Below, one piece after another: positions 1 to 21,069 of a stretch of DNA of 21,069 bases. Origin of the DNA: a virus (Duplodnaviria > Heunggongvirae > Uroviricota > Caudoviricetes). The translations under genes were made by a program, and so were the position numbers. Each line of letters opens with the position of its first letter. Positions within the stretch are counted from its first letter, which is position 1. The notes beneath the pieces are model-generated. The model did no database searches. It had not been told where the DNA came from and worked only from the letters and a program-made list of their open reading frames with translations. Location of the stretch: the IMG/VR virus record IMGVR_UViG_2630968342_000014; one strand, written 5' to 3'.

Positions 1-74
1 TCCGTAACGCCTCTGCCACGCGCGTAACGTGACAGGGATTAAGGGTAAACTAACTGATTTTACAAGTTTTTATT

Positions 75-1361
75 TTACCCCACTTTCTTATGGGGCATAC
101 ATGGGACACTTTCAGATAGTCTTTTGTTAAGGAGTTCTATCTGTTCGTGATTGTTGTCTTTCATCCATGCTCCGTAAACATTGAATACCATTTGTGCGTT
201 TATGTGGCCCATCTGGCTTGCGATAAAACTAGGATTAGCTCCAGCGGCAAGTGACCAGCATGCATAAGTATGCCTGGATTGGTACGATTTTCTGTGTCTC
301 AGACCTGCGCGTTTTAAGATACTTGTCCATGACTCCCTGATGGAGTCAACCTTGTAGTGAGGTCCGGACAACTGCTGCTGTTTTGTTACCTGAGGACTAA
401 AAACAAAAGTGCATTTATGCACAGCAGTTCTCCCATATTCCCTCTGCTTCACCTCTACAGAATGTTGCTTTCCAAGCATGGTCATTTCCGCCTGGCTTTT
501 AAGAGCATCAATAGCTGGTTGAACCAGATGAATTGTCCTTCCGGTGCCTGCATCGGTTTTTGGTGGAGTGAATTCGCCAAGTTTTGTATAATTTCTACGG
601 ATGGTTATAGTCCTTGCTTTAAGGTCTATATCTTCCCATGCCAGCGATACCAACTCCCCGTGACGAATACCCGTGTATACAGCGAGAATCCACAGGTTTT
701 TTGTTTGTTGATGACGGCAAGCCTCAATAAAACGAATAAATTCGTCACGGGTGAGAGGATCTGGTTTTACCTTGGACTTTTTTAAGGGAGCCAGACCGTT
801 AAATGGGTTTCCTGAGGTATAACCATTATCTGTTGCAAATTGAAACATTCCAGCTATGGTTGTCATATAGTAGTTTACCGTGACCACTGAGCGCCCTTTT
901 ATGGAAGAAGTCTTTCCATTAGAAAGCTTTTGGTAACCGGTCAACAAATCTCTCCTTACGAAAAGTAAATCCTCTTTTGTTATGGATGAAACCAGTTTTT
1001 TTTCACCTAACATTGGTAACATGTTTTTAATTACTGACTGGTAACGGTTAAGTGCATTCGCACAAATCTCAATTTTCTTAAGGTCCAACCATTTTTCCGA
1101 AAGTGCCTTAACGGTTATCTCTCTTTTTCCCAGACCAAAGTGTTTCAGGTTAGGGGAATTAGGGAACTGCGCGGCGTAGTCGAAACTCCCCATTCTGATT
1201 GCAAAACAAACGGAAGTGCGAAGTTCACCAGCGATCTTCCGGTTTTTGGCTGTGTCAGGAACACCGAGGTTTTCTCTGACACGTTTGCCATTATAGTGAA
1301 ACCATATACGGAGTGATCCTCCATGGTTTTCAACGCCTGTCGGGTATGATGCGTTACTCAT
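75..1361 (-). CDS. int: Phage tyrosine integrase (site-specific recombinase)
   Basis: 428-aa ORF at the window edge. C-terminal catalytic region has conserved Arg in TGIRHGEL, an R-H-T-Y motif (SRHTYACW) and a Tyr near the C-terminus (NVYGAWM), typical of the lambda-integrase family. N-terminus is basic, as for an arm-binding domain. Sits next to a small excisionase-like gene. Confidence 0.9.
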   Translation of the reverse strand: MSNASYPTGVENHGGSLRIWFHYNGKRVRENLGVPDTAKNRKIAGELRTSVCFAIRMGSFDYAAQFPNSPNLKHFGLGKREITVKALSEKWLDLKKIEICANALNRYQSVIKNMLPMLGEKKLVSSITKEDLLFVRRDLLTGYQKLSNGKTSSIKGRSVVTVNYYMTTIAGMFQFATDNGYTSGNPFNGLAPLKKSKVKPDPLTRDEFIRFIEACRHQQTKNLWILAVYTGIRHGELVSLAWEDIDLKARTITIRRNYTKLGEFTPPKTDAGTGRTIHLVQPAIDALKSQAEMTMLGKQHSVEVKQREYGRTAVHKCTFVFSPQVTKQQQLSGPHYKVDSIRESWTSILKRAGLRHRKSYQSRHTYACWSLAAGANPSFIASQMGHINAQMVFNVYGAWMKDNNHEQIELLNKRLSESVPCMPHKKVG

Positions 1362-1394
1362 TAAACCTCCCAGACGTCCAGGAGCATTAACAGG

Positions 1395-1649
1395 TTAACC
1401 GGAACTTGCATTTTTGGCACCTGGTTGTTTCTGGTTTTCGATCCATCGCATAATTTCTTCGATGTTGTACAGGCATTCACTGTAGTGCCCCGGATCACCT
1501 TCTACAGCGTAATGGCGGTATTCTTTTCCCTGCATCCATGACTTTCTTCTTGCCCGCTCAATGGTGCCAGGCTTTAGCCCTGTTGATGCAATGAGGACTC
1601 TCTCCGTACACCATTTGCTGGGGGTTATCTGATAGATGATTGTCTGCAT
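1395..1649 (-). CDS. xis: Excisionase-like small DNA-binding protein
   Basis: 84-aa basic ORF immediately upstream of int on the same strand. ATG at 1649 with GAGG Shine-Dalgarno. Position and size fit a prophage excisionase; family assignment is from memory, not searched. Confidence 0.6.
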   Translation of the reverse strand: MQTIIYQITPSKWCTERVLIASTGLKPGTIERARRKSWMQGKEYRHYAVEGDPGHYSECLYNIEEIMRWIENQKQPGAKNASSG

Positions 1650-1667
1650 GCCAACCTCATAAAATTT

Positions 1668-1802
1668 TCATCCACGGCAGTGGCACCACACTTCAACCAT
1701 TCGCTTCACAACTTCACGACAGTAGAAGCCGTCAACATCTCGCGTCAGGTCATAGCGATTGCCGTAACGCTGGTGGACCCATCGTTCAAATGCTTTATTC
1801 AT
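1668..1802 (-). CDS. Small hypothetical protein (44 aa), not in the ORF track
   Basis: Translated by hand: MNKAFERWVHQRYGNRYDLTRDVDGFYCREVVKRMVEVWCHCRG. ATG at 1802 preceded by AAGGAAG Shine-Dalgarno that overlaps the stop of the upstream gene; fills the gap between the 1806-2048 gene and xis in operon-like packing. Confidence 0.35.
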   Translation of the reverse strand: MNKAFERWVHQRYGNRYDLTRDVDGFYCREVVKRMVEVWCHCRG

Positions 1803-1805
1803 TCT

Positions 1806-2048
1806 TTACTTCCTTTTTATGGCTCGTAATTTTTTCAGGTGCTTTTCCTGCTCAGTGTCCGCGAGAATTTTGCGGTACTCCTGGTGGTCAATATGTTCGA
1901 ACAGGCAGTTTAACTCACCAATGCGTACCCGCCCGGATCGTCCGTCCATCCGTCGAAAGAACACTGAGTGCTCAGTGATGCGAGTAATCACCACGGGGTA
2001 TCCAGCTCTGTCCGTGTATATCTGACCGCGTTGAATCAAAGCGAACAT
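1806..2048 (-). CDS. Hypothetical phage protein (80 aa)
   Basis: The track ORF 1806-2084 begins at a TTG. The in-frame ATG at 2048 (MFALIQRGQIYTDRAG...) is preceded by a GGGGAT Shine-Dalgarno, so the shorter start is preferred. No recognisable domain. Confidence 0.5.
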   Translation of the reverse strand: MFALIQRGQIYTDRAGYPVVITRITEHSVFFRRMDGRSGRVRIGELNCLFEHIDHQEYRKILADTEQEKHLKKLRAIKRK

Positions 2049-2132
2049 GTGGTTATCCCCATCGACAAATCGAGAACACAACAAACGCTGCTGCGAATAC
2101 CACCCCCAGAGTTACGATTGCATCAGGCCAGC

Positions 2133-2966
2133 TCATTGATTCACCTCCTGCGGCGGTTCTGGCAGCGGCATCCAGTGGGTTACCTCCTTGAGATACAGGT
2201 CTTCGCCATCACCGTCATCCCAAGTGGGCTTGCCATCATTAAACCAGTCGCCATATACGCCGACCTGAGTGTTGGGGATGTTTGGTGGGTAGTTGTTTTT
2301 AAAGTCAGCAGCTAACACATAGCATTGTCGCTCTCCCATTTCTGGCATTCGCTCACTACAGCTTATCCAACCATCCGGAGTTACCGGAAGCGAGAACGGC
2401 AGCACATCTCTGTGAACAAGTTTTTGCTGTGACAGGTTATCCAGAACTTTCTGTACTGCTGCATCACCGAATACACCAAGCGCATCTGCCATAACTCCTA
2501 CAACCTGATAAGCCTCAGCGCATACCGTGGATAAACCATCCGGAATTACCGGAGAGTTGCCGGGTTCTTTAATGTGCAAGCGAGGCTCACCATCTTTTGG
2601 CTCAGGCCACTGGCGCTCCATGTTGATCTTCAATTTATCTTCCATAGCAGCGGTAATTTCAGCATCGCTGATGCCAGCACGGCGCTGTGCATCCCACAAC
2701 AGAAACTGCATATCAGCCCACTCGCTAAGATCGTCTGGTTCGGCTGCGGCTTCCAGTGCCTCTTTTGAGAGGTGTTTCAGTGGACCAATGGGGCCAACGC
2801 AGCCAAATGTGGAGTCAGACCATTTGGCATGCTCGTGGCGAATCTGTTCGCGTTCCAGTGATGCCAGTGCAATTCGTGCCAGTTCCATTTGTTCGCCACG
2901 AGTAAGCCCGTTTTCAAGCGGATTTTTAATGAACAATTCAATACGTTCTTTGGTAATAGTGGTCAT
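2133..2966 (-). CDS. Phage protein with DUF550-like N-terminus and DUF551-like C-terminus (putative dATP/dGTP pyrophosphohydrolase family)
   Basis: 277-aa ORF with ATG at 2966 and AAGGTGA Shine-Dalgarno. C-terminal motif ...EVTHWMPLPEPP matches the DUF551 signature as I recall it; the N-terminal half is acidic and helical, as in DUF550 proteins that co-occur with DUF551 in enterobacterial prophages. Assigned from memory. Confidence 0.65.
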   Translation of the reverse strand: MTTITKERIELFIKNPLENGLTRGEQMELARIALASLEREQIRHEHAKWSDSTFGCVGPIGPLKHLSKEALEAAAEPDDLSEWADMQFLLWDAQRRAGISDAEITAAMEDKLKINMERQWPEPKDGEPRLHIKEPGNSPVIPDGLSTVCAEAYQVVGVMADALGVFGDAAVQKVLDNLSQQKLVHRDVLPFSLPVTPDGWISCSERMPEMGERQCYVLAADFKNNYPPNIPNTQVGVYGDWFNDGKPTWDDGDGEDLYLKEVTHWMPLPEPPQEVNQ

Positions 2967-2968
2967 AG

Positions 2969-3160
2969 CTATTTCACCTTAATCTCAACATTTCGCAGTT
3001 TTAGCTCCACTGGCAGTTCTGACTTTCCGGTTAAAGCTAATGCGAGATTTTCTGGAGTAATGAGAGCTGTTATTGTTCTCCCCATCGCCAGACGAATAAT
3101 CATTCGTATCTCGCGATCGTCACATGCTCCCGGTCGAACAATTGAGATTTGTCCGTTCAT
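2969..3160 (-). CDS. Hypothetical phage protein (63 aa)
   Basis: The track ORF 2969-3181 starts at TTG. The in-frame ATG at 3160 is preceded by a strong AAGGAG Shine-Dalgarno and directly follows the stop of the upstream gene. Confidence 0.5.
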   Translation of the reverse strand: MNGQISIVRPGACDDREIRMIIRLAMGRTITALITPENLALALTGKSELPVELKLRNVEIKVK

Positions 3161-3161
3161 C

Positions 3162-3923
3162 TCACTCTCCTTTGATGCCAATGTTTACAGCCTTGCAAGC
3201 CTCTTTGAGTACCCAGTCAACAGCGTCTTTCCATGCTCCGGTTTCGACTGGCGGATTTTCACGCTTAACCTGTTCATAGAAGCGCACTGCTTTAACCAGT
3301 CCTTCCGGTACTACTGGCGATGGCTGTTTAGCTTCTAAATCAGCAATTCTGTCAACCACGGCATCGACAGCATCAGAAAAGCCGAACCAGTTACTCCACT
3401 CCGGCCTATCCCCGGTTGCTGCAAAGTACATATCAGCTAAAGCAGACTCAGCATGGTCACGCTCATTAATGAGTTGCTCTTCGCTTTTCTCCAGTTCAGC
3501 AATGCGCTTACTCCCATCCGAGATAACACCTTCGTAATACTCACGCTGCTCGTTGAGTTTTGATTTTTCTGCCTCAAGCTCAACGCGCAGCTTCCCTACC
3601 GTTAGCGAAATTTCCTCGTTCTCCTGGTCGCGGCGTTTGATGTATTGCTGGTTCCTTTCCCGTTCATCCAGTAGTGCCAGCACGGTAGCCGGGTTAGCCT
3701 CTGCTATGAATTCAGCGTTTGCATAAGCCTGAGCATCTGTTTCAATCAGGCAGTTAATATGACATTCCGCAATCACGCCACCGGGTTCTCCTTTCCATTT
3801 TTGGCAAACAAAAACTCCTGTTAAATTGCCGTGCTGGTTAACAGATGTATGCCCTACGATGTAGCTTCCTTTAGTTGCTTTCTCTGCCTTTTCACGCAGT
3901 ACCTGATAGTTAATGTTGCTCAC
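3162..3923 (-). CDS. Ead/Ea22-like protein
   Basis: 253-aa ORF. GTG start at 3923 with AAGGAGG Shine-Dalgarno 6 nt upstream. Central coiled-coil-like acidic region (ELEAEKSKLNEQREYYEGV...) and overall architecture resemble Ea22-family early-left proteins of lambdoid phages; from memory. Confidence 0.6.
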   Translation of the reverse strand: MSNINYQVLREKAEKATKGSYIVGHTSVNQHGNLTGVFVCQKWKGEPGGVIAECHINCLIETDAQAYANAEFIAEANPATVLALLDERERNQQYIKRRDQENEEISLTVGKLRVELEAEKSKLNEQREYYEGVISDGSKRIAELEKSEEQLINERDHAESALADMYFAATGDRPEWSNWFGFSDAVDAVVDRIADLEAKQPSPVVPEGLVKAVRFYEQVKRENPPVETGAWKDAVDWVLKEACKAVNIGIKGE

Positions 3924-3935
3924 TGGTTGCCTCCT

Positions 3936-4160
3936 TTACGGATCTGCGCTGCGATGCCACGAAAAAAAAGACTTTCGCGTATGACTGTTAAGAGCTGGCG
4001 CGAACGCCGCGTTAAGAACGGCGGCATCACAGCCGTCATCGATATAGAGCGCAATTTTTTTCTCCAGGCGTGCTTTGGCTTCCTGCAACTGCATATCCCG
4101 GCACGCACGCGGGATATACTCAGCAATTTGAGCGATAGATTTTTCGTTCTGTTTAAACAT
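3936..4160 (-). CDS. Hypothetical phage protein (74 aa)
   Basis: ATG at 4160 with GAGGTGA Shine-Dalgarno; ATGA-type overlap with the upstream gene. The overlapping track ORF 3920-4273 in another frame is Arg-rich and looks spurious. Confidence 0.55.
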   Translation of the reverse strand: MFKQNEKSIAQIAEYIPRACRDMQLQEAKARLEKKIALYIDDGCDAAVLNAAFAPALNSHTRKSFFSWHRSADP

Positions 4161-4356
4161 GCTTCACCTCGATAGGCTTGATGGTATCGATCAGCAGTCG
4201 GCGGCGAGTATTTTCTGCAAAGTGGCGGCGTCCGGTTTCTTTGTGGTAAAACTCGTTTTTTCCGACGACCCACATCCGCTTTGTCTGGTGCAGTTTTTTT
4301 ACCTGCGGACCGTCTCGGGTGATAACAATTCCTGTATGAGTTTTTATCACGCTCAT
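4153..4356 (-). CDS. Hypothetical small phage protein (67 aa), possibly YfdT-like
   Basis: ATG at 4356 overlaps the stop of the upstream gene (translational coupling). Position after the YfdS-like gene mirrors the CPS-53 yfdS-yfdT order. Confidence 0.5.
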   Translation of the reverse strand: MSVIKTHTGIVITRDGPQVKKLHQTKRMWVVGKNEFYHKETGRRHFAENTRRRLLIDTIKPIEVKHV

Positions 4357-4715
4357 TTTTTATTCTTCGGTGCTTTCGGCATTACTGCCCAGTGAGTGAT
4401 ATTGACGTTTTCAAGGTCCCCGACCTGAAATGTCCACTGCCATTCTCCGGTTTCTTTTTGTCCCCAGGTGTACCAGAGAGAACGCCAGCCAATTAGCCAG
4501 CCTTCTCCGTTAGCATCAAATAACAGAACACTTTCATTTGCTGGCGGCAGTTCAGCTGACACTGGTATTATTTTGTTTTCCAGTGCCGCACATTTAGCTT
4601 CAAGCGCATCGAATTTACGTACCAGGTACTCAGCATTTGTTTCATTCACTTTCAGATCTCGTGGTACACATTTCCCGCGAAGAAACCCTTCCATTTCGAA
4701 AACATTCATGCGCAT
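4353..4715 (-). CDS. YfdS-like phage protein (120 aa) with DUF551-like C-terminal motif
   Basis: ATG at 4715. Predicted coiled-coil N-terminus; C-terminal ...NITHWAVMPKAP resembles the HW-x-PLP signature seen in the 2133-2966 protein. Same size as E. coli CPS-53 YfdS as I recall. Confidence 0.55.
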   Translation of the reverse strand: MRMNVFEMEGFLRGKCVPRDLKVNETNAEYLVRKFDALEAKCAALENKIIPVSAELPPANESVLLFDANGEGWLIGWRSLWYTWGQKETGEWQWTFQVGDLENVNITHWAVMPKAPKNKK

Positions 4716-5242
4716 TTGCGTAACTCCGATAACTCGTTAAAACGTTCCATAAACATCCCGTAGGCATGGCCTGGTGACAGTGGAATAACTTTGAACATCT
4801 CTGTCGCCGGGATACCTTCCAGTACAGGCCAGAAAGAGCCATCATCAAGCCCGAGATCGCGACGTTCGGTTGCCAGCATAATGAGATCGGCATATTTCAC
4901 AGGCGTGCTCATAACAGGAGGTAACCCGTATTTCTCACGGATTACGGCGTCTATTTTTTCTTCCATCCGTTTATAGTCAGGAAGAAGGCGTTTCAGTGGA
5001 GCTGGGATGTCCTGGCAATACGCTTCTGTTGCATCATGCATTAACGCTTCAAAAGCAAATTCCTGCGGTACCAGCTGGCTGCAAAGCACCGCATGTTGGG
5101 CGACGCTGTAGAAGTGTGAAAGATGTCCTGCAAAGCGACAGATATTTGAAAGGGAAACCGCGATATCGTTAATCACGATGTCGTCTTTATTTATCCTGTC
5201 ATAATAAAAATGCTTCCCGGAAAAAGTTTTAATAAATGACAT
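4706..5242 (-). CDS. HD-domain phosphohydrolase, YfdR-like 5'-deoxynucleotidase
   Basis: HD-superfamily metal-binding motifs: His in HFYSVAQHA and His-Asp in EALMHDATEAY. The track ORF extends to 5305, but the in-frame ATG at 5242 (MSFIKTFSGK...) is preceded by GGAGAA Shine-Dalgarno, giving about 178 aa, the size of E. coli YfdR. Confidence 0.75.
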   Translation of the reverse strand: MSFIKTFSGKHFYYDRINKDDIVINDIAVSLSNICRFAGHLSHFYSVAQHAVLCSQLVPQEFAFEALMHDATEAYCQDIPAPLKRLLPDYKRMEEKIDAVIREKYGLPPVMSTPVKYADLIMLATERRDLGLDDGSFWPVLEGIPATEMFKVIPLSPGHAYGMFMERFNELSELRKCA

Positions 5243-5370
5243 TTTGTTCTCCACTTTATATGCGCTGCACCGCGCTGAATTTTGGTTAAAGAAAACCCTC
5301 GCCATCAGGCGATTATTGAGTCAATTATGTTTCCATAAATGCCCCCGCAGGGGCATTTGCAGTAATGAAA

Positions 5371-6195
5371 TCAGGCGGTGAAAGTACCAATAAAGGTTTC
5401 TGCTTTGCTGTCTTTAAATTTCTCAACAAGCAGATCACGAAATTCGTTAGCCATTTCTTCCTGCACTGCTTCCAGCTGAATAATGCGCAGAACCAGTACA
5501 GGACGATCGCCAGTGATAATGCTGAGGCGTAATTTAAACGGACGTTCTTTCAGGCCTTCAAACGGAACGCATTTAAATTCAAATGCCACTGGCATAATGT
5601 CTTTGGTCTTCGCTTCGACAGACTCCATCAGGGAGCGTTTGCCGCTGAAGTCATTATCTTCAAAATCAGCGGTCTGGTTTGCTTCAATCGTGATTTTACG
5701 GACTACCGCAGCCGCTTTTGTTGCCTTAATAGCGTCACCATTAGCATCAAAGCCCACAAGATAGTCGGCCCAGTCTTCAATCCATTCTGCCAGTGACTTC
5801 TGGGAGTTACGCTCGCCGTTAACAGACAACAGAGCAGAGAACGGTGCTGTCTTTTTCAGTTTGAGTGTGGCGGTGTTATCTGCGTGACCTGGTTCACCAA
5901 TAGTACCCAGGTTAAGCACACTGACGGCACGCATATTATCAGCATCGATAAAGCAGCGGGTGCCTTCATCTGCAAGATCTTTAGAATAACGGGTAAAGTC
6001 ATCGATGCTGGCAGTGGAAAGCGCACCACGGAAACGGAAGCGATTTAAATTAAATTTTTCCAGATCATGAATGCGGAAATTCTCAGGCAATGCCACAGCA
6101 TCGGCACCAATCTTACTGATAATTTCATTAACACCCTGAGCAGAAATAAGGGCATGGATTTGATTAATTGCGGTTGCGTCTAAGTTCTGAGACAT
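5371..6195 (-). CDS. YfdQ-like protein (DUF2303 family), function unknown
   Basis: 274-aa ORF, ATG at 6195 with GAGGA Shine-Dalgarno. Size and gene order (P-Q-R-S-T) match the CPS-53 yfdQ position; family name from memory. Confidence 0.6.
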
Positions 6196-6260
6196 AATAA
6201 GTCCTCACTATATTAAGATATTCAGTGATGAGATAAATAATCAGTTAATTAAGAACGATA

Positions 6261-6623
6261 TTAATGACCTGCTGCGCGGAGTTTTCCGTCAGGTTCACCG
6301 GCAAGAGTCAGTAATTGTCCCTGGTCTTCCTGCAGAATAGTCAGGCGACCACCGCGATTGACATACATCGGCGTTTCGGTGGTGTCTTCTTCGGAAATTT
6401 TCCCGCGGTTAGTCGGACGAACATATGAGAGTTTGTGTTTTATTTTCACACGGTTCTCATCAAACGGTTCGATTTCCAGGTTGAGCGAGACCTTCCCTTT
6501 GGTTTTCGTGTTCATCACACCTGAAGCGACTTCACTGAGAACAGCGCCGATTTTGGTTTCAAATACGCCGCCGTCCAGCTCCCCGATAAATGCCTGCACA
6601 TCAGTACTGCGTTCGCTAGCCAT
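6261..6623 (-). CDS. YfdP-like small protein (120 aa), first gene of the early-left operon
   Basis: The track ORF 6261-6809 begins at a TTG with an implausible Cys/Arg-rich extension. The in-frame ATG giving MASERSTDVQAFIGELDGG... is preceded by GAGGAG Shine-Dalgarno. Start coordinate derived from ORF-track frame arithmetic (codon 63 of the track ORF). Confidence 0.6.
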   Translation of the reverse strand: MASERSTDVQAFIGELDGGVFETKIGAVLSEVASGVMNTKTKGKVSLNLEIEPFDENRVKIKHKLSYVRPTNRGKISEEDTTETPMYVNRGGRLTILQEDQGQLLTLAGEPDGKLRAAGH

Positions 6624-6760
6624 TTTGCTGCTCCTCATCATATCGACCCTGCAAGGTCGGTTGGTTTCTCCACAAAACAGAGAAGAACACCTGCGGTGGC
6701 AGCCGCCCGGATGGATTGGGTTATGAGCCCGTCGTCCGGTGATGCTCTTCTCTGTTTTGT

Positions 6761-6806
6761 AAAAAGAGCGGTACCAGCCGGAAGCAAGTGTACAAACTGG
6801 TACCGC
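6761..6806 (-). terminator. Candidate intrinsic terminator in the leader of the early-left operon (tL-like)
   Basis: Minus-strand RNA: GCGGUACCAG, 19-nt loop, CUGGUACCGC, then UCUUUUUAC. Perfect 10-bp GC-rich stem (plus 6768-6777 and 6797-6806) followed by a U-tract. The plus orientation has no U-tract. Confidence 0.45.
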
Positions 6807-7094
6807 CAAAGCAGTGGCTGTTGTGGTGACCGGTGCTGATCTCCGGCTTGCGGTTATTTCAGACTCTCACGGGCGTTTAATTGCCCCGCCGAACAGCTCT
6901 TTTCCGCAATAGCTGCAATGTCTTTCGCGCATCAGCCTGCGCATTCACCACAACTCTAAGGATTCTCTCTGGTTGAAAATACTTAGCTGTTATGTGCCTG
7001 CTTTTAGCCACATCAGGCGAGGTGGACCTGGTTATTCCCCAACAACAAGGATTCGGTTAATCTGGTTATCCCCAACAACGCAAAAGGAAAAGAA

Positions 7095-7529
7095 ATGTCC
7101 GGTAATATCTACACGTTGTACAAATCCCACTGTGAAAATGTTGGAAAGTATCGGGGCATTGAAATCAGTGGGATAGTGTCATCAGTCGAAATAAGCAAAG
7201 TGGAATCAAGGGCAACATTACTTACTCTTCTGGATCTTGTCTTACATGAGCACCGGAAGAAATTCGGCACTCCCTATAATCAGTTGAATGGGAAAAAGGC
7301 TCTGGTTCACCTTATTCTGATGAAGCATCACTGGATGCCAAAACAGATTAATGAGATGAAATTTGATGAACTTCTTCTTTCAATTCAGGATGAACTCACA
7401 CTTGATAAAATAAGCGTAACCGCCCAGAAATTTTTAGATTATCGAGACTGGAGATCACAAATTCATCACTTTGATGATTTTGACGAAAATGAATGGGATC
7501 CTAATTTGTCTGCACAATATCTAAAGTAA
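7095..7529 (+). CDS. Hypothetical accessory protein (144 aa), no recognisable domain
   Basis: ATG at 7095 with AAAAGGAAAAG Shine-Dalgarno. Visibly more AT-rich than flanking phage genes. Opposite orientation to the surrounding early-left genes; two 18-19-bp direct repeats lie just upstream and a plus-strand intrinsic terminator lies downstream. Confidence 0.55.
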   Translation: MSGNIYTLYKSHCENVGKYRGIEISGIVSSVEISKVESRATLLTLLDLVLHEHRKKFGTPYNQLNGKKALVHLILMKHHWMPKQINEMKFDELLLSIQDELTLDKISVTAQKFLDYRDWRSQIHHFDDFDENEWDPNLSAQYLK

Positions 7530-7765
7530 CATCCTGTGATAAAACCGTGATTTCCTGATCCAGTTTTTTTAAGGAGTCTATTGTTTCCTGTCGATAAGAC
7601 AGCACTTCACGAAGCTGGTTTATAGCTGCCAGCTTCTTTGTCATCCACTCATAAATTTACTCATCTGTGTAGCTAGGCGCGACGATTTTGGGTTCTGTTT
7701 TGTGCATTTCACACCTCCTCAAGTTATCAGTTACTTGTTGATGGGGACCAGATTGTTAAAGAGCT

Positions 7766-7789
7766 AAGCGTCCTGTAGGGCGCTTTTTT
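7766..7789 (+). terminator. Intrinsic terminator downstream of the 144-aa gene
   Basis: AAGCGTCC-TGTA-GGGCGCTT followed by TTTTTTG: 8-bp stem including one G-U pair, tetraloop, T-run. Oriented for plus-strand transcripts only. Confidence 0.5.
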
Positions 7790-7874
7790 GTTGCTAACGA
7801 ATCATCCTGGACTTCATATGCCCCAGGCGGCTACTTCGTGGGTGTCCTGCCTGTTCGTTGTCTTAACACCTTTA

Positions 7875-7915
7875 AGTTGTAATTTAGTTGTGGTTTTGAA
7901 TGTTGTCAACAACTT
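7875..7915 (-). promoter_or_regulatory. PL-like leftward promoter overlapped by OL-like operator motifs
   Basis: On the minus strand: TTGACA (complement of 7904-7909), 17-bp spacer, TAAATT (complement of 7881-7886). Flanked and overlapped by the operator motifs found between cI and cro (ACAACTTTATG at 7909-7919 and 9562-9572; AGTTGTGG at 7886-7893 and 9595-9602). Confidence 0.5.
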
Positions 7916-7972
7916 TATGTGGTTTGAACGAGTAGCCAAGGAGTGCAAGGATTATCAAAAAAAGGAGGTTGT

Positions 7973-8863
7973 ATGGAAGACGCGCTTTACGCTTTTAATT
8001 ACACACAGAACCGGGACAAGTTATTTGCTAACTTGATTAGCATCATTGATGGAATCATTGCAGATGGAGTTGTCCGTGAAGAGGAGGTTCTTTACTTAGA
8101 TACATGGTTACTTGAAGCAAAGCAGATTATCAATAATGGAGTTATAAAAAGTCTATCTGCTCGGGTGTCGGATATTCTTGCGGATGGAATAATCACATCA
8201 GAAGAACGTGATGACCTTAAAAATAGCCTTCTCCAAATACAGAGGGAAATTCTTGATATCCCTGAAATTGATTTTTACTCCAAGGATGTAGATGTCCATT
8301 TACTTAATGGACTATGTAAAGGATTAATTGCTGATCGGAACTTAACTCAAGAAGAAATAAGATATCTTAATTGGTGGCTTGAGCAAAATGGAGCTTTGAA
8401 GAACAACTACCCAGGAAAAAAACTTTATGCACTTGTAAAGGAAATTCTTAAAGATGGTGTTATTACTGAAGATGAGAGTTTAACTCTACATAAGGCATTA
8501 GTAGACTTCACAGGATGTGACTTGGAAAGTGGGGTGGTGGATGGTTTGGCGACCAGGCTGCCTATTGATGTAGGGGCTTCGATAGAGTTAGAGGGTAAAA
8601 CCTATTGTCTTACAGGCACTTTTGTTGCAGGAAAGAGAGCCGTAGTTGAAAATTTGATTAAAAATGCTGGTGGGAACATCAGTAGTGGAATTACTCAAAA
8701 GTTGGATTTTTTAGTAATTGGGACGCTTTCCTCCCGTGATTGGAAATTCTCTAGTCACGGAAGGAAGATCGAAAAGGCTATATCTTATAGGGATGATAAT
8801 GGTGCAAAACTTAAAATTATTTCTGAAGAAATGCTTTTCGATGCATTACCAAGTTCGCGATGA
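7973..8863 (+). CDS. BRCT-domain protein with four N-terminal ~40-aa helical repeats (accessory gene)
   Basis: The track ORF starts at GTG 7943, but the ATG at 7973 has an AAAGGAGG Shine-Dalgarno. C-terminus (GKTYCLTGTFVAGKRAVVENLIKNAGGNISSGITQKLDFLVIGT...KLKIISEEMLFDAL) has the pattern of a BRCT domain like the C-terminus of NAD-dependent DNA ligase. N-terminal half carries four repeats of the form L-x-x-ILADG-x-IT-x-EE-x-x-L. AT-rich. The 3' end overlaps the cI 3' end. Confidence 0.7.
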   Translation: MEDALYAFNYTQNRDKLFANLISIIDGIIADGVVREEEVLYLDTWLLEAKQIINNGVIKSLSARVSDILADGIITSEERDDLKNSLLQIQREILDIPEIDFYSKDVDVHLLNGLCKGLIADRNLTQEEIRYLNWWLEQNGALKNNYPGKKLYALVKEILKDGVITEDESLTLHKALVDFTGCDLESGVVDGLATRLPIDVGASIELEGKTYCLTGTFVAGKRAVVENLIKNAGGNISSGITQKLDFLVIGTLSSRDWKFSSHGRKIEKAISYRDDNGAKLKIISEEMLFDALPSSR

Positions 8864-9532
8864 CCAGAATACCCTACCTATAACATGAATTCTGGCTCGT
8901 CTATCTTCAAAGGTGAGTATTTCATCTGGGTACTCATCTTTGTTGAAGCTTCTAAGAATCAAGCCACCGTCAGGTAAGTTGATAAGTATTTTAACCCTTA
9001 GCAATACACCATCTCGTACGGCATAAAGATCGCCATCACGAATAGGAACGGTTTGAGAAATATCAACGGCAACAAGATCTCCATTATTGAGAACCGGTAA
9101 TAAACTGTTCCCCCATATTTGTACGATCTTGGCATTAGATGCACATACGCCAGATTTTCTCAAATCTGCTCTTCTTAACGGAAACCAGTCAATAGCTGAT
9201 TCAACTATTTCAGCCAGACATCCGTTACCTGCCGATAACTCGACATCTAAAACAGGAATGTTTACGAAAATATCGGGGTCTAATGCGGTGCTTTCTGCTT
9301 CTTTTACAACAAGATCAGGTATGGATGCGTTGTCTTCAATACCAAGTTGTAACCACTTTTGTGATACACCTAAAACTTTTGCAATTTCTTTAATTTTGCG
9401 CGGTTGTAGAGTTTCGCCATTCTCTATTTTGGCTACAGATTGTTGTGAAAGTCCAATTTTTTCAGCTAGTTGAGCTTGGCTCATGCCAGCTTTCTCTCTA
9501 CCTATCTTTAATCGTTCTGCCAGTGTTTTCAC
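8846..9532 (-). CDS. cI: cI-like prophage repressor (HTH_XRE N-terminus, S24 LexA-like autopeptidase C-terminus)
   Basis: N-terminal XRE-type HTH (LAERLKIGREKAGMSQAQLAEKIGLSQQSVAKIENGE). Probable Ala-Gly cleavage site (ELSAGNG). Catalytic Ser (WGNSLLP) and Lys (LLRVKIL) in the C-terminal domain. GTG start at 9532 with AGAGGGA Shine-Dalgarno. Divergent from a Cro-like gene. Confidence 0.9.
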   Translation of the reverse strand: MKTLAERLKIGREKAGMSQAQLAEKIGLSQQSVAKIENGETLQPRKIKEIAKVLGVSQKWLQLGIEDNASIPDLVVKEAESTALDPDIFVNIPVLDVELSAGNGCLAEIVESAIDWFPLRRADLRKSGVCASNAKIVQIWGNSLLPVLNNGDLVAVDISQTVPIRDGDLYAVRDGVLLRVKILINLPDGGLILRSFNKDEYPDEILTFEDRRARIHVIGRVFWSSRTW

Positions 9533-9559
9533 AACATATCCCTCTCTTTTTTGATGAGG

Positions 9560-9645
9560 TTACAACTTTATGTTTTAGCTTTCCAACATCTAAAAGTTGT
9601 GGTAAAAGTTGTTAATGTTGTATTCTTGCAGCTCGTAACAACTTA
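9560..9645. promoter_or_regulatory. OR-like operator/promoter region between cI and cro (divergent promoters)
   Basis: 136-bp intergenic region with at least four copies of the half-site ACAACTT/AAGTTGT in both orientations (9562, 9594, 9606, 9638). The same motifs recur near 7870-7920. Confidence 0.6.
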
Positions 9646-9667
9646 ACTACCAAAAAAGGAGAAAGCT

Positions 9668-9916
9668 ATGACACCTGAGCAATTAGCCTTATCGGAGGCA
9701 ATCGCTCTGGCTGGTGGTCAATCAGAATTGGCTCGGAAGCTCACAGCCAGCAGCGGTCATTTAGTAAAGCAACAACATGTCTGGAACTGGTTGAACAGAG
9801 AAAAGCGTCCCCCTGCAAAGCTTTCGATATTCATTGAAAAGACCACTGGCATATCAAAAGAAAAATTACGTCCAGATATTTTTCAAAAGATTAAAGATTC
9901 ATCAGATGAAAAGTAA
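9668..9916 (+). CDS. cro: Cro-like / YdaS-like small HTH regulator
   Basis: 82-aa ORF divergent from cI. ATG at 9668 with AAAAAGGAGAAAG Shine-Dalgarno. HTH-like segment (GGQSELARKLTASSGHLVKQ). First gene of the rightward operon. Confidence 0.65.
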   Translation: MTPEQLALSEAIALAGGQSELARKLTASSGHLVKQQHVWNWLNREKRPPAKLSIFIEKTTGISKEKLRPDIFQKIKDSSDEK

Positions 9917-10496
9917 CCACAGTTTTAAGGAGATAGCCGTGGGTAAGCATCACTGGAAAATAGAAAAACAGCCTGAGTGGTACGTGAAAGCTGTCAGAAA
10001 AACTATCGCGGCGTTGCCGGGGGGTTACGCTGAAGCCGCTGACTGGCTGGATGTAACAGAGAACGCTTTATTCAATCGCCTTCGTGCCGATGGCGATCAG
10101 ATTTTCCCGCTGGGATGGGCAATGATTTTACAACGTGCTGGTGGAACTCACTTCATTGCTGACGCTGTGGCGCAGTCTGCAAATGGCGTCTTTGTGTCTC
10201 TTCCTGACGTCGAGGATGTGGACAACGCCGATATTAACCAGCGTCTGCTGGAAGTCATTGAACAGATCGGCAGTTATTCCAGACAGATTCGTTCAGCAAT
10301 CGAAGACGGTGTAGTGGAACCGCATGAGAAGACAGCAATTAACGACGAGCTGTACCTCTCAATTTCGAAGCTCCAGGAGCATGCAGCACTGGTCTACAAA
10401 ATCTTCTGCGCTCCAGAAAATAGTAACGCCCGCGAGTGTGCAGCTCCGGGCGTCGTGGCGTCGATTGCTTCTGGTTGTGGAGAAACTAACGCATGA
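9906..10496 (+). CDS. CII-like regulatory protein (YdaT / phage CP76-type, by position and size)
   Basis: The track ORF starts at TTG 9834; the in-frame ATG at 9906 (MKSNHSFKEIAVGK...) overlaps the cro-like stop. About 196 aa. Immediately downstream of cro as in YdaS/YdaT-type immunity modules. Family assignment from memory. Confidence 0.5.
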   Translation: MKSNHSFKEIAVGKHHWKIEKQPEWYVKAVRKTIAALPGGYAEAADWLDVTENALFNRLRADGDQIFPLGWAMILQRAGGTHFIADAVAQSANGVFVSLPDVEDVDNADINQRLLEVIEQIGSYSRQIRSAIEDGVVEPHEKTAINDELYLSISKLQEHAALVYKIFCAPENSNARECAAPGVVASIASGCGETNA

Positions 10497-10641
10497 ATAG
10501 TTTAACGGCAAATAACCGTTTGTCGCAACAGCTGGTGGTCAGCGTCGCTGAACACCTGTTGTTACGGCATGAATGCAGATTACCAAATCACCTGGCTGTA
10601 AGTAACCACAGAGAACTTTACCTGACTGTGGGGGGCGAGTT

Positions 10642-10821
10642 GTGCAGGAACTTAACCGCTGGTTTCGTGACGGAAGAGGACTTTATGTTCATGTTATTCG
10701 TTGGGAGCCAGAAACACAGCGCGTTATCTATCTTCGCAAAGACTACCCGCATGAGTGCTTTAGTCCTTTGTGGAAATTCAGGCGTGATTTTGTTGAGTGT
10801 GAAGGACCACCAGCATATTGA
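10642..10821 (+). CDS. Possible small ORF (59 aa, GTG start), not in the ORF track
   Basis: Hand translation: VQELNRWFRDGRGLYVHVIRWEPETQRVIYLRKDYPHECFSPLWKFRRDFVECEGPPAY, read from GTG at 10642 with a G-rich Shine-Dalgarno (GGGGGG at 10630-10635). Lies in a 600-bp gap that the track covers only with an implausible N-terminal extension of the rha ORF. Confidence 0.3.
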   Translation: MQELNRWFRDGRGLYVHVIRWEPETQRVIYLRKDYPHECFSPLWKFRRDFVECEGPPAY

Positions 10822-10907
10822 TTCTGCCATTTCGGGACGTTACACTGTCTCTGCACCTTATAAAGCGGGTGCCGGGATTGGCGTCCTGAAATTGATTACT
10901 GAGCATA

Positions 10908-10928
10908 ACCGCGCTCATGCGGTTTTTT
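10908..10928 (+). terminator. Candidate intrinsic terminator (tR1-like position)
   Basis: ACCGC-GCTCAT-GCGGT followed by TTTTTT: 5-bp GC-rich stem, 6-nt loop, U-tract. The reverse strand lacks a U-tract after the stem. Confidence 0.4.
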
Positions 10929-11098
10929 CGTGTCATGAGCATTGCTACGCCCAAATTATGGTGGGGCGTACAGGGCCGACTTCGGTCGGGCCGGGTTCGG
11001 TAGTCTCCGGTAACGCCAACCCTGTACGTCTCACCACCTCTGTGATTGGCGTCCCATGTGGTGAGTTTTCTAAAAAACTGACTACCGGGGCTGTCACT

Positions 11099-11656
11099 AT
11101 GACTACTCTCCCAACCCTCTCTCAACCTGAAATTGCCATCGTTGATGGTCAGGCTGTTACATCTTCTTTGGCTGTTGCTGACTTCTTCTCTAAACGTCAT
11201 GACGATGTTCTGAAAAAGATCCGCATTTTGGATTGTTCTCCAGAGTTTTGTGCCCGCAATTTTGCGGAGACATCAATTTTGGTACGCCAGCCCAACGGCG
11301 GTACTCGCAAACTACCTTGCTATCAAATAACCCGCGATGGCTTCGCGTTCCTTGCTATGGGCTTCACGGGTAAACGTGCTGCCCAGTTCAAAGAGGCATA
11401 CATCAATGCCTTTAACCAGATGGAGAAACAGCTTTCAAATCCCTCTGTACTGAGCGACGTTGCACATAACGCCAGCGTTCTCTATTCCTACATTTCATCA
11501 ATTCATCAGGTCTGGCTGCAGCAGCTTTATCCCATGTTGGCAAAAGCCGAATCCCCGCTGGCTGTAAGTCTGTATGACAGCATCAACGACGCGGCGCTAC
11601 TGGCCAGTCTCATAAATTTGTCGCTGAACCCTTCAGAGGTAAGGGGGCGCAAATGA
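11099..11656 (+). CDS. rha: Rha-family phage regulatory protein
   Basis: The N-terminus from the ATG at 11099 (MTTLPTLSQPEIAIVDGQAVTSSLAVADFFSKRHDDVLKKIRIL...ITRDGFAFLAMGFTGKRAAQFKEAYINAFNQME) matches the Phage_pRha domain pattern. The track ORF 10493-11656 fuses it to an upstream extension that looks non-coding. Confidence 0.8.
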   Translation: MTTLPTLSQPEIAIVDGQAVTSSLAVADFFSKRHDDVLKKIRILDCSPEFCARNFAETSILVRQPNGGTRKLPCYQITRDGFAFLAMGFTGKRAAQFKEAYINAFNQMEKQLSNPSVLSDVAHNASVLYSYISSIHQVWLQQLYPMLAKAESPLAVSLYDSINDAALLASLINLSLNPSEVRGRK

Positions 11657-11877
11657 TCCGGAATATTTTCAAACGGTTTACCAATCAGACTTTCCGTTGT
11701 CCTCGTCCTGGTCAGTGGTACACCACGCCTGCAGGGCATGTTCTACGTGTTAGCCTGGTTGACCGTGAATGTCAGAAGGTGGTTTGTGAACCGCTGGGCC
11801 GTAATTACCGCGTCAGTATGCCGCTTATAGCCTTTTGCTCCGGAAAAATGTTTAAGCGTCTGGGAGGTGTGGCGTGA
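11653..11877 (+). CDS. Hypothetical protein (74 aa)
   Basis: ATG at 11653 overlaps the rha stop (ATGA) with a GGGGG Shine-Dalgarno. No recognisable domain. Confidence 0.5.
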   Translation: MIRNIFKRFTNQTFRCPRPGQWYTTPAGHVLRVSLVDRECQKVVCEPLGRNYRVSMPLIAFCSGKMFKRLGGVA

Positions 11878-12173
11878 ACTGTTTTCAGTTTGTGTGCGGA
11901 TGTGCTTTCGATAACCCGATTCAGCGCCTGATTATGTTGCGTGTTTTGATGTCGGGTTCTTCAGACGGTGAAGGCGAGAGAGTTATTGATCATCAGGTGC
12001 TTGCTGATTTCTGCTGTTGTTCTAAGCAAGCGATATTCAGGGAAACCCTGGCACTGGAAAGAGCTGGTTATCTTCATATCCGAAAAATTGCAACGCTTAC
12101 TATTGATGCAAAAGCCAGACTACAACCTGCGCGTGGCTACACAATTCTCATGCTGCGGAAGGAGGTTGTATGA
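11874..12173 (+). CDS. Hypothetical small protein, possible winged-helix DNA-binding fold
   Basis: GTG at 11874 with GGAGGTG Shine-Dalgarno; alternative ATG at 11934. The 3' end overlaps the start of the replication gene. Fold guess only. Confidence 0.45.
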   Translation: MNCFQFVCGCAFDNPIQRLIMLRVLMSGSSDGEGERVIDHQVLADFCCCSKQAIFRETLALERAGYLHIRKIATLTIDAKARLQPARGYTILMLRKEVV

Positions 12174-13177
12174 GCCGTTACGCCCCCACACCGGAAGTTA
12201 TGGCTATTGGTCAAATTAATATTTCCGGCAATGTTACACCTGCGACCTGGTGGAAATATATTCGACTACCCAGTGGGCGTCCGGATGCGACGGCTATCGC
12301 TCTGCTTTCAGAGATCGTTTACTGGTACCGCCCGACAGAGGTCAGGGATGAGCACACCGGAGCGTTGCTGGGATATCGCAAGCGTTTTCAGGGCGACAAA
12401 CTGCAAAGAAGCTACCAGGCGTTTGCTGAGCAGTTTGGTTTCGGGAAAAGGGAAACCGCAGATGCGCTGAAGCGTCTGCGCGATGCAGGGTTTATTACTC
12501 TGGATTTACGCACGGTGGAAATGCTCGATGGGGTGAAATGCAGCAATATTTTGTTTGTCGGGATCAACCCACAGGCAATTGCGGCCATCACCACACCTTC
12601 TTCTGTTTCGCCAGAAAGTAACAGCAATAATGCAATCAGCGATACAGCTATTACGTTAAAACGGAACACCCCCCGACGTCATAACGGAACAGGGGATACG
12701 CCGAATGTTGATACAAATACAGAGATTACTACAGAGATTACTACAGAGATTACTACAGAGATTACAACGGAGACTAAAAACACTATTGGCGCATCCGCTG
12801 ACGCGTCTGCACCAGCGCGTTCTGCCCGACAGGAATATTCACCGGAATTTGAACAGGCCTGGCAGGAATATCCCAAACGTGCTGGTGGTAATTCAAAATC
12901 CGCCGCTTTTAAAGCCTGGAAAGCCCGAATCAGGGAAGGTGTGACACCCGAAACCATGCTCGACGGTGTGAAACGCTATGCCGCCTGGGTGCGTGTCTCT
13001 GGAAATACCGGTACCCAGTTCGTGAAGCAGGCGTCGACGTTCTTTGGTCCGGATCGTCATTTCGAAGAATCCTGGGAAGTTCCTGCGGTATCTGCAGTCA
13101 GACGCGAGGACCCGTACTTCAAAGCCAGTTACGACAACGTGGACTACAGCCAGATCCCGGCAGGATTCAGGGGGTGA
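12170..13177 (+). CDS. Phage replication initiation protein (O-like / replisome organiser) containing origin-like iterons
   Basis: ATG at 12170 with GGAGG Shine-Dalgarno. N-terminal DNA-binding-like region and C-terminal FEQAWQEYPKRAGG...AAFKAWKARI motif typical of phage replication-initiator C-termini. Four tandem 12-bp repeats inside the coding sequence, as in lambda O where ori lies within the gene. Confidence 0.7.
   Translation: MSRYAPTPEVMAIGQINISGNVTPATWWKYIRLPSGRPDATAIALLSEIVYWYRPTEVRDEHTGALLGYRKRFQGDKLQRSYQAFAEQFGFGKRETADALKRLRDAGFITLDLRTVEMLDGVKCSNILFVGINPQAIAAITTPSSVSPESNSNNAISDTAITLKRNTPRRHNGTGDTPNVDTNTEITTEITTEITTEITTETKNTIGASADASAPARSARQEYSPEFEQAWQEYPKRAGGNSKSAAFKAWKARIREGVTPETMLDGVKRYAAWVRVSGNTGTQFVKQASTFFGPDRHFEESWEVPAVSAVRREDPYFKASYDNVDYSQIPAGFRG
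12719..12775. repeat. Tandem 12-bp direct repeats (ACAGAGATTACT x4 plus a degenerate fifth): candidate ori iterons
   Basis: Read directly at 12719-12766 with a partial copy to 12775; encodes EITT-EITT-EITT-EITT in the replication protein. Position and periodicity are analogous to the lambda ori iterons within O. Confidence 0.7.
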
Positions 13178-13179
13178 GC

Positions 13180-13668
13180 ATGAGTCTTTTGAATGACGTT
13201 CAGAAATTCATTGAAGCCCATCCGGGGTGTACTTCCGGAGACATTGCGGATGCTTTTGCTGGTTACTCACGGCAGCGCGTTCTGCAGTCAGCAAGCAAGT
13301 TACGTCAGAGTGGGCGTGTGGCTCACCGTTGTGAAGGAGATACACGCAGACATTTCCCACGCCTGACTGAGAGAGCGCAGGATCCGGAACCACAACCAGT
13401 TCGTGAAACCAGACCTGTGCGCAATTTCTGTGTCGGCACTAACGACCCGCGGGTGATTTTGTGCCTGACCCGCCAGGCGGAAGAACTGGAGTCCAGGGGC
13501 TTATACCGTCGTGCTGCAACGGTGTGGATGGCGGCATTCCGTGAAAGCCACTCCCAGCCAGAACGAAACAATTTTCTGGCGCGTCGTGAACGGTGTTTAC
13601 GGAAAAGCAGTAAGCGGGCTGCATCAGGTGAAGAGTGGTATCTCTCAGGGAATTACGTGGGGGCTTAA
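13180..13668 (+). CDS. Hypothetical protein (about 162 aa), Arg-rich C-terminus
   Basis: The track ORF starts at GTG 13174; the ATG at 13180 has an AGGGGG Shine-Dalgarno. Occupies the position where lambdoid phages carry P/helicase-loader-type genes but is too short to be a DnaC/P homologue. No confident family. Confidence 0.45.
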   Translation: MSLLNDVQKFIEAHPGCTSGDIADAFAGYSRQRVLQSASKLRQSGRVAHRCEGDTRRHFPRLTERAQDPEPQPVRETRPVRNFCVGTNDPRVILCLTRQAEELESRGLYRRAATVWMAAFRESHSQPERNNFLARRERCLRKSSKRAASGEEWYLSGNYVGA

Positions 13669-14321
13669 TGAGTAATAAATATTGCCAGGCGCTGGCGGAA
13701 CTGCGGAACAAACCAGCCCATGAACTGAAGGAAGCGGGCGATCAGTGGCGCACGCCGGACAACATTTTCTGGGGAATTAACACTCTGTTTGGCCCGTTTG
13801 TTCTGGATCTGTTTACTGACGGTGATAACGCCAAATGTGCTGCGTATTACACGGCGGAAGACAACGCGTTGGCGCATGACTGGTCAGAACGCCTTGCGGA
13901 GCTTAAAGGTGCTGCCTTTGGTAATCCCCCATACAGCCGCGCCAGTCAGCATGAGGGGCAATACATCACCGGCATGCGTTACATCATGAAGCATGCCAGT
14001 GCCATGCGTGATAAAGGCGGGCGCTATGTTTTCCTGATCAAAGCTGCCACCAGCGAAGTGTGGTGGCCGGAAGATGCAGATCATATTGCTTTTATTCGCG
14101 GGCGTATTGGTTTTGAACTGCCTGCCTGGTTTATCCCGAAAGACGAAAAGCAGGTGCCAACAGGTGCTTTCTTCGCTGGTGCTATTGCTGTTTTCGACAA
14201 GACCTGGAAGGGAGCGGCAATCAGCTACATCGGGCGCGATGAACTTGAGGCATGTGGTGAGGCATTTCTGGCGCAGGTTCGCCAGCAGGCGGAAAAACTG
14301 GTCAGGGAGATGGCGGCATGA
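13668..14321 (+). CDS. Phage DNA N6-adenine methyltransferase (Dam-type)
   Basis: The ATG at 13668 overlaps the upstream stop (TAATG). Contains the N6-MTase catalytic tetrapeptide NPPY (AFGNPPYSR). The track ORF starts further upstream at 13635. Confidence 0.8.
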   Translation: MSNKYCQALAELRNKPAHELKEAGDQWRTPDNIFWGINTLFGPFVLDLFTDGDNAKCAAYYTAEDNALAHDWSERLAELKGAAFGNPPYSRASQHEGQYITGMRYIMKHASAMRDKGGRYVFLIKAATSEVWWPEDADHIAFIRGRIGFELPAWFIPKDEKQVPTGAFFAGAIAVFDKTWKGAAISYIGRDELEACGEAFLAQVRQQAEKLVREMAA

Positions 14322-14644
14322 CGACATTAACTCAATGCCAGCAGCAGGTGCTGGATATGCTGATTTCTTATCAGAAAGAACGTGGCTTCCCGCCAACCAA
14401 TCAGGAGGTGGCAACCATGCTGGGATACCGTTCGGTGAATGCAGCGGTGGAGCATCTTCGCGCACTGGAGAAAAAAGGTGTCATCACGATAAAGCGTGGC
14501 GTGGCCCGGGGTATCACTCTTCATACCGCGGTGAAGGACGACGACAGCGAGGCGGTCGGGATTATCCGCGCCCTGCTTGCCGGTGAGGCAAACGCCAGGC
14601 TGCGTGCAGCCCACTGGTTACATGAGAGGGGCCTGAAAGTATGA
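14318..14644 (+). CDS. LexA-like protein consisting only of the N-terminal DNA-binding domain (no S24 peptidase domain)
   Basis: 108 aa; LTQCQQQVLDMLISYQKERGFPPTNQEVATMLGYRSVNAAVEHLRALEKKGVITIKRGVARGITL aligns residue by residue with the E. coli LexA N-terminal winged-HTH as I recall it (LTARQQEVFDLI...[36 protein letters not shown]...SRGIRL). The ORF ends after the linker, so the autocleavage domain is absent. Confidence 0.75.
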   Translation: MTTLTQCQQQVLDMLISYQKERGFPPTNQEVATMLGYRSVNAAVEHLRALEKKGVITIKRGVARGITLHTAVKDDDSEAVGIIRALLAGEANARLRAAHWLHERGLKV

Positions 14645-15036
14645 AGCTAATACTGCCTTTTCCGCCCAGCGTGAACACGTACTGGCGACACCCCAACAAA
14701 GGGGCGTTTGCTGGTAAGAGCCTGATAAGCGCGGCGGGGCGAAAATTCCAGAGCGCGGCGTGTGCAGCAATAGTTGAGCAGTTACGTCGTCTGCCGAAAC
14801 CAACGTCGGCACCTGCTTCAGTGGAGATCGTGTTGTTTCCTCCGGATAACCGGATCCGCGATCTGGACAACTATAACAAGGCGCTGTTTGACGCCCTGAC
14901 CCACGCGGGTGTGTGGGAAGACGACAGCCAGGTGAAAAGAATGCTGGTGGAGTGGGGACCGGTTATCCCGGAAGGGAAGGTCGAGATCACTATCAGTAAG
15001 TACGAAAAAGCGAGTTGCAAATTAGCAACTCGGTAA
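14641..15036 (+). CDS. rusA: RusA-type Holliday junction resolvase
   Basis: 131 aa; the N-terminal LPFPPSVNTYWRH and central RDLDNYNKALFDALTHAGVWEDDSQV match RusA signatures (compare E. coli RusA LPWPPSNNRYY...[26 protein letters not shown]). ATGA overlap with the upstream gene. Confidence 0.85.
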   Translation: MKLILPFPPSVNTYWRHPNKGAFAGKSLISAAGRKFQSAACAAIVEQLRRLPKPTSAPASVEIVLFPPDNRIRDLDNYNKALFDALTHAGVWEDDSQVKRMLVEWGPVIPEGKVEITISKYEKASCKLATR

Positions 15037-15081
15037 CGGAATTGAGCAACACCCTAAATTTGGGTATTACCTCGTTAAAGA

Positions 15082-15101
15082 TACTGTATTTATGAACAGT
15101 G
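15082..15101. promoter_or_regulatory. Consensus LexA (SOS) box upstream of the KilA-N gene
   Basis: TACTGTATTTATGAACAGTG read directly: CTGT (15084-15087), 8-nt AT-rich spacer, ACAG (15096-15099), matching the CTGT-N8-ACAG SOS-box consensus. Lies about 100 bp upstream of the ATG at 15199. Confidence 0.7.
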
Positions 15102-15198
15102 TATCCTTGATAACTATTAAAAATCGCAGTAAGTTCATCCTGCATCAACGAAAAGGGAGTGCAGTCCCGCTCGTGGATAAAAATTTGTGGAGAAACCA

Positions 15199-16014
15199 AT
15201 GAATCAGTTGCTTGTAATTGATGGCGTTTCTGTGCGCCAGTACTTCGAATCTAACTACTGTCTTAACGACCTTCAGAAAGCTGCTCTTCTTGCCGCTGGT
15301 GAGAATCGCTCCTCCCGTTCGCTGGAAGTTCACGAGTTTATGCGTCGTCCTGAAACGAAGGCTCTTGTGGAATTATTGGAAGAAGAAACTACGGGAGATT
15401 CCCGTAGTATTCCTGTCATCACCATTCAGGGGCGCAATGGTGGGACGTATGTCTGTAAAGAGCTGGTCTATGCATATGCAATGTGGATCAGCCCGGCATT
15501 CAGCTTAAAAGTGATACGTACTTTTGATGCGCTTCATAATTCATCACCAGAAGAAACCACATCCGACAAAATTAAATCCGGGGTCATTCTGCTTGAATCA
15601 GCAGCAAAGACTCTAAATCTGTCAAACTCCTCGAAACTTGGTGCATACCAGAAATTATCAAAGGTAGCTGGTCTTCCTGAACTTATGCCGATCTATGCCA
15701 TTGATGCACCTGCTGATGCGCCAGATGGTTCAAGCCGCCCTACGCTGTCGCTGAGTGCACTGCTGAAGCAGTATGGTATCCGCCTGACGGCTAATCAGGC
15801 ATATCACCAGATGGCGAAGCTGGGGATCGTTGAACAACGCGAACGATACAGCCGTACCGCGATTAACAACATCAAAAAATTCTGGTCGCTGACAGCGAAA
15901 GGCTGCATGTTCGGCAAGAACATCACCAGTCCTGCAAATCCGCGCGAGACGCAGCCGCATTTCTTCGAATCCCGATTCCCTGAGCTGTTAAAGCTGCTCG
16001 ATACCGTTCATTGA
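15199..16014 (+). CDS. KilA-N domain protein (antirepressor-like)
   Basis: The ATG at 15199 has a GGAGAAACC Shine-Dalgarno (the track starts at GTG 15187). The N-terminal region (IDGVSVRQYF...GTYVCKELVYAYAMWISPAFSLKVIRTFD) fits the KilA-N DNA-binding domain pattern. Confidence 0.7.
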   Translation: MNQLLVIDGVSVRQYFESNYCLNDLQKAALLAAGENRSSRSLEVHEFMRRPETKALVELLEEETTGDSRSIPVITIQGRNGGTYVCKELVYAYAMWISPAFSLKVIRTFDALHNSSPEETTSDKIKSGVILLESAAKTLNLSNSSKLGAYQKLSKVAGLPELMPIYAIDAPADAPDGSSRPTLSLSALLKQYGIRLTANQAYHQMAKLGIVEQRERYSRTAINNIKKFWSLTAKGCMFGKNITSPANPRETQPHFFESRFPELLKLLDTVH

Positions 16015-16015
16015 G

Positions 16016-17011
16016 GTGACCGTGAGAGCACTACTGACCCCTGAAATCGCCCCGCGTATGGGGATCGTATTGTTCAGGCCAGGTTCAGAGCTGATGCCCC
16101 TGTTTATGCAGGGGCGTGTCCTGCTGGAGCCTGAGCCGGAACGTTATTCATCTTTTGCCAGTGGTGCCGTTCCGGCAGCATCACAACCGCTGGCGGATGA
16201 TCCTGCCGTTCGGGCCGTGTTCCGCCATGAGGCGGTGATCCGTCGTGCTGGTGGCGTGGAATGCCTTGAGAGCTGGTTACTTCGTGAAAAGGGCTGTCAG
16301 TGGCCTCATTCCGACTGGCACAGCGAGAACATGACCACAATGCGGCACGCGCCAGGCGCAATCCGTCTGTGCTGGCACTGTGACAATCTTCTCCGTGACC
16401 AGTTCACGGAACGGCTGGAAGCAATGGCAACGGATAACTGTGCCCGCTGGGTGTTGTCTGTTGTGCGCCGTGATCTTGGTTTTGATGACAGTCACGTTGT
16501 GACAATGCCGGAACTGTGCTGGTGGCTGATTCGTAATGACCTGGCGGATGCCTTACCGGAAAGTGCAGCCCGTAAGGCACTGAGATTACCGAAGCCTGTT
16601 GTGCCGTCTGTCACCCGGGAAAGTGACCTTGTGCCTTCGGTTCCTGCCACCAGCATCATCCAGGATAAAGCGAAAAAGGTGCTGGCGCTGAAAGTGGATC
16701 CGGAGTCGCCGGAGTCTTTTATGTTACGCCCCAAACGTCGCCGCTGGGTTAATGAAAAGTACACGCGCTGGGTTAAGACGCAGCCGTGTGCATGTTGTGG
16801 AAAGCCTGCTGATGATCCCCACCATCTGATAGGCCACGGTCAGGGGGGAATGGGTACAAAAGCGCATGATCTCTTTGTGTTGCCTTTGTGCAGAAAGCAT
16901 CACGACGAGCTGCATGCGGATACCGTGGCATTTGAAGAGAAGTATGGCTCCCAGCTGGAGTTGATATTTCGTTTTATCGATCGTGCGCTGGCAATTGGTG
17001 TGCTGGCCTGA
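16016..17011 (+). CDS. DUF968-like protein with C-terminal HNH-like Cys/His zinc-binding motif
   Basis: C-terminus CACCGKPADDPHHLIGHGQGGMGTKAHDLFVLPLCRKHHDELH resembles the DUF968/HNH-like motif of Nin-region proteins in lambdoid prophages. Start uncertain: GTG at 16016 or 16022 after a GAGGTGA Shine-Dalgarno. Confidence 0.6.
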   Translation: MTVRALLTPEIAPRMGIVLFRPGSELMPLFMQGRVLLEPEPERYSSFASGAVPAASQPLADDPAVRAVFRHEAVIRRAGGVECLESWLLREKGCQWPHSDWHSENMTTMRHAPGAIRLCWHCDNLLRDQFTERLEAMATDNCARWVLSVVRRDLGFDDSHVVTMPELCWWLIRNDLADALPESAARKALRLPKPVVPSVTRESDLVPSVPATSIIQDKAKKVLALKVDPESPESFMLRPKRRRWVNEKYTRWVKTQPCACCGKPADDPHHLIGHGQGGMGTKAHDLFVLPLCRKHHDELHADTVAFEEKYGSQLELIFRFIDRALAIGVLA

Positions 17012-17028
17012 TTTTGTGGAGAAAGTTG

Positions 17029-17385
17029 ATGCGTGATATGTATGAAGTAATGGATCGTTGGGGAGCTTGGGCTGCTTCAGACAATAGCGGAGTGGACTGG
17101 CAGCCGATAGCGGCTGGTTTCAAGGGACTTTTACCTCATGGCAAAAAGTCACGGATTCAGTGTGATGATGACGAAGGCATCATGATAGACAGTTGTGTGG
17201 CTCGGTTGAGAAGGTATAAACCAGAGGAATATGAGCTCATCATCGCCCACTTTGTTATCGGTATCTCATTACGTACTATTGCGAAGAAGAGAAAATGCTC
17301 TGATGGCACAATTAGGAAGGAACTGCAAACTGCAATGGGGTTTGTTGACGGCTGTTTAGCAATGTTAGCTTATAGTATGGCATAA
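17029..17385 (+). CDS. Q: Late-gene antiterminator Q (small Q family)
   Basis: The ATG at 17029 has a GGAGAAAG Shine-Dalgarno (the track starts at TTG 17014). Motifs MDRWGAWAA, IAAGFKG, QCDDDEG and KCSDGTIRKELQ match the small Q-antiterminator family of phage 21/Rac-type prophages as I recall them. Confidence 0.8.
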   Translation: MRDMYEVMDRWGAWAASDNSGVDWQPIAAGFKGLLPHGKKSRIQCDDDEGIMIDSCVARLRRYKPEEYELIIAHFVIGISLRTIAKKRKCSDGTIRKELQTAMGFVDGCLAMLAYSMA

Positions 17386-18579
17386 AAAATAAAATAGATT
17401 TACTGCCGATTTTTCAAAAAAGACTGGGAACTGTTTATATCCAACGTAAATAAGGCCTCCATAAAACATGGCTGATGCGAGATATTTAACAGTTCTCATC
17501 CTTTTTTTAGCTTTATCAATCAAACCTGTAATGCTACTCTTAATACTATCTGCATTATCTTTGATTTCTTTATTTTCTTCAAACTTTAAATACTTATCGA
17601 AAGCGGACTCCACTCGAGAACGTAAGTTGTCGAATGTTTCATTGAATATCTCAATAGAAATGTAATTGACTTTTTTTATCATCCAAAGTCCTGCGATAAT
17701 CAATATTGCTTCGGTTGTTTCATTAGCCTTCACTAAGCCACCAGCAGCTATTAATGCACCGGGAATAGTCAATGCTTTTGTCTGATTAGATGATATGAAT
17801 TCGTTAATTTTACTCGTGAACTCAAGATTTTTCTCATCGAGTTCGTTAAGAATTTTATTTACAGAAAACCTCTTTGTGTAAATCTCATATAGTTCATCAT
17901 ATTTTTTCCTGACGAGTTCAGTAGAGTTAAGCAAGTCAAAGAAATTGAACGTACCATTTGCTTTAAATACTTCGTTTATGGCTGAGCGTATAACGAGCTT
18001 GCGCTCGCTTTTGTGTAAATCATTGATTTTTATTGTGTCGAGAAGCTCCTTTATAATTTCATATTTAAGAGACGAGTTCGATAAGCGATTAATCTCGCTA
18101 TATTGTAAAAAATGCGTGAGTTCGACTGTATAACTTTTGTCTTCATTGGTGAAAAATAAGACAGAGCAGTCACTGTTATGATGATCAGCAATTAATGAAA
18201 GGATATCTTTCCACATAAAGAAAATATGGATTTTTTCGATGCTTTCATTCTTAGAAGTAGGGAGTATTAACGGCGTTCCGATGATATAATTTTTCGGAAG
18301 AGCGTTTTGGGTGTTTACTCTAGACCAAAAAGACTCAACATTCTCATAAATTATAGCGTCATCCCAAGATGAAGCTTGGCGATCTAGCCAAATTTCATTA
18401 TTTTCGATGCAGGTTGTTGCCTTTTTATAACCTATAGATTGTAACAGTCTAATTATTTCAGAACTATTTACAATAACAATGCTTTCTTCAAGACTTATGA
18501 CAGTGTAGTAGCCCTCAACTCTGCTTGAGGCTCCGTTAATAATCTGCGCTAATCTTGATAAGTCATCAGCAATTGTCAT
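17365..18579 (-). CDS. Membrane protein (404 aa): about 265-aa soluble N-terminal domain plus C-terminal transmembrane segments; second gene of the AT-rich cassette
   Basis: The ATG at 18579 lies 2 nt after the upstream stop (coupled). Hydrophobic stretches ALTIPGALIAAGGLV, AILIIAGLWMI and YLASAMFYGGLIYVGY near the C-terminus. AT-rich. The 3' end overlaps the 3' end of Q by 21 bp (convergent). Confidence 0.65.
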   Translation of the reverse strand: MTIADDLSRLAQIINGASSRVEGYYTVISLEESIVIVNSSEIIRLLQSIGYKKATTCIENNEIWLDRQASSWDDAIIYENVESFWSRVNTQNALPKNYIIGTPLILPTSKNESIEKIHIFFMWKDILSLIADHHNSDCSVLFFTNEDKSYTVELTHFLQYSEINRLSNSSLKYEIIKELLDTIKINDLHKSERKLVIRSAINEVFKANGTFNFFDLLNSTELVRKKYDELYEIYTKRFSVNKILNELDEKNLEFTSKINEFISSNQTKALTIPGALIAAGGLVKANETTEAILIIAGLWMIKKVNYISIEIFNETFDNLRSRVESAFDKYLKFEENKEIKDNADSIKSSITGLIDKAKKRMRTVKYLASAMFYGGLIYVGYKQFPVFFEKSAVNLFYFLCHTIS

Positions 18580-18581
18580 TA

Positions 18582-19757
18582 TTAGCTGTCTCTATATCTT
18601 TTGAGTTCATCATAATTTGCCTGACTCAATTTTATCACAATTTCGCATTTGTTGTCAGTGAGAATTACAGGCTTATTTGACTTTTCGTCTCCAATAGCTC
18701 CACGCATTATTTTCAACTTAAAATTATTGTCGTTATCTGCCACTTCAATTGTAAGCGCGCTTTCAGCTGCTTTAGGAGTTGGTTCAAATTGAGGGTCAAT
18801 CTGGAAACCATTAAGATTAACAAAATCGACAAACGTTCCCTTACATTTGTGTGAATCAGTCAGGCATGAGTCAATTATTTTTGAAATATCCTCTATCTTA
18901 ACGGACTTATTTCCGTGTTTATCTTTTGATTTTTTTTCCAGTAAGGATTTAACTTCATTGTCAATAGTATCACGCAGTACACGACCGAGTGAGTTTTTAC
19001 TAGCAAAAATATCTATAGCACTGAATAATTGCTGAATGCTTCTTTTATTGTCCGAATCATGTCGGCAACCTAATGAGTCTTTGAAAAAATCGCTTTTAGA
19101 TTTACCTTGCAAGAAATGTACATATGAGTCACCCTTGTTTTCTGGATAACTGGCTTCGAATAAAGTTAAATCGAACATCGCAGCCTGCCGTAAGGCATCG
19201 GTATTAATTGGATTTAATCTTGTTGGGGTCAACTTATCCGAATCAAAGTCATAGGCGCTTTGTTTATCAACCATTACGATTAGAAGTTTCCCCAAATCCT
19301 CTGGTTCGGTAGACTTATAGTGGATGAAAACAACGCTCCCCCCCTGAAGTTGGGCAACTCTCGATTCGTTATTAGCATTATGTTTAAGCTTCTCTATTAT
19401 AGCTCTAGATAAATCAATGAATTCATTATTTTTATTAATGTATTTTTTTAGGATCGTAGGAATGGATGAAGGGTTGTGATCTGAGTCTAGGAAGTTATGA
19501 AATTTGTTTTTTCGGCTAAATTTTTTCTCAATTCTGGTTATGAATTCAGATGTGACTTCATTTTTTAGATCCCAAACTTCACCTAATCGATAATCAAATG
19601 CTCTTGAATCATTTTTTTCAAGATTTGCTGTTACAGCACCAATAGGAAAGTACGATTGTTTGCCCAGCACTACAACATGAGGCGTGGCACCGCATTTATC
19701 GCAAGCTACAGTTGGGTCGTCAAGAACATTGCCACATTCTAAACAAGTTATATCCAT
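18582..19757 (-). CDS. Zinc-ribbon plus NdpA/YejK-like (nucleoid-associated protein family) domain protein; first gene of the AT-rich cassette
   Basis: ATG at 19757. N-terminal C-x2-C-x12-C-x2-C zinc ribbon (CLECGNVLDDPTVACDKCG). Central region GGSVVFIHY...LLIVMVD...YVHFLQGKSKSDFFKDSLG parallels the E. coli YejK/NdpA blocks GGFVLFCHY...YLTFLKG...DFFMDFLG, recalled from memory. Strongly AT-rich with A/T-ending codons. Confidence 0.65.
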   Translation of the reverse strand: MDITCLECGNVLDDPTVACDKCGATPHVVVLGKQSYFPIGAVTANLEKNDSRAFDYRLGEVWDLKNEVTSEFITRIEKKFSRKNKFHNFLDSDHNPSSIPTILKKYINKNNEFIDLSRAIIEKLKHNANNESRVAQLQGGSVVFIHYKSTEPEDLGKLLIVMVDKQSAYDFDSDKLTPTRLNPINTDALRQAAMFDLTLFEASYPENKGDSYVHFLQGKSKSDFFKDSLGCRHDSDNKRSIQQLFSAIDIFASKNSLGRVLRDTIDNEVKSLLEKKSKDKHGNKSVKIEDISKIIDSCLTDSHKCKGTFVDFVNLNGFQIDPQFEPTPKAAESALTIEVADNDNNFKLKIMRGAIGDEKSNKPVILTDNKCEIVIKLSQANYDELKRYRDS

Positions 19758-19875
19758 TATATATCCCGAATTATAAGAATGAATTTTTATGTGGCTGAAA
19801 ATTCTATCAAAACACTAACGCGTACGCAAAAAGTATTGTATTGTGTTAAGAGTGGTTACTTCGCCACACAACTTA

Positions 19876-19899
19876 AACCCGCCACTGAGCGGGTTTTTT
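19876..19899 (+). terminator. Intrinsic terminator (plus-strand orientation)
   Basis: AACCCGC-CACTGA-GCGGGTT followed by TTTTTTG: 7-bp stem, 6-nt loop, run of six T. The reverse orientation has only a 3-U tract. Confidence 0.6.
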
Positions 19900-20023
19900 G
19901 TACCTGTAAACTTGGTGCAGTACAGTAAACACGCTGGTGGTCGTGAATACTGGCTTTTTATCTTGCTGGCTTTTTAGACAAGAGTTATTGGTATGTCACG
20001 TTAACCGGAAAGGGTAAAAAGAC

Positions 20024-20221
20024 ATGCTGAAACAGCAGGATATGACAGAAACCGCCAGAGTTGTGTTTGATGAATTAAGCGTTACCGAACCGGCGACAGT
20101 CGGGGAGATTGCGCAGAATACTTACCTTTCACGCGAACGCTGCCAGTTAATACTGACCCAGCTTGTTATGGCGGGTCTGGCAGACTATCAGTGCGGTTGT
20201 TACAGACGCCTTCAGTCCTGA
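20024..20221 (+). CDS. Small winged-helix-like regulator (65 aa), possibly PapI/FaeA-like
   Basis: ATG at 20024. TVGEIAQNTYLSRERCQLILTQLVMAGL resembles small wHTH regulators. A stem-loop with T-run (GCCTTC-AGTCCT-GAAGGC-TTTTTATTT, about 20207-20234) overlaps the stop. Family guess is low confidence. Confidence 0.45.
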   Translation: MLKQQDMTETARVVFDELSVTEPATVGEIAQNTYLSRERCQLILTQLVMAGLADYQCGCYRRLQS

Positions 20222-20355
20222 AGGCTTTTTATTTGTGGTGAATGGGCGGCTGGTGGGGGGGCGACACCTGTCAGTCCTTTGCTTATGTGTTGATGATAAT
20301 TTACCTTTTGGGGCTATAATTGAGCTAACCAATTGCTAATGAAAGTAAAATTATA

Positions 20356-21069
20356 ATGGCTGTTGTCTGTTCAGTTATCATGGTTTGCTCCCCAATTAAT
20401 ATTTTTCTTGAAAAGGATACGTTGTCACTTAAGCCAGGCTCAGTTGTTCTGGCCACCAAATGCATCAGGGAGCTTTTCCTTATGCATTATGGCAAAGTTA
20501 AAATTGTCGATATAAGCGAATCCGTCGTAAGTCAATATCTGGAAAGTCAGCATAAGCTGACGAGGACTCGTCTGACTGACATTCCGCTTTACCTGTTGCT
20601 GGAACCCAACAATCCTGCGTTGGCTGCGGCTTTAATTACCAGCCAGGGATTTTCCGGAGAGGCCACGGATATGTTTCTTATGATGGCCTGCCTGTCTCTG
20701 TTTGAAACAGATGAACGGATGTCATTGTTTTTAAGTGGATGTTTATCCAGCATAAGTGCCAAAGTCAGGGCGATAATTCAGACAGATATATCAGCAAGCT
20801 GGACGCTTGGTGCGATTGCTCTACAGTTGCATATGAGTGAGAGTTTGTTAAAGACAAAACTGAAAAATGAAGGGGGCATGTTCAGTCGCTTGTTGCTGGA
20901 AGAGCGGATGCGTGTTGCTGTAAATATGTTATGTTCCCGGCATGGATATGGACAGGCTATAGCAGAAAAATGCGGTTATTCAAGCAGGTCCTACTTTATT
21001 TCTGTATTTCACCGCTATTATGGCTTCCCGCCAGACAGATATGTATCCAGGCAAGGGCTTGATTATTGA
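20356..21069 (+). CDS. AraC-family transcriptional regulator, EnvY/AppY-like
   Basis: C-terminal double-HTH: RAIIQTDISASWTLGAIALQLHMSESLLKTKLKNEGGMFSRLLLEERMRVAVNMLCSRHGYGQAIAEKCGYSSRSYFISVFHRYYGFPP closely parallels EnvY/AppY as recalled (IIQSDIQHYW...LLKKKLKNE...CGYSSTSYFISVFK). N-terminus MAVVCSVIMVC parallels AppY MDYVCSVVFIC. Stop codon at the window end. Confidence 0.8.
   Translation: MAVVCSVIMVCSPINIFLEKDTLSLKPGSVVLATKCIRELFLMHYGKVKIVDISESVVSQYLESQHKLTRTRLTDIPLYLLLEPNNPALAAALITSQGFSGEATDMFLMMACLSLFETDERMSLFLSGCLSSISAKVRAIIQTDISASWTLGAIALQLHMSESLLKTKLKNEGGMFSRLLLEERMRVAVNMLCSRHGYGQAIAEKCGYSSRSYFISVFHRYYGFPPDRYVSRQGLDY

Follow-up and report, generated by a model that had tools for sequence, protein, structure and literature searches.

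What is the block of leftward genes that lies at 4153-6623 of this viral DNA, and what does it do for the phage that carries it? Within the window, which is the whole stretch of 21,069 nt analysed here, the first-pass annotation had read this region as resembling the yfdP-yfdQ-yfdR-yfdS-yfdT gene set (b2359-b2363) of the E. coli K-12 prophage CPS-53 (KpLE1). We observed that five ORFs of 120, 274, 178, 120, and 67 aa are indeed encoded there, arranged head to tail on the minus strand. The first four of these assignments hold and that of yfdT fails, since BLASTP against the K-12 proteins (NC_000913.3) matched the products to YfdP (99.2% identity over 120 aa), YfdQ (97.8% over 274 aa), YfdR (97.8% over 178 aa), and YfdS (99.1% over 117 of 120 aa) and gave no such match for the fifth. 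The four orthologues are collinear from 6623 down to 4353, their order and sizes being those of CPS-53. At the DNA level, positions 4365-6642 are 96.9% identical to CPS-53 and the match stops in the final yfdS codons; the sequence likeness of the four genes to their CPS-53 counterparts is far beyond chance. The DNA upstream of yfdP is not alike in the two elements, while a second CPS-53 segment (yfdO/N/M) is matched at 13102-13934 of the window. On a 99.8%-identical prophage, the names given by RefSeq are yfdP, YfdQ family, and yfdR 5'-deoxynucleotidase. It is essentially certain that the region holds a yfdP-yfdQ-yfdR-yfdS module, as found in the early-left operons of SfV-, mEp460-, and ST64B-type lambdoid phages.

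The end of the block is where the window and CPS-53 part. The yfdS orthologue (4353-4715, minus strand, 120 aa) shares its first 10 nt with the end of yfdR. Its product is 99.1% identical to K-12 YfdS over residues 1-117, but the last four residues differ and CPS-53 homology ends there. YfdS belongs with phrog_583 (E = 3e-82), and its C-terminal half is DUF551-like: residues 50-117 align with the whole 68-position model of PF04448 at 21.8 bits for a cut-off of 22.0, and DUF551 was reported in K-12 YfdS (PMC4776307). In CPS-53, yfdS is followed by yfdT (101 aa), ypdJ, and torI, whereas in the window it is followed by the 67-aa ORF (4153-4356, minus strand), a 74-aa ORF, and an Ea22-like gene. 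The start of the 67-aa ORF overlaps the yfdS stop codon (ATGA). This ORF is a conserved phage gene, matching phrog_1226 (E = 2e-42) and the RefSeq hypothetical protein WP_000111289.1, and is equivalent to gp31 of phage mEp460. No match to K-12 YfdT was found for it by BLASTP, and the lowest E value of a tblastn search with YfdT against the whole window was 0.17, for an unrelated site. The absence of similarity and the YfdT length of 101 aa rule out that it is yfdT. Downstream of the block in 69 close IMG/VR loci, YfdT was found in 31 and the 67-aa ORF in 17, including three with both. A phage ORF unrelated in sequence to yfdT thus stands in its place after yfdS, and the annotation of the window can now be fixed confidently as yfdP, yfdQ, yfdR, yfdS, and then this 67-aa ORF.

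The block itself is already known. It was found whole in 2123 of 5426 complete E. coli genomes (about 40%) and also in the isolated phages mEp460, cdtI, SfIV, Stx2c, Stx2a_1447, and Stx2a_WGPS2, which are about 94-95% identical to the window in nucleotide sequence over shared stretches. In mEp460 (NC_019716), gp31-gp35 correspond to all five ORFs including that of 67 aa, with order and overlaps as in the window, and are annotated as similar to SfV orf29-32. Given the near-identical CPS-53 copy and the share of complete E. coli genomes that carry it, the block is an ordinary one and its discovery value is low, its genes being named, annotated in RefSeq, and shared by thousands of E. coli genomes as well as by isolated phages, with the K-12 copy dissected in one paper.

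When would these genes be expressed? The window has a lambdoid early-left layout, with the block on the strand of int, between the cI/cro region and xis/int. The int (75-1361) and xis (1395-1649) genes are on the minus strand, like the cI-like gene (8846-9532), and the cro-like gene (9668-9916) is on the plus strand. A gene of the PF04447 family (dATP/dGTP pyrophosphohydrolase-type, 2133-2966) belongs to the same operon as the block. In the mEp460-type phages, the block likewise lies between a cI-like repressor and Ea22/xis/int, but their immunity region and the plus-strand genes between repressor and yfdP differ from those of the window, where this interval holds ECs1072-family and BRCT-domain genes. 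A candidate OL/pL was detected at 7873-7928 on the minus strand, with a sigma-70-like leftward promoter running from 7909 to 7881 (TTGACA, a 17-nt spacer, and TAAATT, a 10/12 match in the promoter scan) flanked by operator-like ACAACTTW words. Eight such words occur in the window, for 1.8 expected by chance, and none of 100 shuffles reached eight; six of them fall in two patches, one at 7873-7916 and the other at 9562-9645, between the cI-like and cro-like genes. This candidate pL, recognised by consensus and word matches only, would drive the block, with two plus-strand genes between or around it and yfdP. In position and strand, the block thus fits the early-left placement proposed by the first-pass annotation, with the putative promoter and its operator-like words upstream of it. 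An N-like antiterminator was not recognised in the window. Inside the block, the yfdQ-yfdR intergenic spacer (5243-5370, minus strand) is structured, with a predicted fold of -41.4 kcal/mol for -28.9 +/- 3.3 in shuffled sequences (z = -3.8). A GC-rich hairpin (5337-5358) comes directly after the yfdQ stop codon, and another, smaller hairpin leading into a run rich in T at 5299-5312 coincides with a terminator-like site in the consensus scan (5312-5299). Rfam gave no RNA family within the block, its only matches being C4 and isrK at 10853-11041.

The position of the block bears on the idea that it serves the lysogen, low expression from the prophage helping the host to survive stress (oxidative, acid, or alkylation), for instance through slower initiation under such conditions. 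As cited in PMC4776307, cells deleted for CPS-53 are more sensitive to H2O2 and acid, those deleted for yfdQ or yfdS are more sensitive to H2O2 (Wang 2010), and those deleted for yfdQ are more sensitive to MMS (Rooney 2009); in addition, the block persists in the decayed CPS-53 prophage and at the above frequency in E. coli genomes. However, these effects are weak and were obtained by knocking out single genes in one strain, and a high prevalence is also expected for a common phage module. Moreover, the block sits in a repressed early-left operon and not where a moron would, equipped with a promoter and a terminator of its own, and it is equally conserved in the plaque-forming phages mEp460, ST64B, and cdtI. 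We consider a benefit to the lysogen very unlikely as the explanation of the block.

We then come to yfdR, whose product the first-pass annotation had called an HD-domain 5'-deoxynucleotidase. The gene is at 4706-5242 on the minus strand and encodes 178 aa (199 with an upstream in-frame ATG), with GGAG found 6 nt before the ATG at 5242. Its product differs from K-12 YfdR by K16R, N151K, A156S, and D170E, which leave the conserved residues untouched. In 40 diverse homologues, H40, H50, H69, D70, E73, D78, K84, D119, and E126 are at least 90% conserved, and all are present in the window protein. From H50, H69-D70, and D119, together with E73 and D78, it can be assigned to the HD-domain metal-dependent phosphohydrolase superfamily, although against the Pfam HD_3 model it scores 17.0 bits, below the threshold of 22.5. 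The naming thus agrees with our reading, the 178-aa protein being the YfdR orthologue, an HD-superfamily phosphohydrolase named 5'-deoxynucleotidase in RefSeq, as is K-12 YfdR. The closest solved structure is that of Agrobacterium Atu1052 (PDB 2GZ4, structural genomics), with a near full-length alignment (E = 2e-13 for the sequence searched alone, 4e-28 when the family profile was used), but since Atu1052 is a chromosomal protein without assigned function, it gives fold information only. E. coli YfbR, a 5'-deoxynucleotidase/dCMP phosphohydrolase, shares with YfdR the HD superfamily and the motif H-D-A-x-E-x(4)-D-x(3)-P-x-K at the metal site. The YfdR family profile matched YfbR over the HD motif (hhalign, 94.6% probability, E = 6.5e-8) and the YfbR structure 2PAQ (E = 2.6e-4), but this likeness is limited to about 45-70 residues around the motif. 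Against the curated models, YfdR scored 24.3 bits for PF12917 (cut-off 25.9) and 19.9 bits for NF003009 (cut-off 122), with residues 41-104 aligned. Being under both thresholds, it is ruled out as a YfbR equivalog and forms a separate family. No kinship was detected with Dmp of phage T5 (deoxynucleoside-5'-monophosphatase, T5.001; hhalign probability 0.1%), a phage early gene product with the same nominal activity (dNMP to deoxynucleoside) and a functional analogue at most.

What, then, does the set of proteins do? The K-12 copy was studied by Noguchi and Katayama (2016, PMC4776307), and all functional data on yfdQRST come from multicopy or overexpression in K-12. In that work, multicopy yfdQRS or yfdQRT inhibited initiation at oriC in wild type, hda-185, dnaAcos-type, seqA, and diaA backgrounds, which defined yfdQ and yfdR with either yfdS or yfdT as the minimal set, yfdP being dispensable. 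Extracts containing YfdQRST inhibited oriC replication in vitro. DnaA pulled down YfdR only; binding required DnaA domain I and was weakened by the F46A change, and YfdR, which uses the DiaA/DnaB site on this domain (PMC4776307, PMC5448010), moderately inhibited the binding of DiaA and of DnaB to DnaA. Against such a role, deletion of yfdQRST gave no replication phenotype (PMC4776307). The view of YfdR as a DnaA-binding inhibitor was restated in PMC5448010 and PMC12122000, and the published role of the set is DnaA binding and oriC inhibition, not mainly the skewing of nucleotide pools. In the window, yfdQ, yfdR, and yfdS are intact and their products are at least 97.8% identical to the K-12 alleles tested, so that a complete minimal oriC-inhibiting set is carried there. 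From the 97.8% identity between the two YfdR proteins, that of the window would also bind DnaA domain I and contribute to oriC inhibition. With moderate confidence, we favour, as the best explanation of the block as a whole, a yfdPQRS module that holds back initiation at the host oriC through YfdR and DnaA, a mechanism carried over to the window from its nearly identical K-12 orthologues. Once the repressor is inactivated, the block would be transcribed leftward from pL; YfdR would bind DnaA domain I near Phe46 and compete for this site with DiaA and the DnaB helicase; and YfdR, together with YfdQ and YfdS, would hold back new rounds of host initiation while the phage replicates. Lambda P, DiaA, Dps, and L2 are, like YfdR, DnaA binders that depress oriC initiation, by analogy and not by homology. 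Lambda P differs in binding DnaA domain III and in being itself the phage helicase loader, whereas YfdR is an HD hydrolase that is not known to take part in phage replication.

The conserved HD site raises a rival account, that of the first-pass annotation, in which the role of YfdR is catalytic and its DnaA binding incidental, the enzyme hydrolysing dNMP/NMP or another phosphorylated nucleotide or signal and so changing pools in the course of lytic growth or weakening a nucleotide-based host defence. YfdR has a complete HD-type active site and probably hydrolyses nucleoside or deoxynucleoside 5'-monophosphates weakly. The family is very large (22,758 representatives at 50% clustering), and among its 330 phage records are many virulent or jumbo phages of Bacillus, Caulobacter, and Rhizobium without detectable yfdQ. 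Since the catalytic residues are conserved across this very large family, its ancestral and selected function would be enzymatic, with DnaA binding perhaps confined to one lineage or due to overexpression. PHROG families 318, 6402, and 8467 are annotated 'deoxyribonucleoside 5' monophosphate phosphatase', in line with the annotation of K-12 YfdR. [quoted passage not shown] In principle, the PF04447 protein encoded in the same operon could supply dNMP substrates, and in Z-genome phages, HD (YfbR-like DatZ) and DUF550 (MazZ-type) enzymes cooperate in pool control (PMC12884076). However, a fixed two-step pathway from PF04447 through dNMP to YfdR is unlikely because only 4 of the 28 close loci having enough flank carry the PF04447 gene together with the block; this gene is also absent from the closest genome match, and we discarded such a fixed pathway. 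For the counter-defence side, no report of an anti-defence role was found in the literature searched, and none of the five block proteins matched a PADLOC model at E <= 0.01. This library consists of defence-system models and leaves anti-defence proteins outside its coverage, so that its result is no test of the counter-defence idea; with zero PADLOC matches and no literature report, a defence or anti-defence role for the block was set aside. Altogether, a mainly catalytic role for YfdR appears to us unlikely.

The yfdP orthologue is the first gene of the block (6261-6623, minus strand, 120 aa). Its product is a member of the YfdP family: it matches phrog_204 (E = 1.2e-49), and PF27127.1 is a precomputed assignment of the 99%-identical database protein P0121, as it is of every homologue listed. 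The yfdQ orthologue (5371-6195, minus strand, 274 aa) is a DUF2303 protein, scoring 301.3 bits against PF10065 (cut-off 26.6), with residues 7-272 on positions 2-269 of the 269-position profile. We sampled 160 DUF2303 loci and observed that yfdP adjoins yfdQ in all 17 YfdQ clusters examined (41-61% identity to the window protein), and also in ST64B, a Vibrio podophage, and Pseudomonas phage LPPA56. The two genes are near-obligate neighbours, a pairing kept down to about 40% identity in Vibrio and Pseudomonas phages, while yfdR, yfdS, and the gene that follows are exchangeable.

This pairing could mean that YfdP and YfdQ have a part in the DNA metabolism of the phage, at forks or on single-stranded DNA for instance, with YfdR and YfdS as add-ons. 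The neighbours of yfdQ are suggestive of this, since in P13374 a gam-recT-exo-ssb series comes before yfdQ, which there has a broken yfdP copy upstream, and in Vibrio phage 34E29.1, yfdQ has a DnaQ-like exonuclease gene on one side and ssb on the other; the MMS sensitivity of the yfdQ deletion mentioned above points the same way. Neighbourhood evidence is, however, weak in mosaic early operons, and hidden recombination proteins were argued to be unlikely, given that complete Rec modules are found alongside the cluster (PMC12315714). The models of YfdP and YfdQ resembled no solved fold, and neither could be matched by fold to a DNA-binding or nuclease family; we hold a role in phage DNA metabolism to be highly doubtful.

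Returning to inhibition of host initiation, the pairing also allows a bolder version, which we regard as quite unlikely, in which the conserved core of the block is the yfdP-yfdQ pair and not the HD enzyme, the two proteins making a host-takeover device that, for example, recruits exchangeable effectors. YfdP-YfdQ could then be, for instance, the specificity or assembly part of a complex targeting DnaA or the replisome, with YfdR and DUF551 proteins as effectors. If this were true, a very common prophage module would represent a general phage strategy for switching off initiation of the host chromosome. The function of the pair is in any case a tractable small question, and the small addition made by this analysis is the near-obligate pairing of yfdP with yfdQ, set against the exchangeable yfdR, yfdS, and following gene.

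We compared the minus-strand early genes at 4153-6623, both as proteins and as DNA, directly with the K-12 MG1655 region from RefSeq that contains the cryptic prophage CPS-53. Five tightly packed ORFs were read from this strand: the orthologues of yfdP (6261-6623, 120 aa), yfdQ (5371-6195, 274 aa), yfdR (4706-5242, 178 aa) and yfdS (4353-4715, 120 aa), followed by a 67-aa ORF (4153-4356). Their sizes and order agree exactly with those of a first-pass annotation, which had named them yfdP-Q-R-S-T. The protein comparison upheld four of these five names with significant similarity: YfdP is 99.2% identical to its K-12 counterpart (single change L59V), YfdQ 97.8%, YfdR 97.8% (K16R, N151K, A156S and D170E) and YfdS 99.1% over residues 1-117, its final four residues being different. 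Nucleotide identity to CPS-53 is 96.9% over 4365-6642, so the homologous stretch gives out shortly before yfdS does. The name yfdT had to be dropped for the fifth ORF, as YfdT is a 101-aa protein without similarity to the 67-aa product; YfdT searched against the whole window gave nothing significant. The 67-aa ORF matches phrog_1226 (E = 2e-42) and RefSeq WP_000111289.1, its counterpart is gp31 of phage mEp460, and from these matches we take it to be a real conserved phage gene. On sequence grounds, the identity of the block as a yfdP-yfdQ-yfdR-yfdS module is certain. A second CPS-53 match, 98% identical, was found on the plus strand at 13102-13934 (yfdO/yfdN/yfdM region), where the window has complete PerC-like and adenine-methyltransferase genes and K-12 has truncated remnants of them.

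The block is already known, annotated and very common. By megablast, the 2471-bp block is present in 3088 of 5426 complete E. coli genomes, with coverage of at least 80% in 2123 of the 3088, mostly at 95-99% identity. RefSeq names its products 'protein YfdP', 'YfdQ family protein', 'yfdR: 5'-deoxynucleotidase', and 'phage protein' or 'YfdS family'. The best genome match (99.8%) is a prophage adjoining mlrA in a human STEC isolate. Among phage records, the whole window shows mosaic relatedness to Stx2a_WGPS2, Stx2a_1447, phiSTEC1575-Stx2k, 1720a-02, mEp460 and cdtI, and the isolated phage mEp460 carries the same five ORFs in identical order (gp35 to gp31).

The K-12 set has been studied experimentally. 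Noguchi and Katayama 2016 found the cluster as a multicopy suppressor of hda-185 over-initiation; the minimal active set was yfdQ and yfdR with yfdS or yfdT, and yfdP was dispensable (PMC4776307). In the same study, extra copies increased hydroxyurea resistance and, across several genetic backgrounds, inhibited oriC initiation, YfdQRST extracts inhibited oriC replication in vitro, and deletion gave no replication phenotype. DnaA pulled down YfdR only, through domain I and dependent on Phe46, and YfdR moderately inhibited the binding of DiaA and of DnaB to DnaA (PMC4776307). Later papers describe YfdR as encoded by a prophage and competing with DnaB for domain I of DnaA (PMC5448010, PMC12122000). 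With intact Q, R and S, the window has the full published minimal set. We lean, with slightly better than even confidence, towards the block being a host-takeover part of the early-left operon, a mechanism drawn from overexpression of near-identical proteins: YfdR would bind DnaA domain I, YfdQ and YfdS would aid it, and host initiation would be damped. A role of the block in stress tolerance of the lysogen ranks lower.

The first-pass annotation had seen in YfdR a nucleotide enzyme, an HD-domain 5'-deoxynucleotidase skewing dNTP pools or countering nucleotide-based host defence. Its placing of YfdR among HD proteins is borne out by motif conservation and by hhalign to E. coli YfbR, whose motif H-D-A-x-E...D...P-x-K aligns with the YfdR family profile (probability 94.6%, E = 6.5e-8). 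YfdR matches PHROG families labelled 'deoxyribonucleoside 5' monophosphate phosphatase' (phrog_318, E = 6e-110), and its nearest solved structure is Agrobacterium Atu1052 (2GZ4; E = 2e-13 with a single sequence, 4e-28 with a profile). It was rejected as a YfbR equivalog, scoring below both curated cut-offs (PF12917, 24.3 vs 25.9 bits; NF003009, 19.9 vs 122 bits). These sub-threshold scores, together with the shared HD motif, indicate that YfdR belongs to a sister family of hydrolases within the HD superfamily. No relationship was detected between phage T5 Dmp and YfdR. An exhaustive search (E <= 1e-3) gave 22,758 cluster representatives of the family. When 40 diverse members, 41-68% identical, were aligned, H40, H50, H69, D70, E73, D78, K84, D119 and E126 were invariant or at least 90% conserved, and the window YfdR retains all nine. 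That the active site is so strictly conserved in so large a family speaks for the enzyme as the main rival, as does a PF04447 gene (dATP/dGTP pyrophosphohydrolase-type) at 2133-2966 in the window, a reminder of the DatZ/MazZ pairing in Z-genome phages (PMC12884076). Only 4 of 28 loci have the PF04447 gene alongside the block, and the passage of PMC4776307 citing Zimmerman 2008 gives YfdR nucleotide affinities far below those of YfbR and a function that 'remains elusive'. We consider this enzymatic role rather unlikely as the explanation of the block. A yfdR knockout in an engineered K-12 strain left CMP yield unchanged (PMC10870394).

The gene at 2133-2966 (minus strand) lies in the same leftward operon as the block. 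Its 277-aa product has PF04447 (DUF550, MazZ-type) at residues 42-137 (E = 6e-42) and a C-terminal DUF551 at residues 199-273 (E = 1e-20). With it the operon has another enzyme of nucleotide metabolism, and another DUF551 protein in addition to YfdS. No sequence relative was found in the PDB, and the best-matching genome lacks the gene.

Conservation of gene order was then compared among relatives. Among 69 IMG/VR loci that had enough flanking sequence and a YfdQ of 98% identity or more, P, Q and R were present in all 69 and S in 48; downstream of the block came YfdT (31/69) or the 67-aa ORF (17/69), with both in three loci. In a distant set (80 loci in 17 clusters whose YfdQ is 41-61% identical to that of the window), a YfdP homologue was found in 17/17 clusters, and in 76 of the 80 loci its gene immediately precedes yfdQ. 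A YfdR homologue followed in 10/17 clusters. The order is P-Q-R in ST64B and P-Q-x-R in Pseudomonas phage LPPA56. In Vibrio phage 34E29.1, P-Q is followed by ssb, R being absent within the 7.8-kb stretch examined. Directly upstream of yfdQ, a YfdP homologue was located at 3040-3447 of the Vibrio stretch and 3072-3419 of the Pseudomonas stretch (hhalign 99.4% and 99.6%). The O104:H4 Stx2a phage P13374 has gam-recT-exo-ssb, a broken P and then Q, again with R absent within the stretch examined; two short annotated ORFs at the yfdP position (3091-3437 of that stretch) jointly match YfdP and suggest that the gene has been disrupted. Phage records with YfdR-type genes number 330, and many of these belong to virulent or jumbo phages without detectable YfdQ. 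From P-Q adjacency across clusters, the variability of R, S and the next gene, and YfdR-type genes without YfdQ, the tight unit is yfdP-yfdQ, with yfdR, yfdS and the next gene exchangeable. That YfdP-YfdQ is a replication or recombination accessory is another lower-ranked explanation. AlphaFold models of YfdQ (pLDDT 77) and YfdP (pLDDT 73) gave no informative structural neighbours.

Within the block, yfdR and yfdS overlap by 10 nt and yfdS and the 67-aa ORF by 4 nt, and yfdP and yfdQ lie 65 nt apart, yfdQ and yfdR 128 nt. The yfdR reading frame stays open as far as an ATG at 5305, from which the product would be 199 aa long; a GGAG stands 6 nt ahead of the ATG at 5242, and homologue starts coincide with 5242. 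The yfdQ-yfdR spacer (5243-5370, minus strand) folds at -41.4 kcal/mol (z = -3.8 vs shuffles), with an 8-bp GC-rich hairpin at 5337-5358 immediately after the yfdQ stop and a small hairpin with a T-run at 5299-5312. This structured spacer would fit a putative partial boundary between P-Q and R-S sub-units, and may be an attenuator or RNA-stability element.

The block lies in a run of minus-strand early genes after int (75-1361, minus) and xis (1395-1649, minus). A cI-like S24/HTH repressor gene (8846-9532, minus) is followed by a plus-strand cro-like gene and the rightward early genes. The word ACAACTTW occurs 8 times in the window vs 1.8 expected (0/100 shuffles reached 8), and 6 of the 8 fall in two patches. 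One, at 7873-7928, flanks a leftward promoter-like TTGACA, 17-nt spacer, TAAATT (7909 to 7881); the other, at 9562-9645, lies between the cI-like and cro-like genes. The two patches look like an OL/pL and OR pair, and with the position by int/xis this candidate pair makes the label 'early-left' a fair one. A pL transcript reaching yfdP would run antisense through an ECs1072-family gene (7095-7529, plus), and no N-like antiterminator gene was recognised between candidate pL and yfdP.

That ECs1072-family gene, located between candidate pL and yfdP, and a BRCT-domain protein gene (7973-8863, plus) are both of low GC (about 38-40%) inside the early-left region. The latter lies between candidate OL/pL and the repressor gene, whose 3' end it overlaps, and its product weakly matches PADLOC PDC-S48 (E = 2e-7). 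Each may be a moron expressed in the lysogen or a candidate defence gene. To the right, the isrK Hfq-binding RNA (10853-10929, plus, 59 bits) and C4 antisense RNA (10954-11041, plus, 82 bits), both Rfam gathering-level, lie within the 5' part of an Ash/Rha-type regulator ORF (10493-11656). The locus is an antirepressor control element like immI of P1/P7, here carried by a lambdoid prophage. A low-GC island (17365-19757, 33-37% GC), which directly follows the Q-like antiterminator gene, encodes on the minus strand a 404-aa protein without Pfam or PADLOC match and a 391-aa homologue of the NA37 nucleoid-associated protein (E = 1e-23); where it lies and its base composition point to the insertion of a moron or of defence-type genes. 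Beyond it, an AraC-family regulator gene (20356-21069) runs off the window end.

Follow-up and report, generated by a model that had tools for sequence, protein, structure and literature searches.

The early-left leader of a lambdoid prophage carries a real, conserved two-part module, in which an intrinsic terminator (6761-6807, minus strand) is joined to a three-way-junction RNA (6666-6760, minus strand) that starts at the base directly after the terminator U-tract. The junction is conserved and covarying, and it is uncatalogued; a gathering-threshold scan of the window against Rfam 15 gave no match to it. By the window we mean the whole stretch of DNA that was analyzed, 21,069 nucleotides (21 kb), all of it lambdoid prophage. 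The junction is neither a nut site nor an RNA of the put family, and it has no control over the terminator that precedes it. We propose that, in this prophage without an N gene, the transcript from pL would begin with a long untranslated leader of modular build and that the two elements would be its distal part.

The module lies in the 470-bp gap upstream of yfdP and on the strand of that gene. The minus strand of the prophage carries int (75-1361), then xis, several small genes, yfdR and yfdQ, and yfdP (6261-6623) is the first early-left gene; it encodes 120 amino acids, has its ATG at 6623-6621 and a Shine-Dalgarno sequence, GAGGAG, at 6636-6631 on the same strand, and its product matched no Pfam family. 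Beyond the gap are an ECs1072-family gene (7095-7529, plus strand) that looks like an inserted moron, a BRCT-domain gene (7943-8863, plus strand), the gene of a LexA-like cI repressor (8846-9532, minus strand) and a cro-like gene (9668-9916, plus strand) with the right operon next to it. The junction ends 43 nt from the yfdP start codon, and a small hairpin, CGACCUUGCAGGGUCG (6644-6659, minus strand), is located between it and the ribosome-binding site; at this position homologues carry another hairpin, GGCGGUGGCAGCCGCC. A query with yfdP and its leader (window 6200-7300) found a match in 2981 of 5426 complete E. coli genomes, and a RefSeq-annotated prophage with 99.9% identity over the same coordinates exists. 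The gathering-threshold Rfam scan of the window returned C4 and isrK only, both outside the leader structures, and a permissive scan of 6400-7300 gave chance-level matches only.

The preliminary description had drawn attention to a terminator hairpin with a U-tract, which we recovered at the place and on the minus strand that it gave. A repeat scan found the perfect 10-bp inverted repeat (6768-6777 and 6797-6806), and as RNA the stem grows to 13 GC-rich base pairs (6807-6795 paired with 6779-6767) closing a 15-nt loop and followed by C and U5 (6766-6761). The hairpin folds at -21.2 kcal/mol (z -4.2), and none of 200 shuffled sequences was equally stable. A GC-rich hairpin with an immediate U-tract on the transcribed strand is the arrangement of an intrinsic terminator; an automatic terminator scan, limited to loops of up to 8 nt, missed it. 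The GC hairpins that homologues have in this place are unrelated to it and are followed by T5-7, indicating that the position is kept and the stem sequence is not. In the window, SfIV, ST64B, LLS, Kp4866-6 and Eeyore unrelated T-run hairpins abut the first base of the junction, and an alignment of the window with ST64B, LLS, Kp4866-6 and Eeyore showed for each its own GC hairpin with T5-6 and a common junction from the next base onward. A T-run of at least four immediately preceded the junction in 133 of 145 unique upstream contexts, and seven of the 12 contexts without one were antisense artefacts of the regular expression used. The terminators of ST64B and Kp4866-6 carry long inserts and that of the window has a 15-nt loop, so the terminator may be weak.

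A long inverted repeat with arms at 6672-6686 and 6746-6760 had also been pointed out, and it proved to be longer than described. By repeat scan the arms are 25 nt each (6672-6696 and 6736-6760) and 84% complementary, and as minus-strand RNA they form a closing helix, P1, of 20 base pairs including G-U pairs (6760-6741 with 6691-6672), inside which two hairpins complete a three-way junction. The first of these, P2 (6739-6707, minus strand), has the tip GGGCUCAUAACCC at 6730-6718; the second, P3 (6706-6693, minus strand), is variable. A conserved GGAGAA (6671-6666, minus strand) at the 3' end is able to pair with the terminator U-tract, and the closing helix is lengthened by five weak pairs that the U-tract forms with GGAGA. 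The 100-nt unit from 6765 to 6666 folds at -51.0 kcal/mol (z -8.25) with none of 200 shuffled sequences equally stable, and its plus-strand counterpart folds more weakly. A covariance model of the junction found one sense-strand copy in the 21 kb and none in the right operon. A sigma-70 promoter in or just before the junction was considered and rejected: TTTACA at the boundary of the U-tract and P1 resembles a -35 element, with no -10 element at 16-18 nt in any variant, and a scan of the minus strand from 6625 to 7094 found no promoter. The idea that the P2 loop pairs with sequence around the first start codon was likewise discarded; the two have only AUG or AUGA(G) in common, so there is no conserved pseudoknot here.

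Folding of the RNA and a covariance comparison of relatives had both been proposed as checks in the preliminary description; the folding results are those given above, and those of the comparison follow. In an alignment of 25 junction sequences 94.2% of the cells were paired and ten pairs had changed on both sides, a result that none of 500 shuffled alignments reached, and slid controls gave 38-51% pairing. Individual pairs switched fully, for example between C-G (13 sequences) and G-C (12), or between A-U (17) and G-C (8). P2 is almost invariant, and P3 varies from 14 to about 40 nt and stays helical throughout. The repeat might instead work as DNA, by providing sites for a dimeric regulator, a cruciform or a recombination site, with the RNA fold incidental. 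If the two arms of a palindromic operator changed symmetrically, this would look compensatory too, and words of the CACAAC or GUUGUG kind occur repeatedly, both in the leader and between cI and cro in the operator region. Such an explanation must, however, deal with the G-U pairs, which are kept on the yfdP strand (U-G at pair 31-109 in 20 of the 25 sequences) and whose counterparts on the other strand would be A-C mismatches. With the covariance model the sense strand scored 116 bits and the antisense strand 41.5 bits, 75 bits apart, and this gap together with the retention of G-U pairs identifies the junction as a sense-strand RNA. The inner hairpins P2 and P3 covary as well, P3 changes its length as a helix does, and the junction is common to phages with unrelated repressors and operators. 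We therefore regard a role as DNA as very improbable.

Homology boundaries found by BLAST were nested: many phages matched 6625-6960 and others 6625-6828, the SfV/SfIV group matched 6625-6808 with its boundary exactly at the terminator, and in Salmonella and Klebsiella phages only 6660-6766 was recognizable, at 85% identity. A pattern scan of viral contigs yielded at least 86 distinct junction cores among at least 127 matches. With one genome per species, the pattern scan gave 47 loci, 32 of which held a full junction scoring above 100 bits; 30 of these were titled with Enterobacterales genera, so that the junction occurs in many genera of that order, and the others were titled Chryseobacterium and Geobacteraceae, where we suspect contamination or mis-binning. 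The first gene behind the junction is mostly yfdP and otherwise belongs to one of two RdgC-like families or encodes a YfdR-like HD protein or an Xis-like protein, and its start codon lies about 35-60 nt from the junction irrespective of the gene. Since the first gene varies, the junction is an operon leader element and not an operator of yfdP. A late variant with the same P2 and a different P1 was found in 12 viral contigs, between a Q-dependent terminator and holin-endolysin genes, and the gene upstream of it is a Q antiterminator (PF03589). The prophage with 99.9% identity to window 6200-7300 has no late-type junction.

Upstream of the terminator a multi-hairpin domain (6812-6960, minus strand) is closed by a perfect 10-bp repeat, GUUGUGGUGA (6954-6945) with UCACCACAAC (6829-6820), and farther upstream is a conserved box, CCACCUCGCCUGAUGUGGCUAAAAGCAGGC (6996-7027, minus strand), with 93% identity to the first ~40 nt of the predicted LLS pL transcript. 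The multi-hairpin domain holds the place of the STnc100-like domain of SfIV and ST64B, which it replaces with the closing helix retained, and the sequence from 6819 to 6960 has 97% identity to a stretch in the P1-like phages RCS47 and JL22 and in IME207. Against the Rfam STnc100 model (RF02076), whose gathering score is 47, the SfIV leader scored 38.4 bits over the full model and the ST64B leader 35.1 bits over part of it, and window 6400-7300 had no STnc100 match at E<=10. Bona fide STnc100 copies score 84-166 bits and lie in late leaders; two loci have one (84-86 bits) about 240 nt upstream of the late junction variant, and two copies in tandem are present in the prophage that is 99.9% identical over 6200-7300. 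In SfIV, the STnc100 model places its own terminator on the hairpin that is homologous to the terminator of the window. A published description of STnc100 and the related PasD presents both as prophage sRNAs whose transcripts finish at intrinsic terminators (bioRxiv 10.64898/2026.05.13.724894), and a non-coding RNA downstream of ST64B cI is reported to be co-induced with two adjoining genes (PMC7067206). The alignment, the sRNA literature and the ST64B RNA lead us to read the hairpin at 6807-6761 as a working terminator that would end a leader RNA, with termination itself predicted.

The best sigma-70-like match between 6200 and 9800 is TTGACA, a 17-nt spacer and TAAATT on the minus strand (7881-7909), in agreement with the consensus at 10 of 12 positions, and it is probably the early-left promoter. 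The 12-mer ACAACTTTATGT (7909-7920) adjoining it has an identical copy in the cI-cro operator region. The window and SfIV cease to be homologous at 7861; the operator sets of the window, SfIV and ST64B all differ from one another, and each has promoter-like hexamers followed by one common 65-nt conserved RNA. LLS has an operator-flanked promoter that precedes the terminator by about 350 nt and shares its strand. Taken together, the evidence from these four places the terminator and the junction within the leader and not upstream of its promoter, in keeping with the earlier proposal of an early-left leader: both structures are on the sense strand of the operon and downstream of the probable pL. 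The candidate promoter is about 1.1 kb from the junction, giving a leader of about 1.25 kb whose transcript would run antisense through the ECs1072-family gene, and a nearer promoter may have been missed by the consensus scan.

The RNA that follows the candidate promoter (7796-7859, minus strand) consists of a closing stem, an invariant core AGGCAGGACGCCCACGAAGUAGCCGCC, a hairpin B and GGAUGA. Among 31 sequences 94.9% of the cells were paired, eight pairs had changed on both sides and one pair occurred as four pair types; the covariation score was 0.425 against 0.099 for shuffled alignments, none of 500 of which reached the observed value. RNAalifold returned the same two variable stems and paired the invariant core otherwise. 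We found 155 sites of this RNA in the loci examined, and in 74 of the 155 the junction followed 293-1736 nt downstream on the same strand. It is present in SfV, SfII, SfIV, phiNP, ST64B, ZF40, Yersinia and Pantoea phages, mEp237, SPN3UB and T5-like Providencia phages, and almost all of those records carry no annotation for it. A permissive Rfam scan of 7300-8000 gave chance-level matches only, and the window holds a single copy. Since it precedes the terminators, this RNA is a better candidate than the junction for the determinant of read-through, and we consider it a candidate antitermination site or a candidate loading site for RNA polymerase or the ribosome.

Antitermination by a phage protein or by a nut or put site had to be weighed at this point. 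The preliminary description had noted that no N gene was in sight, and this agrees with our results: no Arg-rich ORF lies in the stretch from the likely pL to yfdP, Pfam detected no N family among the neighbouring proteins, and no N is annotated in the RefSeq record of the prophage with 99.9% identity. A very divergent N may have escaped these searches. The only N-like candidate was a basic ORF of 44 amino acids (6877-7011, GTG start), which we rejected; it lies in a window-specific segment and matched no family. The boxA-like string that had been reported, CGCUCUUUUUACAAAAC, is literally present (6770 down to 6754), but its resemblance to boxA is not conserved. The string is a composite of the terminator 3' arm, the U-tract and the first P1 bases, and homologues have CCGUCCUUUUUAC, CGACCUUUUUAC and GCACCUUUUUUAC at this place, which share the end of the terminator stem and the U-tract only. 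The GCUCUU part varies among them (GUCCUU, GACCUU, CACCUU, GCCCUU), and constancy is confined to the U-tract and the beginning of P1. A nut site was accordingly rejected, as a conserved boxA (CGCUCUUA or UGCUCUUUAACAA) is not found and the homologues vary.

The suggestion of an RNA like HK022 put did not hold. We built a covariance model from HK022 putL, HK022 putR and HK639 putL, the last taken from the record annotation; it found its own three sequences at 72-100 bits and nothing at E<=10 in the window, SfIV, ST64B, LLS, Kp4866-6 or the L095 locus, nor did it match the promoter-proximal RNA. Comparison with put by blastn-short gave chance words only, the models of the junction and of the promoter-proximal RNA matched nothing in HK022 or HK639, and the window has no second, putR-like copy. 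The junction also lies 3' of the terminator and therefore cannot let polymerase pass it. The other suggestion, an attenuator, is plausible for the terminator itself, but any determinant of read-through must lie upstream. Even so, the junction might be a cis-acting processive antiterminator that is put-like without belonging to the put family, its nascent RNA binding polymerase and accompanying it through early-left and late operons. This would suit a phage without N and an element that heads long operons of two kinds, and the authors of the LLS study suspected RNA antitermination of the put type in this group (PMC12315714). At three loci (L095, L162 and L174) a promoter with operators precedes the junction at a distance of about 25 nt, as with putL, and at two more (L065 and L175) no T-run precedes it, so the junction can stand alone at the start of a transcript, where a put-like antiterminator would sit. 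A universal partner such as RNA polymerase is also suggested by the occurrence of the apical module across phyla, described below. However, neither sequence nor structure resembles put, and in about 96% of contexts the junction follows a terminator that is beyond its reach. The late operons are already equipped with Q, the right operon of the window has no copy, no strong intrinsic terminators are predicted within the early-left operon, and the RNA at 7859-7796 is better placed, directly after pL. We consider junction-mediated antitermination unlikely.

The tip of P2 resembles the anticodon arm of the initiator tRNA. GGGCUCAUAACCC and the C that precedes it make a 14-nt run identical to the anticodon arm of a tRNA that we take to be E. 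coli tRNA-fMet; this tRNA sequence occurred at 100% identity in all 5426 E. coli genomes, with a median of four copies. The string GGGCUCAUAACCC is also found in papers on tRNA-fMet. The likeness, which was noticed after the fact, raises the possibility that the tip is a functional mimic, engaging the 30S P site or IF3 for standby loading or control of initiation, being recognized by MetRS, or diverting nucleases from tRNA-fMet as a decoy. One such nuclease may be the VapC of Shigella and Salmonella, which reportedly cuts tRNA-fMet in the anticodon loop (work by Winther and Gerdes in 2011). The constant 35-60 nt between the junction and a start codon fits such a role. In a sample retrieved with P1 only, the canonical P2 motif was present in 95 of 123 copies. 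The remaining variation in this unbiased sample is less favorable: loops such as UUCAUAA, CCCAUAA (in which U33 is lost) and CUCCUAA and the tip GUG-CCCUAA-CAC show changes at anticodon-arm positions 32, 33 and 35, and positions 37-38 vary freely (AA, UA, UC, AC, CC). Mimicry of the initiator tRNA is therefore not strict. The match is limited to three G-C pairs and the loop, the remainder of the arm being different, and ARAGORN found no tRNA or tmRNA in the window.

The 21-nt P2 module also caps perfect hairpins of 8-19 bp and unrelated sequence in distant phyla (Planctomycetes, Phycisphaerae, Acidobacteria, Saccharibacteria and Alpha-, Delta- and Gammaproteobacteria), and several of these lie a short way before ORFs that resemble phage genes for portal, head or connector proteins. 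Chance would yield a handful of matches to the pattern in that collection, without the surrounding hairpins. The search pattern fixed the loop bases, so these matches are no measure of loop conservation. We took four matches within coding sequence and without a hairpin (L296, L301, L309 and L312) as chance, and another among baseplate genes (L335) as probable chance. It is conceivable, though we think it improbable, that the apical hairpin GAC-GGG-CUCAUAA-CCC-AAUCC functions as a copy of the anticodon arm of the initiator tRNA in the leaders of major operons in phages of many bacterial phyla, where it captures a partner conserved in all of them, either the 30S P site together with IF3 or a tRNA-fMet-specific enzyme or nuclease. 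If so, it would govern initiation at the first cistron or blunt a defence that targets tRNA. Mimicry in the P2 tip itself we rate somewhat below the antiterminator reading, and a functional resemblance would represent a new route by which phages exploit the translation-initiation machinery.

The reading that we prefer, to which we give roughly one chance in two, is that the junction serves on read-through transcripts, in processing, in protection or insulation of the 5' end, or in initiation at the first cistron through a factor that binds P2; it is suggested by the position and the shape of the RNA. The terminator would stop unmodified polymerase and thereby end a leader RNA of the STnc100 type, and read-through would be set upstream, with the RNA at 7859-7796 as the best candidate. 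The junction would then be made only on read-through transcripts and would act after the termination decision, on the mRNA. P1, with 20-25 bp and conserved mismatches, resembles a duplex of the RNase III type and could part the leader from the message, although RNase III recognition has no reliable prediction from sequence. Alternatively, P1 could protect or insulate the 5' end of the message. The invariant P2 might dock a conserved host factor and through it influence how the first cistron is expressed. An N gene is missing from lambdoid phages of the SfV, SfIV, ST64B and LLS type, and put-like antitermination in them was a guess (PMC12315714). That guess can now be replaced with defined objects, namely a likely pL, a promoter-proximal RNA, a leader terminator and a three-way junction, each with coordinates, a covariance model and natural variants, and both of the conserved RNAs are absent from Rfam.

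Several known systems invite comparison. HK022 putL and putR and HK639 putL are, like the junction, cis-acting structured RNAs in the early leader of lambdoid phages without a lambda-type N, HK022 carrying Nun instead, and the copies of the junction directly after a promoter recall putL. The differences are in design and in placement: put is about 70 nt with two stems, and the junction is 95 nt with three-way architecture and a 20-bp closing helix; put sits before the terminators that it suppresses, and the junction sits after one. HK022 has a put site in both early operons, whereas the window has a single junction, and in HK639 only putL is annotated, along with a different 'M3-like RNA' on the right. 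Put works through the zinc-binding domain of the RNA polymerase beta' subunit, and the junction was compared with it by sequence, structure and position. Lambda nutL, composed of boxA and boxB, occupies the same place between pL and the first early-left gene, but in the window the boxA-like string is unconserved, and there is neither a 15-nt boxB hairpin with a pentaloop nor an N gene.

The leader sRNAs that arise from early termination, STnc100, PasD, StxS and lambda 6S RNA, are related to the first half of the module by the alignment of the SfIV terminator with that of STnc100. They differ in that the upstream domain of the window is unmatched by STnc100, the SfIV and ST64B leaders score below threshold, and the junction is outside the family model. 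For the second half, the lambda pL leader upstream of N has a hairpin processed by RNase III, and T7 has early RNase III sites. The lambda hairpin and the junction are alike as long imperfect duplexes between a regulatory site in the leader and the ribosome-binding site of the first cistron, where cleavage would uncouple the leader from the message; they are unrelated in sequence, and the lambda hairpin lacks both a conserved three-way architecture and an invariant hairpin inside it. Finally, the thrS operator mimics the anticodon arm of tRNA-Thr and is thus also a 5'-leader hairpin that copies an anticodon stem-loop just upstream of a ribosome-binding site. It provides gene-specific autoregulation by the gene's own synthetase, whereas the junction precedes unrelated phage genes.

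The early-left leader, which runs from the probable promoter pL to the first gene of the operon, yfdP, carries a conserved structured RNA at window positions 7796-7859 on the minus strand, immediately 3' of the likely pL. The RNA shows strong covariation, and its carriers include many temperate phages of enterobacteria as well as T5-like phages of Providencia. Rfam holds no family for it, and its identity with put, the antiterminator RNA of HK022 and HK639, was considered and rejected.

Inside the leader, from position 7095 and on the opposite strand, lies an ECs1072-family gene, to which pL transcripts would be antisense. Two terminator-like hairpins on the plus strand (7611-7636 and 7766-7785) are located 3' of this gene, and just 5' of it are two direct repeats of CTGGTTAT(T)CCCCAACAAC (7021-7079) with a spacing of 33-34 bp. 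The repeats are also present in SfIV and may represent a regulator binding site for the ECs1072-family moron. A 142-bp segment of the leader (6819-6960) is 97% identical to a stretch found in the P1-like phages RCS47 and JL22 and in phage IME207; in RCS47 and JL22 the counterpart falls under the annotation of a 'plp' lipoprotein gene. The segment appears to be a leader module swapped among unrelated phage types. A basic 44-aa ORF with a GTG start (MAKSRHITAKYF...RKRAVRRGN; 6877-7011, minus strand) lies in the window-specific leader segment; it matched no family and is probably not a gene.

The leaders of phage LLS (L005:2200-2330) and ST64B (L004:2150-2300) contain a second unit of terminator plus long hairpin, placed upstream. 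The stem of this hairpin (CACAAC...GUUGUG) resembles P1, the closing helix of the three-way-junction RNA, while its interior is unlike that of the junction, and the unit therefore seems to have arisen by tandem duplication.

A junction variant with an unchanged P2 hairpin and a different P1 was found in late operons (L009, L022 and L208-L217, e.g. L208:3480-3600), where it is flanked by a terminator on one side and holin-endolysin genes on the other, with a Q gene upstream. The prophage sRNA STnc100 is also found upstream of the variant in L208 and L214. At L339:6293-6985, in a prophage of NZ_CP075632.1 that lies outside the window and is 99.9% identical to it across 6200-7300, bona fide STnc100 is present twice in tandem, with scores of 141 and 166 bits; the site is in the late leader, 3' of three tRNA genes and 5' of a SASA-family esterase gene and a holin gene.

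The 21-nt module that forms the apical hairpin of P2, GACGGGCUCAUNNCCCAAUCC, was also observed in distant phyla, at the tip of perfectly paired hairpins whose sequences are unrelated (L297, L303, L310, L313, L314, L323, L332 and L336). Several of these hairpins adjoin ORFs resembling phage head or portal genes, and the one in L313 (Saccharibacteria) is 5' of an ORF resembling aspartyl-tRNA synthetase.

Between pL and cI (8846-9532), the window encodes a BRCT-domain protein (7943-8863), whose gene converges on cI with an 18-bp overlap at the cI 3'-end and is unusual content for the rex position. Further along, two Rfam families, isrK (59 bits) and the C4 antisense RNA (82 bits), match side by side on the plus strand (10853-11041), within or adjoining a Rha-family (antirepressor-type) gene. 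Together, isrK, C4 and the Rha-family gene constitute a P1/P7-style immunity module, here in a lambdoid prophage.

Follow-up and report, generated by a model that had tools for sequence, protein, structure and literature searches.

A predicted OL/PL region and a conserved structured leader RNA at the start of the early-left transcript of a lambdoid Escherichia coli prophage

The window analyzed here is a 21,069-nt stretch of DNA (IMG/VR virus record IMGVR_UViG_2630968342_000014) with a cI repressor gene, a gene at the cro position, and an intergenic stretch at 7870-7920 that repeats short motifs of the cI-cro spacer. This layout raises two questions: whether the repressor has a second set of operators at 7870-7920, lying over an early-left promoter, and how a transcript from such a promoter would get to the early-left genes past a gene encoded on the opposite strand.

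Operator motifs and the leftward promoter

The immunity region comprises the following features:

7866 to 7880, minus strand: predicted operator site OL-B, ACAACTTAAAGGTGT, directly downstream of the PL -10 and spanning the inferred start
7881 to 7909, minus strand: PL, with -35 TTGACA (7909-7904), a 17-nt spacer, and -10 TAAATT (7886-7881)
7885 to 7893, plus strand: conserved lone half-site, TAGTTGTGG, between the PL -10 and the spacer
7909 to 7923, plus strand: predicted operator site OL-A, ACAACTTTATGTGGT, adjoining the PL -35 on its upstream side
7923 to 7952, plus strand: candidate PRM-like promoter pointing rightward to the BRCT gene, TTTGAA ... TGcAAGGAT, adjoining OL-A
7973 to 8863, plus strand: BRCT-domain gene, 296 aa, between OL and cI (Pfam BRCT, 1.3e-6; phrog_3989, 1.5e-128)
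8846 to 9532, minus strand: cI repressor (Pfam HTH_3 and Peptidase_S24, 1.4e-15 and 1.1e-14)
9562 to 9644, no strand assigned: OR region, with full sites at 9562-9576 (plus) and 9600-9586 (minus)
Within the OR region: PR, TTGTGG (9597-9602), an 18-nt spacer, and TATTCT (9621-9626)
9668 to 9916, plus strand: cro-position gene encoding a YdaS-family HTH protein (Pfam PF15943, 7.8e-15; phrog_35, transcriptional repressor)

The 11-mer and the 8-mer that the initial annotation had reported from both 7870-7920 and the cI-cro spacer are indeed present in both (ACAACTTTATG(T) and AGTTGTGG(T)). There are exactly two copies of ACAACTTTATG in the window (7909-7919 and 9562-9572), which agree over the longer 12-mer ACAACTTTATGT; AGTTGTGG, at 7886-7893 and 9595-9602, extends to the 9-mer AGTTGTGGT. 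A third copy of AGTTGTGG lies on the reverse strand at 6948-6955. Of the 10 copies of the heptamer AAGTTGT/ACAACTT in 21 kb, 6 lie inside the two short regions, and all four matches to ACAACTTWWWG in the 21-kb window fall in these regions (0.19 expected). Short common words might be chance matches in AT-rich intergenic DNA, and the longest of them (12 nt) was indeed reached by 8 of 1,000 shuffles; taken alone, it is the weaker evidence because A-runs are present in both regions. However, the number of distinct 8-mers common to both (18, compared with 1.7 expected) was reached by none of 1,000 dinucleotide shuffles, four ACAACTTWWWG matches were reached by none of 100 shuffles, and the motifs are selectively kept in diverged modules. 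Chance is thus already contradicted by the shuffle tests and by conservation, and we give it practically no weight.

In seven versions of the immunity module (75 to 99% identical), the spacers drift but the ACAAC motifs and the promoter persist. Positions 7864-7893 and 7903-7925 are nearly invariant among them (the stretch 7903-7925 is invariant in all seven), and 7894-7901 and the flanks vary. OL-A deviates from ACAA-N7-TTGT by a single mismatch, and the site at 9562 repeats its first 12 nt exactly. OL-B is one of the four ACAACTTWWWG matches, is kept in all seven modules, and has the same geometry as the site at 9586-9600, and the lone half-site has the 9-mer AGTTGTGGT in common with 9595-9603, its TAGTTGT being kept in 7 of 7 modules. 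The OR region holds further conserved half-sites (GTTGT at 9608-9612 and 9617-9621; AACAACTT at 9637-9644); its motifs are kept in every module, and the PR -10 reads TATAAT in the six non-window modules aligned. The GTTGT at 7902-7906, considered as another half-site, was rejected, as it is not conserved in relatives and simply belongs to the -35 region. The best-fitting sites span 15 bp (ACAA-N7-TTGT), each with one mismatch in the second half-site, and a second half-site is recognizable in only four of nine ACAAC copies. An 18-bp ACAAC-N8-GTTGG site or a direct repeat is indistinguishable from ACAA-N7-TTGT by sequence alone. Elsewhere, ACAACTTAAA at 19868, an isolated half-site adjoining a terminator, is probably a chance occurrence.

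In 434 operator complexes, ACAA is read by the glutamines of the recognition helix. The cI encoded here keeps this helix's QQS (Gln-Gln-Ser) of 434 repressor, and its DNA-binding domain aligns with that of 434 repressor (PDB 1PER/2OR1) without gaps over 64 residues (434 residues 2-65; E = 8e-14). Judged by this likeness, cI most likely recognizes ACAA(C) half-sites arranged as 15-bp ACAA-N7-TTGT sites. The operators and cI are also inherited together, as a single module. The homology with SfIV and SfV stops at 7861 and resumes at 9934, which mark the module boundaries, and SfIV, SfV, and e14, which have other repressors, carry their own GGTACA operators and a TTGACA-16-CATAAT promoter at the same position. 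The whole module was found in 48 E. coli genomes, and an 85% variant with the same motifs was found in 25; this module is absent from the collection of sequenced phages.

The minus-strand promoter had been described as having a perfect -35, and this holds: TTGACA-17-TAAATT scores 10/12, the best sigma-70-like match on either strand in 6500-10100 (3.6 kb), with the -10 matching the consensus at only four of six positions. We infer a transcript start at about 7873. All seven modules, at 75 to 99% identity, preserve the -35, the spacing, and a -10 of TAAATT or TAGATT. The promoter is on the far side of cI from OR, points to the early-left genes, and is overlapped at 7866-7880, 7885-7893, and 7909-7923 by sites with the same sequence as OR sites. 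Because the seven modules keep both the ACAAC motifs and the promoter and cI keeps the ACAA-reading QQS helix, the assignment is well supported, and 7870-7920 is very probably the OL/PL of an SOS-type lambdoid E. coli prophage with the SfV/SfIV/e14 backbone. The proposal that the same repressor has a second set of operators here, superimposed on a PL-like promoter, is therefore supported by motif conservation, module linkage, and the 434-like DNA-binding domain. Repressor bound at OL would shut PL, with OL-B covering the start, the half-site touching the -10, and the third site adjoining the -35, and cleavage of the repressor, whose S24 domain is a self-cleavage domain, would open it after DNA damage; the matching sites at 9562-9644 would cover PR and PRM.

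OL-A may also serve a PRM-like rightward promoter of the BRCT gene, which converges on cI with an 18-bp overlap, is kept in modules of 75 to 86% identity, and persists as a remnant in L005. It is possible, though we lean against it, that OL-A mainly serves such a promoter, activated or repressed by cI, and that the region is a divergent control region. The stretch 7909-7968 is identical at 37 of 60 positions, without gaps, to the OR site-PRM-cI leader stretch (9600 down to 9541), a level that among 42,018 positions only this stretch and the self-match reached. The distance from ACAAC to ATCAAAAAA-GGAGG is the same 45 nt in both, OL-A adjoins the -35-like TTTGAA just as the OR site adjoins TTGGAA, and GCAAGGAT and all spacings are kept across the seven modules. 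On the other hand, the -35 and -10 proposed for it match weakly (about 7/12), the promoter scan gave no plus-strand site, and BRCT transcription would collide with cI transcription, as the 3' ends overlap by those 18 bp. A PRM-like promoter is moreover compatible with PL, and of the two promoters only the leftward one is overlapped by the sites at 7866-7893.

The leader RNA and the leftward transcript

OL/PL itself would be one more immunity type in a well-understood scheme. The importance of the locus lies in what PL drives, namely, a covarying RNA, absent from Rfam, that opens the early-left transcript. In the direction of transcription, the features downstream of PL are as follows:

7796 to 7859, minus strand: structured leader RNA, 64 nt, beginning about 15 nt into the predicted PL transcript
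7766 to 7785, no strand assigned: GC-rich hairpin; on the plus strand an intrinsic terminator (hairpin plus TTTTTT) facing PL
7752 to 7764, minus strand: boxA, GCTCTTTAACAAT, the same sequence as boxA in the rrnB leader of E. coli
7501 to 7707, minus strand: first PL-proximal gene (phrog_1744), 68 codons, interrupted by TAA at 7659-7657
7095 to 7529, plus strand: 144-aa ECs1072-family gene (NCBIfam NF033230, 1.7e-46; phrog_5286; the RefSeq annotation agrees)
6760 to 6804, minus strand: candidate terminator before the early-left genes, with a 10-bp stem, an atypically long 15-nt loop, and then CUCUUUUUAC
6261 to 6623, minus strand: yfdP, first gene of the conserved early-left block (phrog_204; RefSeq annotation of the identical prophage)

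In the window, P1, the closing helix of the leader RNA (7858-7854 with 7801-7797), begins 22 nt after the PL -10 and surrounds hairpins P2 (7851-7849 with 7831-7829) and P3 (7827-7823 with 7810-7806). Among 92 distinct sequences, compensatory changes were seen in 10 of the 13 pairs, and 97.7% of cells were paired, compared with 74% in shuffles and 18 to 50% when the partners were slid. A tertiary pairing of the P2 loop (GCC) with the P3 loop (GGC) is not claimed, as the search pattern fixed those positions and they thus carry no covariation information. The covariance model, R1, scored 88 bits at 7859-7796 and matched once in the window and once in each of the 100 IMG/VR loci searched; in total, the RNA was found in more than 100 phage contigs, in the genomes of 78 Enterobacterales species, and in e14 of E. 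coli K-12. Rfam 15 gave no match over 7796-7859 at gathering thresholds and only chance-level matches to unrelated families over 7650-7980 with E up to 10. The MG1655 RefSeq record has no ncRNA annotated at the position of the leader RNA, and a literature search with its core sequence returned nothing.

In about half of 101 distinct contexts of this RNA, a strict score places a promoter-like site with a TTGAC-type -35 13 to 24 nt upstream, and further low-scoring contexts show TTGAC there as judged by eye; where a promoter scores at least 9/12, most contexts have this distance. In immediate-early transcripts, the RNA always lies close to the promoter, and this also applies to virulent T5-like Providencia phages. 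In e14, SfV, and L005, the first early-left gene follows within tens of nucleotides, so that PL there clearly drives the early-left operon. No conserved protein gene was linked to the RNA across the contexts compared.

On the minus strand, the GC-rich hairpin lies between the leader RNA and boxA. The sequence GCTCTTTAACAAT at 7764-7752 is the only exact boxA copy in the window and places the boxA consensus, GCUCUUUAACAA, in the sense strand of the transcript leader; the rrnB leader carries the same 12-mer just after its boxB hairpin. Across 139 distinct contexts of the leader RNA, GCTCTTTA occurs within 120 nt downstream in 30 and never upstream or antisense. The downstream partners vary: about 22% of contexts have boxA, about 20% have a TTAACGCGCA...AACGTTCCGC module, and the others have neither element. 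Where boxA recurs with the RNA, it does so at differing distances and in unrelated contexts. A tie between boxA and the antisense 144-aa gene was considered and rejected: boxA is also present in 24 contexts without that gene and is therefore not specific to the antisense layout.

Beyond boxA, the 47-aa remainder of the first PL gene matches positions 22-68 of phrog_1744 (6.8e-18); the reading frame is intact in SfIV, and its 3' end overlaps the 144-aa gene convergently. The 144-aa gene belongs to a cassette (7026-7795) that is common to SfIV and replaced in SfV. It has its own plus-strand terminator, the hairpin at 7766-7785 facing PL, and neither the sequence nor the promoter scan gave a convincing promoter for it. 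The early-left block consists of yfdP and yfdQ, with yfdR also present in related prophages such as L005. A weak -10-like TATGAT near yfdP (6636-6641) could allow some PL-independent yfdP expression.

The initial annotation had the leftward transcript cross the 144-aa gene antisense, and with that gene located between PL and the early-left gene at 6623, it must do so. As that annotation proposed, the 144-aa gene might then be active in the lysogen and silenced by antisense transcription once lytic growth begins. The rest of that layout was incomplete, as it omitted the leader RNA, the hairpin, boxA, and the 68-codon gene (7707-7501), as well as the 296-aa BRCT gene between OL and cI. With one accessory gene antisense to the early transcript and the BRCT gene behind a possible PRM-like copy, the locus may offer a test case for convergent transcription.

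Termination along the leftward transcript

The conserved leader RNA together with a ribosomal-type boxA may explain how N-less phages sustain early transcription. Untranslated RNA is a classic Rho substrate, and the rrn-type boxA is a known countermeasure to Rho. A PL transcript from about 7873 would fold the leader RNA (7859-7796) and then present the hairpin and the rrn-identical boxA (7764-7752). We tentatively propose, with confidence that stops a little short of even, that these three elements make RNA polymerase resistant to termination, above all to Rho-dependent termination. A resistant polymerase would get through the damaged first gene, about 900 nt of mostly untranslated RNA antisense to the 144-aa gene, and the terminator-like hairpin (6804-6760), and would thereby arrive at yfdP (6623). 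The wider idea is more doubtful: that the 64-nt RNA, alone or as a boxB-like partner of the rrn-type boxA, founds a second class of promoter-proximal phage RNAs, unrelated to put, that render host RNA polymerase termination-resistant. If true, the RNA would be the missing early antitermination device of many N-less Enterobacterales lambdoids (SfV, SfII, SfIV, ST64B, phiNP, e14, and others) and also of some T5-like phages. Phages of this group lack N, cII, and cIII (PMC3851460), and a 2025 paper only suggests a put-like mechanism (PMC12315714).

It is improbable, in our judgment, that PL is real and its transcript nevertheless stops before the early-left operon, with the yfdP block having its own promoter. 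The end would then lie at the GC-rich hairpin, in the untranslated antisense stretch (by Rho), or at 6804-6760. The stop codon in the first PL gene leaves about 1 kb with little or no translation; the minus-strand region 6735-6830 around the terminator-like hairpin folds at -30.6 kcal/mol (z -3.0), the strict terminator scans having missed this hairpin because its loop is long; and the TATGAT noted above could serve as the -10 of a yfdP promoter. Yet the minus strand of 6623-7300 has no promoter of at least 9/12 except a weak 9/12 inside the 144-aa gene, the unit of PL and leader runs straight into early-left genes in e14, SfV, and L005, and the leader here carries the rrn-identical boxA.

A more serious competitor, which we regard as quite possible without thinking it the probable answer, is that the leader RNA is not an antiterminator at all and is instead a 5' stabilizer or processing element, a protein-binding site with another role, or a translation regulator of the first gene. 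For it speak the lack of detectable homology to put, the small number of canonical terminators downstream, and the varying downstream partners. Termination resistance itself is weakened by the same lack of a relation to put, by the absence of a right-operon copy, and by the presence of boxA in only about one-fifth of contexts; in addition, canonical sense-strand intrinsic terminators are not enriched after the RNA (10 of 99 contexts within 2 kb downstream), and the window's own candidate has an atypically long loop. Against these roles, the RNA is always promoter-proximal in immediate-early transcripts, the T5-like Providencia phages included; boxA turns up with it repeatedly, in unrelated contexts and at differing distances; its host phages have no N (PMC3851460); and no conserved protein gene is linked to it.

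Comparison with known systems

In lambda (OL/PL and OR/PR/PRM), as in the window, two operator clusters flank cI and serve one LexA-like cleavable repressor, each cluster overlapping an early promoter directed away from cI. The two sites farthest out, at 7909 and 9562, are identical 12-mers 1.65 kb apart and recall the OL3/OR3 pair. In contrast to lambda, the repressor and operators here are unrelated in sequence, an accessory BRCT gene lies between cI and OL and converges on cI, several conserved half-sites have no recognizable partner, and there is neither an N gene nor a lambda-type nut site. With phage 434 (PDB 2OR1, 1RPE, and 1PER), the module has in common the gapless DNA-binding domain, the QQS helix, and a motif starting with ACAA. 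It differs in that the best sites are 15 bp (N7) rather than the 14-bp ACAA-N6-TTGT, helix residue 33 is Lys rather than Gln, the fifth base (C) is also conserved, and Cro is a YdaS-family protein rather than a homologue of 434 Cro.

The immunity regions of the Shigella phages SfV, SfII, and SfIV and of K-12 e14 have the same backbone and the same order of cI, PL (TTGACA), the same leader RNA, and early-left genes; SfIV also has the 144-aa gene cassette with the hairpin and boxA. These phages differ from the window in having other cI and cro genes, GGTACA-type operators, and no BRCT gene, and in SfV and e14 no antisense gene intervenes, the first gene following the leader directly.

Like the leader RNA, HK022 putL and the putL-like RNA of HK639 are about 65 to 70 nt long, contain two hairpins, and stand directly after PL, where the transcript begins, in an N-less lambdoid. 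Homology was suspected because of the short words in common with HK022 and HK639 put (CGAAC.GGC and CAGGAUGA, aligned by eye), and was rejected, as R1 matches no putL, putR, or HK639 putL with E up to 10 and filters off. The put architecture combines a stem I pseudoknot with stem II (PMC9378689), whereas the leader RNA has the closing helix P1 around its two hairpins. It is also present as a single copy, with no putR-like copy for the right operon in the window or in the 100 loci. HK639 is annotated with only a putL-like RNA, so a second copy may not be obligatory for the put family. Antitermination by put does not need boxA, whereas the leader RNA is often accompanied by it.

The rrn leader antitermination signal consists of a boxB hairpin followed by boxA, which is bound by NusB/NusE. 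The GCTCTTTAACAAT of the window is identical to the rrnB boxA and likewise stands 1 to 2 nt after a hairpin. No boxC was recognized here, and, unlike in the rrn leaders, the signal lies in a phage early transcript with an additional 64-nt structured RNA upstream.

The immunity module and its repressor

The window is an E. coli prophage whose backbone is that of the Shigella phages SfV, SfII, and SfIV and of e14, a cryptic prophage of K-12. Its yfdP/yfdQ-type early-left genes are 94 to 95% identical to those of SfIV as far as 7861 on the left side, and on the right, backbone homology picks up again at 9934 with ymfL and the replication genes. The segment from 7862 to 9933 had no counterpart among 50,697 sequenced-phage records apart from its leftmost 80-nt block. 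Complete genomes of E. coli carry it whole in 48 cases and as an 85%-identical variant in another 25. It contains the following genes.

7973-8863, + strand: BRCT-domain gene
8846-9532, − strand: cI (HTH_3 and Peptidase_S24)
9668-9916, + strand: cro, YdaS family

The 3' ends of the BRCT-domain gene and cI converge with an 18-bp overlap, and no clear terminator was found between them. The BRCT protein weakly matches the PADLOC candidate defence family PDC-S48 (2.4e-7), and in L005, a related locus, only a fused 5'/3' remnant of its gene is present. In the right arm, Rfam matches to isrK (59 bits; 10853-10929, +) and C4 antisense RNA (82 bits; 10954-11041, +) both lie within the open reading frame annotated as a Rha-family regulator (10493-11656), which suggests a P1/P7-type c4-ant style control module.

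The N-terminal 64 residues of cI align without gaps to the DNA-binding domain of the phage 434 repressor (E = 8e-14), and in both the recognition helix opens with Gln-Gln-Ser. In structures of 434 complexes, the recognition-helix glutamines contact the ACAA half-site. The protein itself predicts its site, and the word repeated in the two regions is ACAA(C). A 15-bp ACAA-N7-TTGT, with one mismatch each, occurs at four sites (7909-7923, +; 7880-7866, −; 9562-9576, +; and 9600-9586, −), and five more conserved ACAAC copies have no clear partner half-site.

The probable leftward operator and promoter

The initial annotation had placed a second operator set, sharing motifs with the cI-cro spacer, over a leftward promoter (PL) at 7870-7920. 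The motifs are indeed shared: ACAACTTTATG has its sole positions at 7909 and 9562, where the match extends to 12 nt, and AGTTGTGG lies at 7886 and 9595 (a 9-nt match), with a third, reverse-strand copy at 6948. The heptamer AAGTTGT/ACAACTT occurs 10 times in the window, 6 of them in these two regions, which also hold all four matches to ACAACTTWWWG in the window (0.19 expected). The regions have 18 different 8-mers in common against 1.7 expected, a count reached in none of 1000 shuffles. The longest shared word alone is weaker evidence, being equalled in 8 of 1000 shuffles, because both regions contain A-runs. A lone ACAACTTAAA at 19868-19877 (+), which is intergenic, immediately before a strong terminator hairpin and far from the immunity region, is probably a chance match.

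The minus-strand promoter, TTGACA-17-TAAATT (7909-7881), likewise stands; it scored 10/12 and is the top promoter-like site on both strands of 6500-10100. Sites are arranged as follows around PL and around PR and PRM, the promoters of the cI-cro spacer.

7866-7880, − strand: predicted full site at PL, over the inferred transcription start
7885-7893: conserved half-site, touching the PL −10
7909-7923, + strand: 12-mer site, adjoining the PL −35
cI-cro spacer: predicted operator (OR) sites, overlapping the PR −35, spacer, −10, and positions +5 to +12
cI-cro spacer: 12-mer at OR, over the PRM region

As an evolutionary footprint, we aligned seven versions of the whole module (75 to 99% identity). 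Positions 7864-7893 (AACACCTTTAAGTTGTAATTTAGTTGTGG) and 7903-7925 (TGTCAACAACTTTATGTGGTTTG) are nearly invariant, while the 8 to 10 nt separating them and the flanks are free to vary. The PL −35, the 17-nt spacing, and the −10 (TAAATT or TAGATT) are preserved, as are the ACAAC/GTTGT words of the cI-cro spacer; the PR −10 is TATAAT in the six modules other than the window's. GTTGT at 7902 was ruled out as an operator pentamer, since it is not conserved among the seven. The ACAAC motifs and this cI are always inherited together. SfIV, SfV, and e14 have a different cI; at the equivalent spot, their own GGTACA repeats overlap TTGACA-16-CATAAT and are found again in their own cI-cro spacers. Module conservation, linkage to cI, the 434-like DNA-binding domain, and the site positions all favor the second operator set. 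The reading as OL/PL is well supported: the arrangement is ordinary, the immunity type is new, and a 434-like repressor is predicted to bind there.

The stretch that links the 12-mer site to the ribosome-binding site of the BRCT gene (7909-7968, +) is identical without gaps at 37 of 60 positions (62%) to 9600-9541 (−), where an OR site leads through PRM into the ribosome-binding site of cI. Elsewhere in the window, no position comes near this value. In both, the operator adjoins a weak −35 (TTTGAA on the BRCT side, TTGGAA on the cI side) and lies 45 nt from ATCAAAAAA-GGAGG. These correspondences suggest that the BRCT gene may be transcribed from a PRM-like, cI-dependent promoter with weak elements. 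If so, it would be a lysogen-expressed accessory gene.

Predicted path of the leftward transcript

From PL toward yfdP, we located the following elements.

7859-7796, − strand: leader RNA, with helices P1 (7858-7854 with 7801-7797) and P3 (7827-7823 with 7810-7806)
7785-7766: GC hairpin after the leader RNA; on the + strand a textbook terminator facing PL
7764-7752, − strand: boxA GCTCTTTAACAAT, one nucleotide after the GC hairpin
7707-7501, − strand: phrog_1744 gene, 68 codons, after boxA and behind a good ribosome-binding site
7095-7529, + strand: 144-aa ECs1072-family gene
6804-6760: terminator-like hairpin (10-bp stem, long loop, U-tract)

The phrog_1744 gene, the first on the PL side, is intact in SfIV; in the window, GAA to TAA at codon 17 (7657-7659) splits it into 16-codon and 47-codon pieces, and its terminal part overlaps the 144-aa gene's 3' end. 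No sigma-70 promoter could be recognised for the 144-aa gene. A regulator might bind at two direct repeats, CTGGTTAT(T)CCCCAACAAC, closely upstream of it (7028-7046 and 7062-7079, +). Non-coding DNA of about 280 nt, the terminator-like hairpin, and then yfdP at 6623 follow on its left. In the untranslated DNA closely upstream of yfdP, this hairpin adjoins a long inverted repeat (6675-6760) whose arms, AAAACAGAGAAGA and TCTTCTCTGTTTT, are about 55 nt apart.

The geometry first proposed was right, in that a PL transcript must traverse the 144-aa gene antisense to reach yfdP, and antisense silencing of that gene is plausible. SfIV also has the cassette 7026-7795, which comprises the 144-aa gene, the phrog_1744 gene, the hairpin, and boxA. 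In SfV, L005, and e14 the cassette is replaced, and the leader there leads directly into the first early-left gene; this comparison, more than any other evidence, argues that PL serves as early-left promoter in the window too.

A structured leader RNA and its candidate role

The point of interest is found 10 nt beyond the flagged interval, in a structured leader RNA that is widespread and unannotated and that comes with an rrn-type boxA in N-less phages. The 65 nt immediately left of the module boundary are conserved beside many unrelated immunity modules and occur in SfV, SfII, SfIV, ST64B, phiNP, mEp237, mEp460, ZF40, Yersinia YeP1-3, Klebsiella and Pantoea phages, and T5-like Providencia phages. 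A search pattern with the loop positions alone fixed found at least 120 IMG/VR stretches; species-representative genomes gave 78 matches, almost all of them in Enterobacterales, among which Xenorhabdus and Photorhabdus stand out. Across 92 distinct sequences, compensatory changes occur at every pair of the two 5-bp helices (e.g., column pair 40/57: GC 43, CG 23, UA 17, AU 7), and 97.7% of cells are paired, versus 74% when shuffled and 18 to 50% with partners slid. The third helix (3 bp) is invariant and therefore uninformative on covariation. R1, the covariance model, scored 88 bits at the window's only copy, and each of 100 further loci has exactly one. In E. coli K-12, the e14 copy (72.6 bits) lies between ymfK and ymfJ at 6110-6180 (−) of the e14 stretch L132, about 1,202,109-1,202,179 of NC_000913.3, a position with no annotated ncRNA. 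An Rfam search gave no match to the leader RNA, and a literature search for its core sequence found no paper.

A strict score places a promoter ahead of the RNA in about half of 101 distinct contexts; its −10 ends 13 to 24 nt before P1, and its −35 is usually a near-consensus TTGAC. In several low-scoring contexts, TTGAC and a T-rich −10 are visible by eye. Control regions downstream of the leader RNA had lower promoter scores. From this placement we infer that the RNA is the 5' leader of an immediate-early transcript.

GCTCTTTAACAAT is the sole copy in the window. In 30 of 139 distinct contexts, GCTCTTTA follows the leader RNA within 120 nt, at varied distances and both with and without the 144-aa gene; it was never upstream or antisense in the distinct contexts compared. 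The contexts with the boxA motif are unrelated and include T5-like Providencia phages. In about 20% of contexts, a TTAACGCGCA..AGGT..AAACGTTCCGC..GGCGAYAAGG module follows instead of boxA, 5 to 60 nt downstream (L007, L008, L099, L155, and other loci); L030 has a similar module upstream of the leader RNA.

Phages of this group have no N, cII, or cIII (PMC3851460), and a recent paper on a relative went no further than suggesting put-like antitermination (PMC12315714). As the best reading, we tentatively propose that the leader RNA and boxA together make the elongation complex resist termination, mainly by Rho, a possibility that we rate slightly below its converse. Such resistance would answer the need of a long, poorly translated antisense passage. 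Some findings speak against a put-like action at intrinsic terminators: a canonical sense-strand terminator lies within 2 kb downstream in only 10 of 99 contexts, the right operon has no second copy of the RNA, and boxA accompanies it in only about one context in five. Alternatively, the leader RNA may serve in RNA stability, in processing, or in protein binding.

Among known systems, the repressor and its predicted operators resemble those of 434 in their mode of working, but because the spacing is N7 rather than N6, the system would be 434-like and not a strict 434 member. The leader RNA has no detectable relationship to HK022 putL or putR or to the annotated HK639 putL-like RNA. It occupies the same place in its transcript as HK022 putL. 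The boxA of the rrnB leader, which follows the boxB hairpin there, is identical to that of the window.

Follow-up and report, generated by a model that had tools for sequence, protein, structure and literature searches.

The locus examined here raises the question of what a BRCT-domain protein might do in the immunity region of a lambdoid prophage, where its gene lies between the left operators and a cI-type repressor gene. The stretch of DNA that was analysed (the window, 21,069 nucleotides of the viral record IMGVR_UViG_2630968342_000014) contains on its + strand an open reading frame spanning 7943–8863, in which the start ATG at 7973 gives a protein of 296 aa. The gene and the elements around it are as follows.

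7766–7785, + strand: intrinsic terminator, an 8-bp GC-rich stem followed by a T run (terminator scan and sequence)
7866–7923, no strand assigned: OL operator cluster, ACACCTTTAAGTTGT at 7866–7880 and ACAACTTTATGTGGT at 7909–7923, repeats common to the OR region
−35 at 7909–7904 and −10 at 7886–7881, − strand: strong leftward promoter, TTGACA-17-TAAATT, interleaved with the operators and taken to be PL (consensus scan 10/12, PWM score 15.6)
7924–7952, + strand: candidate weak promoter of the BRCT gene from the PWM scan, with TTGAAC (7924–7929), a 17-nt spacer and an extended −10 TG-c-AAGGAT (7944–7952)
7963–7968, + strand: Shine-Dalgarno sequence AGGAGG, 4 nt before the ATG, read from the sequence and kept in diverged loci
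7973–8863, + strand, stop codon included: coding sequence of the BRCT protein, 296 aa including the TerB-like repeats (open reading frame with ribosome-binding site, PHROG 3989)
8846–9532, − strand: cI-type repressor with HTH_3 and Peptidase_S24 domains (Pfam E 1.4e-15 and 1.1e-14)

Setting of the gene and its candidate promoter

The setting agrees with the first-pass annotation, which had described an AT-rich gene convergent with cI and adjoining an operator cluster: the GC content is 38% against 45.9% for the window, the 3' ends of the two genes share 18 nt, and the ACAxC-N5-GTTGT sites at 7866–7880 and 7909–7923 lie 50–107 nt upstream of the gene and carry the same motif as the OR sites at 9561–9621. 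The repressor gene, in turn, faces a YdaS/Cro-type gene (9668–9916, +) across the operator-rich OR region. The protein is identical to WP_000389078.1, annotated as a BRCT domain-containing protein, and matches PHROG 3989, which bears the same annotation, over positions 2–295 of 296 (E 1.5e-128). The novelty implied earlier therefore does not hold, the gene belonging to an annotated and widespread family.

In E. coli the prophage is inserted beside mlrA. Region 7700–9000 is 100% identical in several complete E. coli genomes, with "STEC" or "G" strain names and human sources on two of these matches; with coverage of at least 80%, it occurs in 47 of the 5,426 complete E. coli genomes. A dN/dS of 0.035–0.054 indicates strong purifying selection on the gene. 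Among 50,697 phage records no DNA nearly identical to it was found; only the flank 7000–7865 matched, to SfIV-type phages, and this similarity stops at about 7862, so that the gene forms part of an exchangeable immunity module OL-gene-cI-OR-cro. A 92%-identical copy (L043, IMGVR_UViG_2906160580_000010, gene start 2237) has a stop after 241 codons though tblastn aligned residues 1–295; pseudogene formation or an error in the sequence of that one locus may be the cause.

The BRCT gene cannot use the cI transcript here, and the strong terminator at 7766–7785, as read from the sequence, probably isolates it from + strand transcription arriving from upstream. The candidate promoter at 7924–7952 was not called by the consensus promoter scan; its hexamers and their spacing are kept in 10 loci encoding proteins of 74–100% identity, with a spacer sequence that varies. 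This conserved promoter-like block with a variable spacer and the upstream terminator both speak for a promoter of the gene's own. The −35 abuts the operator at 7909–7923, the centre of which lies at about −43. In lambda, OR2 sits at a similar position relative to PRM, and bound repressor could thus stimulate transcription of the BRCT gene; by this analogy, the promoter–operator geometry suggests repressor-stimulated expression in the lysogen.

At the other end of the gene, the tails of the BRCT gene and cI overlap by 8–18 nt in every enterobacterial cluster (8846–8863 in the window; also in L003, L005 and L046–L136). No convincing terminator was found between the two genes, the sole candidate being a weak hairpin at 8895–8918 inside cI, and convergent transcription could therefore couple their expression.

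Two further pieces of the prophage deserve description in their own right. Next to the BRCT gene lies a moron-like second insert, an ECs1072-family phage-associated gene (7095–7529, +; NCBIfam E 1.7e-46, PHROG 5286, 38% GC), which is directed against the early operon on the left, with a strong + strand terminator behind it. Terminators near it are located at 7611–7636 and 7766–7785, and two small leftward ORFs (about 7706–7650 and 7644–7501) overlap its 3' end. Further along, a two-gene reverse cassette of 33–37% GC (17365–18579, −, and 18582–19757, −) directly follows the Q antiterminator gene (17014–17385, +), a slot that in lambdoid phages carries cargo such as Stx. Its 404-aa product has no Pfam match, while the 391-aa product belongs to the NA37 nucleoid-associated proteins (PF04245, E 1.2e-23). 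E. coli strain 2018-166, near-identical in other respects, has in this place a gene with a shorter annotation of about 287 aa and a gap between it and the 404-aa gene.

Helical units and BRCT domain

The encoded protein is built from two copies of a helical unit followed by a BRCT domain.

8000–8254, + strand: helical unit 1, residues 10–94, four helices with the ADG-x-I-x-x-x-E loops D31/E38 and D71/E78 (AF2 and conservation; pI 4.3)
8282–8512, + strand: helical unit 2, residues 104–180, a copy of unit 1 with D121/E128 and D161/E168 (duplication E 2e-12, structure and conservation)
8588–8845, + strand: BRCT domain, residues 206–291, with conserved T214, G215, R222 and K265 and the family motif SRDW-x5-GRKIEKA

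The C-terminal BRCT domain proposed from the sequence is borne out by Pfam, PF00533 matching residues 206–290 above its cut-off (E 1.3e-6, 29 bits against 21.3), and 78 of the 83 relatives match it as well. The window protein has the alpha/beta BRCT fold, with a four-stranded parallel sheet and flanking helices. By profile, the solved structures that come closest are two BRCT domains, that of RFC1 (E 1.8e-8) and that of NAD-dependent ligase (E 5.7e-7). The S/T-G after beta1, the K at the start of alpha2 and the additional R of the RFC1/LigA class are all found; T214, G215, R222 and K265 align with identical residues of the human RFC1 (p140) BRCT and are kept in 79–82 of the 83 family members. 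In BRCT domains of the RFC1/LigA type, which bind dsDNA ends carrying a 5' phosphate, these positions form the phosphate pocket. By extrapolation from RFC1 and LigA, the window protein would likewise bind DNA ends; BRCT domains also bind phosphoproteins. The RFC1 and LigA domains, however, belong to large replication and ligation enzymes, while the BRCT of the window protein is joined only to acidic helical bundles and contains the family-specific SRDW-x5-GRKIEKA insert. Some database names suggest a subunit of a DNA ligase or polymerase, a reading that is rejected since the similarity is confined to the BRCT region.

The pI is 4.5 for the acidic N-terminal half and 9.2 for the basic BRCT region. 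The four repeats noticed at first are real and conserved, but they do not form an even tandem array, being spaced by 40, 50 and 40 aa and folded into two four-helix bundles. Their motif, (A)-D-(G)-x-(I/L)-(T/N)-x-x-E, has its conserved Asp at residues 31, 71, 121 and 161, and each copy sits in a loop between two helices of the AF2 secondary structure. The 90-aa four-helix unit is itself duplicated (unit 1 against unit 2, BLASTP E 2e-12, 39% identity over 67 aa). Among 83 homologues, the D and the E at +7 are 79–100% conserved in all four repeats, far above chance. No clear match to the N-terminal fold emerged among solved structures, TerB-like domains included.

No transmembrane or hydrophobic segment was found in the 296-aa protein, the maximum 19-residue Kyte-Doolittle mean being 1.52, and a membrane-anchored exclusion protein is thereby ruled out.

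The likeness of the repeats to TerB was upheld at the level of the motif only. Paired acidic ADG...E motifs in helix-loop-helix elements, a TerB-type feature, are shared with the TerB/DjlA N-terminal domain (PF05099), Shango and Bunzi, in the form of ADG-x5-E. In contrast, the window protein has no match to PF05099 at E ≤ 1; some relatives give Pfam matches below threshold, 13 of the 83 reaching that profile at E ≤ 0.1 (9.5e-5 for the best) and three reaching DUF533. With E. coli DjlA, hhalign aligned 27 columns covering one motif only (E 0.064), and with a Shango SngA it found no similarity. TerB membership is thus not convincing by Pfam or hhalign, and the repeats are labelled here as a TerB-like motif rather than filed as a TerB domain.

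A related observation concerns a YmfL/CII-like regulator of the same prophage (9834–10496, +), the C-terminal motif of which, EDGVVEPHEKTAINDEL, resembles the ADG-x-I-T-x-x-E repeats. The repeats of the BRCT protein are weakly matched by NCBIfam YmfL (E 1.6e-4) and PHROG 6499 (6e-5), and the helix-loop-helix motif may therefore have a wider distribution among phage regulators.

Relatives, fusions and genomic neighbours

An exhaustive search at E ≤ 0.001 yielded 2,857 representatives of clusters at 50% identity, spread over many bacterial phyla and temperate phages. The commonest sizes are about 295 aa (two units and BRCT) and about 210 aa (one unit and BRCT, the short form). Among cultured phages, relatives occur in the K139/Kappa group, in several Pseudomonas phages and in one Sulfurimonas phage, and no cultured coliphage with a relative was present among the phage records searched.

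Linkage to cI recurs among these relatives. A cI-type repressor lies within 800 nt, mostly within 150 nt, in about 19 of the 22 sequence clusters, in both gene orders. In the enterobacterial lambdoid prophages (69–83% identity) the pair is always convergent with the overlap of 8–18 nt; convergent pairing is also found in Citrobacter, Serratia and other hosts, and a lineage at 35% identity is again convergent with cI, with two other small genes between. The BRCT protein and cI diverge in step (69–83% and 72–83%), while in the loci L088 and L112 the BRCT protein is 71–72% identical and cI 52–58%. Elsewhere the gene lies 3' of cI on the same strand, as in K139, in an unrelated element with a primase gene, on a metagenomic contig and in Stutzerimonas phage PG1, sometimes with the integrase next; the arrangements cI-BRCT, cI-x-BRCT-int and cI-x-BRCT are seen in three lineages besides K139.

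Judged by sequence comparison, the window protein appears to be an orthologue-level relative of Orf2 of Vibrio phage K139 (NP_536630), with 33% identity over 95% of the length (residues 6–286; tblastn E 1e-38, pairwise BLASTP E 3e-48). Both consist of two helical units and a BRCT domain along their full length, and both genes adjoin cI in a lysogeny module; phages Kappa, VPUSM 8, 919TP and VcP032 encode the Orf2 protein as well, with an equal degree of identity. The 1999 abstract of Nesper and co-workers reportedly describes Orf2 as involved in preventing superinfection, which could perhaps mean help to repressor immunity and not exclusion. According to its record, K139 has a lysogenic promoter and a mapped lysogenic transcription start upstream of cI-orf2-glo-int, and a passage of a review (PMC7997343) credits "K139 (Orf2)" with superinfection immunity, citing Nesper et al. 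1999. The settings differ in that K139 is a P2-like phage in which orf2 follows cI in the same direction within that operon, whereas the window prophage is lambdoid and its gene converges on cI, with a candidate promoter of its own at OL. In addition, no glo homologue is noted in the annotation of the E. coli prophage identical over the gene region. The suggestion that the locus carries a lysogeny-associated exclusion gene accordingly gains indirect support, by way of Orf2, with its lysogenic operon and the superinfection immunity credited to it in that review passage, and of the recurrent adjacency to cI. The resemblance to lambda rexAB and sieB and to P22 sieA and sieB, by comparison, is one of position and function only, that of a lysogeny accessory gene with PL/OL on one side and cI on the other. 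The scans of Pfam, PHROG and PADLOC gave no match that links the window protein to these exclusion proteins, and it is soluble and non-membrane, with its gene opposite to cI.

The helical unit and BRCT also occur fused to other domains, namely to DEDDh exonucleases (PADLOC candidate PDC-S48, NCBIfam PRK06195), to an HhH and BRCT region, and in a 2,042-aa SF1 helicase with an MTES_1575 nuclease. PDC-S48 shares one helical unit and the BRCT with the window protein (E 2.4e-7, residues 119–251, profile positions 239–377 of 411), and PRK06195, a "DNA polymerase III epsilon"-type DEDDh-BRCT protein, matches residues 202–289 (E 2.7e-7). Unlike PDC-S48, the window protein is without the DEDDh 3'-5' exonuclease, a domain that was matched in the fused relatives; it has no RNase_T match and carries a second helical unit instead. 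PDC-S48 is an unvalidated PADLOC candidate for which no paper was found, and the literature yielded no functional study of prophage or defence BRCT proteins, PDC-S48 or TerB plus BRCT.

Neighbours of the short forms were called with a greedy ORF caller, which missed the BRCT gene in 17 GC-rich loci. In a set of 63 short-form loci spread over many phyla, the genes directly alongside were heterogeneous and no recurrent partner was found; a separate DEDDh exonuclease was the commonest of these neighbours, at 4 of 116. About 80% of the relatives in the short-form-query sample have no cI-like neighbour, from which it follows that the module can work without CI, and for most of them no cI-like gene and no identifiable defence gene lies nearby. 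One full-length, two-unit relative is a chromosomal orphan with housekeeping genes around it.

The TerB-domain system Shango has been validated in defence, and a complete copy (SngA E 1e-34, SngB 5e-168, SngC 2e-213) lies within 5 kb of the short form in Hymenobacter-type loci (L164, L165, L171, L178, L179, L191 and L205) and in one Thermodesulfobacteriota genome (L197), the order and orientation of the genes differing between loci. The one-unit BRCT gene of L164 and L165 begins 130 nt after sngC on the same strand. The Shango-adjacent short form could be a fourth, accessory component of the system, or the two could just share a defence island. In the annotated identical prophage copy, none of the SngABC genes (TerB SngA, BrxD-like ATPase SngB and helicase SngC) was found in the region examined.

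Possible roles in lysogeny

The best explanation of these observations is a soluble cytoplasmic accessory protein of the prophage lysogeny/immunity module. Tentatively, and with somewhat less than even confidence, it may bind DNA at 5'-phosphate ends or nicks and so block the DNA of a superinfecting phage once this has been injected. Its expression in the lysogen would start from a weak promoter of its own at the OL operator, where bound repressor could stimulate it. Its basic, RFC1/LigA-class BRCT domain would then bind 5'-phosphorylated ends or nicks through the T214-G215/R222/K265 pocket, such ends presumably being exposed on the newly injected linear phage genome or on replication intermediates. 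The binding might block ligation, circularisation or replication, or recruit a host nuclease, and the superinfecting phage would be excluded after injection while the integrated prophage is left untouched. For the two acidic four-helix units, with two D...E loops each, the candidate functions are binding of a cation or ligand, regulation and oligomerisation. The fusions to nucleases and a helicase, the DEDDh neighbours and the Shango systems near short forms favour this reading in that they point to a DNA-directed module. The conserved phosphate pocket, the linkage to cI, the superinfection immunity credited to Orf2 and the purifying selection count in its favour as well. Against it stand the weakness of the promoter, the many short-form-sample relatives with neither a cI-like nor a defence neighbour, the orphan two-unit relative among housekeeping genes, and the fact that no validated PADLOC system was matched, only part of the unvalidated PDC-S48.

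The constant company of cI could also mean that the protein is an accessory of the repressor switch, its BRCT domain sensing DNA damage or replication intermediates and modulating CI, either in its RecA-stimulated S24 self-cleavage or in the strength of repression, so as to tune induction and immunity rather than exclude phages. The adjacency to an HTH-S24 repressor in both gene orders, the co-divergence of the two proteins and the retained 3' overlap, which leaves room for convergent-transcription or antisense coupling, all accord with such a role, and the prevention of superinfection ascribed to K139 Orf2, as far as the review passage goes, would fit a stronger immunity. However, the loci L088 and L112 suggest module exchange over a tight protein pair, the fusion partners are nucleases and helicases, not regulators, and the short-form relatives mostly lack a cI-like neighbour; this role is considered rather unlikely. 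The same fusions bear on another proposal, that the protein serves phage DNA metabolism or counter-defence, capping or escorting phage ends and nicks against host exonucleases, or acting as a nuclease-less decoy for DEDDh-BRCT proteins of the PDC-S48 type, during infection, the establishment of lysogeny or induction. It has the targeting module of its exonuclease-bearing relatives with the nuclease absent; its promoter overlaps OL, so that the repressor could equally repress the gene; and the PG1 gene has the repressor on one side and a series of co-directional genes on the other. The K139 gene, on the other hand, belongs to an annotated lysogenic operon, the AT-rich, terminator-flanked and reverse-oriented gene is typical of lysogen-expressed morons, and the Shango-adjacent members favour defence over counter-defence, all of which makes counter-defence improbable.

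The D...E loops, which are TerB-motif-like, together with the relatives that reach PF05099 and the orphan long form, would also be compatible with a cation-responsive stress or host-fitness factor like TerB-type proteins, with no direct part in phage–phage conflict. This is very improbable, as TerB membership is not established, the BRCT domain and its nuclease and helicase fusions point to DNA, and the gene is strongly concentrated in phage lysogeny modules. Returning to exclusion by the binding of DNA ends, a bolder version may be imagined in which a single protein is wired to the repressor: CI at OL would activate the divergent PRM-like promoter, the BRCT would read 5'-phosphate termini or nicks, and the acidic TerB-like bundles would gate the response by a cation or infection signal, this sensor module then being the targeting part of the exonuclease- and helicase-bearing relatives (PDC-S48-type) across many phyla. 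Taken in full, this version is hardly likely.

Several elements are known already, namely the PHROG 3989 family, the genetic precedent of 1999, and the exonuclease-bearing cousins listed as a defence candidate. The family is nevertheless very large and concentrated in lysogeny modules. If the BRCT domain truly reads the ends or nicks of incoming DNA, it would provide a simple, enzyme-free route of exclusion after injection, and it would offer a handle on what the exonuclease-fused PDC-S48 relatives and the nearby TerB-type systems detect. The predicted promoter–operator geometry would, moreover, be a second, PRM-like example of repressor-activated expression of an accessory gene. As the gene is carried by mlrA-side prophages of some clinical E. 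coli, it may shape which phages those strains acquire.

Follow-up and report, generated by a model that had tools for sequence, protein, structure and literature searches.

Positions 10818 to 11098 (+ strand) of the window, a 21,069-nucleotide stretch of tailed-phage DNA (IMG/VR record IMGVR_UViG_2630968342_000014), very probably constitute an immI-type RNA immunity cassette of a lambdoid Escherichia coli prophage, in which a C4 RNA would block rha and an IsrK-like RNA would serve as decoy. Judged by sequence, the nested stem-loop upstream of rha belongs to the C4-type antisense RNAs of phages, and the terminator 5′ of it closes an IsrK-like small RNA. The two RNAs most likely act together to hold the prophage's Rha antirepressor-like gene off, which would make them a well-known type of phage immunity device. 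RNAs of the C4 type have been recognised in front of antirepressor genes since 1990, and a wide catalogue of them appeared in 2010; the cassette is an already known kind of element, and a C4-type RNA in this position is ordinary.

The cassette lies between a small DUF4222 gene (59 aa; 10642-10821, +; Pfam PF13973, E = 9e-14; PHROG 1343, E = 2e-36) and rha (11099-11656, +), which encodes a 185-aa Rha-family regulator or antirepressor-like protein (Pfam Phage_pRha, E = 2e-27). Substitutions in the DUF4222 gene are concentrated on its own third codon positions; the gene marks the upstream limit of the RNA cassette and is context only. The PHROG families of rha are annotated as transcriptional regulator or anti-repressor, and antirepressor activity of the 185-aa Rha is predicted from family annotation only. 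rha overlaps the next open reading frame by 4 nt, and the replication open reading frames after it are chained likewise. The main repressor of the prophage, encoded at 8846-9532, is of the LexA-like S24 peptidase type, and ARAGORN found no tRNA or tmRNA in the window. The initial annotation had seen no convincing long open reading frame in 10497-11098; since the DUF4222 gene and an uninterrupted 387-aa frame (10493-11656) are both found there, the stretch without protein-coding signal shrinks to about 10822-11098. Of 5,426 complete E. coli genomes, more than 1,000 carry the cassette, in a region that their annotation treats as coding sequence; many Stx-converting phages carry it too. E. coli G1/2 matches the cassette at 100% identity.

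The C4 RNA was identified with Rfam RF01695 (score 82.3 bits, cut-off 45; full model length, 1-87 of 87; E = 4e-15; match at 10954-11041, +), with which P1 C4 itself scores 68.8 bits. Mature ends inferred from P1 C4 place the RNA at about 10960-11038. An outer helix P1 of 17 pairs, including U10959-A11036 (10959-10975 with 11020-11036), encloses a tetraloop hairpin, P2 (CCGAC-TTCG-GTCGG with a UUCG loop, 10976-10989), a second hairpin, P3 (GCCGG...CCGGT, 10990-11011), and a single-stranded junction. All sequence features of the nested stem-loop as first described are present, and it folds with a minimum free energy of −47.7 kcal/mol (z = −4.3), which 0 of 200 shuffles equalled. The outer inverted repeat had been placed at 10961-10976, one base off: the 5′ strand GGTGGGGCGTACAGGG occupies 10960-10975 and its partner strand 11020-11035. 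The predicted 5′ end has U at −1 and G at +1, as does the annotated P1 5′ end, and ACC follows the outer stem.

A covariance check across relatives, as the initial annotation had proposed, bore the fold out. Among 64 distinct sequences and 27 pairs, 99.9% of cells were paired, with 11 pairs and 206 cells changed on both sides; the covariation score was 0.423, against 0.19 for shuffled and at most 0.07 for slid alignments, and 0 of 500 shuffles reached it. The relatives were collected with a pattern and a regular expression that fix parts of C4, so the invariance of TTATGGTGGG and of CCACC is not independent evidence. A preference for UNCG and GNRA loops in C4 RNAs was noted by Weinberg et al., and the UUCG loop in the window agrees with it. 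An RNA on the reverse strand was considered, as the − strand folds nearly as well (z = −4.2), and was ruled out by the strand of the Rfam hits and by conserved G-U columns (10/78 is GU in 54 of 64 sequences and 36/57 in 64 of 64), which are possible as pairs on the + strand only and therefore place C4 on the + strand.

The upstream element is an IsrK-like small RNA (10853-10930, +), equivalent to a c4-a1b1 leader plus terminator. Its match to Rfam RF01394 (isrK; score 59.3 bits, cut-off 50; full model length, 1-77 of 77; 10853-10929) comprises two 5′ hairpins (hairpin 1, 10853-10872; hairpin 2, 10873-10888) and a Rho-independent terminator, which a terminator scan picked up independently (stem AACCGCG / TGCGGTT at 10907-10924, then TTTTTT at 10925-10930); the terminator first reported at 10908-10928 is this one. 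Against RF03163 (c4-a1b1), the window remained below the cut-off (22.6 versus 46.7 bits, E = 0.0012 in a 341-nt search; 10840-10892), with a match that is full length and structurally congruent and in which the a1/b1 pairing architecture is present; the same model scores above the cut-off in Gifsy-1 (48.1 bits) and P1 (51.0 bits). The small-RNA option raised in the initial annotation is thus supported for the nested element as a C4-family RNA and for the terminator as the 3′ end of an IsrK-like RNA.

Sequence inspection located a predicted sigma-70 promoter of the IsrK-like RNA (+), with −35 TTGATT at 10818-10823, a 17-nt spacer, and −10 TACACT at 10841-10846; it agrees with the consensus at 8 of 12 positions and consequently falls below the promoter-scan threshold. 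The predicted start lies near G10853, where the Rfam isrK model also begins. Relatives with differing upstream sequence have a promoter-like −35/−10 pair at the same place (TTGATT/TACACT, TTGACA/TATATT as in Gifsy-1, or TTGAAA/TATAGT). Gene order around the IsrK-like RNA is the same as in Gifsy-1, with the orf45 equivalent here lacking a stop codon and fused to rha. That the two elements are one system, joined by a1/b1, a′/b′, and a2/b2, had been missed initially.

The initial annotation had also offered a replication or priming signal, for which we found no support. A replication origin, priming site, or other DNA-level signal for the following replication block is exceedingly improbable: its only support is the position upstream of rha and the replication-initiation genes, whereas the conserved G-U pairs and the UUCG tetraloop point to RNA from one strand only, and two curated RNA families are matched in full. 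The same cassette also stands beside unrelated genes far from replication genes (after Q in Gifsy-1; in the P1 immI operon), and its sequence shows no evident iterons or AT-rich stretch. Strand-specific covariation effectively refutes this reading.

C4 carries two antisense segments (+), each complementary to and co-varying with two sites. Segment b′ (core CGGUAGUC, 10996-11005) forms the loop of helix P3 and matches b1 and b2, while a′ (ACGCCAA, 11013-11019) is single-stranded between P3 and the 3′ strand of P1 and matches a1 and a2. Upstream, a1 (UUGGCGU, 10878-10884, +) occupies the loop of IsrK-like hairpin 2, and b1 (GAUUACUGAGC, 10894-10904, +) lies inside the IsrK-like RNA and forms 11 pairs with b′, which in this copy include G-U pairs and are not exact complementarity. 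Downstream, a2 (UUGGCGU, 11046-11052, +) lies 7 nt past the C4 3′ end, and b2 (GACUACCG plus GG, 11080-11089, +) overlaps the rha Shine-Dalgarno sequence, which in this copy is GGGG only (11087-11090); the ATG follows 11 nt after the b2 core. The C4 family features of downstream a2/b2 sites, with b2 at the ribosome-binding site, and of an upstream a1/b1 set are therefore both found here. Duplex energies were −15.3 (b′/b2), −10.5 (a′/a2), −15.7 (b′/b1), and −10.5 (a′/a1) kcal/mol. The a-site 9-mer ATTGGCGTC has exact copies only at a1 and a2 within the 21-kb window. An extra C4 target at 5701 was considered and rejected; it is an exact b-site 8-mer lacking an adjacent a-site, and the counts are within chance for the 21-kb window.

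Both site pairs co-vary with the antisense segments. For a′/a1, 6 of 7 pairs change on both sides (97.6% of cells paired), and for b′/b1 all 8 of 8 do (91%); jointly, the upstream sites have 94.3% of cells paired, 14 of 15 pairs compensatory, and a score of 0.682 versus 0.169 shuffled. The downstream sites (a′/a2 and b′/b2; 99 cassettes) have 90.3% of cells paired and 19 of 25 pairs compensatory, with a score of 0.421 versus 0.158 shuffled and at most 0.096 slid. Site offsets are constant across cassettes (a1, −78; b1, −62; a2, +7; b2, +38): a2 keeps its offset in about 50 specificity types and lies 3 nt past C4 in P1, and, in P1 icd as in nearly all types, the start codon falls 9 to 11 nt past b2.

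The 113 distinct cassettes represent 51 b′/a′ combinations, that is, at least 51 specificity types, and tandem arrays hold up to three cassettes with different keys. At their longest, exact complements to a cassette's own sites reach 8.7 nt (b2) and 7.0 nt (a2) on average, compared with about 4.9 nt for other types. In a crude duplex-energy matrix, the own leader was best in 41 of 51 types, with own and foreign leaders separated only moderately, because short loops find other partners in a 75-nt leader.

We propose that transcription would start near 10853 from the promoter at 10818-10846 and that most transcripts would end at the 10907-10930 terminator, giving an IsrK-like RNA of about 77 nt with a1 and b1. 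C4 (about 10960-11038) would be contained in read-through transcripts and in those from the early rightward promoter, and would be freed by processing, with RNase P cutting 5′ of G10960 by analogy with P1. It would then display b′ in the P3 loop and a′ in the single-stranded junction for pairing with a2 and b2 of the rha leader; as b2 covers the ribosome-binding site, this pairing is proposed to prevent rha translation, and as 4-nt overlaps chain rha to the replication genes, expression of the latter is probably lowered as well. The IsrK-like RNA, having the same two sites, would compete for (titrate) C4, so that the IsrK:C4 ratio would determine Rha production. Since the a′/b′ sequences set the specificity type, C4 would be expected to repress cassettes of matching type only. 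A decoy role of a1/b1 has been proposed for P1 and is summarised in the supplement of Weinberg et al.

A second terminator-like hairpin (11030-11037 with 11058-11065, +) is supported by covariation, with a2 in its loop and UUUUCU (11066-11071) after it; its cells are 96.3% paired, 4 of its 8 pairs change on both sides, and the hairpin alone folds at −13.9 kcal/mol (z = −2.2). The 5′ half of this hairpin is also part of the C4 outer stem, and the hairpin, like the intrinsic terminator at 10907-10930, lies where rightward transcription must pass to reach rha and the replication genes. The attenuator option of the initial annotation is borne out in part by the IsrK terminator and by this covarying helix competing with the C4 stem. 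The cassette might be mainly a cis-acting transcription attenuator of rightward early transcription, with the C4 outer stem as anti-terminator and no need for an RNA acting in trans. Terminators that overlap the C4 P1 stem, with the same possibility of attenuation, were raised for C4 RNAs by Weinberg et al., and in Gifsy-1, according to passages of Hershko-Shalev et al. 2016 (PMC4825925), IsrK supplied in trans increased anrP transcription 8-fold. We nevertheless regard this account as improbable: it does not explain why a′ and b′ co-vary with four sites whose positions are fixed and of which one lies on a ribosome-binding site, and P1 C4 is a processed, trans-acting 77-nt RNA (P1 GenBank record; reference titles). 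With its 20-nt loop and −13.9 compared with −47.7 kcal/mol for C4, the alternative hairpin should normally lose to C4. Cis attenuation is likelier to be a further layer of control than a competing account.

The proposed antisense and decoy roles follow phage P1, whose mechanism was taken from GenBank annotation, the supplement of Weinberg et al., and later papers. The P1 GenBank record lists a1, b1, a 77-nt C4, a2, b2, and then icd, with a2/b2 as the sites repressing icd-ant translation; the annotated C4 begins GGUGGGG after U and ends CCACC. The reference list and text of a later paper name RNase P as the enzyme that makes the P1/P7 C4 5′ end. The genes downstream in the P1/P7 immI operon are icd and ant1/ant2 (Rfam RF01695, RF03163). 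The window and P1 have in common the three-helix C4 fold with a nearly identical 5′ end (AAUUAUGGUGGGGCGU), the order and near-equal spacing of a1, b1, C4, a2, and b2 with a start codon about 10 nt past b2, a terminator-like hairpin and U-tract after a1/b1, an antisense RNA derived from its target's own transcript, and an operon encoding an antirepressor-type protein. They differ in that b2 of the window lies directly on the ribosome-binding site of a Rha-family gene with no intervening icd-like gene, in that the cassette stands in the early rightward lambdoid operon ahead of replication genes rather than in a separate immI operon, and in that the frame of the C4 AUG continues without a stop into the target gene, whereas in P1 it stops after 14 codons.

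The closest experimentally studied relative is isrK-orf45(STnc1160)-anrP-isrJ of Gifsy-1. Upstream of anrP, isrK (79 bits), c4-a1b1 (48 bits), and C4 (69 bits) follow in the same order; from these matches we identify the published "orf45" region itself as a C4 gene. IsrK/orf45 of Gifsy-1 and a1b1/C4 of P1 are one and the same device. Gifsy-1 and the window are identical in both strands of the C4 outer stem and in the ACGCCAA / UUGGCGU elements (a′/a1/a2); in Gifsy-1, too, b2 is located on the antirepressor gene's Shine-Dalgarno sequence, and the same AUG is present in the C4 5′ strand. Gifsy-1 differs in its downstream AnrP (another antirepressor family), its b′ specificity, and its position after the Q gene; its orf45 ends in an AUGA overlap with anrP, whereas the frame in the window is fused to rha.

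Experiments in Gifsy-1, as given in passages of Hershko-Shalev et al. 2016 (PMC4825925), fit the model. IsrK in trans raises anrP translation 139-fold; mutations C159U and C162U de-repress anrP 100- to 200-fold, and IsrK mutants G28A and G31A are inactive. C159 and C162 are located in the ACGCCAA homologous to a′, and G28 and G31 in a1. A stable processed RNA, STnc1160, arises downstream of IsrK according to the same passages (PMC4825925), and both IsrK and STnc1160 are highly transcribed in lysogens. In those passages the authors invoke alternative folds of a long transcript together with orf45 translation, rather than a repressor RNA acting in trans, to account for their results, and report that IsrK-dependent growth arrest was strengthened, not weakened, when orf45/STnc1160 was constitutively co-expressed (PMC4825925); the stronger arrest does not fit a simple picture in which C4 represses. 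A search of that article for "C4 antisense" returned nothing, and those passages do not mention P1 C4 RNA (PMC4825925). Our literature searches found no paper linking IsrK to C4, and a 2025 review gives the two as separate systems. STnc1310 in ST64B may be a homologous transcript.

The immunity region of phage P4 contains the nested genes eta and kil. Frames run through or beside the RNA gene in P4 as they do here, with ST64B sb41 annotated as similar to P4 ORF199 and a Pfam Ash match in the window. P22 immI sar is a true cis-antisense RNA, on the opposite strand across the ant start, whereas C4 of the window is on the same strand as its target and would act via two short loop-to-site contacts. 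By description only, the systems are otherwise alike: P22 sar is a small RNA that silences the antirepressor gene ant in a temperate enterobacterial phage (2025 review table), and P4 CI RNA (seqA, seqC), an analogy drawn by the Gifsy-1 authors, is a short processed RNA cut from the leader of the operon under its control that pairs with complementary sequences 5′ and 3′ of itself, although it is described there as causing premature transcription termination and not a block of the ribosome-binding site (PMC4825925).

The region is also open in the rha frame, which the initial annotation had overlooked. A frame fused to rha without a stop (10958-11098, +) has its predicted start at an AUG in the 5′ strand of C4, which is also the AUG where Gifsy-1 "orf45" has its first start, and no stop interrupts it in the 64 distinct Rha-linked cassettes. 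The region could also, or instead, be protein coding and supply the N-terminal "Ash" portion of a Rha-family protein of 387 aa or less, to which the stem-loops are incidental or secondary. In a softer version, functional translation would pass through the RNA genes from AUG 10958, or from ATG 10493 coupled to the cII-like stop, with ribosomes melting the terminator, C4, and the target sites to give an N-extended Rha, of 232 aa or more, that escapes C4 control. We consider coding somewhat unlikely. The 387-aa frame runs uninterrupted through the region into rha and is called by PGAP/RefSeq as a single coding sequence (10493-11656), and ST64B sb41 and the 1720a-02 antirepressor are annotated the same way. 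The rha frame is open for at least 105 codons 5′ of the rha ATG in 81 of 81 loci; the 64 distinct Rha-linked cassettes hold 448 stop trinucleotides at 61 unique sites, every one of them in the two frames other than that of rha, and the interval is always 245 or 248 nt. Pfam Phage_ASH (PF10554) matches the translated isrK-C4 span (E = 2.6e-9, 37.9 bits against a cut-off of 26), and in Gifsy-1 translation of orf45 was shown experimentally and is required for anrP translation, according to passages of Hershko-Shalev et al. 2016 (PMC4825925).

Substitution patterns argue against coding. Counts per phase reveal no third-codon-position excess in isrK (24/34/24), C4 (42/32/50), or the leader (26/38/35), compared with 26/18/67 in rha; the codon signal in 10642-10821 belongs to DUF4222, in another frame, and variation in the region is compensatory for RNA pairing. 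The 387-aa frame moreover includes an intrinsic terminator and a promoter. Phage_ASH does not behave as an amino-acid-selected domain here, as the isrK-C4 span has no codon periodicity despite the above-cut-off match, and the Gifsy-1 isrK-C4 region gives weak Phage_ASH hits in two frames with stop codons, which indicates conservation at the nucleotide level. In P1 and non-Rha cassettes, the C4-AUG frame stops after 14 to 38 codons. A second case of frame fusion was sought in C4-linked genes of three kinds (the 75-aa "MANRK...", AnrP-like, and BRO-like genes), which were uninformative: the frame either stops at 14 to 38 codons or continues in a frame other than that of the predicted gene.

In every Rha-linked relative examined, the rha frame stays open from the promoter-proximal region across the IsrK terminator, C4, and the a2/b2 leader, with no visible amino-acid constraint; this would make sense if ribosomes traverse the RNA genes. 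The cassette could then be a two-input switch in which translation overrides an RNA repressor and a′/b′ form a combinatorial address code, a reading that we put forward tentatively and hold to be rather unlikely. Ribosomes arriving on the early rightward transcript (by ATGA coupling at 10493 to the cII-like gene) or starting at AUG 10958 would suppress both terminators, stop C4 folding, strip C4 from a2/b2, and yield N-extended Rha, while transcripts from the cassette's own promoter in the lysogen, lacking ribosome traffic, would remain under IsrK/C4 control. If true, the code of independently assorting a′ and b′ segments (at least 51 combinations) would decide which co-resident prophages silence each other's antirepressors.

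Under the preferred reading, an immI-type RNA cassette, the region in complete E. coli genomes is an RNA element mislabelled as the N-terminus of a "Rha family" protein, and translated RNA sequence appears to have entered Pfam Phage_ASH and some PHROG profiles. Since Gifsy-1 IsrK/orf45 and P1 a1b1/C4 are the same device, each literature can help to interpret the other, and IsrK would be a natural decoy for an antisense repressor. The a′/b′ types would provide a readable prediction of which prophages cross-silence each other's antirepressors, which may be relevant to the induction of Shiga-toxin phages in polylysogens.

The whole window was scanned against Rfam at curated thresholds, which returned exactly two matches, both on the plus strand: C4 antisense RNA (RF01695; 10954-11041; 82.3 bits, cut-off 45; full model length) and IsrK (RF01394; 10853-10929; 59.3 bits, cut-off 50). 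No tRNA or tmRNA was found in the window. At relaxed thresholds, c4-a1b1 (RF03163) matched 10840-10892, spanning the first two IsrK hairpins, with a score below the cut-off and a congruent structure. The terminator reported in the initial annotation (AACCGCG-CTCA-TGCGGTT, 10907-10924, then six T residues) was detected by a consensus scan and is the third IsrK hairpin. The outer inverted repeat is present on the plus strand and pairs with 11020-11035, but its left arm lies one base further left than first placed (10960-10975), and U10959-A11036 lengthens it to 17 pairs; it encloses both hairpins previously assigned to it, CCGAC-UUCG-GUCGG (10976-10989) and GCCGG-loop-CCGGU (10990-11011). The minimum plus-strand fold was -47.7 kcal/mol (z = -4.3), and none of 200 shuffles was as stable. 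A promoter candidate (TTGATT-17 nt-TACACT) ends 6 nt upstream of G10853; its position is kept in relatives with unrelated upstream DNA, sometimes with different hexamers. Within its spacer (10824-10840), a CCGGG(A/G) motif is conserved in relatives with different -35/-10 hexamers and could be a regulator-binding site.

Relatives came from two sources, 80 viral contigs with a gene for a close relative of Rha and viral contigs scanned with a DNA pattern for the C4 5' half; P1, ST64B, phage 1720a-02, and Gifsy-1 were also included. Across 64 distinct C4 sequences, with three helices counted, standard pairs filled 99.9% of cells, and both sides had changed at 11 pairs (206 cells). The covariation score was 0.423, versus 0.19 for column shuffles (reached by 0 of 500) and at most 0.07 for slid partners, and in the tetraloop hairpin all five pairs co-varied. 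Because TTATGGTGGG, three G's, GCCGG, and CCACC were preset by the scan pattern and the parsing expression, their invariance cannot count as independent evidence; none of the co-varying pairs was preset in this way. At several positions G-U predominates among the sequences, a pairing that only the plus strand permits, so C4 was assigned to that strand.

The GenBank record of P1 annotates, in order, promoters, a1, b1, a 77-nt C4 RNA, a2, b2, icd, and ant1/ant2, with a2 and b2 as the sites for C4 repression of icd-ant translation. Spacing of these elements is nearly equal in the window, P1 likewise has a hairpin and U-tract after b1, and the RNA 5' ends are almost identical (GAAUUAU-GGUGGGGCGU in P1, AAAUUAU-GGUGGGGCGU in the window). 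By homology with P1, the mature C4 RNA of the window should be 10960-11038. The main difference is the gene directly behind b2, which is icd in P1 and a Rha-family gene (rha, 185 amino acids, 11099-11656, plus strand) in the window.

Two C4 segments, a' and b', each have two partners in the window. The core of b' (CGGUAGUC, 10998-11005, plus strand) lies in the loop of the third helix and is complementary to GACUACCG at 11080-11087 (b2); the duplex reaches over the GGGG Shine-Dalgarno sequence via two G-U pairs, with the rha ATG next at 11099. The a' segment (ACGCCAA, 11013-11019, plus strand) occupies a single-stranded junction and is complementary to UUGGCGU at 11046-11052 (a2). Upstream, a' has a second partner, UUGGCGU at 10878-10884 (a1), in the loop of IsrK hairpin 2, and b' has GAUUACUGAGC at 10894-10904 (b1). 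Duplex energies were -15.3 (b'/b2), -10.5 (a'/a2), -10.5 (a'/a1), and -15.7 (b'/b1) kcal/mol, and the a-site 9-mer did not occur elsewhere in the 21-kb window. Among 113 distinct cassettes there were 51 b'/a' combinations, nearly all with exact complements at constant offsets (a1 -78 and b1 -62 from the C4 start; a2 +7 and b2 +38 from the C4 end; start codon 9 to 11 nt past b2). Complementarity to the own site averaged 8.7 nt (b2) and 7.0 nt (a2), versus about 4.9 nt for other types. Pairings of a' and b' with their sites were counted on a 99-sequence alignment: downstream, 90.3% were paired, with compensatory changes at 19 of 25 pairs (score 0.421, versus 0.158 shuffled and at most 0.096 slid); upstream, 94.3% were paired, with compensatory changes at 14 of 15 pairs (0.682 versus 0.169).

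An additional helix joins the C4 3' strand (11030-11037) to the leader (11058-11065), with a2 in its loop and UUUUCU following. It was 96% paired with compensatory changes. Folded alone it reaches -13.9 kcal/mol, well short of the stability of C4; it could serve as a second attenuator or set the 3' end of a C4 precursor.

The initial annotation saw no convincing open reading frame in 10497-11098; a DUF4222 gene occupies 10642-10821, and the rha frame is open from 10493. Between the window and diverged relatives, substitutions in rha fell on third positions (26/18/67 by codon phase) and those in 10642-10821 followed the codon phase of DUF4222, on its third positions and not on those of the rha frame, whereas isrK, C4, and the leader were flat over the three phases. 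RefSeq/PGAP gives a single 387-amino-acid "Rha family phage regulatory protein" (window 10493-11656; 1154-2317 in the compared record L205) that engulfs the DUF4222 gene, promoter, IsrK, and C4, with no ncRNA feature or DUF4222 coding sequence annotated there; GenBank phage records likewise have one coding sequence, with varying start codons. The flat phases and the DUF4222-phase signal argue that the 387-amino-acid coding sequence is very probably over-extended. The Pfam Phage_ASH (PF10554) match is exactly the translated isrK and C4 span (10841-11086, rha frame), the family weakly matches even stop-containing Gifsy-1 frames, and PHROG 821, 995, and 3960 also take in this span, with parts of 821 and 995 coinciding with the translated RNA genes. 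Translated non-coding RNA apparently makes up at least part of the sequence on which these families rest.

The RNA model alone cannot explain the open rha frame, which in 81 of 81 loci continues without a stop for 105 codons or more ahead of the rha ATG. In a count covering window 10853-11098 and 64 related, distinct Rha-linked cassettes, all 448 stop trinucleotides (61 unique sites) fell in the other two frames and none in the rha frame; the interval through both RNA genes was always 245 or 248 nt in these cassettes. The simplest idea would be that what counts is ribosomes passing through, not the peptide made.

Gifsy-1 carries isrK (79 bits), c4-a1b1 (48 bits), and C4 (69 bits), in that order, between antQ and anrP. 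Its C4 match, a full-length gene (34131-34214, minus strand), is the published "orf45" region. Hershko-Shalev et al. 2016 (PMC4825925) describe a stable processed RNA (STnc1160) from this region and note that orf45 is conserved in nucleotides and not in amino acids. In P1 nomenclature, the published mutations G28 and G31 lie in a1, and C159 and C162 in a'. In that study, a' mutations raised anrP translation 100- to 200-fold, double mutants stayed high, and IsrK in trans activated translation 139-fold, with a1-mutant IsrK inactive. These data fit C4 as repressor and IsrK as decoy, a decoy role having been proposed earlier for a1/b1 of P1 according to the Weinberg et al. supplement. The Gifsy-1 authors' own account invokes alternative folds and orf45 translation; they also report stronger growth arrest with STnc1160 co-expressed (PMC4825925), which does not fit a simple C4 repressor. 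In the papers searched, IsrK and C4 are handled as separate systems.

The sequence comparisons establish family membership, fold, strand, and the co-varying complementary sites with their positions; transcription, processing by RNase P, repression, the decoy role, polarity, and Rha activity are inferred. In a lysogen, transcripts from the cassette promoter would for the most part be the IsrK-like RNA, with some reading through; C4 would be excised from the latter, presumably by RNase P. C4 would pair with a2/b2 on every rha leader of its type and block the ribosome-binding site; should the IsrK-like RNA increase over C4, the leader would be released. Four-nucleotide overlaps chain rha and the next four open reading frames (11653, 11874, 12170, and 13174; window 11653-13177), which run into replication-initiation genes. 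These overlaps tie translation of the replication block to the gene under C4 control, and silencing of rha probably also dampens that block through polarity.

Several Escherichia coli chromosomes carry the cassette at 100% identity. It matched 1,156 of 5,426 complete E. coli genomes, 201 of them over most of its length, and is also present in many Stx-converting, mEp460-, cdtI-, and ST64B-like phages. The isrK-C4-rha cassette recurs in ST64B, where it lies between sb40 and sb41 (2369-2557). Peroxide and nitric oxide are reported to induce the ncRNA STnc1310, which is located downstream of the ST64B repressor (PMC7067206) and may be the transcript of this cassette. In the window, a 306-amino-acid open reading frame (7943-8863, plus strand) adjoins the S24-type repressor gene and has a C-terminal BRCT match (Pfam E value, 1.4e-6), an unusual domain for a prophage immunity region. 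Tandem isrK-C4-rha arrays comprise three copies 656 nt apart in one compared sequence (L120) and two copies in five others (L103, L104, L163, L181, and L016); every copy carries an a'/b' pair of its own, and short (120-amino-acid) Rha N-domain open reading frames follow the upstream copies.

The finding itself is not novel, since this kind of element is known and curated. Four by-products stand beside it: IsrK/orf45 and a1b1/C4 are equivalent systems, the cassette is mis-annotated as coding sequence, the specificity types are combinatorial, and the open frame is conserved. In many relatives the cassette (10822-11098) is a divergence hot spot, with 57 to 83% identity versus 99 to 100% in the flanks (10497-10821 and 11099-11158), and a' and b' assort independently, giving rise to their 51 combinations; both features are suggestive of heteroimmunity, with diversifying selection or an exchange of cassettes behind it.

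Follow-up and report, generated by a model that had tools for sequence, protein, structure and literature searches.

Organization of the initiator gene and its neighbors

The window, i.e., the whole stretch of 21,069 bp that was analyzed (IMG/VR record IMGVR_UViG_2630968342_000014), belongs to an E. coli lambdoid prophage and carries a replication initiator gene whose product matches phrog_270 ("replication initiation protein") along the full-length profile (E 9.3e-77, residues 2–334). The full protein matched no Pfam family at E ≤ 0.01 and no NCBIfam model, and the N-terminal domain alone retrieved only HTH_36 from Pfam (E 0.022). Homologues at E ≤ 1e-5 numbered 2169 among the 8000 candidates scored, and the exact protein has no entry in the protein collection. 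The protein is predicted to comprise a disordered linker and a separate C-terminal domain; the latter gave no significant structural or Pfam match, and C-domains are swapped among relatives. The features of the region, all on the plus strand, are the following:

11874–12173, plus strand: 99-aa ORF overlapping the initiator start and resembling the N-terminus of another initiator family (phrog_4617, E 4e-29)
12170–13177, plus strand: replication initiator gene (335 aa; ORF, phrog_270), with an N-terminal winged-helix domain, an origin-containing linker, and a C-terminal helical domain
12170–12604, plus strand: region coding for the N-terminal winged-helix domain (aa 1–145), putatively origin-binding
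12629–12651, plus strand: vestigial iteron slot (a), which aligns to the Serratia and Yersinia iteron and is degenerate in the E. coli lineage (DNA alignment)
12652–12674, plus strand: iteron b, TACGTTAAAACGGAACACCCCCC, with near-palindromic arms TACGTT/AACGGA and a C-rich tail (exact pattern match at 12653; aligns to the TACGTTGAAACGTAAC-CCCTCC iterons of relatives)
12675–12696, plus strand: iteron c, GACGTCATAACGGAACAGGGGA, 23 bp past iteron b, the two being translated in different frames (RRHNGT versus TLKRNT; repeat family, DNA alignment)
12697–12717, plus strand: iteron d or junction element, TACGCCGAATGTTGATACAAA (family consensus TACGTTGAAACGTGAGACAAA), abutting the 12-mers (DNA alignment)
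12718–12765, plus strand: four perfect 12-mers TACAGAGATTAC (TEIT ×4), the constant element of the origin and proposed unwinding or loading site (repeat finder, stability, relatives, codon constraint)
12766–12777, plus strand: degenerate fifth 12-mer, AACGGAGACTAA, then an A-run (repeat family, DNA alignment)
12783–13177, plus strand: region coding for the C-terminal domain and tail, SfV orf39/K-12 YfdO type, with a presumed role in host-replisome recruitment
13174–13668, plus strand: PerC-family (YfdN-like) regulator gene (PF06069, phrog_1324, RefSeq name yfdN); its start is given as 13174 or 13180

The 99-aa ORF is a conserved partner found upstream of the initiator in the E. coli relatives L088–L090; its reading as an initiator paralogue was rejected, as the two proteins share no similarity. 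Both the initiator ORF and the early-right operon as a whole are intact. A nearly identical prophage is present in strain G1/2, where several pseudogenes occur elsewhere in the prophage, so the replication module may be inactive.

The 12-mer array and the upstream iterons

Tandem Repeats Finder reported one array, located at 12718–12773 with a period of 12, 4.7 copies, 95% matches, and a score of 98. The perfect copies of TACAGAGATTAC occupy 12718–12729, 12730–12741, 12742–12753, and 12754–12765. At up to one mismatch, the window contained 4 matches to this 12-mer versus 0.13 expected, and none of 100 shuffles reached four. The original prediction had described four perfect repeats plus a degenerate fifth; this is true of the 11-mer ACAGAGATTAC and not of the 12-mer as it was written, because that register (ACAGAGATTACT from 12719) yields just three perfect copies and a fourth that ends in A (ACAGAGATTACA). 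The array lies in frame within the linker-coding part of the gene, encoding the peptide TEIT TEIT TEIT TEIT TETK in a linker that is predicted to be disordered. It constitutes the least stable 40–60 bp of the initiator gene, 3 SD below the gene mean and within the top 0.15–0.4% of the early operon for instability. Among close E. coli relatives, the copy number varies (1, 2, or 4). Neither a promoter nor a terminator was found within the array, where the scans stayed at chance level, and no RNA element in 11500–14000 matched Rfam at E ≤ 1.

A second repeat class, overlooked in the original prediction, is situated directly 5′ of the 12-mers and consists of 22–23-bp dyad repeats spanning 12652–12717. 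The motifs ACGTTAAAACGGAAC (12653) and ACGTCATAACGGAAC (12676) are 23 bp apart and are read in two different frames, and the iteron spacings in the window are 23, 22, and 21 bp, after which the 12-mers begin. By DNA alignment, only two of the iterons are well preserved, while one more is vestigial and one is a variant. The same iteron pattern occurs in relatives that carry DnaC/DnaB genes, and the junction at which ...GAGACAAA meets TACAGAGA is kept across phyla. From lineage to lineage, changes in the putative recognition helix go together with changes in the iteron arms, whereas the 12-mer remains constant. These patterns suggest that the true iterons are probably the 22–23-bp dyad repeats and not the 12-mers, and they make improbable the initiator-binding role that had been assigned to the 12-mers as origin iterons. 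The 12-mers were also considered as half-iterons recognized by the same specificity residues, a view that was rejected because they show no co-variation with the arms of the iterons. A DnaA-dependent origin was also rejected, since no DnaA box was found near the origin; the sole TTWTNCACA match in the window is at position 415.

Conservation across the initiator family

The initiator family, unrecognized here by Pfam or NCBIfam, comprises approximately 2,000 clusters at 50% identity and is found in phages, plasmids, and integrative elements of hosts ranging from Proteobacteria to Firmicutes, Chloroflexota, and cyanobacteria. Relatives of the N-domain, which share 35–60% identity across phyla, were detected in Enterobacterales, in Acinetobacter and Bacillus phages, in Lachnospiraceae, Chloroflexota, and cyanobacteria, and on plasmids. 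The elements follow a common order in these relatives, with lineage-specific iterons of approximately 22 bp followed by one to five copies of TACAGAGA[T/A]TAC. To sample the family, 80 loci were chosen by N-domain protein motifs only, covering Enterobacterales, Acinetobacter, Bacillales, Lachnospiraceae, Syntrophomonas, Chloroflexota, cyanobacteria, and Atribacterota. The 12-mer was present in 60 of the 76 distinct protein-selected loci, 479–662 nt into the gene, and the control of 932 kb of flanks contained a single match. Directly 5′ of the 12-mer, 34 of these 60 loci had an array of approximately 22, 45, or 67 bp detectable by Tandem Repeats Finder.

The exact 24-mer occurred in at least 120 IMG/VR contigs with GC contents of 0.29–0.61. 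The N-domain was encoded upstream of it in 57/77 cases, and the remainder had N-domains of other wHTH types, without Pfam matches and with iterons of their own. In the family meta-profile, the array stood 1.6–1.9 SD higher in instability and, at 25 of 61 loci, ranked as the 30-nt window of lowest stability; in AT-rich hosts it is not always the least stable segment. AT-richness by itself is insufficient to explain the conservation of the 12-mer. Functional phages with the same layout include Acinetobacter phage IME-AB2 and Bacillus phage phIS3501, so the repeats do occur in functional relatives; it was their absence there that the original prediction had named as a refutation. Among the cultured E. 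coli phages of the phage collection, none carried the N-domain of the window. A link to the Rickettsia plasmid "DnaA-like" initiators was not established, the matches being limited to Megaira plasmids.

The 12-mer is constrained as DNA. When 69 TE[INT]T peptide motifs were collected without regard to codons, threonine was encoded by ACA in 67/69 (background 40%) and glutamate by GAG in 65/69 (background 41%; Fisher p ~1e-20), and the same consensus was recovered from the unselected 12 nt neighboring these motifs. Third-codon positions of the 12-mer are conserved equally to the others, with position 10 being the most conserved, and the variation sits at codon position 2 (ATT/AAT/ACT) and in E↔K exchanges. 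Additionally, nine extra 12-mers were found off-frame in 8 loci, e.g., YKEY encoded by TACAAAGAATAC and DRDY by GACAGAGATTAC. Of the 46 loci with several copies, 45 keep all their 12-mers in a single frame, so a contribution of the peptide is possible. A literature search for the 11-mer in either orientation found no mention in an origin context, and a search on SfV orf39 yielded no pertinent papers, although an earlier description may exist. That the same 12-base word recurs at the same position of related phage and plasmid genes from many phyla is unexpected and appears to be undescribed.

The downstream gene and the recombinant structure of the module

The gene downstream of the initiator had been described as short and unlike P or DnaC, which is correct, and it was further proposed as an uncharacterised helicase loader, which the annotation does not support. 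Its product is a PerC-family regulator, matching PF06069 (E 7.3e-9; 36.2 bits against a cut-off of 22.6) and phrog_1324 "transcriptional activator" (E 9.5e-78), while NCBIfam gave only a sub-threshold match to ANR. The product contains neither an AAA+ ATPase nor a Phage_lambda_P domain and had no PADLOC match, and a role as a defence or loader protein was rejected on these grounds. Likewise, no DnaC-, P-, or DnaB-like gene was present among the scanned ORFs of the window or those annotated in the 99.9%-identical strain, in agreement with the earlier statement that no helicase loader is recognizable. Close E. coli relatives whose N-domain and origin are the same have IstB/DnaC-like and DnaB-like genes downstream instead.

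The window turns SfV-type at 12783, five bases past the array, and this run extends through the PerC and Dam genes, with 93.5% DNA identity to SfV over 12783–14400. The window is a recombinant whose C-terminal tail, PerC, and Dam genes derive from viable "initiator-only" phages of the SfV and Stx Eru6 type. This prophage is not alone in having no loader gene, its layout being the SfV/Stx "Eru6" layout of viable phages; the block of C-terminal domain, tail, PerC, and Dam is common to the cultured phages SfV and mEp460 and to Stx2 phage genomes, all of which are without loader genes. Since the tail-PerC-Dam block comes from such phages, direct recruitment of host DnaB/DnaC by the initiator, as originally suggested, is plausible by analogy.

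Proposed origin and alternative explanations

We propose, with a probability of about 0.6, that 12629–12777 is a two-part replication origin, composed of iterons and a 12-mer array, in the linker-coding part of the initiator gene of this lambdoid prophage, at which the initiator would recruit the host helicase. The first part would consist of three to four iterons of approximately 22–23 bp, each with a short dyad (TACGTT..AACGKA) and a C/G-rich tail, spaced approximately two helical turns apart, on which dimers of the N-terminal winged-helix domain may assemble an O-some-like complex. The second part would be the head-to-tail TACAGAGATTAC array, which abuts the iterons in the least stable DNA of the gene and may serve as the constant element for duplex opening and helicase delivery, analogous to the 13-mers of iteron plasmids or to the AT-rich tract in ori-lambda. 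The conserved sequence of the array suggests sequence-specific recognition, perhaps of the single strands, by a conserved part of the initiator; the TEIT peptide would be a by-product of the translation of origin DNA. The C-terminal domain and tail (SfV orf39/YfdO type) would recruit host DnaB-DnaC directly, as we infer from the fact that no phage loader or helicase is encoded. More tentatively, TACAGAGA[T/A]TAC may be a pan-bacterial, sequence-specific origin element, a constant array marking the unwinding or helicase-entry site of this initiator family. The array, set in frame within the initiator genes, is constant while the iterons, N-domain specificity, C-terminal domains, and helicase partners vary, which would point to a conserved initiator feature or a universal replisome component as the reader of the 12-mer.

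It is rather unlikely that the 12-mers are instead the double-strand binding sites (iterons) of the initiator, with the 22–23-bp dyads serving, e.g., autoregulation or handcuffing by dimers. Such an assignment would be parsimonious, as an unusually conserved N-terminal domain would be paired with a conserved site arranged in direct, tandem repeats; however, the 12-mer also occurs behind N-domains that the family HMM does not recognize, and the recognition-helix residues track the arms of the 22-bp repeats and not the 12-mer. Geometry also favors the 22-bp repeats, because the 12-bp head-to-tail spacing imposes a rotation of approximately 50 degrees per site with scant room for winged-helix dimers, whereas dyad 22-mers at two-turn spacing match the classical iteron geometry. 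Far less credible is a mere coding microsatellite, in which a slippage-prone (TEIT)n linker would have no function as DNA. The in-frame arrangement, the variable copy number among close E. coli relatives, and the predicted disorder of the linker fit this explanation, but the choice among synonymous codons does not change from phylum to phylum, the variable positions are those that alter the amino acid and not the conserved third positions, copies also occur off-frame, and the exact 24-mer recurs in viral contigs of widely differing GC content.

We also consider it unlikely that the origin and initiator are a dead remnant in which recombination replaced the cognate DnaC-like/DnaB-like genes and helicase loading was lost. 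The E. coli relatives sharing the N-domain and origin always have IstB-like and DnaB-like genes downstream, the iterons of the window are partly degenerate, the twin prophage contains pseudogenes, and the N-domain is absent from cultured E. coli phages of the collection. Against this stand the intact initiator ORF and early-right operon, the use of the loader-less tail-PerC-Dam block by cultured phages, and an iteron pattern that is the same as in the DnaC/DnaB-carrying relatives; moreover, two iterons and an AT-rich tract are enough for unwinding in lambda (PMC7466680).

If the proposed two-part origin is correct, a simple DNA signature would pinpoint origins by the thousand in uncultivated phages, plasmids, and integrative elements of different phyla, which would be useful for annotation, for shuttle vectors in hard-to-transform groups (Lachnospiraceae, Acinetobacter), and for origin-decoy phage resistance. 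It would also pose a sharp, testable question as to which factor recognizes a 12-base word retained all the way from E. coli to Bacillus amid changing surroundings. In E. coli prophages and Stx-type phages, the N-domain and origin can be exchanged together as a cassette whose breakpoint directly follows the array, and such swaps can build loader-less "initiator-only" modules whose replication is unstudied (PMC8951638).

Comparison with known replication systems

The closest known systems include DnaD/DnaB primosomal proteins and phage "DnaD-like" replisome organisers, iteron plasmids, RepA_N initiators, lambda O, and the SfV-type module. Iteron-plasmid origins (RK2 oriV, F, pPS10) combine iterons with a 13-mer unwinding element, and the initiators of RK2 and lambda also bind the unwound strand. 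As in these plasmids, iterons phased at approximately 22 bp adjoin tandem 12–13-mers in the least stable DNA. In contrast to Rep_3 iteron plasmids, the initiator of the window has no Rep_3 domain, no DnaA box lies near the origin, the origin is located inside a coding sequence, and the 12-mer is conserved across phyla.

The lambda ori-like arrangement claimed originally is supported, as the origin sits where an O-like initiator gene codes for its linker. In lambda, and also in the O/ori of 933W and P27, the origin is situated mid-gene between the N-terminal DNA-binding and C-terminal partner-binding domains, and dyad-containing iterons (12652–12717 in the window) have an easily melted tract on one side (the array, 12718–12777), with O binding single-stranded DNA (PMC7466680). 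Unlike lambda O, the initiator of the window has no Phage_rep_O (PF04492) match at Pfam thresholds, and no P- or DnaC-type loader gene lies directly downstream; the iteron sequence is different, and the melted tract is a sequence-conserved 12-mer array and not a generic AT-rich stretch.

RepA_N initiators (pSK41 Rep; PDB 4pta) likewise have central origin repeats in the coding region and a modular NTD + ori and CTD. In pSK41, the origin occupies the middle of rep, where the gene codes for a dispensable linker, and NTD and origin are exchanged together as a cassette (PMC5703833). The initiator of the window differs in lacking a RepA_N (PF06970) match, in its repeats, and in a CTD that is unrelated by sequence and has no known partner, and the hosts of its family include Proteobacteria and phages.

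Finally, the C-terminal domain, tail, PerC-family gene, and Dam gene are those of SfV orf39-orf40-dam, which corresponds to the Stx-phage "Eru6" type (representative Stx2a_WGPS2, which was among the matches to the window) and to K-12 CPS-53 yfdO-yfdN; the SfV/Eru6 module also has no loader or helicase gene, and Eru-phage replication proteins have not been characterised (PMC8951638). SfV follows the same plan, with 21–24-bp repeats and then a 12-bp tandem repeat in the linker, but differs in its HTH_36 (PF13730) N-domain, its GTGCA..TTCAC iterons, and its 12-mer, GAACCAGTCAAA. In the BLASTP alignment of the window initiator with SfV orf39, the match begins only at residue 81 of the query and stays weak up to the C-terminal ~130 aa.

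Prophage setting and initiator

The window is an E. coli lambdoid prophage whose insertion site adjoins mlrA, and strain G1/2 was 99.9% identical to it over the initiator gene used as query. Judged from its sequence, the locus is a candidate in-gene origin of the lambda/pSK41 style, carried by a recombinant module that supplies only an initiator; the evidence is computational throughout. The early-right operon was organized as follows:

9668-9916: cro-like gene
9834-10496: cII-like gene
10493-11656 (+): Rha/Ash protein, between the cII-like and replication genes
11653-11877: small ORF
11874-12173 (+): small ORF, 99 aa, overlapping the start of the initiator gene
12170-13177 (+): initiator, 335 aa
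13174/13180-13668: PerC-family gene, downstream of the initiator
Thereafter, in order: Dam, LexA-like, RusA, KilA-N, DUF968, Q

The Rha/Ash gene product is a 387-aa fusion of Ash and Rha; its gene placed in this way is also what defines the Stx-phage types Eru6, Eru7, and Eru9. The 99-aa ORF, which E. coli relatives also keep ahead of their initiator gene, matched the N-terminal 90 residues of phrog_4617 'replication initiation protein' (E 4e-29) and, weakly, the O-like phrog_391, with no similarity to the initiator itself; it may act as a regulator, or as a second origin-binding protein in truncated form.

The initiator matched the replication initiator phrog_270 (PHROG, E 9e-77) and had no match in Pfam or NCBIfam. 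Its first ~145 residues (the N-domain) were confidently predicted as a winged helix (AlphaFold, pLDDT 84.6) and residues ~145-220 as disordered; the protein is therefore predicted to follow a plan of DNA-binding domain, linker, and partner domain, with the repeats inside the linker-coding DNA. This layout is shared with lambda O and ori-lambda (PMC7466680) and with the Rep protein of pSK41, whose linker peptide is dispensable (PMC5703833).

Two repeat classes within the initiator gene

One array was detected at 12718-12773 (period 12, 4.7 copies, score 98; Tandem Repeats Finder, TRF). Four perfect copies in the register TACAGAGATTAC occupy 12718-12765, followed by a degenerate fifth, AACGGAGACTAA, at 12766-12777; TACAGAGATTAC matched four times in the window against 0.13 expected, a number reached by no shuffle. 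The original prediction of four perfect repeats and a degenerate fifth was thus borne out in this register, while in the register it used the final base of the fourth unit is A, which makes the count of four one base too generous; its reading of the repeats as a lambda-like origin without a recognisable loader was supported in part. The array is translated in frame as TEIT four times and TETK. No other 40-60 bp of the gene is as unstable (dG -44.9 vs. a mean of -57.2, SD 4.1), and within the early operon the array ranks among the most unstable 0.15-0.4%. Neither a DnaA box nor an Rfam family was found that accounts for it.

A second repeat class, overlooked in that prediction, lies directly upstream, with ACGTTAAAACGGAAC at 12653 and ACGTCATAACGGAAC at 12676. 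Being 23 bp apart, these copies are read in different frames (TLKRNT vs. RRHNGT), which argues that the repeat matters as DNA. Four iteron slots emerged when the window's DNA was aligned with that of relatives from E. coli, Serratia, Yersinia, Rosenbergiella, Xenorhabdus, and Providencia and of Acinetobacter phage IME-AB2:

12629-12651: iteron slot a, vestigial
12652-12696: iteron slots b and c, good
12697-12717: iteron slot d, junction variant

The partial degeneracy of these iterons, together with the pseudogenes found elsewhere in the twin prophage of G1/2, would suit a module that is inactive in the window; however, two iterons and an AT-rich tract are enough in lambda (PMC7466680), and we regard inactivity as improbable and retain the candidate origin as our reading.

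Two-part layout across relatives

Relatives, limited to one genome per species and searched solely with two N-domain peptide motifs, yielded 80 loci in Enterobacterales, Acinetobacter, Bacillales, Lachnospiraceae and other Clostridia, Syntrophomonas, Chloroflexota, cyanobacteria, Atribacterota, and a Rickettsiaceae MAG. Most bear a two-part structure directly after the N-domain coding part. The first part is an array of 2 to 6.6 repeats of 22-23 bp, lineage-specific in sequence and commonly built as a short dyad about an A-rich centre with a C/G-rich tail:

Serratia: TACGTTGAAACGTAACCCCTCC
Coprococcus: TACAAAATTTTGTACCACCCTCC
Chloroflexota: CCTATGGCGCTACAGCGCCAGA

It is followed by a junction like ...GAGACAAA and then by one to five copies of TACAGAGA[T/A]TAC. 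Of 76 distinct loci, 60 carried the 12-mer (at most one mismatch) at 479-662 nt inside the gene, against a single match in 932 kb of control flanks read on both strands; TRF detected an array of ~22/45/67 bp within 230 nt upstream in 34 of these 60. Nor are the repeats absent in functional relatives, since the same layout occurs in two cultured phages: IME-AB2 (GTACCACCCTCCTACGTTnnAAC three times and TACAGAGAMTAC three times, then a DnaB-type helicase gene) and Bacillus phage phIS3501 (three iterons, TACAAAGATTAC TACAGAGATTAC, then a DnaC-type gene). The N-domain family comprised 2,338 clusters at 50% identity (E ≤ 1e-3); among 132 representatives that reach 230 aa or more, 79 have a double TE[IN]T-like motif near residue 176. 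C-terminal domains are freely swapped among DnaB_2, DUF6017, DnaA_N, Phg_2220_C, and the window's Pfam-less type. The new element here is the conserved 12-mer array of a putative in-gene origin, which points to a cross-phylum origin element.

Very regular arrays, with 6.6 copies of TACAAAATTTTGTACCACCCTCC, lie at about 3486-3634 in Coprococcus and Lachnospiraceae loci L063, L073, and L074, inside initiator genes with a DUF6017 C-domain; some of these loci adjoin conjugation or partition genes, and the same origin type would therefore also serve plasmids or integrative elements. In a Chloroflexota MAG (L025, 3001-4308), the N-domain is fused to the DnaA N-terminal domain (DnaA_N). Proteins of this type, annotated as 'DnaA-like protein' in Rickettsiales plasmids, occur on Megaira plasmids (H142-H146); such fusions may tie to the DnaA-like replication genes of Rickettsia shuttle vectors, but Rickettsia plasmids themselves gave no match.

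Constraint on the 12-mer as DNA

Translated linkers were searched for the peptide TE[INT]T, blind to codons. ACA was the threonine codon 67 times out of 69 (background 40%) and GAG the glutamate codon 65 times out of 69 (background 41%), with a Fisher p of about 1e-20 across phylogenetically non-independent samples. The 12 nt after the first match, unselected by matching, gave the same consensus. Third codon positions (A4, G7, T10) were conserved like the other columns, T10 most of all, and variation fell on codon position 2 (ATT/AAT/ACT, giving I/N/T) and on a G to A change (Glu to Lys), the reverse of the pattern of protein-level selection. Nine more copies, at eight loci, are read in another frame, e.g., YKEY from TACAAAGAATAC and DRDY from GACAGAGATTAC. 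The exact 24-mer TACAGAGAWTACTACAGAGAWTAC occurred in at least 120 IMG/VR contigs; the matches listed represent 75 distinct contexts (contig GC 0.29-0.61), with two, three, and four copies in 42, 27, and 6 contexts, respectively, and by our arithmetic the chance expectation for 22 specified bases is far below one occurrence. Among the contigs listed, 77 extended far enough upstream, and 57 of these had the N-domain there; the remaining 20 bear other wHTH N-domains, outside the N-domain HMM and Pfam, with their own ~22-bp repeats and identical 12-mers at the identical relative position. These patterns indicate that the 12-mer is constrained as DNA, beyond the peptide alone; as one frame is kept nearly always, a peptide role alongside is possible. 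No description of the 12-mer was found in the searchable literature, which did not include the principal review on replication modules in phages.

Putative readers of the two repeats

Across lineages, changes in the iteron arms went together with residue changes in the putative recognition helix, at aa ~93-106 of the window's initiator:

SKRETTDALKRLR: iteron arms TACGTT/AACGTA
SKKQATEAVKALE: iteron arms TCCCT/AGGGA
ESRRSVKAAFDRLE: iteron arms TACAAA/TTTGTA
GKRQVREAIIRLE: iteron arms TGGCGC/GCGCCA

The 12-mer stayed constant while both changed, as would be expected if the initiator's iterons are the 22-23-bp repeats. A meta-profile built from 61 loci put the 12-mer array 1.6-1.9 SD below the gene in stability and the iterons above average; in 25 of these loci, no other 30-nt stretch was as unstable. 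Low stability, here and in the window, suggests that the array would act as an unwinding or helicase-entry element, with the AT-rich tract of ori-lambda as its proposed analogue; in iteron plasmids, the counterpart would be the 13-mers. Conservation of the 12-mer, also in AT-rich hosts, implies that some conserved factor would read it sequence-specifically.

Module exchange and helicase loading

The gene at 13180 belongs to the PerC family (above the Pfam cut-off), is a 'transcriptional activator' in PHROG, and is named yfdN in RefSeq. E. coli prophages with an N-domain and origin ~90% identical to the window's, and one or two 12-mers, continue with genes for an IstB/DnaC-like ATPase and a DnaB-like helicase. 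Homology to these prophages covers 11694-13078 of the window, while homology to SfV, a phage, sets in at 12783, five bases past the array, and runs to at least 14400 (93.5%); this switch marks the window as an 'N-domain plus origin' cassette joined to an SfV-type C-terminal tail, PerC, and Dam genes. The same loader-less block is carried by SfV and mEp460, both cultured phages, and by Stx2 phage genomes, among them the 'Eru6' representative Stx2a_WGPS2; according to the authors of the Eru scheme, nothing is known on how Eru phages replicate (PMC8951638). In the wider family, a recognisable helicase or loader appeared in the two downstream ORFs of only about 15 of 63 loci, by crude ORF picking. 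Together with the loader-less cultured phages, this makes it plausible that the initiator's C-terminal domain recruits host DnaB-DnaC directly.

At least three alternative tails end the initiator gene in the window and relatives L087-L090 (...SGFSEQDYG..NW, ...GAMSDKFGKSSNKLTF, and ...YDNVDYSQIPAGFRG), with DnaC/DnaB-like genes after at least one of the first two and a PerC-like gene after the third. Because the tail differs between the two layouts, the last ~35 residues may set partner specificity.

The linker of SfV (L002) orf39 carries at 4430-4585 about five dyad repeats of the GTGCAnnAnnTTCAC type, spaced 21-24 bp, then 2.5 copies of GAACCAGTCAAA; the plan is that of the window with different sequences, and this segment is likely the SfV origin. 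The GenBank record carries no annotation for it.

The window's least stable, AT-rich DNA holds two antisense genes (-) at 17365-19757, between Q and the lysis region, which have the appearance of a moron; one encodes a 404-aa product with no match in Pfam or PADLOC, the other a nucleoid-associated protein of the NA37 type (391 aa; PF04245, E 1e-23). Adjoining the cI-like repressor, a BRCT-domain protein gene at 7943-8863 (+) weakly matched PDC-S48, a candidate defence family in PADLOC (E 3e-7), and may be a prophage-borne defence gene.

Follow-up and report, generated by a model that had tools for sequence, protein, structure and literature searches.

A LexA-type box abutting a conserved putative promoter upstream of kilA-N, DUF968 and Q genes in a lambda-like prophage

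Gene order of the prophage

The window, by which we mean the whole stretch of DNA analysed (21,069 nucleotides; IMG/VR record IMGVR_UViG_2630968342_000014), is a lambda-like prophage of the SfIV/PhiR49_1 type. Its gene order is cI (minus strand), cro-like, cII-like, Ash and Rha, an O-like replication protein, PerC-like, Dam, a LexA DNA-binding-domain (DBD) protein, RusA, a LexA box with a promoter, KilA-N, DUF968 and Q. The genes that matter here are as follows.

8846–9532, minus strand: cI, 434-like repressor; Pfam HTH_3 and Peptidase_S24 (model positions 2–116 of 116)
14318–14644, plus strand: LexA paralog with the DNA-binding domain only (108 aa); Pfam LexA_DNA_bind, E 2.9e-19, residues 1–65; no S24 domain
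14641–15036, plus strand: rusA; Pfam RusA; last gene before the intergenic region
15199–16014, plus strand: kilA-N (271 aa); N-terminal KilA-N/APSES DNA-binding domain and a conserved, uncharacterised C-terminal domain
16016–17011, plus strand: DUF968/HNH-type gene, 1 nt after kilA-N; Pfam DUF968, E 4.6e-81
17014–17385, plus strand: Q late antiterminator, 2 nt after the DUF968 gene; Pfam Phage_antitermQ, E 3.2e-47

The box lies in the 162-nt intergenic region between rusA and kilA-N, the sole sizeable gap of the early-right operon. Box and promoter are thus placed between the replication genes and Q, as in the Gifsy-type module.

The cI repressor looks cleavable and would be the other DNA-damage input of this prophage. 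Its N terminus resembles the 434 repressor (E 4e-13), and A-G, GNS (G-N-S) and VK motifs can be read in its translation. The original prediction had taken cI to be autocleavable, which the full S24 domain in Pfam and the visible cleavage-site and Ser/Lys motifs support.

Two sets of cargo genes were also noted. After Q (17365–19757, minus strand) there are a 404-aa protein without a family match and a 391-aa NA37 (YejK-like nucleoid-associated) protein, and next to cI (7095–8863) there are a 306-aa BRCT-domain protein and a 144-aa protein. PADLOC, applied to KilA-N, DUF968 and the post-Q cargo, returned no informative defence-system match and one weak match (PDC-S48).

The 3' end of rusA (15009–15035, AGCGAGTTGCAAATTAGCAACTCGGTA) matches at 24 of 27 positions a segment of a related locus (L002, 3559–3585) that lies inside a kilA-N gene of the other type (codons SELQICNSV), the two sequences having been compared by eye. 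It appears that the box–promoter–kilA-N cassette was joined on behind the truncated remains of an older kilA-N, leaving the rusA end as a recombination scar. We rejected the palindrome at 15011–15032 as a minus-strand small RNA or terminator, because it scores as a terminator, and has a T-run, on the minus strand only, no minus-strand promoter is visible and a recombination scar explains it better. It was also rejected as a Gifsy-like upstream terminator because the plus strand has no U-run.

A strong LexA box upstream of kilA-N

15082–15101, strand not assigned: LexA (SOS) box TACTGTATTTATGAACAGTG, a perfect CTGT-N8-ACAG palindrome with an AT-rich centre

The box contains an exact CTGT-N8-ACAG core (CTGTATTTATGAACAG), and 16 of its 20 positions agree with TACTG(TA)5CAGTA, the 20-bp consensus of the E. 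coli SOS operator (PMC12527982). For scoring, we used a provisional symmetric LexA weight matrix made from 26 E. coli LexA sites. By this matrix the box scores 22.0 bits, which falls in the upper half of the training sites (range 12.8 to 26.8), ranks first in the window ahead of a runner-up at 15.9 bits and is higher than any score in 200 shuffled windows (maximum 18.96). Its heterology index (HI) is approximately 5.1, compared with 1.0 to 9.3 among the training sites. Within the 150-nt upstream region, the box has a P value of about 0.002 against dinucleotide shuffles. The CTGT-N8-ACAG pattern occurs twice in the 21-kb window; the second match, at 10596, sits within the Ash/Rha open reading frame (ORF) and scores poorly (HI ~12.9).

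The shuffles exclude a chance match and confirm the box as a genuine LexA-type site. We retain a non-functional chance match only as one part of a joint alternative, discussed below, that we consider unlikely. The originally predicted near-perfect LexA operator about 100 bp upstream of kilA-N is therefore upheld: TACTGTATTTATGAACAGTG is found at 15082–15101 with an exact core and the top score in the window, and it ends 97 nt before the ATG at 15199. The second-best LexA-like site, AAGTGGATGTTTATCCAGCA at 20733–20752 (15.9 bits), is near the 95th percentile of the shuffle maxima, sits in the ORF of an AraC-family regulator (20356–21069) and is probably due to chance.

The box sequence is identical in SfIV-type phages and in five aligned E. 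coli/phage copies, with a final A in SfIV that brings it nearer to the consensus. Of 5426 complete E. coli genomes, 187 match a 391-nt query that covers the box region and the first part of kilA-N; in 144 of these 187 carriers the region is at least 99% identical. The carriers include O104:H4 and some O157:H7, O103:H2 and O111:H8 strains, and the module is also present in the Shigella serotype-converting phage SfIV. Exact copies of the box in IMG/VR nearly all belong to the same module; three copies fall within coding sequences unrelated to it, and two others are LexA sites of unrelated origin. Two carriers have insertion sequences nearby. In E. coli GB089 (L005), IS421 interrupts rusA and leaves the box, promoter and kilA-N intact. 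In CFSAN004176 (L006), IS600 lies immediately upstream of kilA-N; the match starts at query position 207, and the box and promoter are absent.

A conserved putative promoter abuts the box

Footprinting with the E. coli and Shigella copies was uninformative, as these are at least 96% identical over the intergenic region, and other genera were used instead. Using the KilA-N protein, we fetched 50 loci of other genera, together with seven closer relatives. Two architectures are found: kilA-N either follows rusA after about 16 to 40 nt without a promoter (Stx2a_1447, SfII, mEp460, Proteus and others) or is separated from it by a gap of about 90 to 160 nt. Ten long-gap regions from different Enterobacteriaceae genera were aligned with MAFFT (alignment A3), without reference to the LexA weight matrix. 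The elements in the window are listed below.

15107–15112, plus strand: predicted −35 element TTGATA, 5 nt downstream of the box; aligns with a conserved GGTTGAAA block (10 Enterobacteriaceae intergenic regions)
15130–15135, plus strand: predicted −10 element TAAGTT, after a 17-nt spacer; TAnnnT in one column set in 10 of 10 aligned sequences
15148–15174, plus strand: leader hairpin ACGA-aaa-GGGA-GTGCAG-TCCC-gc-TCGT, loop GTGCAG at 15159–15164; between the presumed transcription start and the ribosome-binding site
15189–15192, plus strand: Shine-Dalgarno GGAG, 6 nt upstream of the ATG; both alignments (A3 and A5) show an invariant GTGGAG block

Alignment A3 has its conserved blocks at fixed spacing, namely, a TG-N10-CAG palindrome, 5 nt, GGTTGAAA, 17 nt, TAAkGT, the leader hairpin, GTGGAG and the ATG. 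In 8 of the 10 aligned regions, a TTGnnn hexamer lies 17 nt upstream of the TAnnnT block. The window promoter is weak by consensus: its −10 element agrees at only three of six positions, and a scan for consensus promoters did not call it. Given this failure, we accept the promoter because it is conserved across relatives.

Transcription would start near 15142, which would put the centre of the box at about −51 and its span at about −41 to −60. The box thus ends 5 nt upstream of the conserved −35 element and abuts it without overlap, whereas the boxes of Erwinia and Pantoea overlap the −10 or the −35. Note that a centre near −51 would be atypical, as most LexA-repressed promoters have the box over the −10 or the start; repression from this position is our proposal.

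A covarying hairpin in the leader

Across 21 loci, the TGCAG of the hairpin loop is invariant and the stems covary, with 50 double-sided changes and with G-U pairs on the sense strand. The covariation score is 0.593 compared with 0.244 in shuffles, and none of 500 shuffles reached 0.593. A hairpin with the loop (G/U)UGCAG was found in most of the 50 loci of other genera (L007 to L056) and in L002 (~3376–3391). Phages that lack the promoter retain it as well, and there it extends over the stop codon of rusA. An equivalently placed hairpin occurs in Proteus, Morganella and Providencia, with UGUACGG, UAUACGG or AUGCGG as its loop. Rfam gave no match for the region or the hairpin. On its conservation pattern, the hairpin is probably an undescribed cis-regulatory RNA element tied to the kilA-N gene family.

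LexA-like boxes recur beside the promoter in other genera

LexA-like palindromes beside or over the equivalent promoter were found in prophages of at least 14 enterobacterial genera. We compared the best LexA score between −180 and −30 with dinucleotide shuffles in 29 long-gap loci, of which 21 were below P = 0.05 and 17 below P = 0.01. In Erwinia (L042), the sole promoter called by the scanner (TTGCCA-17-TATATT) has its box over the −10 and the start, and in Pantoea brenneri (L022) a promoter that the scanner also called has its −35 under the box. The Rahnella and Serratia boxes, from the printed sequences read by eye, cover a candidate −10; they stand only about 25 nt before the hairpin and so must overlap the core promoter. 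The placement of the box therefore varies by clade but is always promoter-proximal, which fits a repressor site; an activator site would not allow such variation.

Within the clade of the window, most left half-sites read GTG (GTGGAT) rather than CTG, and the window box is the sole perfect one. The clade boxes score 7.8 bits in Kluyvera, 9.3 in Kosakonia, 12.4 in Leclercia and 5.5 in Cedecea, and the weight matrix finds no LexA site in Citrobacter farmeri (best ~−0.7). The window box would then be the optimised extreme of a graded series. These weak or absent boxes suggest that strong LexA control may be a recent refinement specific to E. coli and Shigella and not an ancestral state.

Could the palindrome instead be the site of some other dimeric DNA-binding protein (for example, in KilA-N autoregulation), a chance match or an AT-rich UP-like element with LexA-like ends? 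The GTGGAT left half-site that prevails in the clade is off the LexA consensus, the close relative C. farmeri has lost the site, and KilA-N is itself a DNA-binding domain. Nevertheless, both half-sites in the window match the LexA consensus and beat every shuffle, the conserved columns are exactly the LexA core TG-N10-CAG, and the unrelated-looking promoters of Erwinia and Pantoea also have LexA-like boxes. We therefore regard this joint alternative as unlikely.

High-scoring boxes also arise by chance in coding DNA, one example being the beginning of an L011 methyltransferase gene. There, a perfect LexA-type box (TACTGTAAAAATAAACAGTG, ~7156) falls on codons 4 to 10 of a DNA methyltransferase gene downstream of kilA-N and DUF968. 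The same 20-mer is present at a similar offset in L026 (~6951), with close variants in L047 (~6460) and L055 (~7890). The L011 box could be a coding coincidence or a start-codon-proximal operator.

Three further prophages, which have no box at kilA-N, carry very strong LexA boxes about 3.4 to 3.7 kb upstream of that gene (L019 at 371–390, L016 at ~270 and L043 at ~647; for example, TACTGTTTTTATATACAGTA at 26.7 bits). The L019 box belongs to the immunity region and lies a short way 5' of the cro-like gene. Some relatives may thus place their LexA input elsewhere than at kilA-N.

Host LexA rather than the phage paralog is the better candidate binder

Two genes upstream of the kilA-N unit, the phage encodes its own LexA-like protein. 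Residues 2 to 70 of this paralog align to the N-terminal domain of E. coli LexA (E 6e-16). Like gp6 of phage GIL01, it consists of the LexA winged-helix domain with S24 absent. Its recognition-helix segment reads RSVNAAVEHLRAL versus RSPNAAEEHLKAL in LexA, at positions that we take to contact DNA in the LexA–DNA structure. A C-terminal helix (EAxxxIRALLAGExxAR..WL..RG) is conserved in the paralog and possibly serves as a dimerisation element. The widespread phage family to which it belongs, phrog_362, has members in SfII, in Stx2a and Stx2c phages, in mEp460 and in many prophages of enterobacteria, and the recognition helix differs between members. Such a protein could be a non-cleavable modulator of host SOS boxes.

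The box might accordingly be an operator of this phage protein, acting alone or in competition with host LexA. Being uncleavable, the paralog could re-close the promoter after induction, or it could activate from next to the −35, as gp6 does in GIL01. Its alignment to the LexA N-terminal domain, the closeness of its gene and the activator-like position of the site just upstream of the −35 all speak for such a role, and gp6, itself a truncated homologue of LexA, switches on a late promoter from −43.5 (PMC6182141). The distribution of the two elements argues otherwise. O157:H7 NE122 has the identical box module but no paralog, and the Pantoea, Rahnella, Serratia and Erwinia boxes have no paralog within the ~4 kb of upstream flank that was fetched. 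Conversely, Stx2a_1447, SfII and three further loci (L015, L016 and L019) carry the paralog and have neither box nor promoter. Furthermore, L008 and L025 share an identical box while their recognition helices differ, and the position of the box relative to the promoter shifts between clades. Genomic linkage of paralog and box, and covariation of helix and box, are both absent. Control of the box by the paralog is thus improbable in our view.

Host LexA is the sole factor common to all of the box loci, and we rate it the best candidate binder for this reason. A paralog at the same locus, which had been thought unusual, proves to be common and unlinked to the box, as each occurs without the other.

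The downstream unit and the antirepressor question

Pfam confirms the KilA-N domain of the gene downstream of the box, and in that search it is the sole match to the protein, ANT/KilAC (PF03374) being absent. A fold search likewise finds only the APSES DNA-binding domain, and PHROGs label the protein a transcriptional regulator. The DUF968 gene is its constant partner, following kilA-N in nearly all related loci. The family has been described as combining an Orf(NinB)-like DNA-binding domain with an HNH nuclease (PMC4118853). Most relatives that we examined carry a Q gene in the slot after DUF968, and these Q genes belong to different families.

Between 15199 and 17014 there are only weak terminator-like sites, and Q is probably the last gene of the unit. 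That the unit probably ends in Q had been overlooked; the Pfam-identified Q gene starts 2 nt after DUF968. Because the Orf-like/HNH DUF968 gene and Q follow KilA-N, we take the output of the promoter to be, in all likelihood, DNA-handling functions plus the late activator. One weak terminator-like hairpin (16987–17007, GCTGGCAATTGGTGTGCTGGC then CTGATTTTGT) is located at the end of the DUF968 gene, just before Q, and if functional it could limit how much transcription from the SOS promoter reaches Q.

It had been suggested that KilA-N is antirepressor-like. P1 KilA and P22 Ant share a C-terminal domain (Pfam ANT/KilAC), so some KilA-N proteins do occur in antirepressor-type architectures. In a scheme of the Gifsy/186 type, KilA-N would be an antirepressor under LexA control, inactivating cI or the repressors of other prophages in the same cell. 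This reading can draw on those architectures and on the layout, in which a LexA box and promoter stand between the replication genes and Q as in the Gifsy SOS locus. However, of the P22 Ant/P1 KilA architecture, the protein has the N-terminal KilA-N DNA-binding domain and lacks the C-terminal ANT/KilAC domain; the only fold found is the DNA-binding APSES fold. The Gifsy and 186 repressors are non-cleavable, whereas here cI looks cleavable, and the completeness of its S24 domain leaves no need for an antirepressor. Moreover, kilA-N is equally conserved in phages without promoter or box, where it is simply part of the pR operon, and its fixed partner is a recombination-type nuclease. The antirepressor label is not supported by this evidence, and we consider such a function very unlikely.

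DISCUSSION

We consider it probable, though well short of certain, that a host LexA operator controls an internal sigma-70 promoter (TTGATA, 17 nt, TAAGTT) in the nin-equivalent region of this prophage. In the lysogen, cI would shut pR and the region would otherwise be silent. LexA bound at about −41 to −60, abutting the −35 and covering the position of an UP element, would keep the promoter down. RecA-stimulated cleavage of LexA would then release a transcript starting with a 57-nt leader and its hairpin and continuing through kilA-N and the DUF968 Orf-like/HNH gene, probably to Q. We infer each of these steps from the arrangement of the locus, from LexA binding and repression at this position to the start site and the read-through to Q. 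The biological role would be a cI-independent SOS input to DNA-handling functions and the late-gene activator, alongside cI self-cleavage.

Two layers of DNA-damage control had been proposed for this prophage. Dual sensing remains plausible, given the S24 domain of cI, the strong LexA operator, the conserved abutting promoter and the recurrence of boxes; the antirepressor arm of the proposal finds no support.

A more elaborate scenario can be drawn. Q would be directly LexA-gated by the box, promoter and leader, and, with LexA cleaved faster than cI-type repressors, mild damage could prime late transcription, or set it off, ahead of the loss of immunity or without it. The non-cleavable paralog, made from pR only after cI falls, would bind again at the operator and at host SOS boxes, a timer by which the SOS regulon and rival LexA-gated elements are shut off, and the GUGCAG hairpin would act as a post-transcriptional check. 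We regard this scenario as a long shot. If Q were LexA-gated, lysis and cargo genes downstream of Q would be affected in prophages with the Stx-phage plan.

A LexA box on a prophage promoter is a well-established concept. In coliphage 186 (p95-tum), and in Fels-2, host LexA gates the promoter of an antirepressor; 186 is P2-like and its CI is non-cleavable. Both 186 and the model proposed here have a phage promoter that is gated by host LexA and yields a product with a part in induction, but Tum is small and unrelated to KilA-N.

The SOS locus of Gifsy-1, -2 and -3 is closest in logic, as these phages are lambdoid and have a LexA box with its own promoter between the replication genes and Q. 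Gifsy and the window would be alike in having a cI-independent, SOS-inducible unit in an otherwise silent early-right region. In Gifsy, the LexA box is upstream of the dinI-gfoA/gftA/gfhA operon, the repressors are not cleaved, and the operon codes for a homologue of DinI together with a small antirepressor (Lemire et al. 2011, PMC3121763). The window differs in that cI has an S24 domain and that the unit consists of KilA-N (271 aa), the Orf-like/HNH protein and Q, none of them small. No Pfam match to the DinI family was obtained among the 19 window ORFs scanned, which include kilA-N, DUF968 and Q. A further difference from Gifsy is that our scan found no rho-independent terminator before the box on the plus strand.

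GIL01, a Bacillus tectivirus, resembles the window in having a DNA-binding-domain-only LexA homologue in the phage and host LexA boxes on a promoter leading to late genes. There, gp6, which binds a non-LexA palindrome at −43.5, and LexA–gp7 control the late promoter P3 (Fornelos et al. 2018, PMC6182141). GIL01 differs in having no repressor of its own, and the window paralog differs in having no genomic linkage to the box. The E. coli recA, sulA and umuDC operators follow the same 20-bp consensus, and the score of the window box is in the range of strong sites, but the window box is upstream of the −35. In a Salmonella survey, the position of the box and the heterology index set the strength of control (PMC8072944), and LexA boxes on prophage promoters are now predicted genome-wide by PSOSP (2025). 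Our literature searches on KilA-N and LexA, SfIV, LexA-like phage proteins and DUF968 found no direct study or description of this module and no LexA-binding or expression measurements for it.

Should the promoter prove to be LexA-gated, a widespread prophage family would have a second, immunity-independent route from DNA damage to a late activator and a recombination-type nuclease. This would bear on how such prophages, and their Stx-phage-like relatives, respond to SOS-inducing antibiotics. The family would also offer a case of natural tuning of operator strength, with the same promoter accompanied by LexA-like sites of about 5 to 22 bits across genera.

Follow-up and report, generated by a model that had tools for sequence, protein, structure and literature searches.

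A two-gene cassette beside the Q gene of an E. coli prophage is the published DS-1 anti-phage system

An AT-rich pair of minus-strand genes lies beside the antiterminator gene Q in a viral sequence of 21,069 nucleotides (IMG/VR record IMGVR_UViG_2630968342_000014), the whole of which is referred to here as the window. This cassette, carried as cargo by a lambdoid prophage, is DS-1, an anti-phage system that has already been published and tested, and it is a rediscovery rather than a new system. Its value as a discovery is small because the same proteins have already been shown to act against phages and are named in current annotation. What is new is the conservation of the gene pair in all eight distant contexts compared, and the place of the cassette in a variable cargo slot. 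In addition, the independent reports on DS-1 and on type II PANGU, neither of which mentions the other in its text, are linked here, which yields a testable mechanism for DS-1.

Results

The cassette encodes DS-1

The identification rests on both proteins passing NCBIfam equivalog cut-offs and matching published sequences. DS-1A matches NF053868 (DS1_1_antiphage) over its full length with 451.4 bits (cut-off 330, E 2e-135), and DS-1B matches NF053869 (DS1_2_antiphage) with 375.2 bits (cut-off 315, E 3e-112). The 391-aa protein has the same sequence as an entry in Table S8 of the DS-1 paper (PMC13092281) and as WP_000355468.1, while the 404-aa protein is identical to its Table S8 entry over the 399 residues printed there and to WP_000150292.1. 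Both accessions are encoded at a locus with 100% identical DNA. DS-1 stands for DefensePredictor discovered system 1 (DeWeirdt, Mahoney & Laub, bioRxiv 2025 / Science 2026, PMC13092281); the pair appears under the working ID D390 in Tables S6, S8 and S11 of that paper, and the published clone was sourced from another E. coli strain, GCF_003886375.1. Protein sequences, gene order and a prophage-borne E. coli origin are all the same, and the proteins show no differences. Recent RefSeq product names are "nucleoid-associated anti-phage protein" for DS-1A and "anti-phage protein" for DS-1B, and DS-1B also matches phrog_5023 (E 2e-158).

A first-pass annotation of the window had taken the pairing to be undescribed and unnamed, which is wrong in view of the two equivalogs and the RefSeq names. 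Its proposal of a candidate defence module is borne out by published plaque assays on identical proteins, and the profile searches that it had suggested placed both proteins in defence equivalogs, not in a non-defence family. Neither protein matched any model of PADLOC-DB v2.0 at E values up to 1; this library dates from 2023 and is older than DS-1.

Carried with its native promoter and upstream region in E. coli MG1655, DS-1 restricts T1-like, T5-like and T7-like phages (PMC13092281). The values of -log10 of the efficiency of plating (EOP) in Table S7 of that paper are 7.6 for Bas1, 2.7 for Bas26, 1.7 for both Bas3 and T3, 1.0 for T5 and 0.9 for T7. SECphi27 formed smaller plaques only, and lambda and T4 are absent from the rows listing DS-1 restriction (Table S7, PMC13092281). 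The paper offers neither a mechanism nor a description of the insertion site (PMC13092281).

Layout and composition of the cassette

Open reading frame (ORF) calls reproduced exactly the coordinates and strands first reported for the two genes, together with the 21-bp overlap (17365-17385) between the 3' ends of DS-1B and the convergent Q gene (Table 1). The TAA stop codon of DS-1A is followed after 2 nt by the ATG of DS-1B on the same strand, an arrangement that fits a single transcription unit. The promoter predicted for it by consensus scan comprises TTGATA-16 nt-AAAAAT (19810-19783) and TATAAT (19775-19770). An Rfam search found no RNA family within or beside the cassette. The GC fraction of the cassette is 0.349 (35%) as compared to 0.518 (about 52%) for positions 10000-17013 on its left and 0.447 for positions 20024-21069, and its AT-richness is thus confirmed.

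Table 1. Features of the DS-1 cassette and its immediate surroundings (positions in the window)
Feature	Position	Strand	Basis
Antiterminator Q gene (context)	17014-17385	+	Pfam Phage_antitermQ, E 3e-47
DS-1B, 404-aa anti-phage partner	17365-18579	-	ORF, NCBIfam, phrog_5023, identity to WP_000150292.1
C-terminal hydrophobic helices of DS-1B, residues 366-403	17371-17484	-	Sequence, AF2 model
Most conserved core of DS-1B, residues 221-303	17671-17919	-	Conservation, invariant and near-invariant columns, hydropathy
Acidic N-terminal domain of DS-1B, residues 1-220, alpha/beta plus helices	17920-18579	-	Charge, AF2 model
DS-1A, 391-aa nucleoid-associated anti-phage protein	18582-19757	-	ORF, NCBIfam score, identity to WP_000355468.1
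NA37 (YejK/NdpA-like) domain of DS-1A, residues 64-376	18630-19568	-	Pfam PF04245, PDB 9be2
N-terminal C4 zinc ribbon of DS-1A, residues 5-22, CxxC-10 residues-CxxC	19692-19745	-	Invariant cysteines
Candidate DS-1 promoter and ribosome-binding region, cargo-specific	19755-19813	-	Consensus scan, string positions
Conserved Q-proximal block (context), right edge of cargo slot	19825-19900	+	Five-locus comparison

DS-1A is a YejK paralogue with an added zinc ribbon

DS-1A and the nucleoid protein YejK are paralogues, with DS-1A carrying an additional zinc ribbon at its N terminus. The resemblance to NdpA/YejK that had been noticed from conserved blocks is real: the protein matches the Pfam NA37 family (PF04245) at E 1.2e-23 and the PDB entry for YejK, 9be2, at E 1.2e-9 by sequence and E 1.4e-14 by fold. 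This entry is the sole fold match of the DS-1A AF2 model (pLDDT 85). The zinc ribbon is likewise genuine. C5, C8, C19 and C22 are invariant among orthologues of 33-56% identity; the Pfam zinc-ribbon matches are weak. Across the family, 21 of 46 members carry the ribbon, and the Pseudomonas branch has an acidic tail in its place.

The NA37 domain and overall fold are shared with E. coli YejK/NdpA (a housekeeping nucleoid-associated protein of 37 kDa, PDB 9be2), but DS-1A is only ∼19% identical to it, has the extra zinc ribbon, is encoded by a prophage and is always paired with DS-1B. Capture of a host YejK orthologue by the phage was considered and rejected, given this low identity and a score against the YejK equivalog NF001557 (81.4 bits) that is far below the 341-bit cut-off.

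DS-1B pairs a mildly acidic N-terminal domain with a conserved hydrophobic region

We propose that DS-1B is a dedicated partner of DS-1A in which an acidic, cytoplasmic N-terminal domain precedes a conserved C-terminal half that is hydrophobic or membrane-active. Residues 1-220 have a pI of 5.16 and a net charge of -8 (family medians 5.1 and -8.5), a mild acidity for a domain of 220 residues. The C-terminal part is basic and hydrophobic, and this division of charge holds consistently across the family. Conservation peaks at residues 221-280, within a core made up of a long helix and, after it, two short hydrophobic segments, ALTIPGALIAAGGLV and AILIIAGLWMI. In the AF2 model (pLDDT 84.6), further helices span residues 337-383 and 385-403. 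The protein had been described as a soluble N-terminal domain followed by C-terminal transmembrane segments; the hydrophobic helices are present, but the segments are only weakly hydrophobic, with a single Kyte-Doolittle 19-mer peak, near residue 300, exceeding 1.2.

DS-1B belongs to no Pfam family, including in a scan of all 44 aligned homologues, and PDB sequence searches gave no match, whether with the protein alone or with a profile. Its fold gave no significant match to known pores or channels (alpha-pore-forming toxins, CorA-like channels), and a tblastn search of deposited phage genomes returned no match.

The gene pair is conserved in distant genomes

The two genes are inherited strictly as a pair. 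In 8/8 distant contexts, drawn from Pectobacterium, Serratia, Pseudoteredinibacter, Pseudoalteromonas, Pseudomonas, a metagenome contig and one further genome assembly, the A gene precedes the B gene and the two overlap or nearly abut. The pairing thus recurs outside this prophage, a check that the first-pass annotation had asked for, and DS-1A is the more conserved partner. These distant DS-1-like pairs occupy satellites, prophages and islands adjoining BstA, AbiEii or Abi_2 genes.

Discussion

Comparison with type II PANGU suggests a possible mechanism for DS-1

The combination of a DNA-binding sensor with a membrane-acting abortive-infection effector, suggested early on for this cassette, agrees with the scheme put forward for type II PANGU, in which a nucleoid-associated protein (NAP), Pag2A, is paired with a transmembrane effector, Pag2B (Li et al., bioRxiv 10.64898/2026.04.06.716658). 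In this E. coli operon of a YejK-like gene and a transmembrane-protein gene, both genes are needed and neither is toxic alone, and the phenotype varies with the multiplicity of infection as in abortive infection (10.64898/2026.04.06.716658). The NAP binds its partner's acidic domain at 19 nM, a GFP-tagged version exits the nucleoid upon T4 infection, and escape mutations map to denA, the T4 endonuclease II gene (10.64898/2026.04.06.716658). According to the PANGU model, the NAP leaves the phage-degraded chromosome and activates the membrane effector, and the infection is aborted (10.64898/2026.04.06.716658). PANGU-Ecu blocks T4 and is reported to be inactive on T1 and T5 (10.64898/2026.04.06.716658). 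Neither "DS-1" nor "DefensePredictor" occurs in the text of that preprint (10.64898/2026.04.06.716658).

Type II PANGU is defined by a YejK-like NAP of at least 300 aa with an NdpA/NA37 match at E <1e-10, a bicistronic operon with a gap below 40 bp, and a partner whose N terminus forms an acidic "DNA-mimicking" domain and whose C-terminal region is transmembrane. DS-1A has 391 residues and an NA37 E value of 1.2e-23, and the gap between the DS-1 genes is 2 nt. The N-terminal domain of DS-1B has a pI of 5.2 and a net charge of -8, a moderate acidity, and the hydrophobic segments of the protein are weak. By description, the two systems share a partner with an acidic N terminus and a hydrophobic C terminus, and an occurrence in E. 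coli, mobile elements and defence islands. They differ in the zinc ribbon of DS-1A, the word "zinc" being absent from the PANGU preprint text (10.64898/2026.04.06.716658), and in phage range, which comprises T1-, T5- and T7-like phages for DS-1 and T4 for type II PANGU.

On this comparison, DS-1 probably works by a type II PANGU-like sensing of chromosome destruction that leads to abortive infection. In an uninfected cell, DS-1A would be tethered on chromosomal DNA. Destruction of the host chromosome by a phage would release it, and free DS-1A could then bind the acidic N-terminal domain of DS-1B. Binding would switch on the membrane-perturbing part of DS-1B, and the resulting membrane damage would stop phage production in the infected cell. 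The phages restricted by DS-1 are Drexlerviridae, Demerecviridae and T7-like phages, and these groups degrade host DNA, which fits chromosome-destruction sensing. Several observations sit less easily with a PANGU-like mechanism: the phage ranges differ, the N-terminal domain of DS-1B is only mildly acidic, the hydrophobic segments of DS-1B are short and weak, its fold lacks a significant pore or channel match, and the zinc ribbon lies outside the PANGU model.

Other readings of the mechanism

DS-1 may instead be a distinct variant and not simply a type II PANGU, a somewhat unlikely alternative in which the partner is a new, conditional, membrane-inserting helical effector. The zinc ribbon would then provide a second or different trigger, such as a phage protein or the DNA ends left when phages of the T1, T5 or T7 type, but not T4, degrade host DNA, and such a trigger would explain why the phage ranges of DS-1 and PANGU are complementary.

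A different account dispenses with cell death. DS-1A, which DS-1B would anchor or concentrate at the membrane, would bind phage DNA as it enters or replicates and block injection, replication or packaging, with its zinc ribbon recognising phage DNA or a phage protein. The very large reduction in Bas1 plating (7.6 logs), the DNA binding expected from homology to YejK-family proteins and the strict conservation of the ribbon in the enterobacterial branch are in keeping with such interference, and the hydrophobic segments of DS-1B could be a mere anchor. However, about half of the family lacks the ribbon while the gene pair persists, conservation in DS-1B is highest in the hydrophobic core and not in a linker, which suits an effector over an anchor, and type II PANGU, a putative relative, acts as an abortive-infection system. 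We regard direct interference as improbable. It is equally doubtful that DS-1B works as a conditional pore former of the alpha-helical ClyA/MakA/AhlB kind or as a CorA-like channel, with this activity defining the killing step. This reading takes the weak fold resemblances of DS-1B as meaningful and envisages long helices tipped by a hydrophobic hairpin, yet neither fold nor sequence is significantly similar to those toxins or channels.

Many prophage-borne defence systems act in a toxin-antitoxin manner, and the DS-1 genes are tightly coupled and always co-inherited, but a scheme in which DS-1A restrains a membrane toxin, DS-1B, until phage shut-off of host gene expression, or degradation of DS-1A by the phage, frees it is very unlikely, since PANGU components are non-toxic singly and the PANGU NAP is an activator rather than an antitoxin, and since DS-1A, at 391 aa, far exceeds the size of typical antitoxins and is better conserved than DS-1B.

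A variable cargo slot downstream of Q

Comparison of loci shows that the cassette occupies a variable cargo slot, bounded by the stop codon of Q on one side and by the conserved Q-proximal block on the other. Alignment places the left junction at ∼17351-17368, within the 3' end of Q. The block is conserved in 5/5 loci compared and ends in a hairpin followed by T6 (19875-19899); to the left of 19814, the sequence has no similarity to the other compared loci, so the region upstream of DS-1 is specific to this cargo. At an empty site, the block begins within ∼30 nt after the Q stop codon. The block also occurs in 230 phage records, with Stx phages making up many of these, and is probably a late-promoter/terminator region, with PR'/qut as its putative identity.

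The cassette had been placed at the position of PR'/qut. It does adjoin Q, but it does not replace PR'/qut, as the block with this putative identity is retained in the window. Displacement or destruction of the Q-dependent late promoter region by the cassette was likewise rejected, the block that follows Q in the empty site being intact at 19825-19900. The lysis genes lie outside the window as originally stated, ∼5 kb further to the right in a strain with an identical cassette. The view of a two-gene anti-phage module, gained by horizontal transfer and lodged in a cargo (moron) slot of the prophage, is upheld.

Other minus-strand cargo of this slot includes a KwaB-like protein with a hypothetical protein, an NYN-domain protein, and the two-gene cargo of phage vB_EcoS-569R4. 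These share with DS-1 the insertion point and the orientation convergent with Q, whereas their proteins are unrelated and a defence role is mostly suggested by annotation alone. Since the slot between Q and the block holds differing minus-strand cargo across E. coli prophages, it could be mined for defence genes.

The cassette is the DS-1 anti-phage system

The AT-rich cassette beside the antiterminator gene Q is DS-1, an already known system rather than a new one, which has been validated with these exact proteins and is named in both NCBIfam and RefSeq. Its YejK/NdpA-like zinc-ribbon protein, DS-1A, scores 451 bits against NF053868 ('DS1_1_antiphage, nucleoid-associated anti-phage protein'; cut-off 330), and the membrane-type partner, DS-1B, scores 375 bits against NF053869 ('DS1_2_antiphage, anti-phage protein'; cut-off 315), so that both pass the curated cut-offs of these equivalog models. 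Loci in recent RefSeq that are 100% identical already use the anti-phage product names, with the protein accessions WP_000355468.1 and WP_000150292.1, and PADLOC-DB 2.0 (2023) contains no DS-1 model. DS-1, 'DefensePredictor discovered system 1', was reported by DeWeirdt, Mahoney & Laub (bioRxiv, January 2025; Science 2026), and Tables S6, S8, and S11 of that work equate it (working ID D390) with exactly this accession pair, taken from a strain of E. coli (PMC13092281). The window translations are identical to the printed DS-1 sequences. The first-pass annotation had proposed an undescribed system, a claim that these matches overturn, while its functional reading of an acquired defense cargo, with a DNA-binding NdpA-like component and a membrane-type partner that plausibly act by abortive infection, was essentially right.

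Two minus-strand genes overlapping Q by 21 bp had been placed here, and ORF calling agrees with both the genes and the overlap: the 3' terminal 21 bp of Q, whose identity is backed by a Pfam profile match, are shared with the 3' end of DS-1B. The DS-1A stop codon, TAA, is followed by 2 nt and then the DS-1B ATG. The reported AT-richness also holds, with a GC content of 34.9% in the cassette as compared to 51.8% in the phage genes on the left and 44.7% in the right-hand sequence. The two ORFs are not chance, because they are long in AT-rich DNA, have many homologues, and give strong profile matches.

Features of the window discussed in the text
Feature	Coordinates	Strand	Evidence
306-aa ORF	7943-8863	+	
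cI-like repressor (HTH plus S24 peptidase)	8846-9532	-	
387-aa ORF	10493-11656		
isrK Hfq-binding sRNA match	10853-10929	+	Rfam gathering-level, 59 bits
C4 antisense RNA match	10954-11041	+	Rfam gathering-level, 82 bits
Antiterminator Q	17014-17385	+	Pfam Phage_antitermQ E 3e-47
Left cargo junction	17351-17368		Locus comparison
DS-1B ORF, 404 aa	17365-18579	-	ORF call
DS-1A ORF, 391 aa	18582-19757	-	ORF call
Cargo-specific DS-1 promoter region (putative)	19755-19813		
Right cargo junction	19814-19900		Locus comparison
Conserved block, 76 nt, intact right of cassette	19825-19900	+	Locus comparison
GC-rich hairpin plus T6 at block end	19875-19899		
65-aa ORF	20024-20221	+	
AraC/YdeO-like regulator	20356-21069	+	

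A YejK-like protein strictly paired with a membrane-type partner

A C4 zinc ribbon combined with an NdpA/YejK-like domain had been recognized in the first protein, and both are confirmed. Residues 5-22 of DS-1A form a CxxC-10 residues-CxxC zinc ribbon, an NA37 domain comes after it (Pfam E 1.2e-23), the sequence matches the solved structure of E. coli YejK (9be2, E 1.2e-9), and the AlphaFold2 model (pLDDT 85) has YejK as its sole significant fold match (E 1.4e-14). DS-1A is not itself a YejK orthologue, scoring 81 bits against an equivalog cut-off of 341. The four zinc-ribbon cysteines are invariant across the enterobacterial branch. Approximately half of the DS-1A family lacks the ribbon and carries an acidic tail or nothing in its place; the ribbon therefore marks a subfamily and does not belong to the core mechanism.

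DS-1B yielded no match in Pfam or the PDB. An exhaustive profile search gave a large family of 777 clusters at 50% identity (E up to 1e-3), or 372 at E up to 1e-10. Across the family, an acidic N-terminal domain (median pI 5.1, net charge -8.5) precedes a basic C-terminal part, and conservation peaks at residues 221-280, in a long helix leading into the first hydrophobic segment. The AlphaFold2 model (pLDDT 84.6) comprises an alpha/beta domain (residues 1-165) and then very long helices on either side of a short hydrophobic hairpin. Fold searches with this model returned generic helical matches only, with non-significant resemblances to CorA, ClyA, MakA, and AhlB.

Conservation of the gene pair is strict. 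In Pectobacterium, Serratia, Pseudoteredinibacter, and Pseudoalteromonas, the DS-1B homologues (41, 33, 30, and 30% identity) each lie directly 3' of an NA37-type gene (387-392 aa). In Pseudomonas, the proteins encoded after the DS-1A homologues, 425 and 439 aa long, are identified by profile comparison as DS-1B homologues (probability 100%). Two far more distant DS-1B members, found by exhaustive profile search, again have overlapping NA37 genes just upstream. The pairing was kept in all eight contexts examined, among them a P4-like satellite, a Pf prophage border, a prophage immunity region, and islands with BstA, AbiEii, or Abi_2 genes. The P. aeruginosa pair (5001-7422 in loci L007-L009) is without the zinc ribbon, has an NA37 protein with an acidic N-terminal tail, and borders a Pf-type filamentous prophage with Zot and DUF2523 genes.

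Phage resistance and a probable PANGU-type mechanism

In the published work, MG1655 received the DS-1 transcription unit, with its native promoter, on a low-copy plasmid and was tested against 24 phages (PMC13092281). Table S7 lists -log10(EOP) values of 7.6 for Bas1, 2.7 for Bas26, 1.7 for Bas3, 1.7 for T3, 1.0 for T5, 0.9 for T7, and about 0 for SECphi27, with smaller plaques for Bas26, Bas3, T3, T7, and SECphi27; these seven rows are the whole DS-1 record there, and T4 and lambda are absent from them (PMC13092281). Comment on DS-1 is limited to the YejK domain being newly implicated in defense, with no mutants and no proposed mechanism (PMC13092281). The restricted phages comprise Drexlerviridae (Bas01, Bas03, SECphi27), the T5-like Demerecviridae phage Bas26, and T5, T3, and T7. 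Degradation of the host chromosome is a trait of T1-, T5-, and T7-type phages, and this range is consistent with a chromosome-integrity sensor.

Operons of a YejK-like nucleoid-associated protein (NAP) and an effector were described as PANGU in a 2026 preprint by Li et al., in which the type II systems pair the NAP Pag2A with Pag2B, an effector with an acidic 'DNA-mimicking' N-terminal domain and a transmembrane C-terminal region (10.64898/2026.04.06.716658). In the E. coli type II system, both genes are needed and neither alone is toxic, the phenotype varies with multiplicity of infection in an abortive-infection-like manner, and T4 escapers are mutated in denA (endonuclease II) (10.64898/2026.04.06.716658). 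Pag2A and the acidic Pag2B domain interact at 19 nM, and T4 infection moves GFP-tagged Pag2A off the nucleoid; in the proposed scheme, the NAP is set free when the phage causes the chromosome to be degraded, and its binding then switches on the effector (10.64898/2026.04.06.716658). Neither 'DS-1' nor 'DefensePredictor' occurs in the preprint text (10.64898/2026.04.06.716658). The two systems are likened here by description, and they differ in range: PANGU-Ecu blocks T4 and reportedly does not act on T1 or T5, whereas DS-1 restricts T1-like and T5-like phages. We consider a PANGU-type mechanism the most likely one for DS-1, in which chromosome degradation would release DS-1A as a nucleoid protein and the released DS-1A would activate DS-1B, and we hold this view with moderate confidence because we infer every mechanistic step for DS-1 itself. 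Interest now lies in the possible DS-1/PANGU link, the role of the zinc ribbon, the fold of the putative effector DS-1B, and the slot that holds cargo 3' of Q.

A variable cargo slot downstream of Q

The cassette is present in 106 of 5426 complete E. coli genomes (coverage 80% or greater), and a Klebsiella copy, 85% identical, likewise adjoins a Q gene. Prophages with a common DUF968-Q left flank were compared, and the slot was traced in loci L011, L012, L013, L014, and L023. In the empty site of an O145 strain prophage, a conserved block laid out as CGCAAAAAGTAT...GTTAAGAGTGGTTACTTCGCCACAC...hairpin plus T6 begins within about 30 nt after the Q stop codon. Elsewhere the slot holds a minus-strand KwaB-like gene with a hypothetical gene, a minus-strand NYN-domain gene, a plus-strand 205-aa gene, or, in phage vB_EcoS-569R4, a different minus-strand gene pair, and most of this cargo, like DS-1, runs against Q. 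As the block is intact beyond the cassette, an empty site exists, and other prophages fill the slot differently, DS-1 is cargo that occupies a variable slot separating Q from the late region, with its own putative promoter region. Among deposited phage genomes, 230 contain the block, including many from Stx-converting phages, where it lies 3' of Q and 5' of a 65-aa ORF, tRNA genes, and stx. Neither an Rfam family nor any annotation gives a name to this block, which is plausibly a Q-dependent late promoter, qut, and terminator region.

Other features of the window

Two genes lie to the right of the cassette: the 65-aa ORF, which some O157 genomes label a 'TrmB family regulator', and one for an AraC/YdeO-like regulator. 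Both also occur in prophages without the cassette and are therefore outside DS-1. In a strain whose cassette is identical, the genes that come after these two are those for tRNA-Ile, Arg, and Arg, a SASA esterase, and lysis. The 306-aa ORF (GC about 0.36-0.40) is a second gene that is AT-rich and cargo-like; Pfam places a BRCT domain at its C terminus (E 1.4e-6), and the PADLOC candidate PDC-S48 matches it weakly (E 2.7e-7). The ORF is convergent with the cI-like repressor gene, with an 18-bp 3' overlap, which is the layout of DS-1B and Q. In the prophage early-right region, the isrK and C4 matches lie inside or overlap the 387-aa ORF.

Follow-up and report, generated by a model that had tools for sequence, protein, structure and literature searches.

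An apparently orphaned hairpin behind an antisense anti-phage cassette is very probably the tR'-type terminator of a Q-dependent prophage late operon

Introduction

Which transcription is ended by a hairpin that has no gene in front of it? The question is raised by a stretch of viral DNA of 21,069 nucleotides (IMG/VR record IMGVR_UViG_2630968342_000014; the whole of this stretch is referred to as the window), in which a GC-rich hairpin with a T-run is found on the plus strand 2.49 kb downstream of the end of the Q antiterminator gene (17385), while the two large open reading frames in between both lie on the minus strand. Here, we report that the hairpin only looks orphaned, in that an anti-phage cassette of 2.4 kb separates the Q gene from the late promoter. 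The hairpin is very probably the promoter-proximal, tR'-type terminator of the Q-dependent late unit of the prophage, with the late promoter PR' located directly upstream of it.

The finding is already known in kind, as the Q, PR' and tR' cassette of lambda, 21, 82 and 933W, since existing annotations of 933W, SfV and Ayreon already mark the hairpin as a putative terminator. The arrangement resembles the PR', 6S RNA and tR' of lambda in its logic: a late promoter that is constitutive gives a short leader, which is terminated unless Q allows read-through to the lysis genes. The lambda leader is about 194 nt long, a pause element, AACGAT, occupies +1 to +6, and the Q-binding element is placed between the -35 and the -10. 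The Q protein of lambda is, however, a PF03589 protein that is non-homologous to the PF06530 Q of the window, and the lambda terminator differs in sequence from the window hairpin. PF06530 constitutes the Q21/Q933W family of Q proteins (Yin et al.). Phage 21 is similar to the window in that its Q belongs to the same Pfam family (Yin et al.) and in the order of Q, PR', pause element, terminator and late genes, but the window Q and Q21 show only a weak direct match (E = 0.0013).

Results

The hairpin and its rarity in the window

The features of the locus are collected in Table 1. The hairpin reads AAACCCGC-CACTGA-GCGGGTTT followed by TTT. Its stem pairs 19875-19882 with 19889-19896 through five G-C and three A-T pairs, the loop CACTGA occupies 19883-19888 and the T-run consists of six T (19894-19899). 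Folded as RNA, the segment 19870-19905 reached -12.0 kcal/mol (z = -3.3), and the predicted 55-nt transcript 19846-19900 formed two hairpins at -18.3 kcal/mol (z = -3.8), a stability that was attained in none of 200 shuffles. The features of an intrinsic terminator are thereby all present: a GC-rich stem, a loop of 6 nt, six U directly after the stem, an A-tract upstream and a stable fold. A custom scan of both strands of the 21 kb window, requiring five consecutive G/C pairs, a loop of 3-8 nt and then TTT with at least five T out of six, returned the hairpin as the sole site. Dinucleotide-preserving shuffles of the window yielded 0.017 sites of this class on average, with any site at all in 5 of 300 shuffles, and by this rarity an origin of the hairpin by chance is excluded.

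The hairpin was absent from the list produced by a general consensus scan of the window for terminators and promoters, probably because the A/T extension of the stem uses part of the T tail. No Rfam family matched in the region of the hairpin at the gathering threshold. When E values up to 10 were allowed, isrK reached only 13 bits at the hairpin and leader, and the matches to isrK, Trp-leader and Leu-leader (13-17 bits) were put down to generic terminator features. In a preliminary description of the window, made from the sequence alone, a strong plus-strand terminator had been assigned to 19760-19900. The hairpin is indeed there but fills only the last 25 bases of that interval, the rest of which is made up of the 5' flank of a minus-strand gene (starting at 19757) and about 60 bp of promoter.

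Table 1. Positions of the predicted and annotated features around the hairpin, with the evidence for each.
Feature	Position	Strand	Evidence
Q antiterminator gene, 118 aa, Q21/Q933W family	17029..17385	+	Pfam PF06530; RefSeq 'antiterminator Q family protein'
DS1_2, DS-1 anti-phage system	17365..18579	-	NCBIfam
DS1_1, with YejK/NA37 nucleoid-associated domain	18582..19757	-	NCBIfam; Pfam NA37
Candidate promoter of the antisense cassette (TTGATA, 16 bp, AAAAAT)	19783..19810	-	Consensus scan only, 9/12 matches
Late promoter PR' (predicted)	19815..19844	+	Column-for-column alignment with annotated 933W pR' and Sakai Sp5
Predicted PR' leader RNA, about 49 nt	19851..19899	+	Start site transferred from Sakai; BLAST; fold
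Promoter-proximal intrinsic terminator (tR'-type) of the late operon (probable)	19875..19899	+	Sequence, fold, rarity, homologues annotated as terminators
Second, weak terminator-like hairpin with TTTTT	19933..19959	+	Scan match: 7 pairs, 3 G-C
First late-operon ORF, 65 aa, weak TrmB-like wHTH; orf47 of SfV	20024..20233	+	ORF list; Pfam
AraC-family regulator gene (YdeO/GadX-like)	20356..21069	+	Pfam HTH_AraC, HTH_18; NCBIfam YdeO-like below cutoff

The predicted late promoter and its leader

The segment 19812-19905 aligns with a block of phage 933W (sequence ...GTTTACGATCGTAAAAATCTGCATATCATGATAAGAGTGGTTACATTGCCACGCAGTCGAACCCGCCGATGCGCGGGTTTTTTT) that carries the annotations pR' (20666-20693), qut (20707-20714) and 'possible rho-independent terminator' (20726-20748), with the homology covering 19815-19899. 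Sakai Sp5 is identical to 933W here, and the -10, the start site, the 5' stem-loop and the terminator hairpin of the window have homologues in 933W and Sp5 as well as in the Stx1 phage Sp15. The homologue of the 933W pR' is thus positioned on the plus strand 25-60 bp upstream of the hairpin. It is composed of a -35-like CTAACG (19815-19820), the palindrome GCGTACGC (19820-19827), an A5 tract (19828-19832) and the -10 hexamer TATTGT (19839-19844). The -35 is poor and is set apart from the -10 by a spacer of 18 bp, and on account of this weak -35 PR' was neither called in the consensus promoter scan of the window nor seen in the preliminary description. The alignment includes five diverged Q clades, all of which have the same A and T at positions 2 and 6 of the -10 hexamer (A19840 and T19844 in the window), and by our own reading the pattern nAnnnT is kept in all 82 leader sequence variants inspected. 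RefSeq annotates nothing at the late promoter of the prophage.

The preliminary description had found no plus-strand gene feeding into the terminator and no PR' between Q and the cassette. The former statement holds for genes, the intervening reading frames being on the minus strand, but not for promoters, as the homologue of the 933W pR' lies upstream of the hairpin. The latter is correct, because the PR' unit sits on the downstream side of the cassette.

In Sakai, the PR' start has been mapped by dRNA-seq, the promoter is constitutively active, and this start and a 3' end determined by Term-seq are 258 nt apart (PMC7547250). When this spacing is counted back from the T-run of the second terminator, +1 becomes the A in the middle of AAG-A-GTGG in Sakai. 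Transferred to the window, the mapped start predicts initiation near A19851 (possibly 19848-19851) and a leader that would comprise a 5' stem-loop, GUGGU-UACUUC-GCCAC (19852-19867), a spacer and then the terminator. By BLAST, nucleotides 1-54 of StxS-L match 19851-19904 of the window at 80% identity, while the remaining 204 nt, including the functional 74-nt StxS-S segment, gave no match in the window. At this point 933W has another 200 nt, which form the StxS body, and then its second terminator at +258, whereas the window has the module of the 65-aa ORF instead. RNAalifold returned a two-hairpin consensus for 28 distinct leader variants, and two of four terminator pairs were changed on both sides, in 4 and 3 sequences. 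The outer stem of the terminator is largely invariant and therefore uninformative on compensatory change.

No convincing candidate for a sigma-dependent pause element could be recognised within the initially transcribed region. At +7 to +12 the window has TACTTC where 933W has TACATT, inside the annotated qut, so that the T at position 6 is absent in the window. This position varies between C, T and A among the relatives, and the same bases also form the loop of the conserved 5' stem-loop (UACAUU in 933W, UACUUC in the window). A lambda-like pause register, AAGAGT (19848-19853), considered by analogy with AACGAT, was rejected as the transferred start site falls inside it.

[quoted passage not shown]

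The Q protein of the window matches PF06530 with E = 2.7e-47 over model positions 1-115 of 118 and is 46% identical to the Q of 933W, which belongs to the same Pfam family. Its C-terminus is short: the window-type Q has 118 aa compared to 126-157 aa in relatives, including those without the cassette. Q and the convergent cassette gene share 21 bp at their 3' ends. The two cassette genes, DS1_2 and DS1_1, score above the NCBIfam cutoffs of the DS-1 pair (NF053869, 375 bits, cutoff 315; NF053868, 451 bits, cutoff 330), and PADLOC 2023 gave no match for the cassette. DS-1 is one of the DS systems of the DefensePredictor study, in which such systems were validated, among them one that contains a YejK nucleoid-associated domain (PMC13092281).

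The cassette spans 17365-19757 and is thereby located between the stop codon of Q and PR', in contrast to 933W, where Q adjoins pR' and only 18 bp separate its stop codon from the motif. The preliminary description had pictured the cassette as inserted into the 6S/qut region, which is not the case, since PR', leader and terminator are intact downstream of it. The candidate promoter of the cassette stands back-to-back with PR' within cassette-specific sequence, and similarity to relatives with other cassettes begins only at 19805-19809, upstream of PR'. Judged from these comparisons, the DS-1 cassette is not part of the terminator unit, as relatives carry other cassettes or none in its place.

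A lambdoid prophage carried by O104:H4-like and other E. coli shows 100% identity to the window over bases 16900-21069. The gene order in these identical genomes (L001) is a DUF968 gene, Q, the two antisense genes, the 65-aa ORF and the AraC-type gene, followed by tRNA-Ile, two tRNA-Arg and the nanS-p esterase and then, still downstream of the hairpin, by the lysis genes for holin, lysozyme and Rz. The antisense pair is named 'anti-phage protein' and 'nucleoid-associated anti-phage protein' in them. A tRNA scan gave no tRNA within the window, the Ile/Arg/Arg tRNAs being situated just beyond it, as in L001. The head of the late operon with the ileZ/argN/argO tRNAs, nanS-p and the lysis genes is common to this prophage and 933W, and the locus represents the late region of a phage of the Stx type that carries no stx.

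The 65-aa ORF matches Pfam TrmB with E = 0.003, which is below the cutoff. It has a terminator-like site of its own (20208-20233, stem 20208-20225; a scan match) and accompanies the hairpin in over 1000 E. coli genomes as well as in many Stx phages. The slot of the AraC-like gene is taken by a DNA methylase in relatives.

Relatives and the survey of IMG/VR loci

Matches to the region 19758-20260 occur in 3029 of 5426 complete E. coli genomes and in 112 phage records, and the window-type block of PR', leader and terminator is present in 570 of the 5426 genomes. Similarity within the region breaks at 19805-19809, 19822, 19844 and 19876-19878, the last of which coincides with the start of the hairpin. 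Different DNA is found on the Q side of the block. The relative L009 has a PF06530 Q that is 57% identical to that of the window and no cassette; the stop codon of its Q precedes the leader motif by 41 bp and the hairpin by about 70 bp. Stx2a_1447 and FDAARGOS_1257, whose Q proteins are 92% and 89% identical to that of the window, have different antisense two-gene cassettes at the position of DS-1 and then the same block from promoter to hairpin, while phiP27 has a sense-strand GIY-YIG gene at the cassette position. A prophage of AR Bank #0349 (L007) has the same Q, the DS-1 cassette and the hairpin, and then directly a lambda-type holin.

The hairpin also occurs behind a Q of another kind. 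SfV, E2863 and Ayreon encode a Q of the Q-lambda family, PF03589, that is unrelated to the Q of the window. The 'putative rho-independent terminator' annotated downstream of Q in SfV (U82619, 33675-33710) is essentially the hairpin of the window together with the module of the 65-aa ORF, orf47. In SfV and E2863 a lambda-like PR' lies directly upstream of the window-type hairpin (TTGCAT, 17 bp, TAAGAT and then AACGATGGG, which is lambda's own initially transcribed sequence), and the leader is similar in length to that of the window. Ayreon has the hairpin and the 65-aa ORF module, but Q is separated from them by two small ORFs and a further annotated terminator. At least four different late modules follow the T-run in different phages. 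The hairpin is therefore a recombination boundary common to two Q systems and does not belong to the DS-1 cassette.

A scan of IMG/VR for the leader motif AAGAGTGGTTACNTNGCCAC gave at least 120 stretches and, with other fetched loci, a total of 129 motif-bearing sequences, 113 of which had enough upstream DNA for Q to be found. The statements that follow apply to the matches listed. A PF06530 Q was located upstream of the motif in 113 of 113 loci. Q adjoins the motif (6-41 bp) in 33 of these and is 0.5-3 kb away from it, with varied cargo in between, in the other 80. The preliminary description had proposed that cassette-free relatives be inspected for Q directly before the terminator, and this is the arrangement seen in L009 and in the 33 loci. 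A GC hairpin with a T-run was found 3' of the motif in 126 of 129 loci, and the remaining three have a single mismatch or a shorter stem.

Several motif loci have non-homologous terminator stems (CCTCGC/GCGGGG, CCCTGCC/GGCGGGG and GCCCAC/GTGGG), the loops vary freely while stems persist, and a variant with a weakened stem (GCGG for GCGGG) is found in at least 24 motif loci. The retention or replacement of hairpin and T-run, together with the compensatory pairs, is the pattern expected of a selected terminator.

The inserts between Q and PR' belong, among the matches listed, to 48 protein families in 30 architectures, and the 80 occupied loci are antisense only in 63 cases, sense only in 14 and mixed in 3. 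Among the ten most frequent insert families, which were tested further, some match PDC-S20 / PifA-like KAP NTPase, PDC-M53B or dcm-type methylase. These are known or candidate defence proteins. No description of the junction of Q and PR' as a frequent and mostly antisense cargo site was found in the literature examined, although one may already exist.

A candidate Q-binding palindrome

The promoter contains a palindrome of 8-9 bp at about -31 to -24, which is constant within Q clades and different between them: ACGATCGT in 933W, GCGTACGC in the window, GCGGTCCGC in the L009 clade, GGAATTCC in P27 and GTTATAAC in the L017 clade. The corresponding -35 and palindrome segments are TTTACGATCGT in 933W and CTAACGCGTACGC in the window. 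This clade specificity suggests that the palindrome is a candidate Q-binding element, which would be unlike that of Q21, where a direct repeat with two 8-bp subsites is bound (Yin et al.) and not a single palindrome of 8-9 bp.

Co-variation of palindrome and Q was weighed against plain linkage by seeking one cassette family common to different Q clades. None was found in the sampled IMG/VR loci, among the matches listed, and the co-variation may for that reason be due to physical linkage. No description of a palindrome at -31 to -24 that changes with the clade was found in the literature examined, and an earlier description is possible.

Discussion

The hairpin at 19875-19899 is, with high probability, an element of a known kind, the tR'-type terminator of a Q-dependent late operon, and termination in vivo is part of what this assignment predicts. 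In the lysogen, RNA polymerase would start at PR' (at about A19851) and yield a leader of about 49 nt. Unmodified polymerase from this constitutive promoter would be stopped by the hairpin and released at 19896-19900, before the wHTH ORF, the AraC-like gene, the tRNAs, nanS-p and the lysis genes. Upon induction, Q would be made from the early rightward transcript and load on polymerase at PR', allowing it to read through the hairpin, then the weak 19933-19959 site and the terminator that follows the 65-aa ORF, into the lysis genes. The gap of 2.4 kb created by DS-1 would leave this circuit unbroken because Q acts in trans on its DNA site. The comparisons directly show the conserved hairpin, its homology to the 933W/Sp5 pR' block, a PF06530 Q upstream in every locus where Q could be located, and the late genes downstream; promoter activity at this locus, termination in vivo and Q-dependent read-through are what we infer for the window. 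Among the possibilities raised in the preliminary description, that of a tR'-like element separated from Q by the cassette was essentially right. An insulator protecting the downstream genes against late read-through would have it backwards, as transcription modified by Q is expected to read through.

How tight such a terminator would be is a matter on which the Sakai data bear directly. It is conceivable, but in our opinion unlikely, that the hairpin is mainly a leaky attenuator or a structural part of the leader that serves RNA stability or Q engagement, with the block to late transcription spread over the terminators downstream. In Sakai Sp5 and Sp15, where the homologous first hairpin covers +27 to +49, PR' transcripts continue beyond it and give rise to StxS, and the 3' end that was assigned to tR' from Term-seq lies at +258 (PMC7547250). 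The first hairpin of Sakai is thus either leaky, or its product of about 50 nt was not recovered or not discussed. The common variant with a weaker stem and the additional terminator-like sites that follow the hairpin (19933-19959 and 20208-20233) are also in line with attenuation. Against it, five G-C pairs with six U and an upstream A-tract are textbook features of an efficient terminator, and non-homologous replacements always restore hairpin and T-run, which argues for selection on termination. The second site at 19933-19959, conserved in sequence among relatives, is thermodynamically weak and its fold is not significant (-7.4 kcal/mol, z = -1.2). Moreover, short species near 50 nt are not discussed in the Sakai study, and its column-kit RNA preparation (PMC7547250) may, in our judgement, under-recover RNAs of that size.

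The product of termination might itself be of use to the phage. The preliminary description had suggested an sRNA made from 19780-19875; a short RNA is predicted here as well, but from 19851-19899 and with a length of about 49 nt. That this leader acts in trans, like StxS or as proposed for lambda 6S, and that the hairpin serves as its terminator and Hfq end, is a reading compatible with the tR' explanation, to which we nevertheless give a low probability. The high conservation of the leader across Q clades, with its 5' stem-loop and Rho-independent 3' end, and the occurrence of the block in so many E. coli genomes count in favour of an sRNA, and StxS, which is derived from PR', binds Hfq and regulates in trans, antiterminated promoters having been proposed as a source of sRNAs (PMC7547250). 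The functional 74-nt StxS-S is, however, encoded downstream of the first hairpin in 933W and is without a homologue in the window, no Rfam family is reached at the gathering threshold (the isrK match being that of 13 bits), and the conservation of the leader is equally well explained by promoter-proximal and qut functions. By far the least probable reading, and one we regard as scarcely tenable, is that the hairpin belongs to the cassette, either as a bidirectional insulator for the cassette promoter or as the point at which a minus-strand RNA ends. The hairpin does have a symmetric build, in which an A-run precedes and a T-run follows the stem, and its minus strand folds as well as the plus strand (-13.4 kcal/mol, z = -3.5), but the minus-strand tail UUUAAGUU is poor, cassette-specific sequence stops at about 19805-19809, upstream of PR', and the hairpin is present in the cassette-free L009, 933W and SfV and beside some 30 unrelated cassettes. 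A weak Rfam match to STnc130 on the minus strand (19867-19989) ends at the hairpin; it was dismissed, as its 28.3 bits are below the gathering score of 55, it rests on the A-run and the stem, and STnc130 is listed next to dmsA in Salmonella, which is not a comparable context. We take this dmsA locus to be core-genome and not prophage.

With the tR'-type terminator as the preferred reading, the unit of PR', leader and terminator may in addition have a role for the DNA on its Q side. It is a tentative and rather doubtful proposition that the unit constitutes the fixed right border of a hotspot for cargo exchange between Q and PR' in lambdoid prophages of the Q933W family, based on the 80 of 113 loci that are occupied (among the matches listed), mostly by antisense inserts and including several validated or candidate defence systems. 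In such a hotspot the terminator may insulate the late genes, and the constitutive back-to-back promoters may organise how the cargo is expressed. Antisense transcripts that extend from the cargo into Q might, by analogy with lambda paQ, damp Q in the lysogen, and a separate function may fall to the conserved leader of about 49 nt.

The apparent orphan is hence resolved to a textbook element, and the position of the late promoter of the prophage is shown. Several Stx prophages have been described to 'lack the pR' site' of the reference (Zhang et al. 2018). Where cargo comes after a PF06530 Q, PR' and tR' need to be looked for on the downstream side of that cargo. This layout matters for the prediction of Stx and late-gene control in Stx phages such as Stx2a_1447/WGPS2.

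The PR' leader and its first hairpin

The leader RNA of the predicted late promoter PR' begins with a conserved stem-loop (table). In the relative that carries the hairpin directly before holin, L007, three substitutions have moved the stem to GUGUG / CACAC with a 5-bp helix retained, and the annotated 'qut' of 933W overlaps the loop and the 5' arm of this leader structure. A strong first hairpin homologous to that at 19875-19899 in the window is found at +27 to +49 in both Sakai and 933W, where the published tR' (3' end at +258, yielding the sRNA StxS) is located downstream of it. In these two phages, then, either polymerase leaks past the first hairpin, or there is an unreported RNA of about 50 nt.

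Features in the window and in two reference loci
Feature	Position	Strand	Remarks
Palindrome GCGTACGC	window 19820-19827		~-31 to -24 of PR'; 8-9 bp; directly 5' of conserved A5 tract
5'-terminal stem-loop of PR' leader	window 19852-19867		GUGGU / GCCAC, 6-nt loop; conserved
isrK	window 10853-10929	+	Rfam, 59 bits
C4 antisense RNA	window 10954-11041	+	Rfam, 82 bits; immediately 3' of isrK
Promoter-like site	window 20293-20320		ATGATA, 16 bp, TATAAT; just 5' of AraC-family gene
AraC-family gene	window 20356-21069		YdeO/GadX-like (below NCBIfam cutoffs)
First hairpin / published tR', Sakai Sp5 (L013)	772-797 / 980-1003
First hairpin / published tR', 933W (L012)	1227-1249 / 1430-1458

A palindrome upstream of the PR' -10

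Counterparts of the palindrome occupy the equivalent position in 933W, in the cassette-free relative L009 and in loci L006 and L017; its sequence is constant inside each Q clade and differs from clade to clade. Such a pattern makes it a candidate for the Q933W-type Q-binding element, although the match between palindrome and Q clade may also reflect physical linkage. The element reported for Q21 is a direct repeat, in contrast to the palindrome of the window and the Q933W-type relatives.

Other regulatory loci

The isrK and C4 RNAs constitute a P1/P7-type c4-like immunity RNA pair within the lambdoid prophage of the window. A mechanically called 387-aa ORF (10493-11656, same strand) overlaps both. 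Most relatives have a DNA methyltransferase in the slot taken by the AraC-family gene.

The DS-1 cassette and the cargo between Q and PR'

The 3' end of the antisense anti-phage operon DS-1 overlaps Q convergently by 21 bp (17365-17385). Neither ahead of Q nor inside it did a simple scan of the window reveal a terminator-like site on the minus strand, so transcription of the cassette may continue across Q in the antisense direction, reminiscent of lambda paQ. At the other end, direct reading of the sequence identified a minus-strand TATAAT with no mismatch (19775-19770), 13 bp 5' of the DS1_1 start codon, which would give a nearly leaderless DS1_1 mRNA and is an alternative to the scan-predicted cassette promoter at 19810-19783.

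Cargo was surveyed in window 17386-19814 and in IMG/VR loci from the leader-motif scan (L014-L133), with 113 PF06530-Q loci among the matches listed. Among these matches, inserts of 0.5-3 kb separated Q from PR' in 80 of the 113, comprising 48 protein families in 30 architectures; the insert was purely antisense in 63 loci, purely sense in 14 and mixed in 3. Known or candidate defence systems included DS-1, PDC-S20/PifA-like, PDC-M53B and a dcm-type methylase. Wherever Q was at least 82% identical to that of the window, among the matches listed, a cassette was present and the Q C-terminus shortened. In prophages with a PF06530 Q, the interval from the Q stop codon to PR' is thus a hotspot for cargo.
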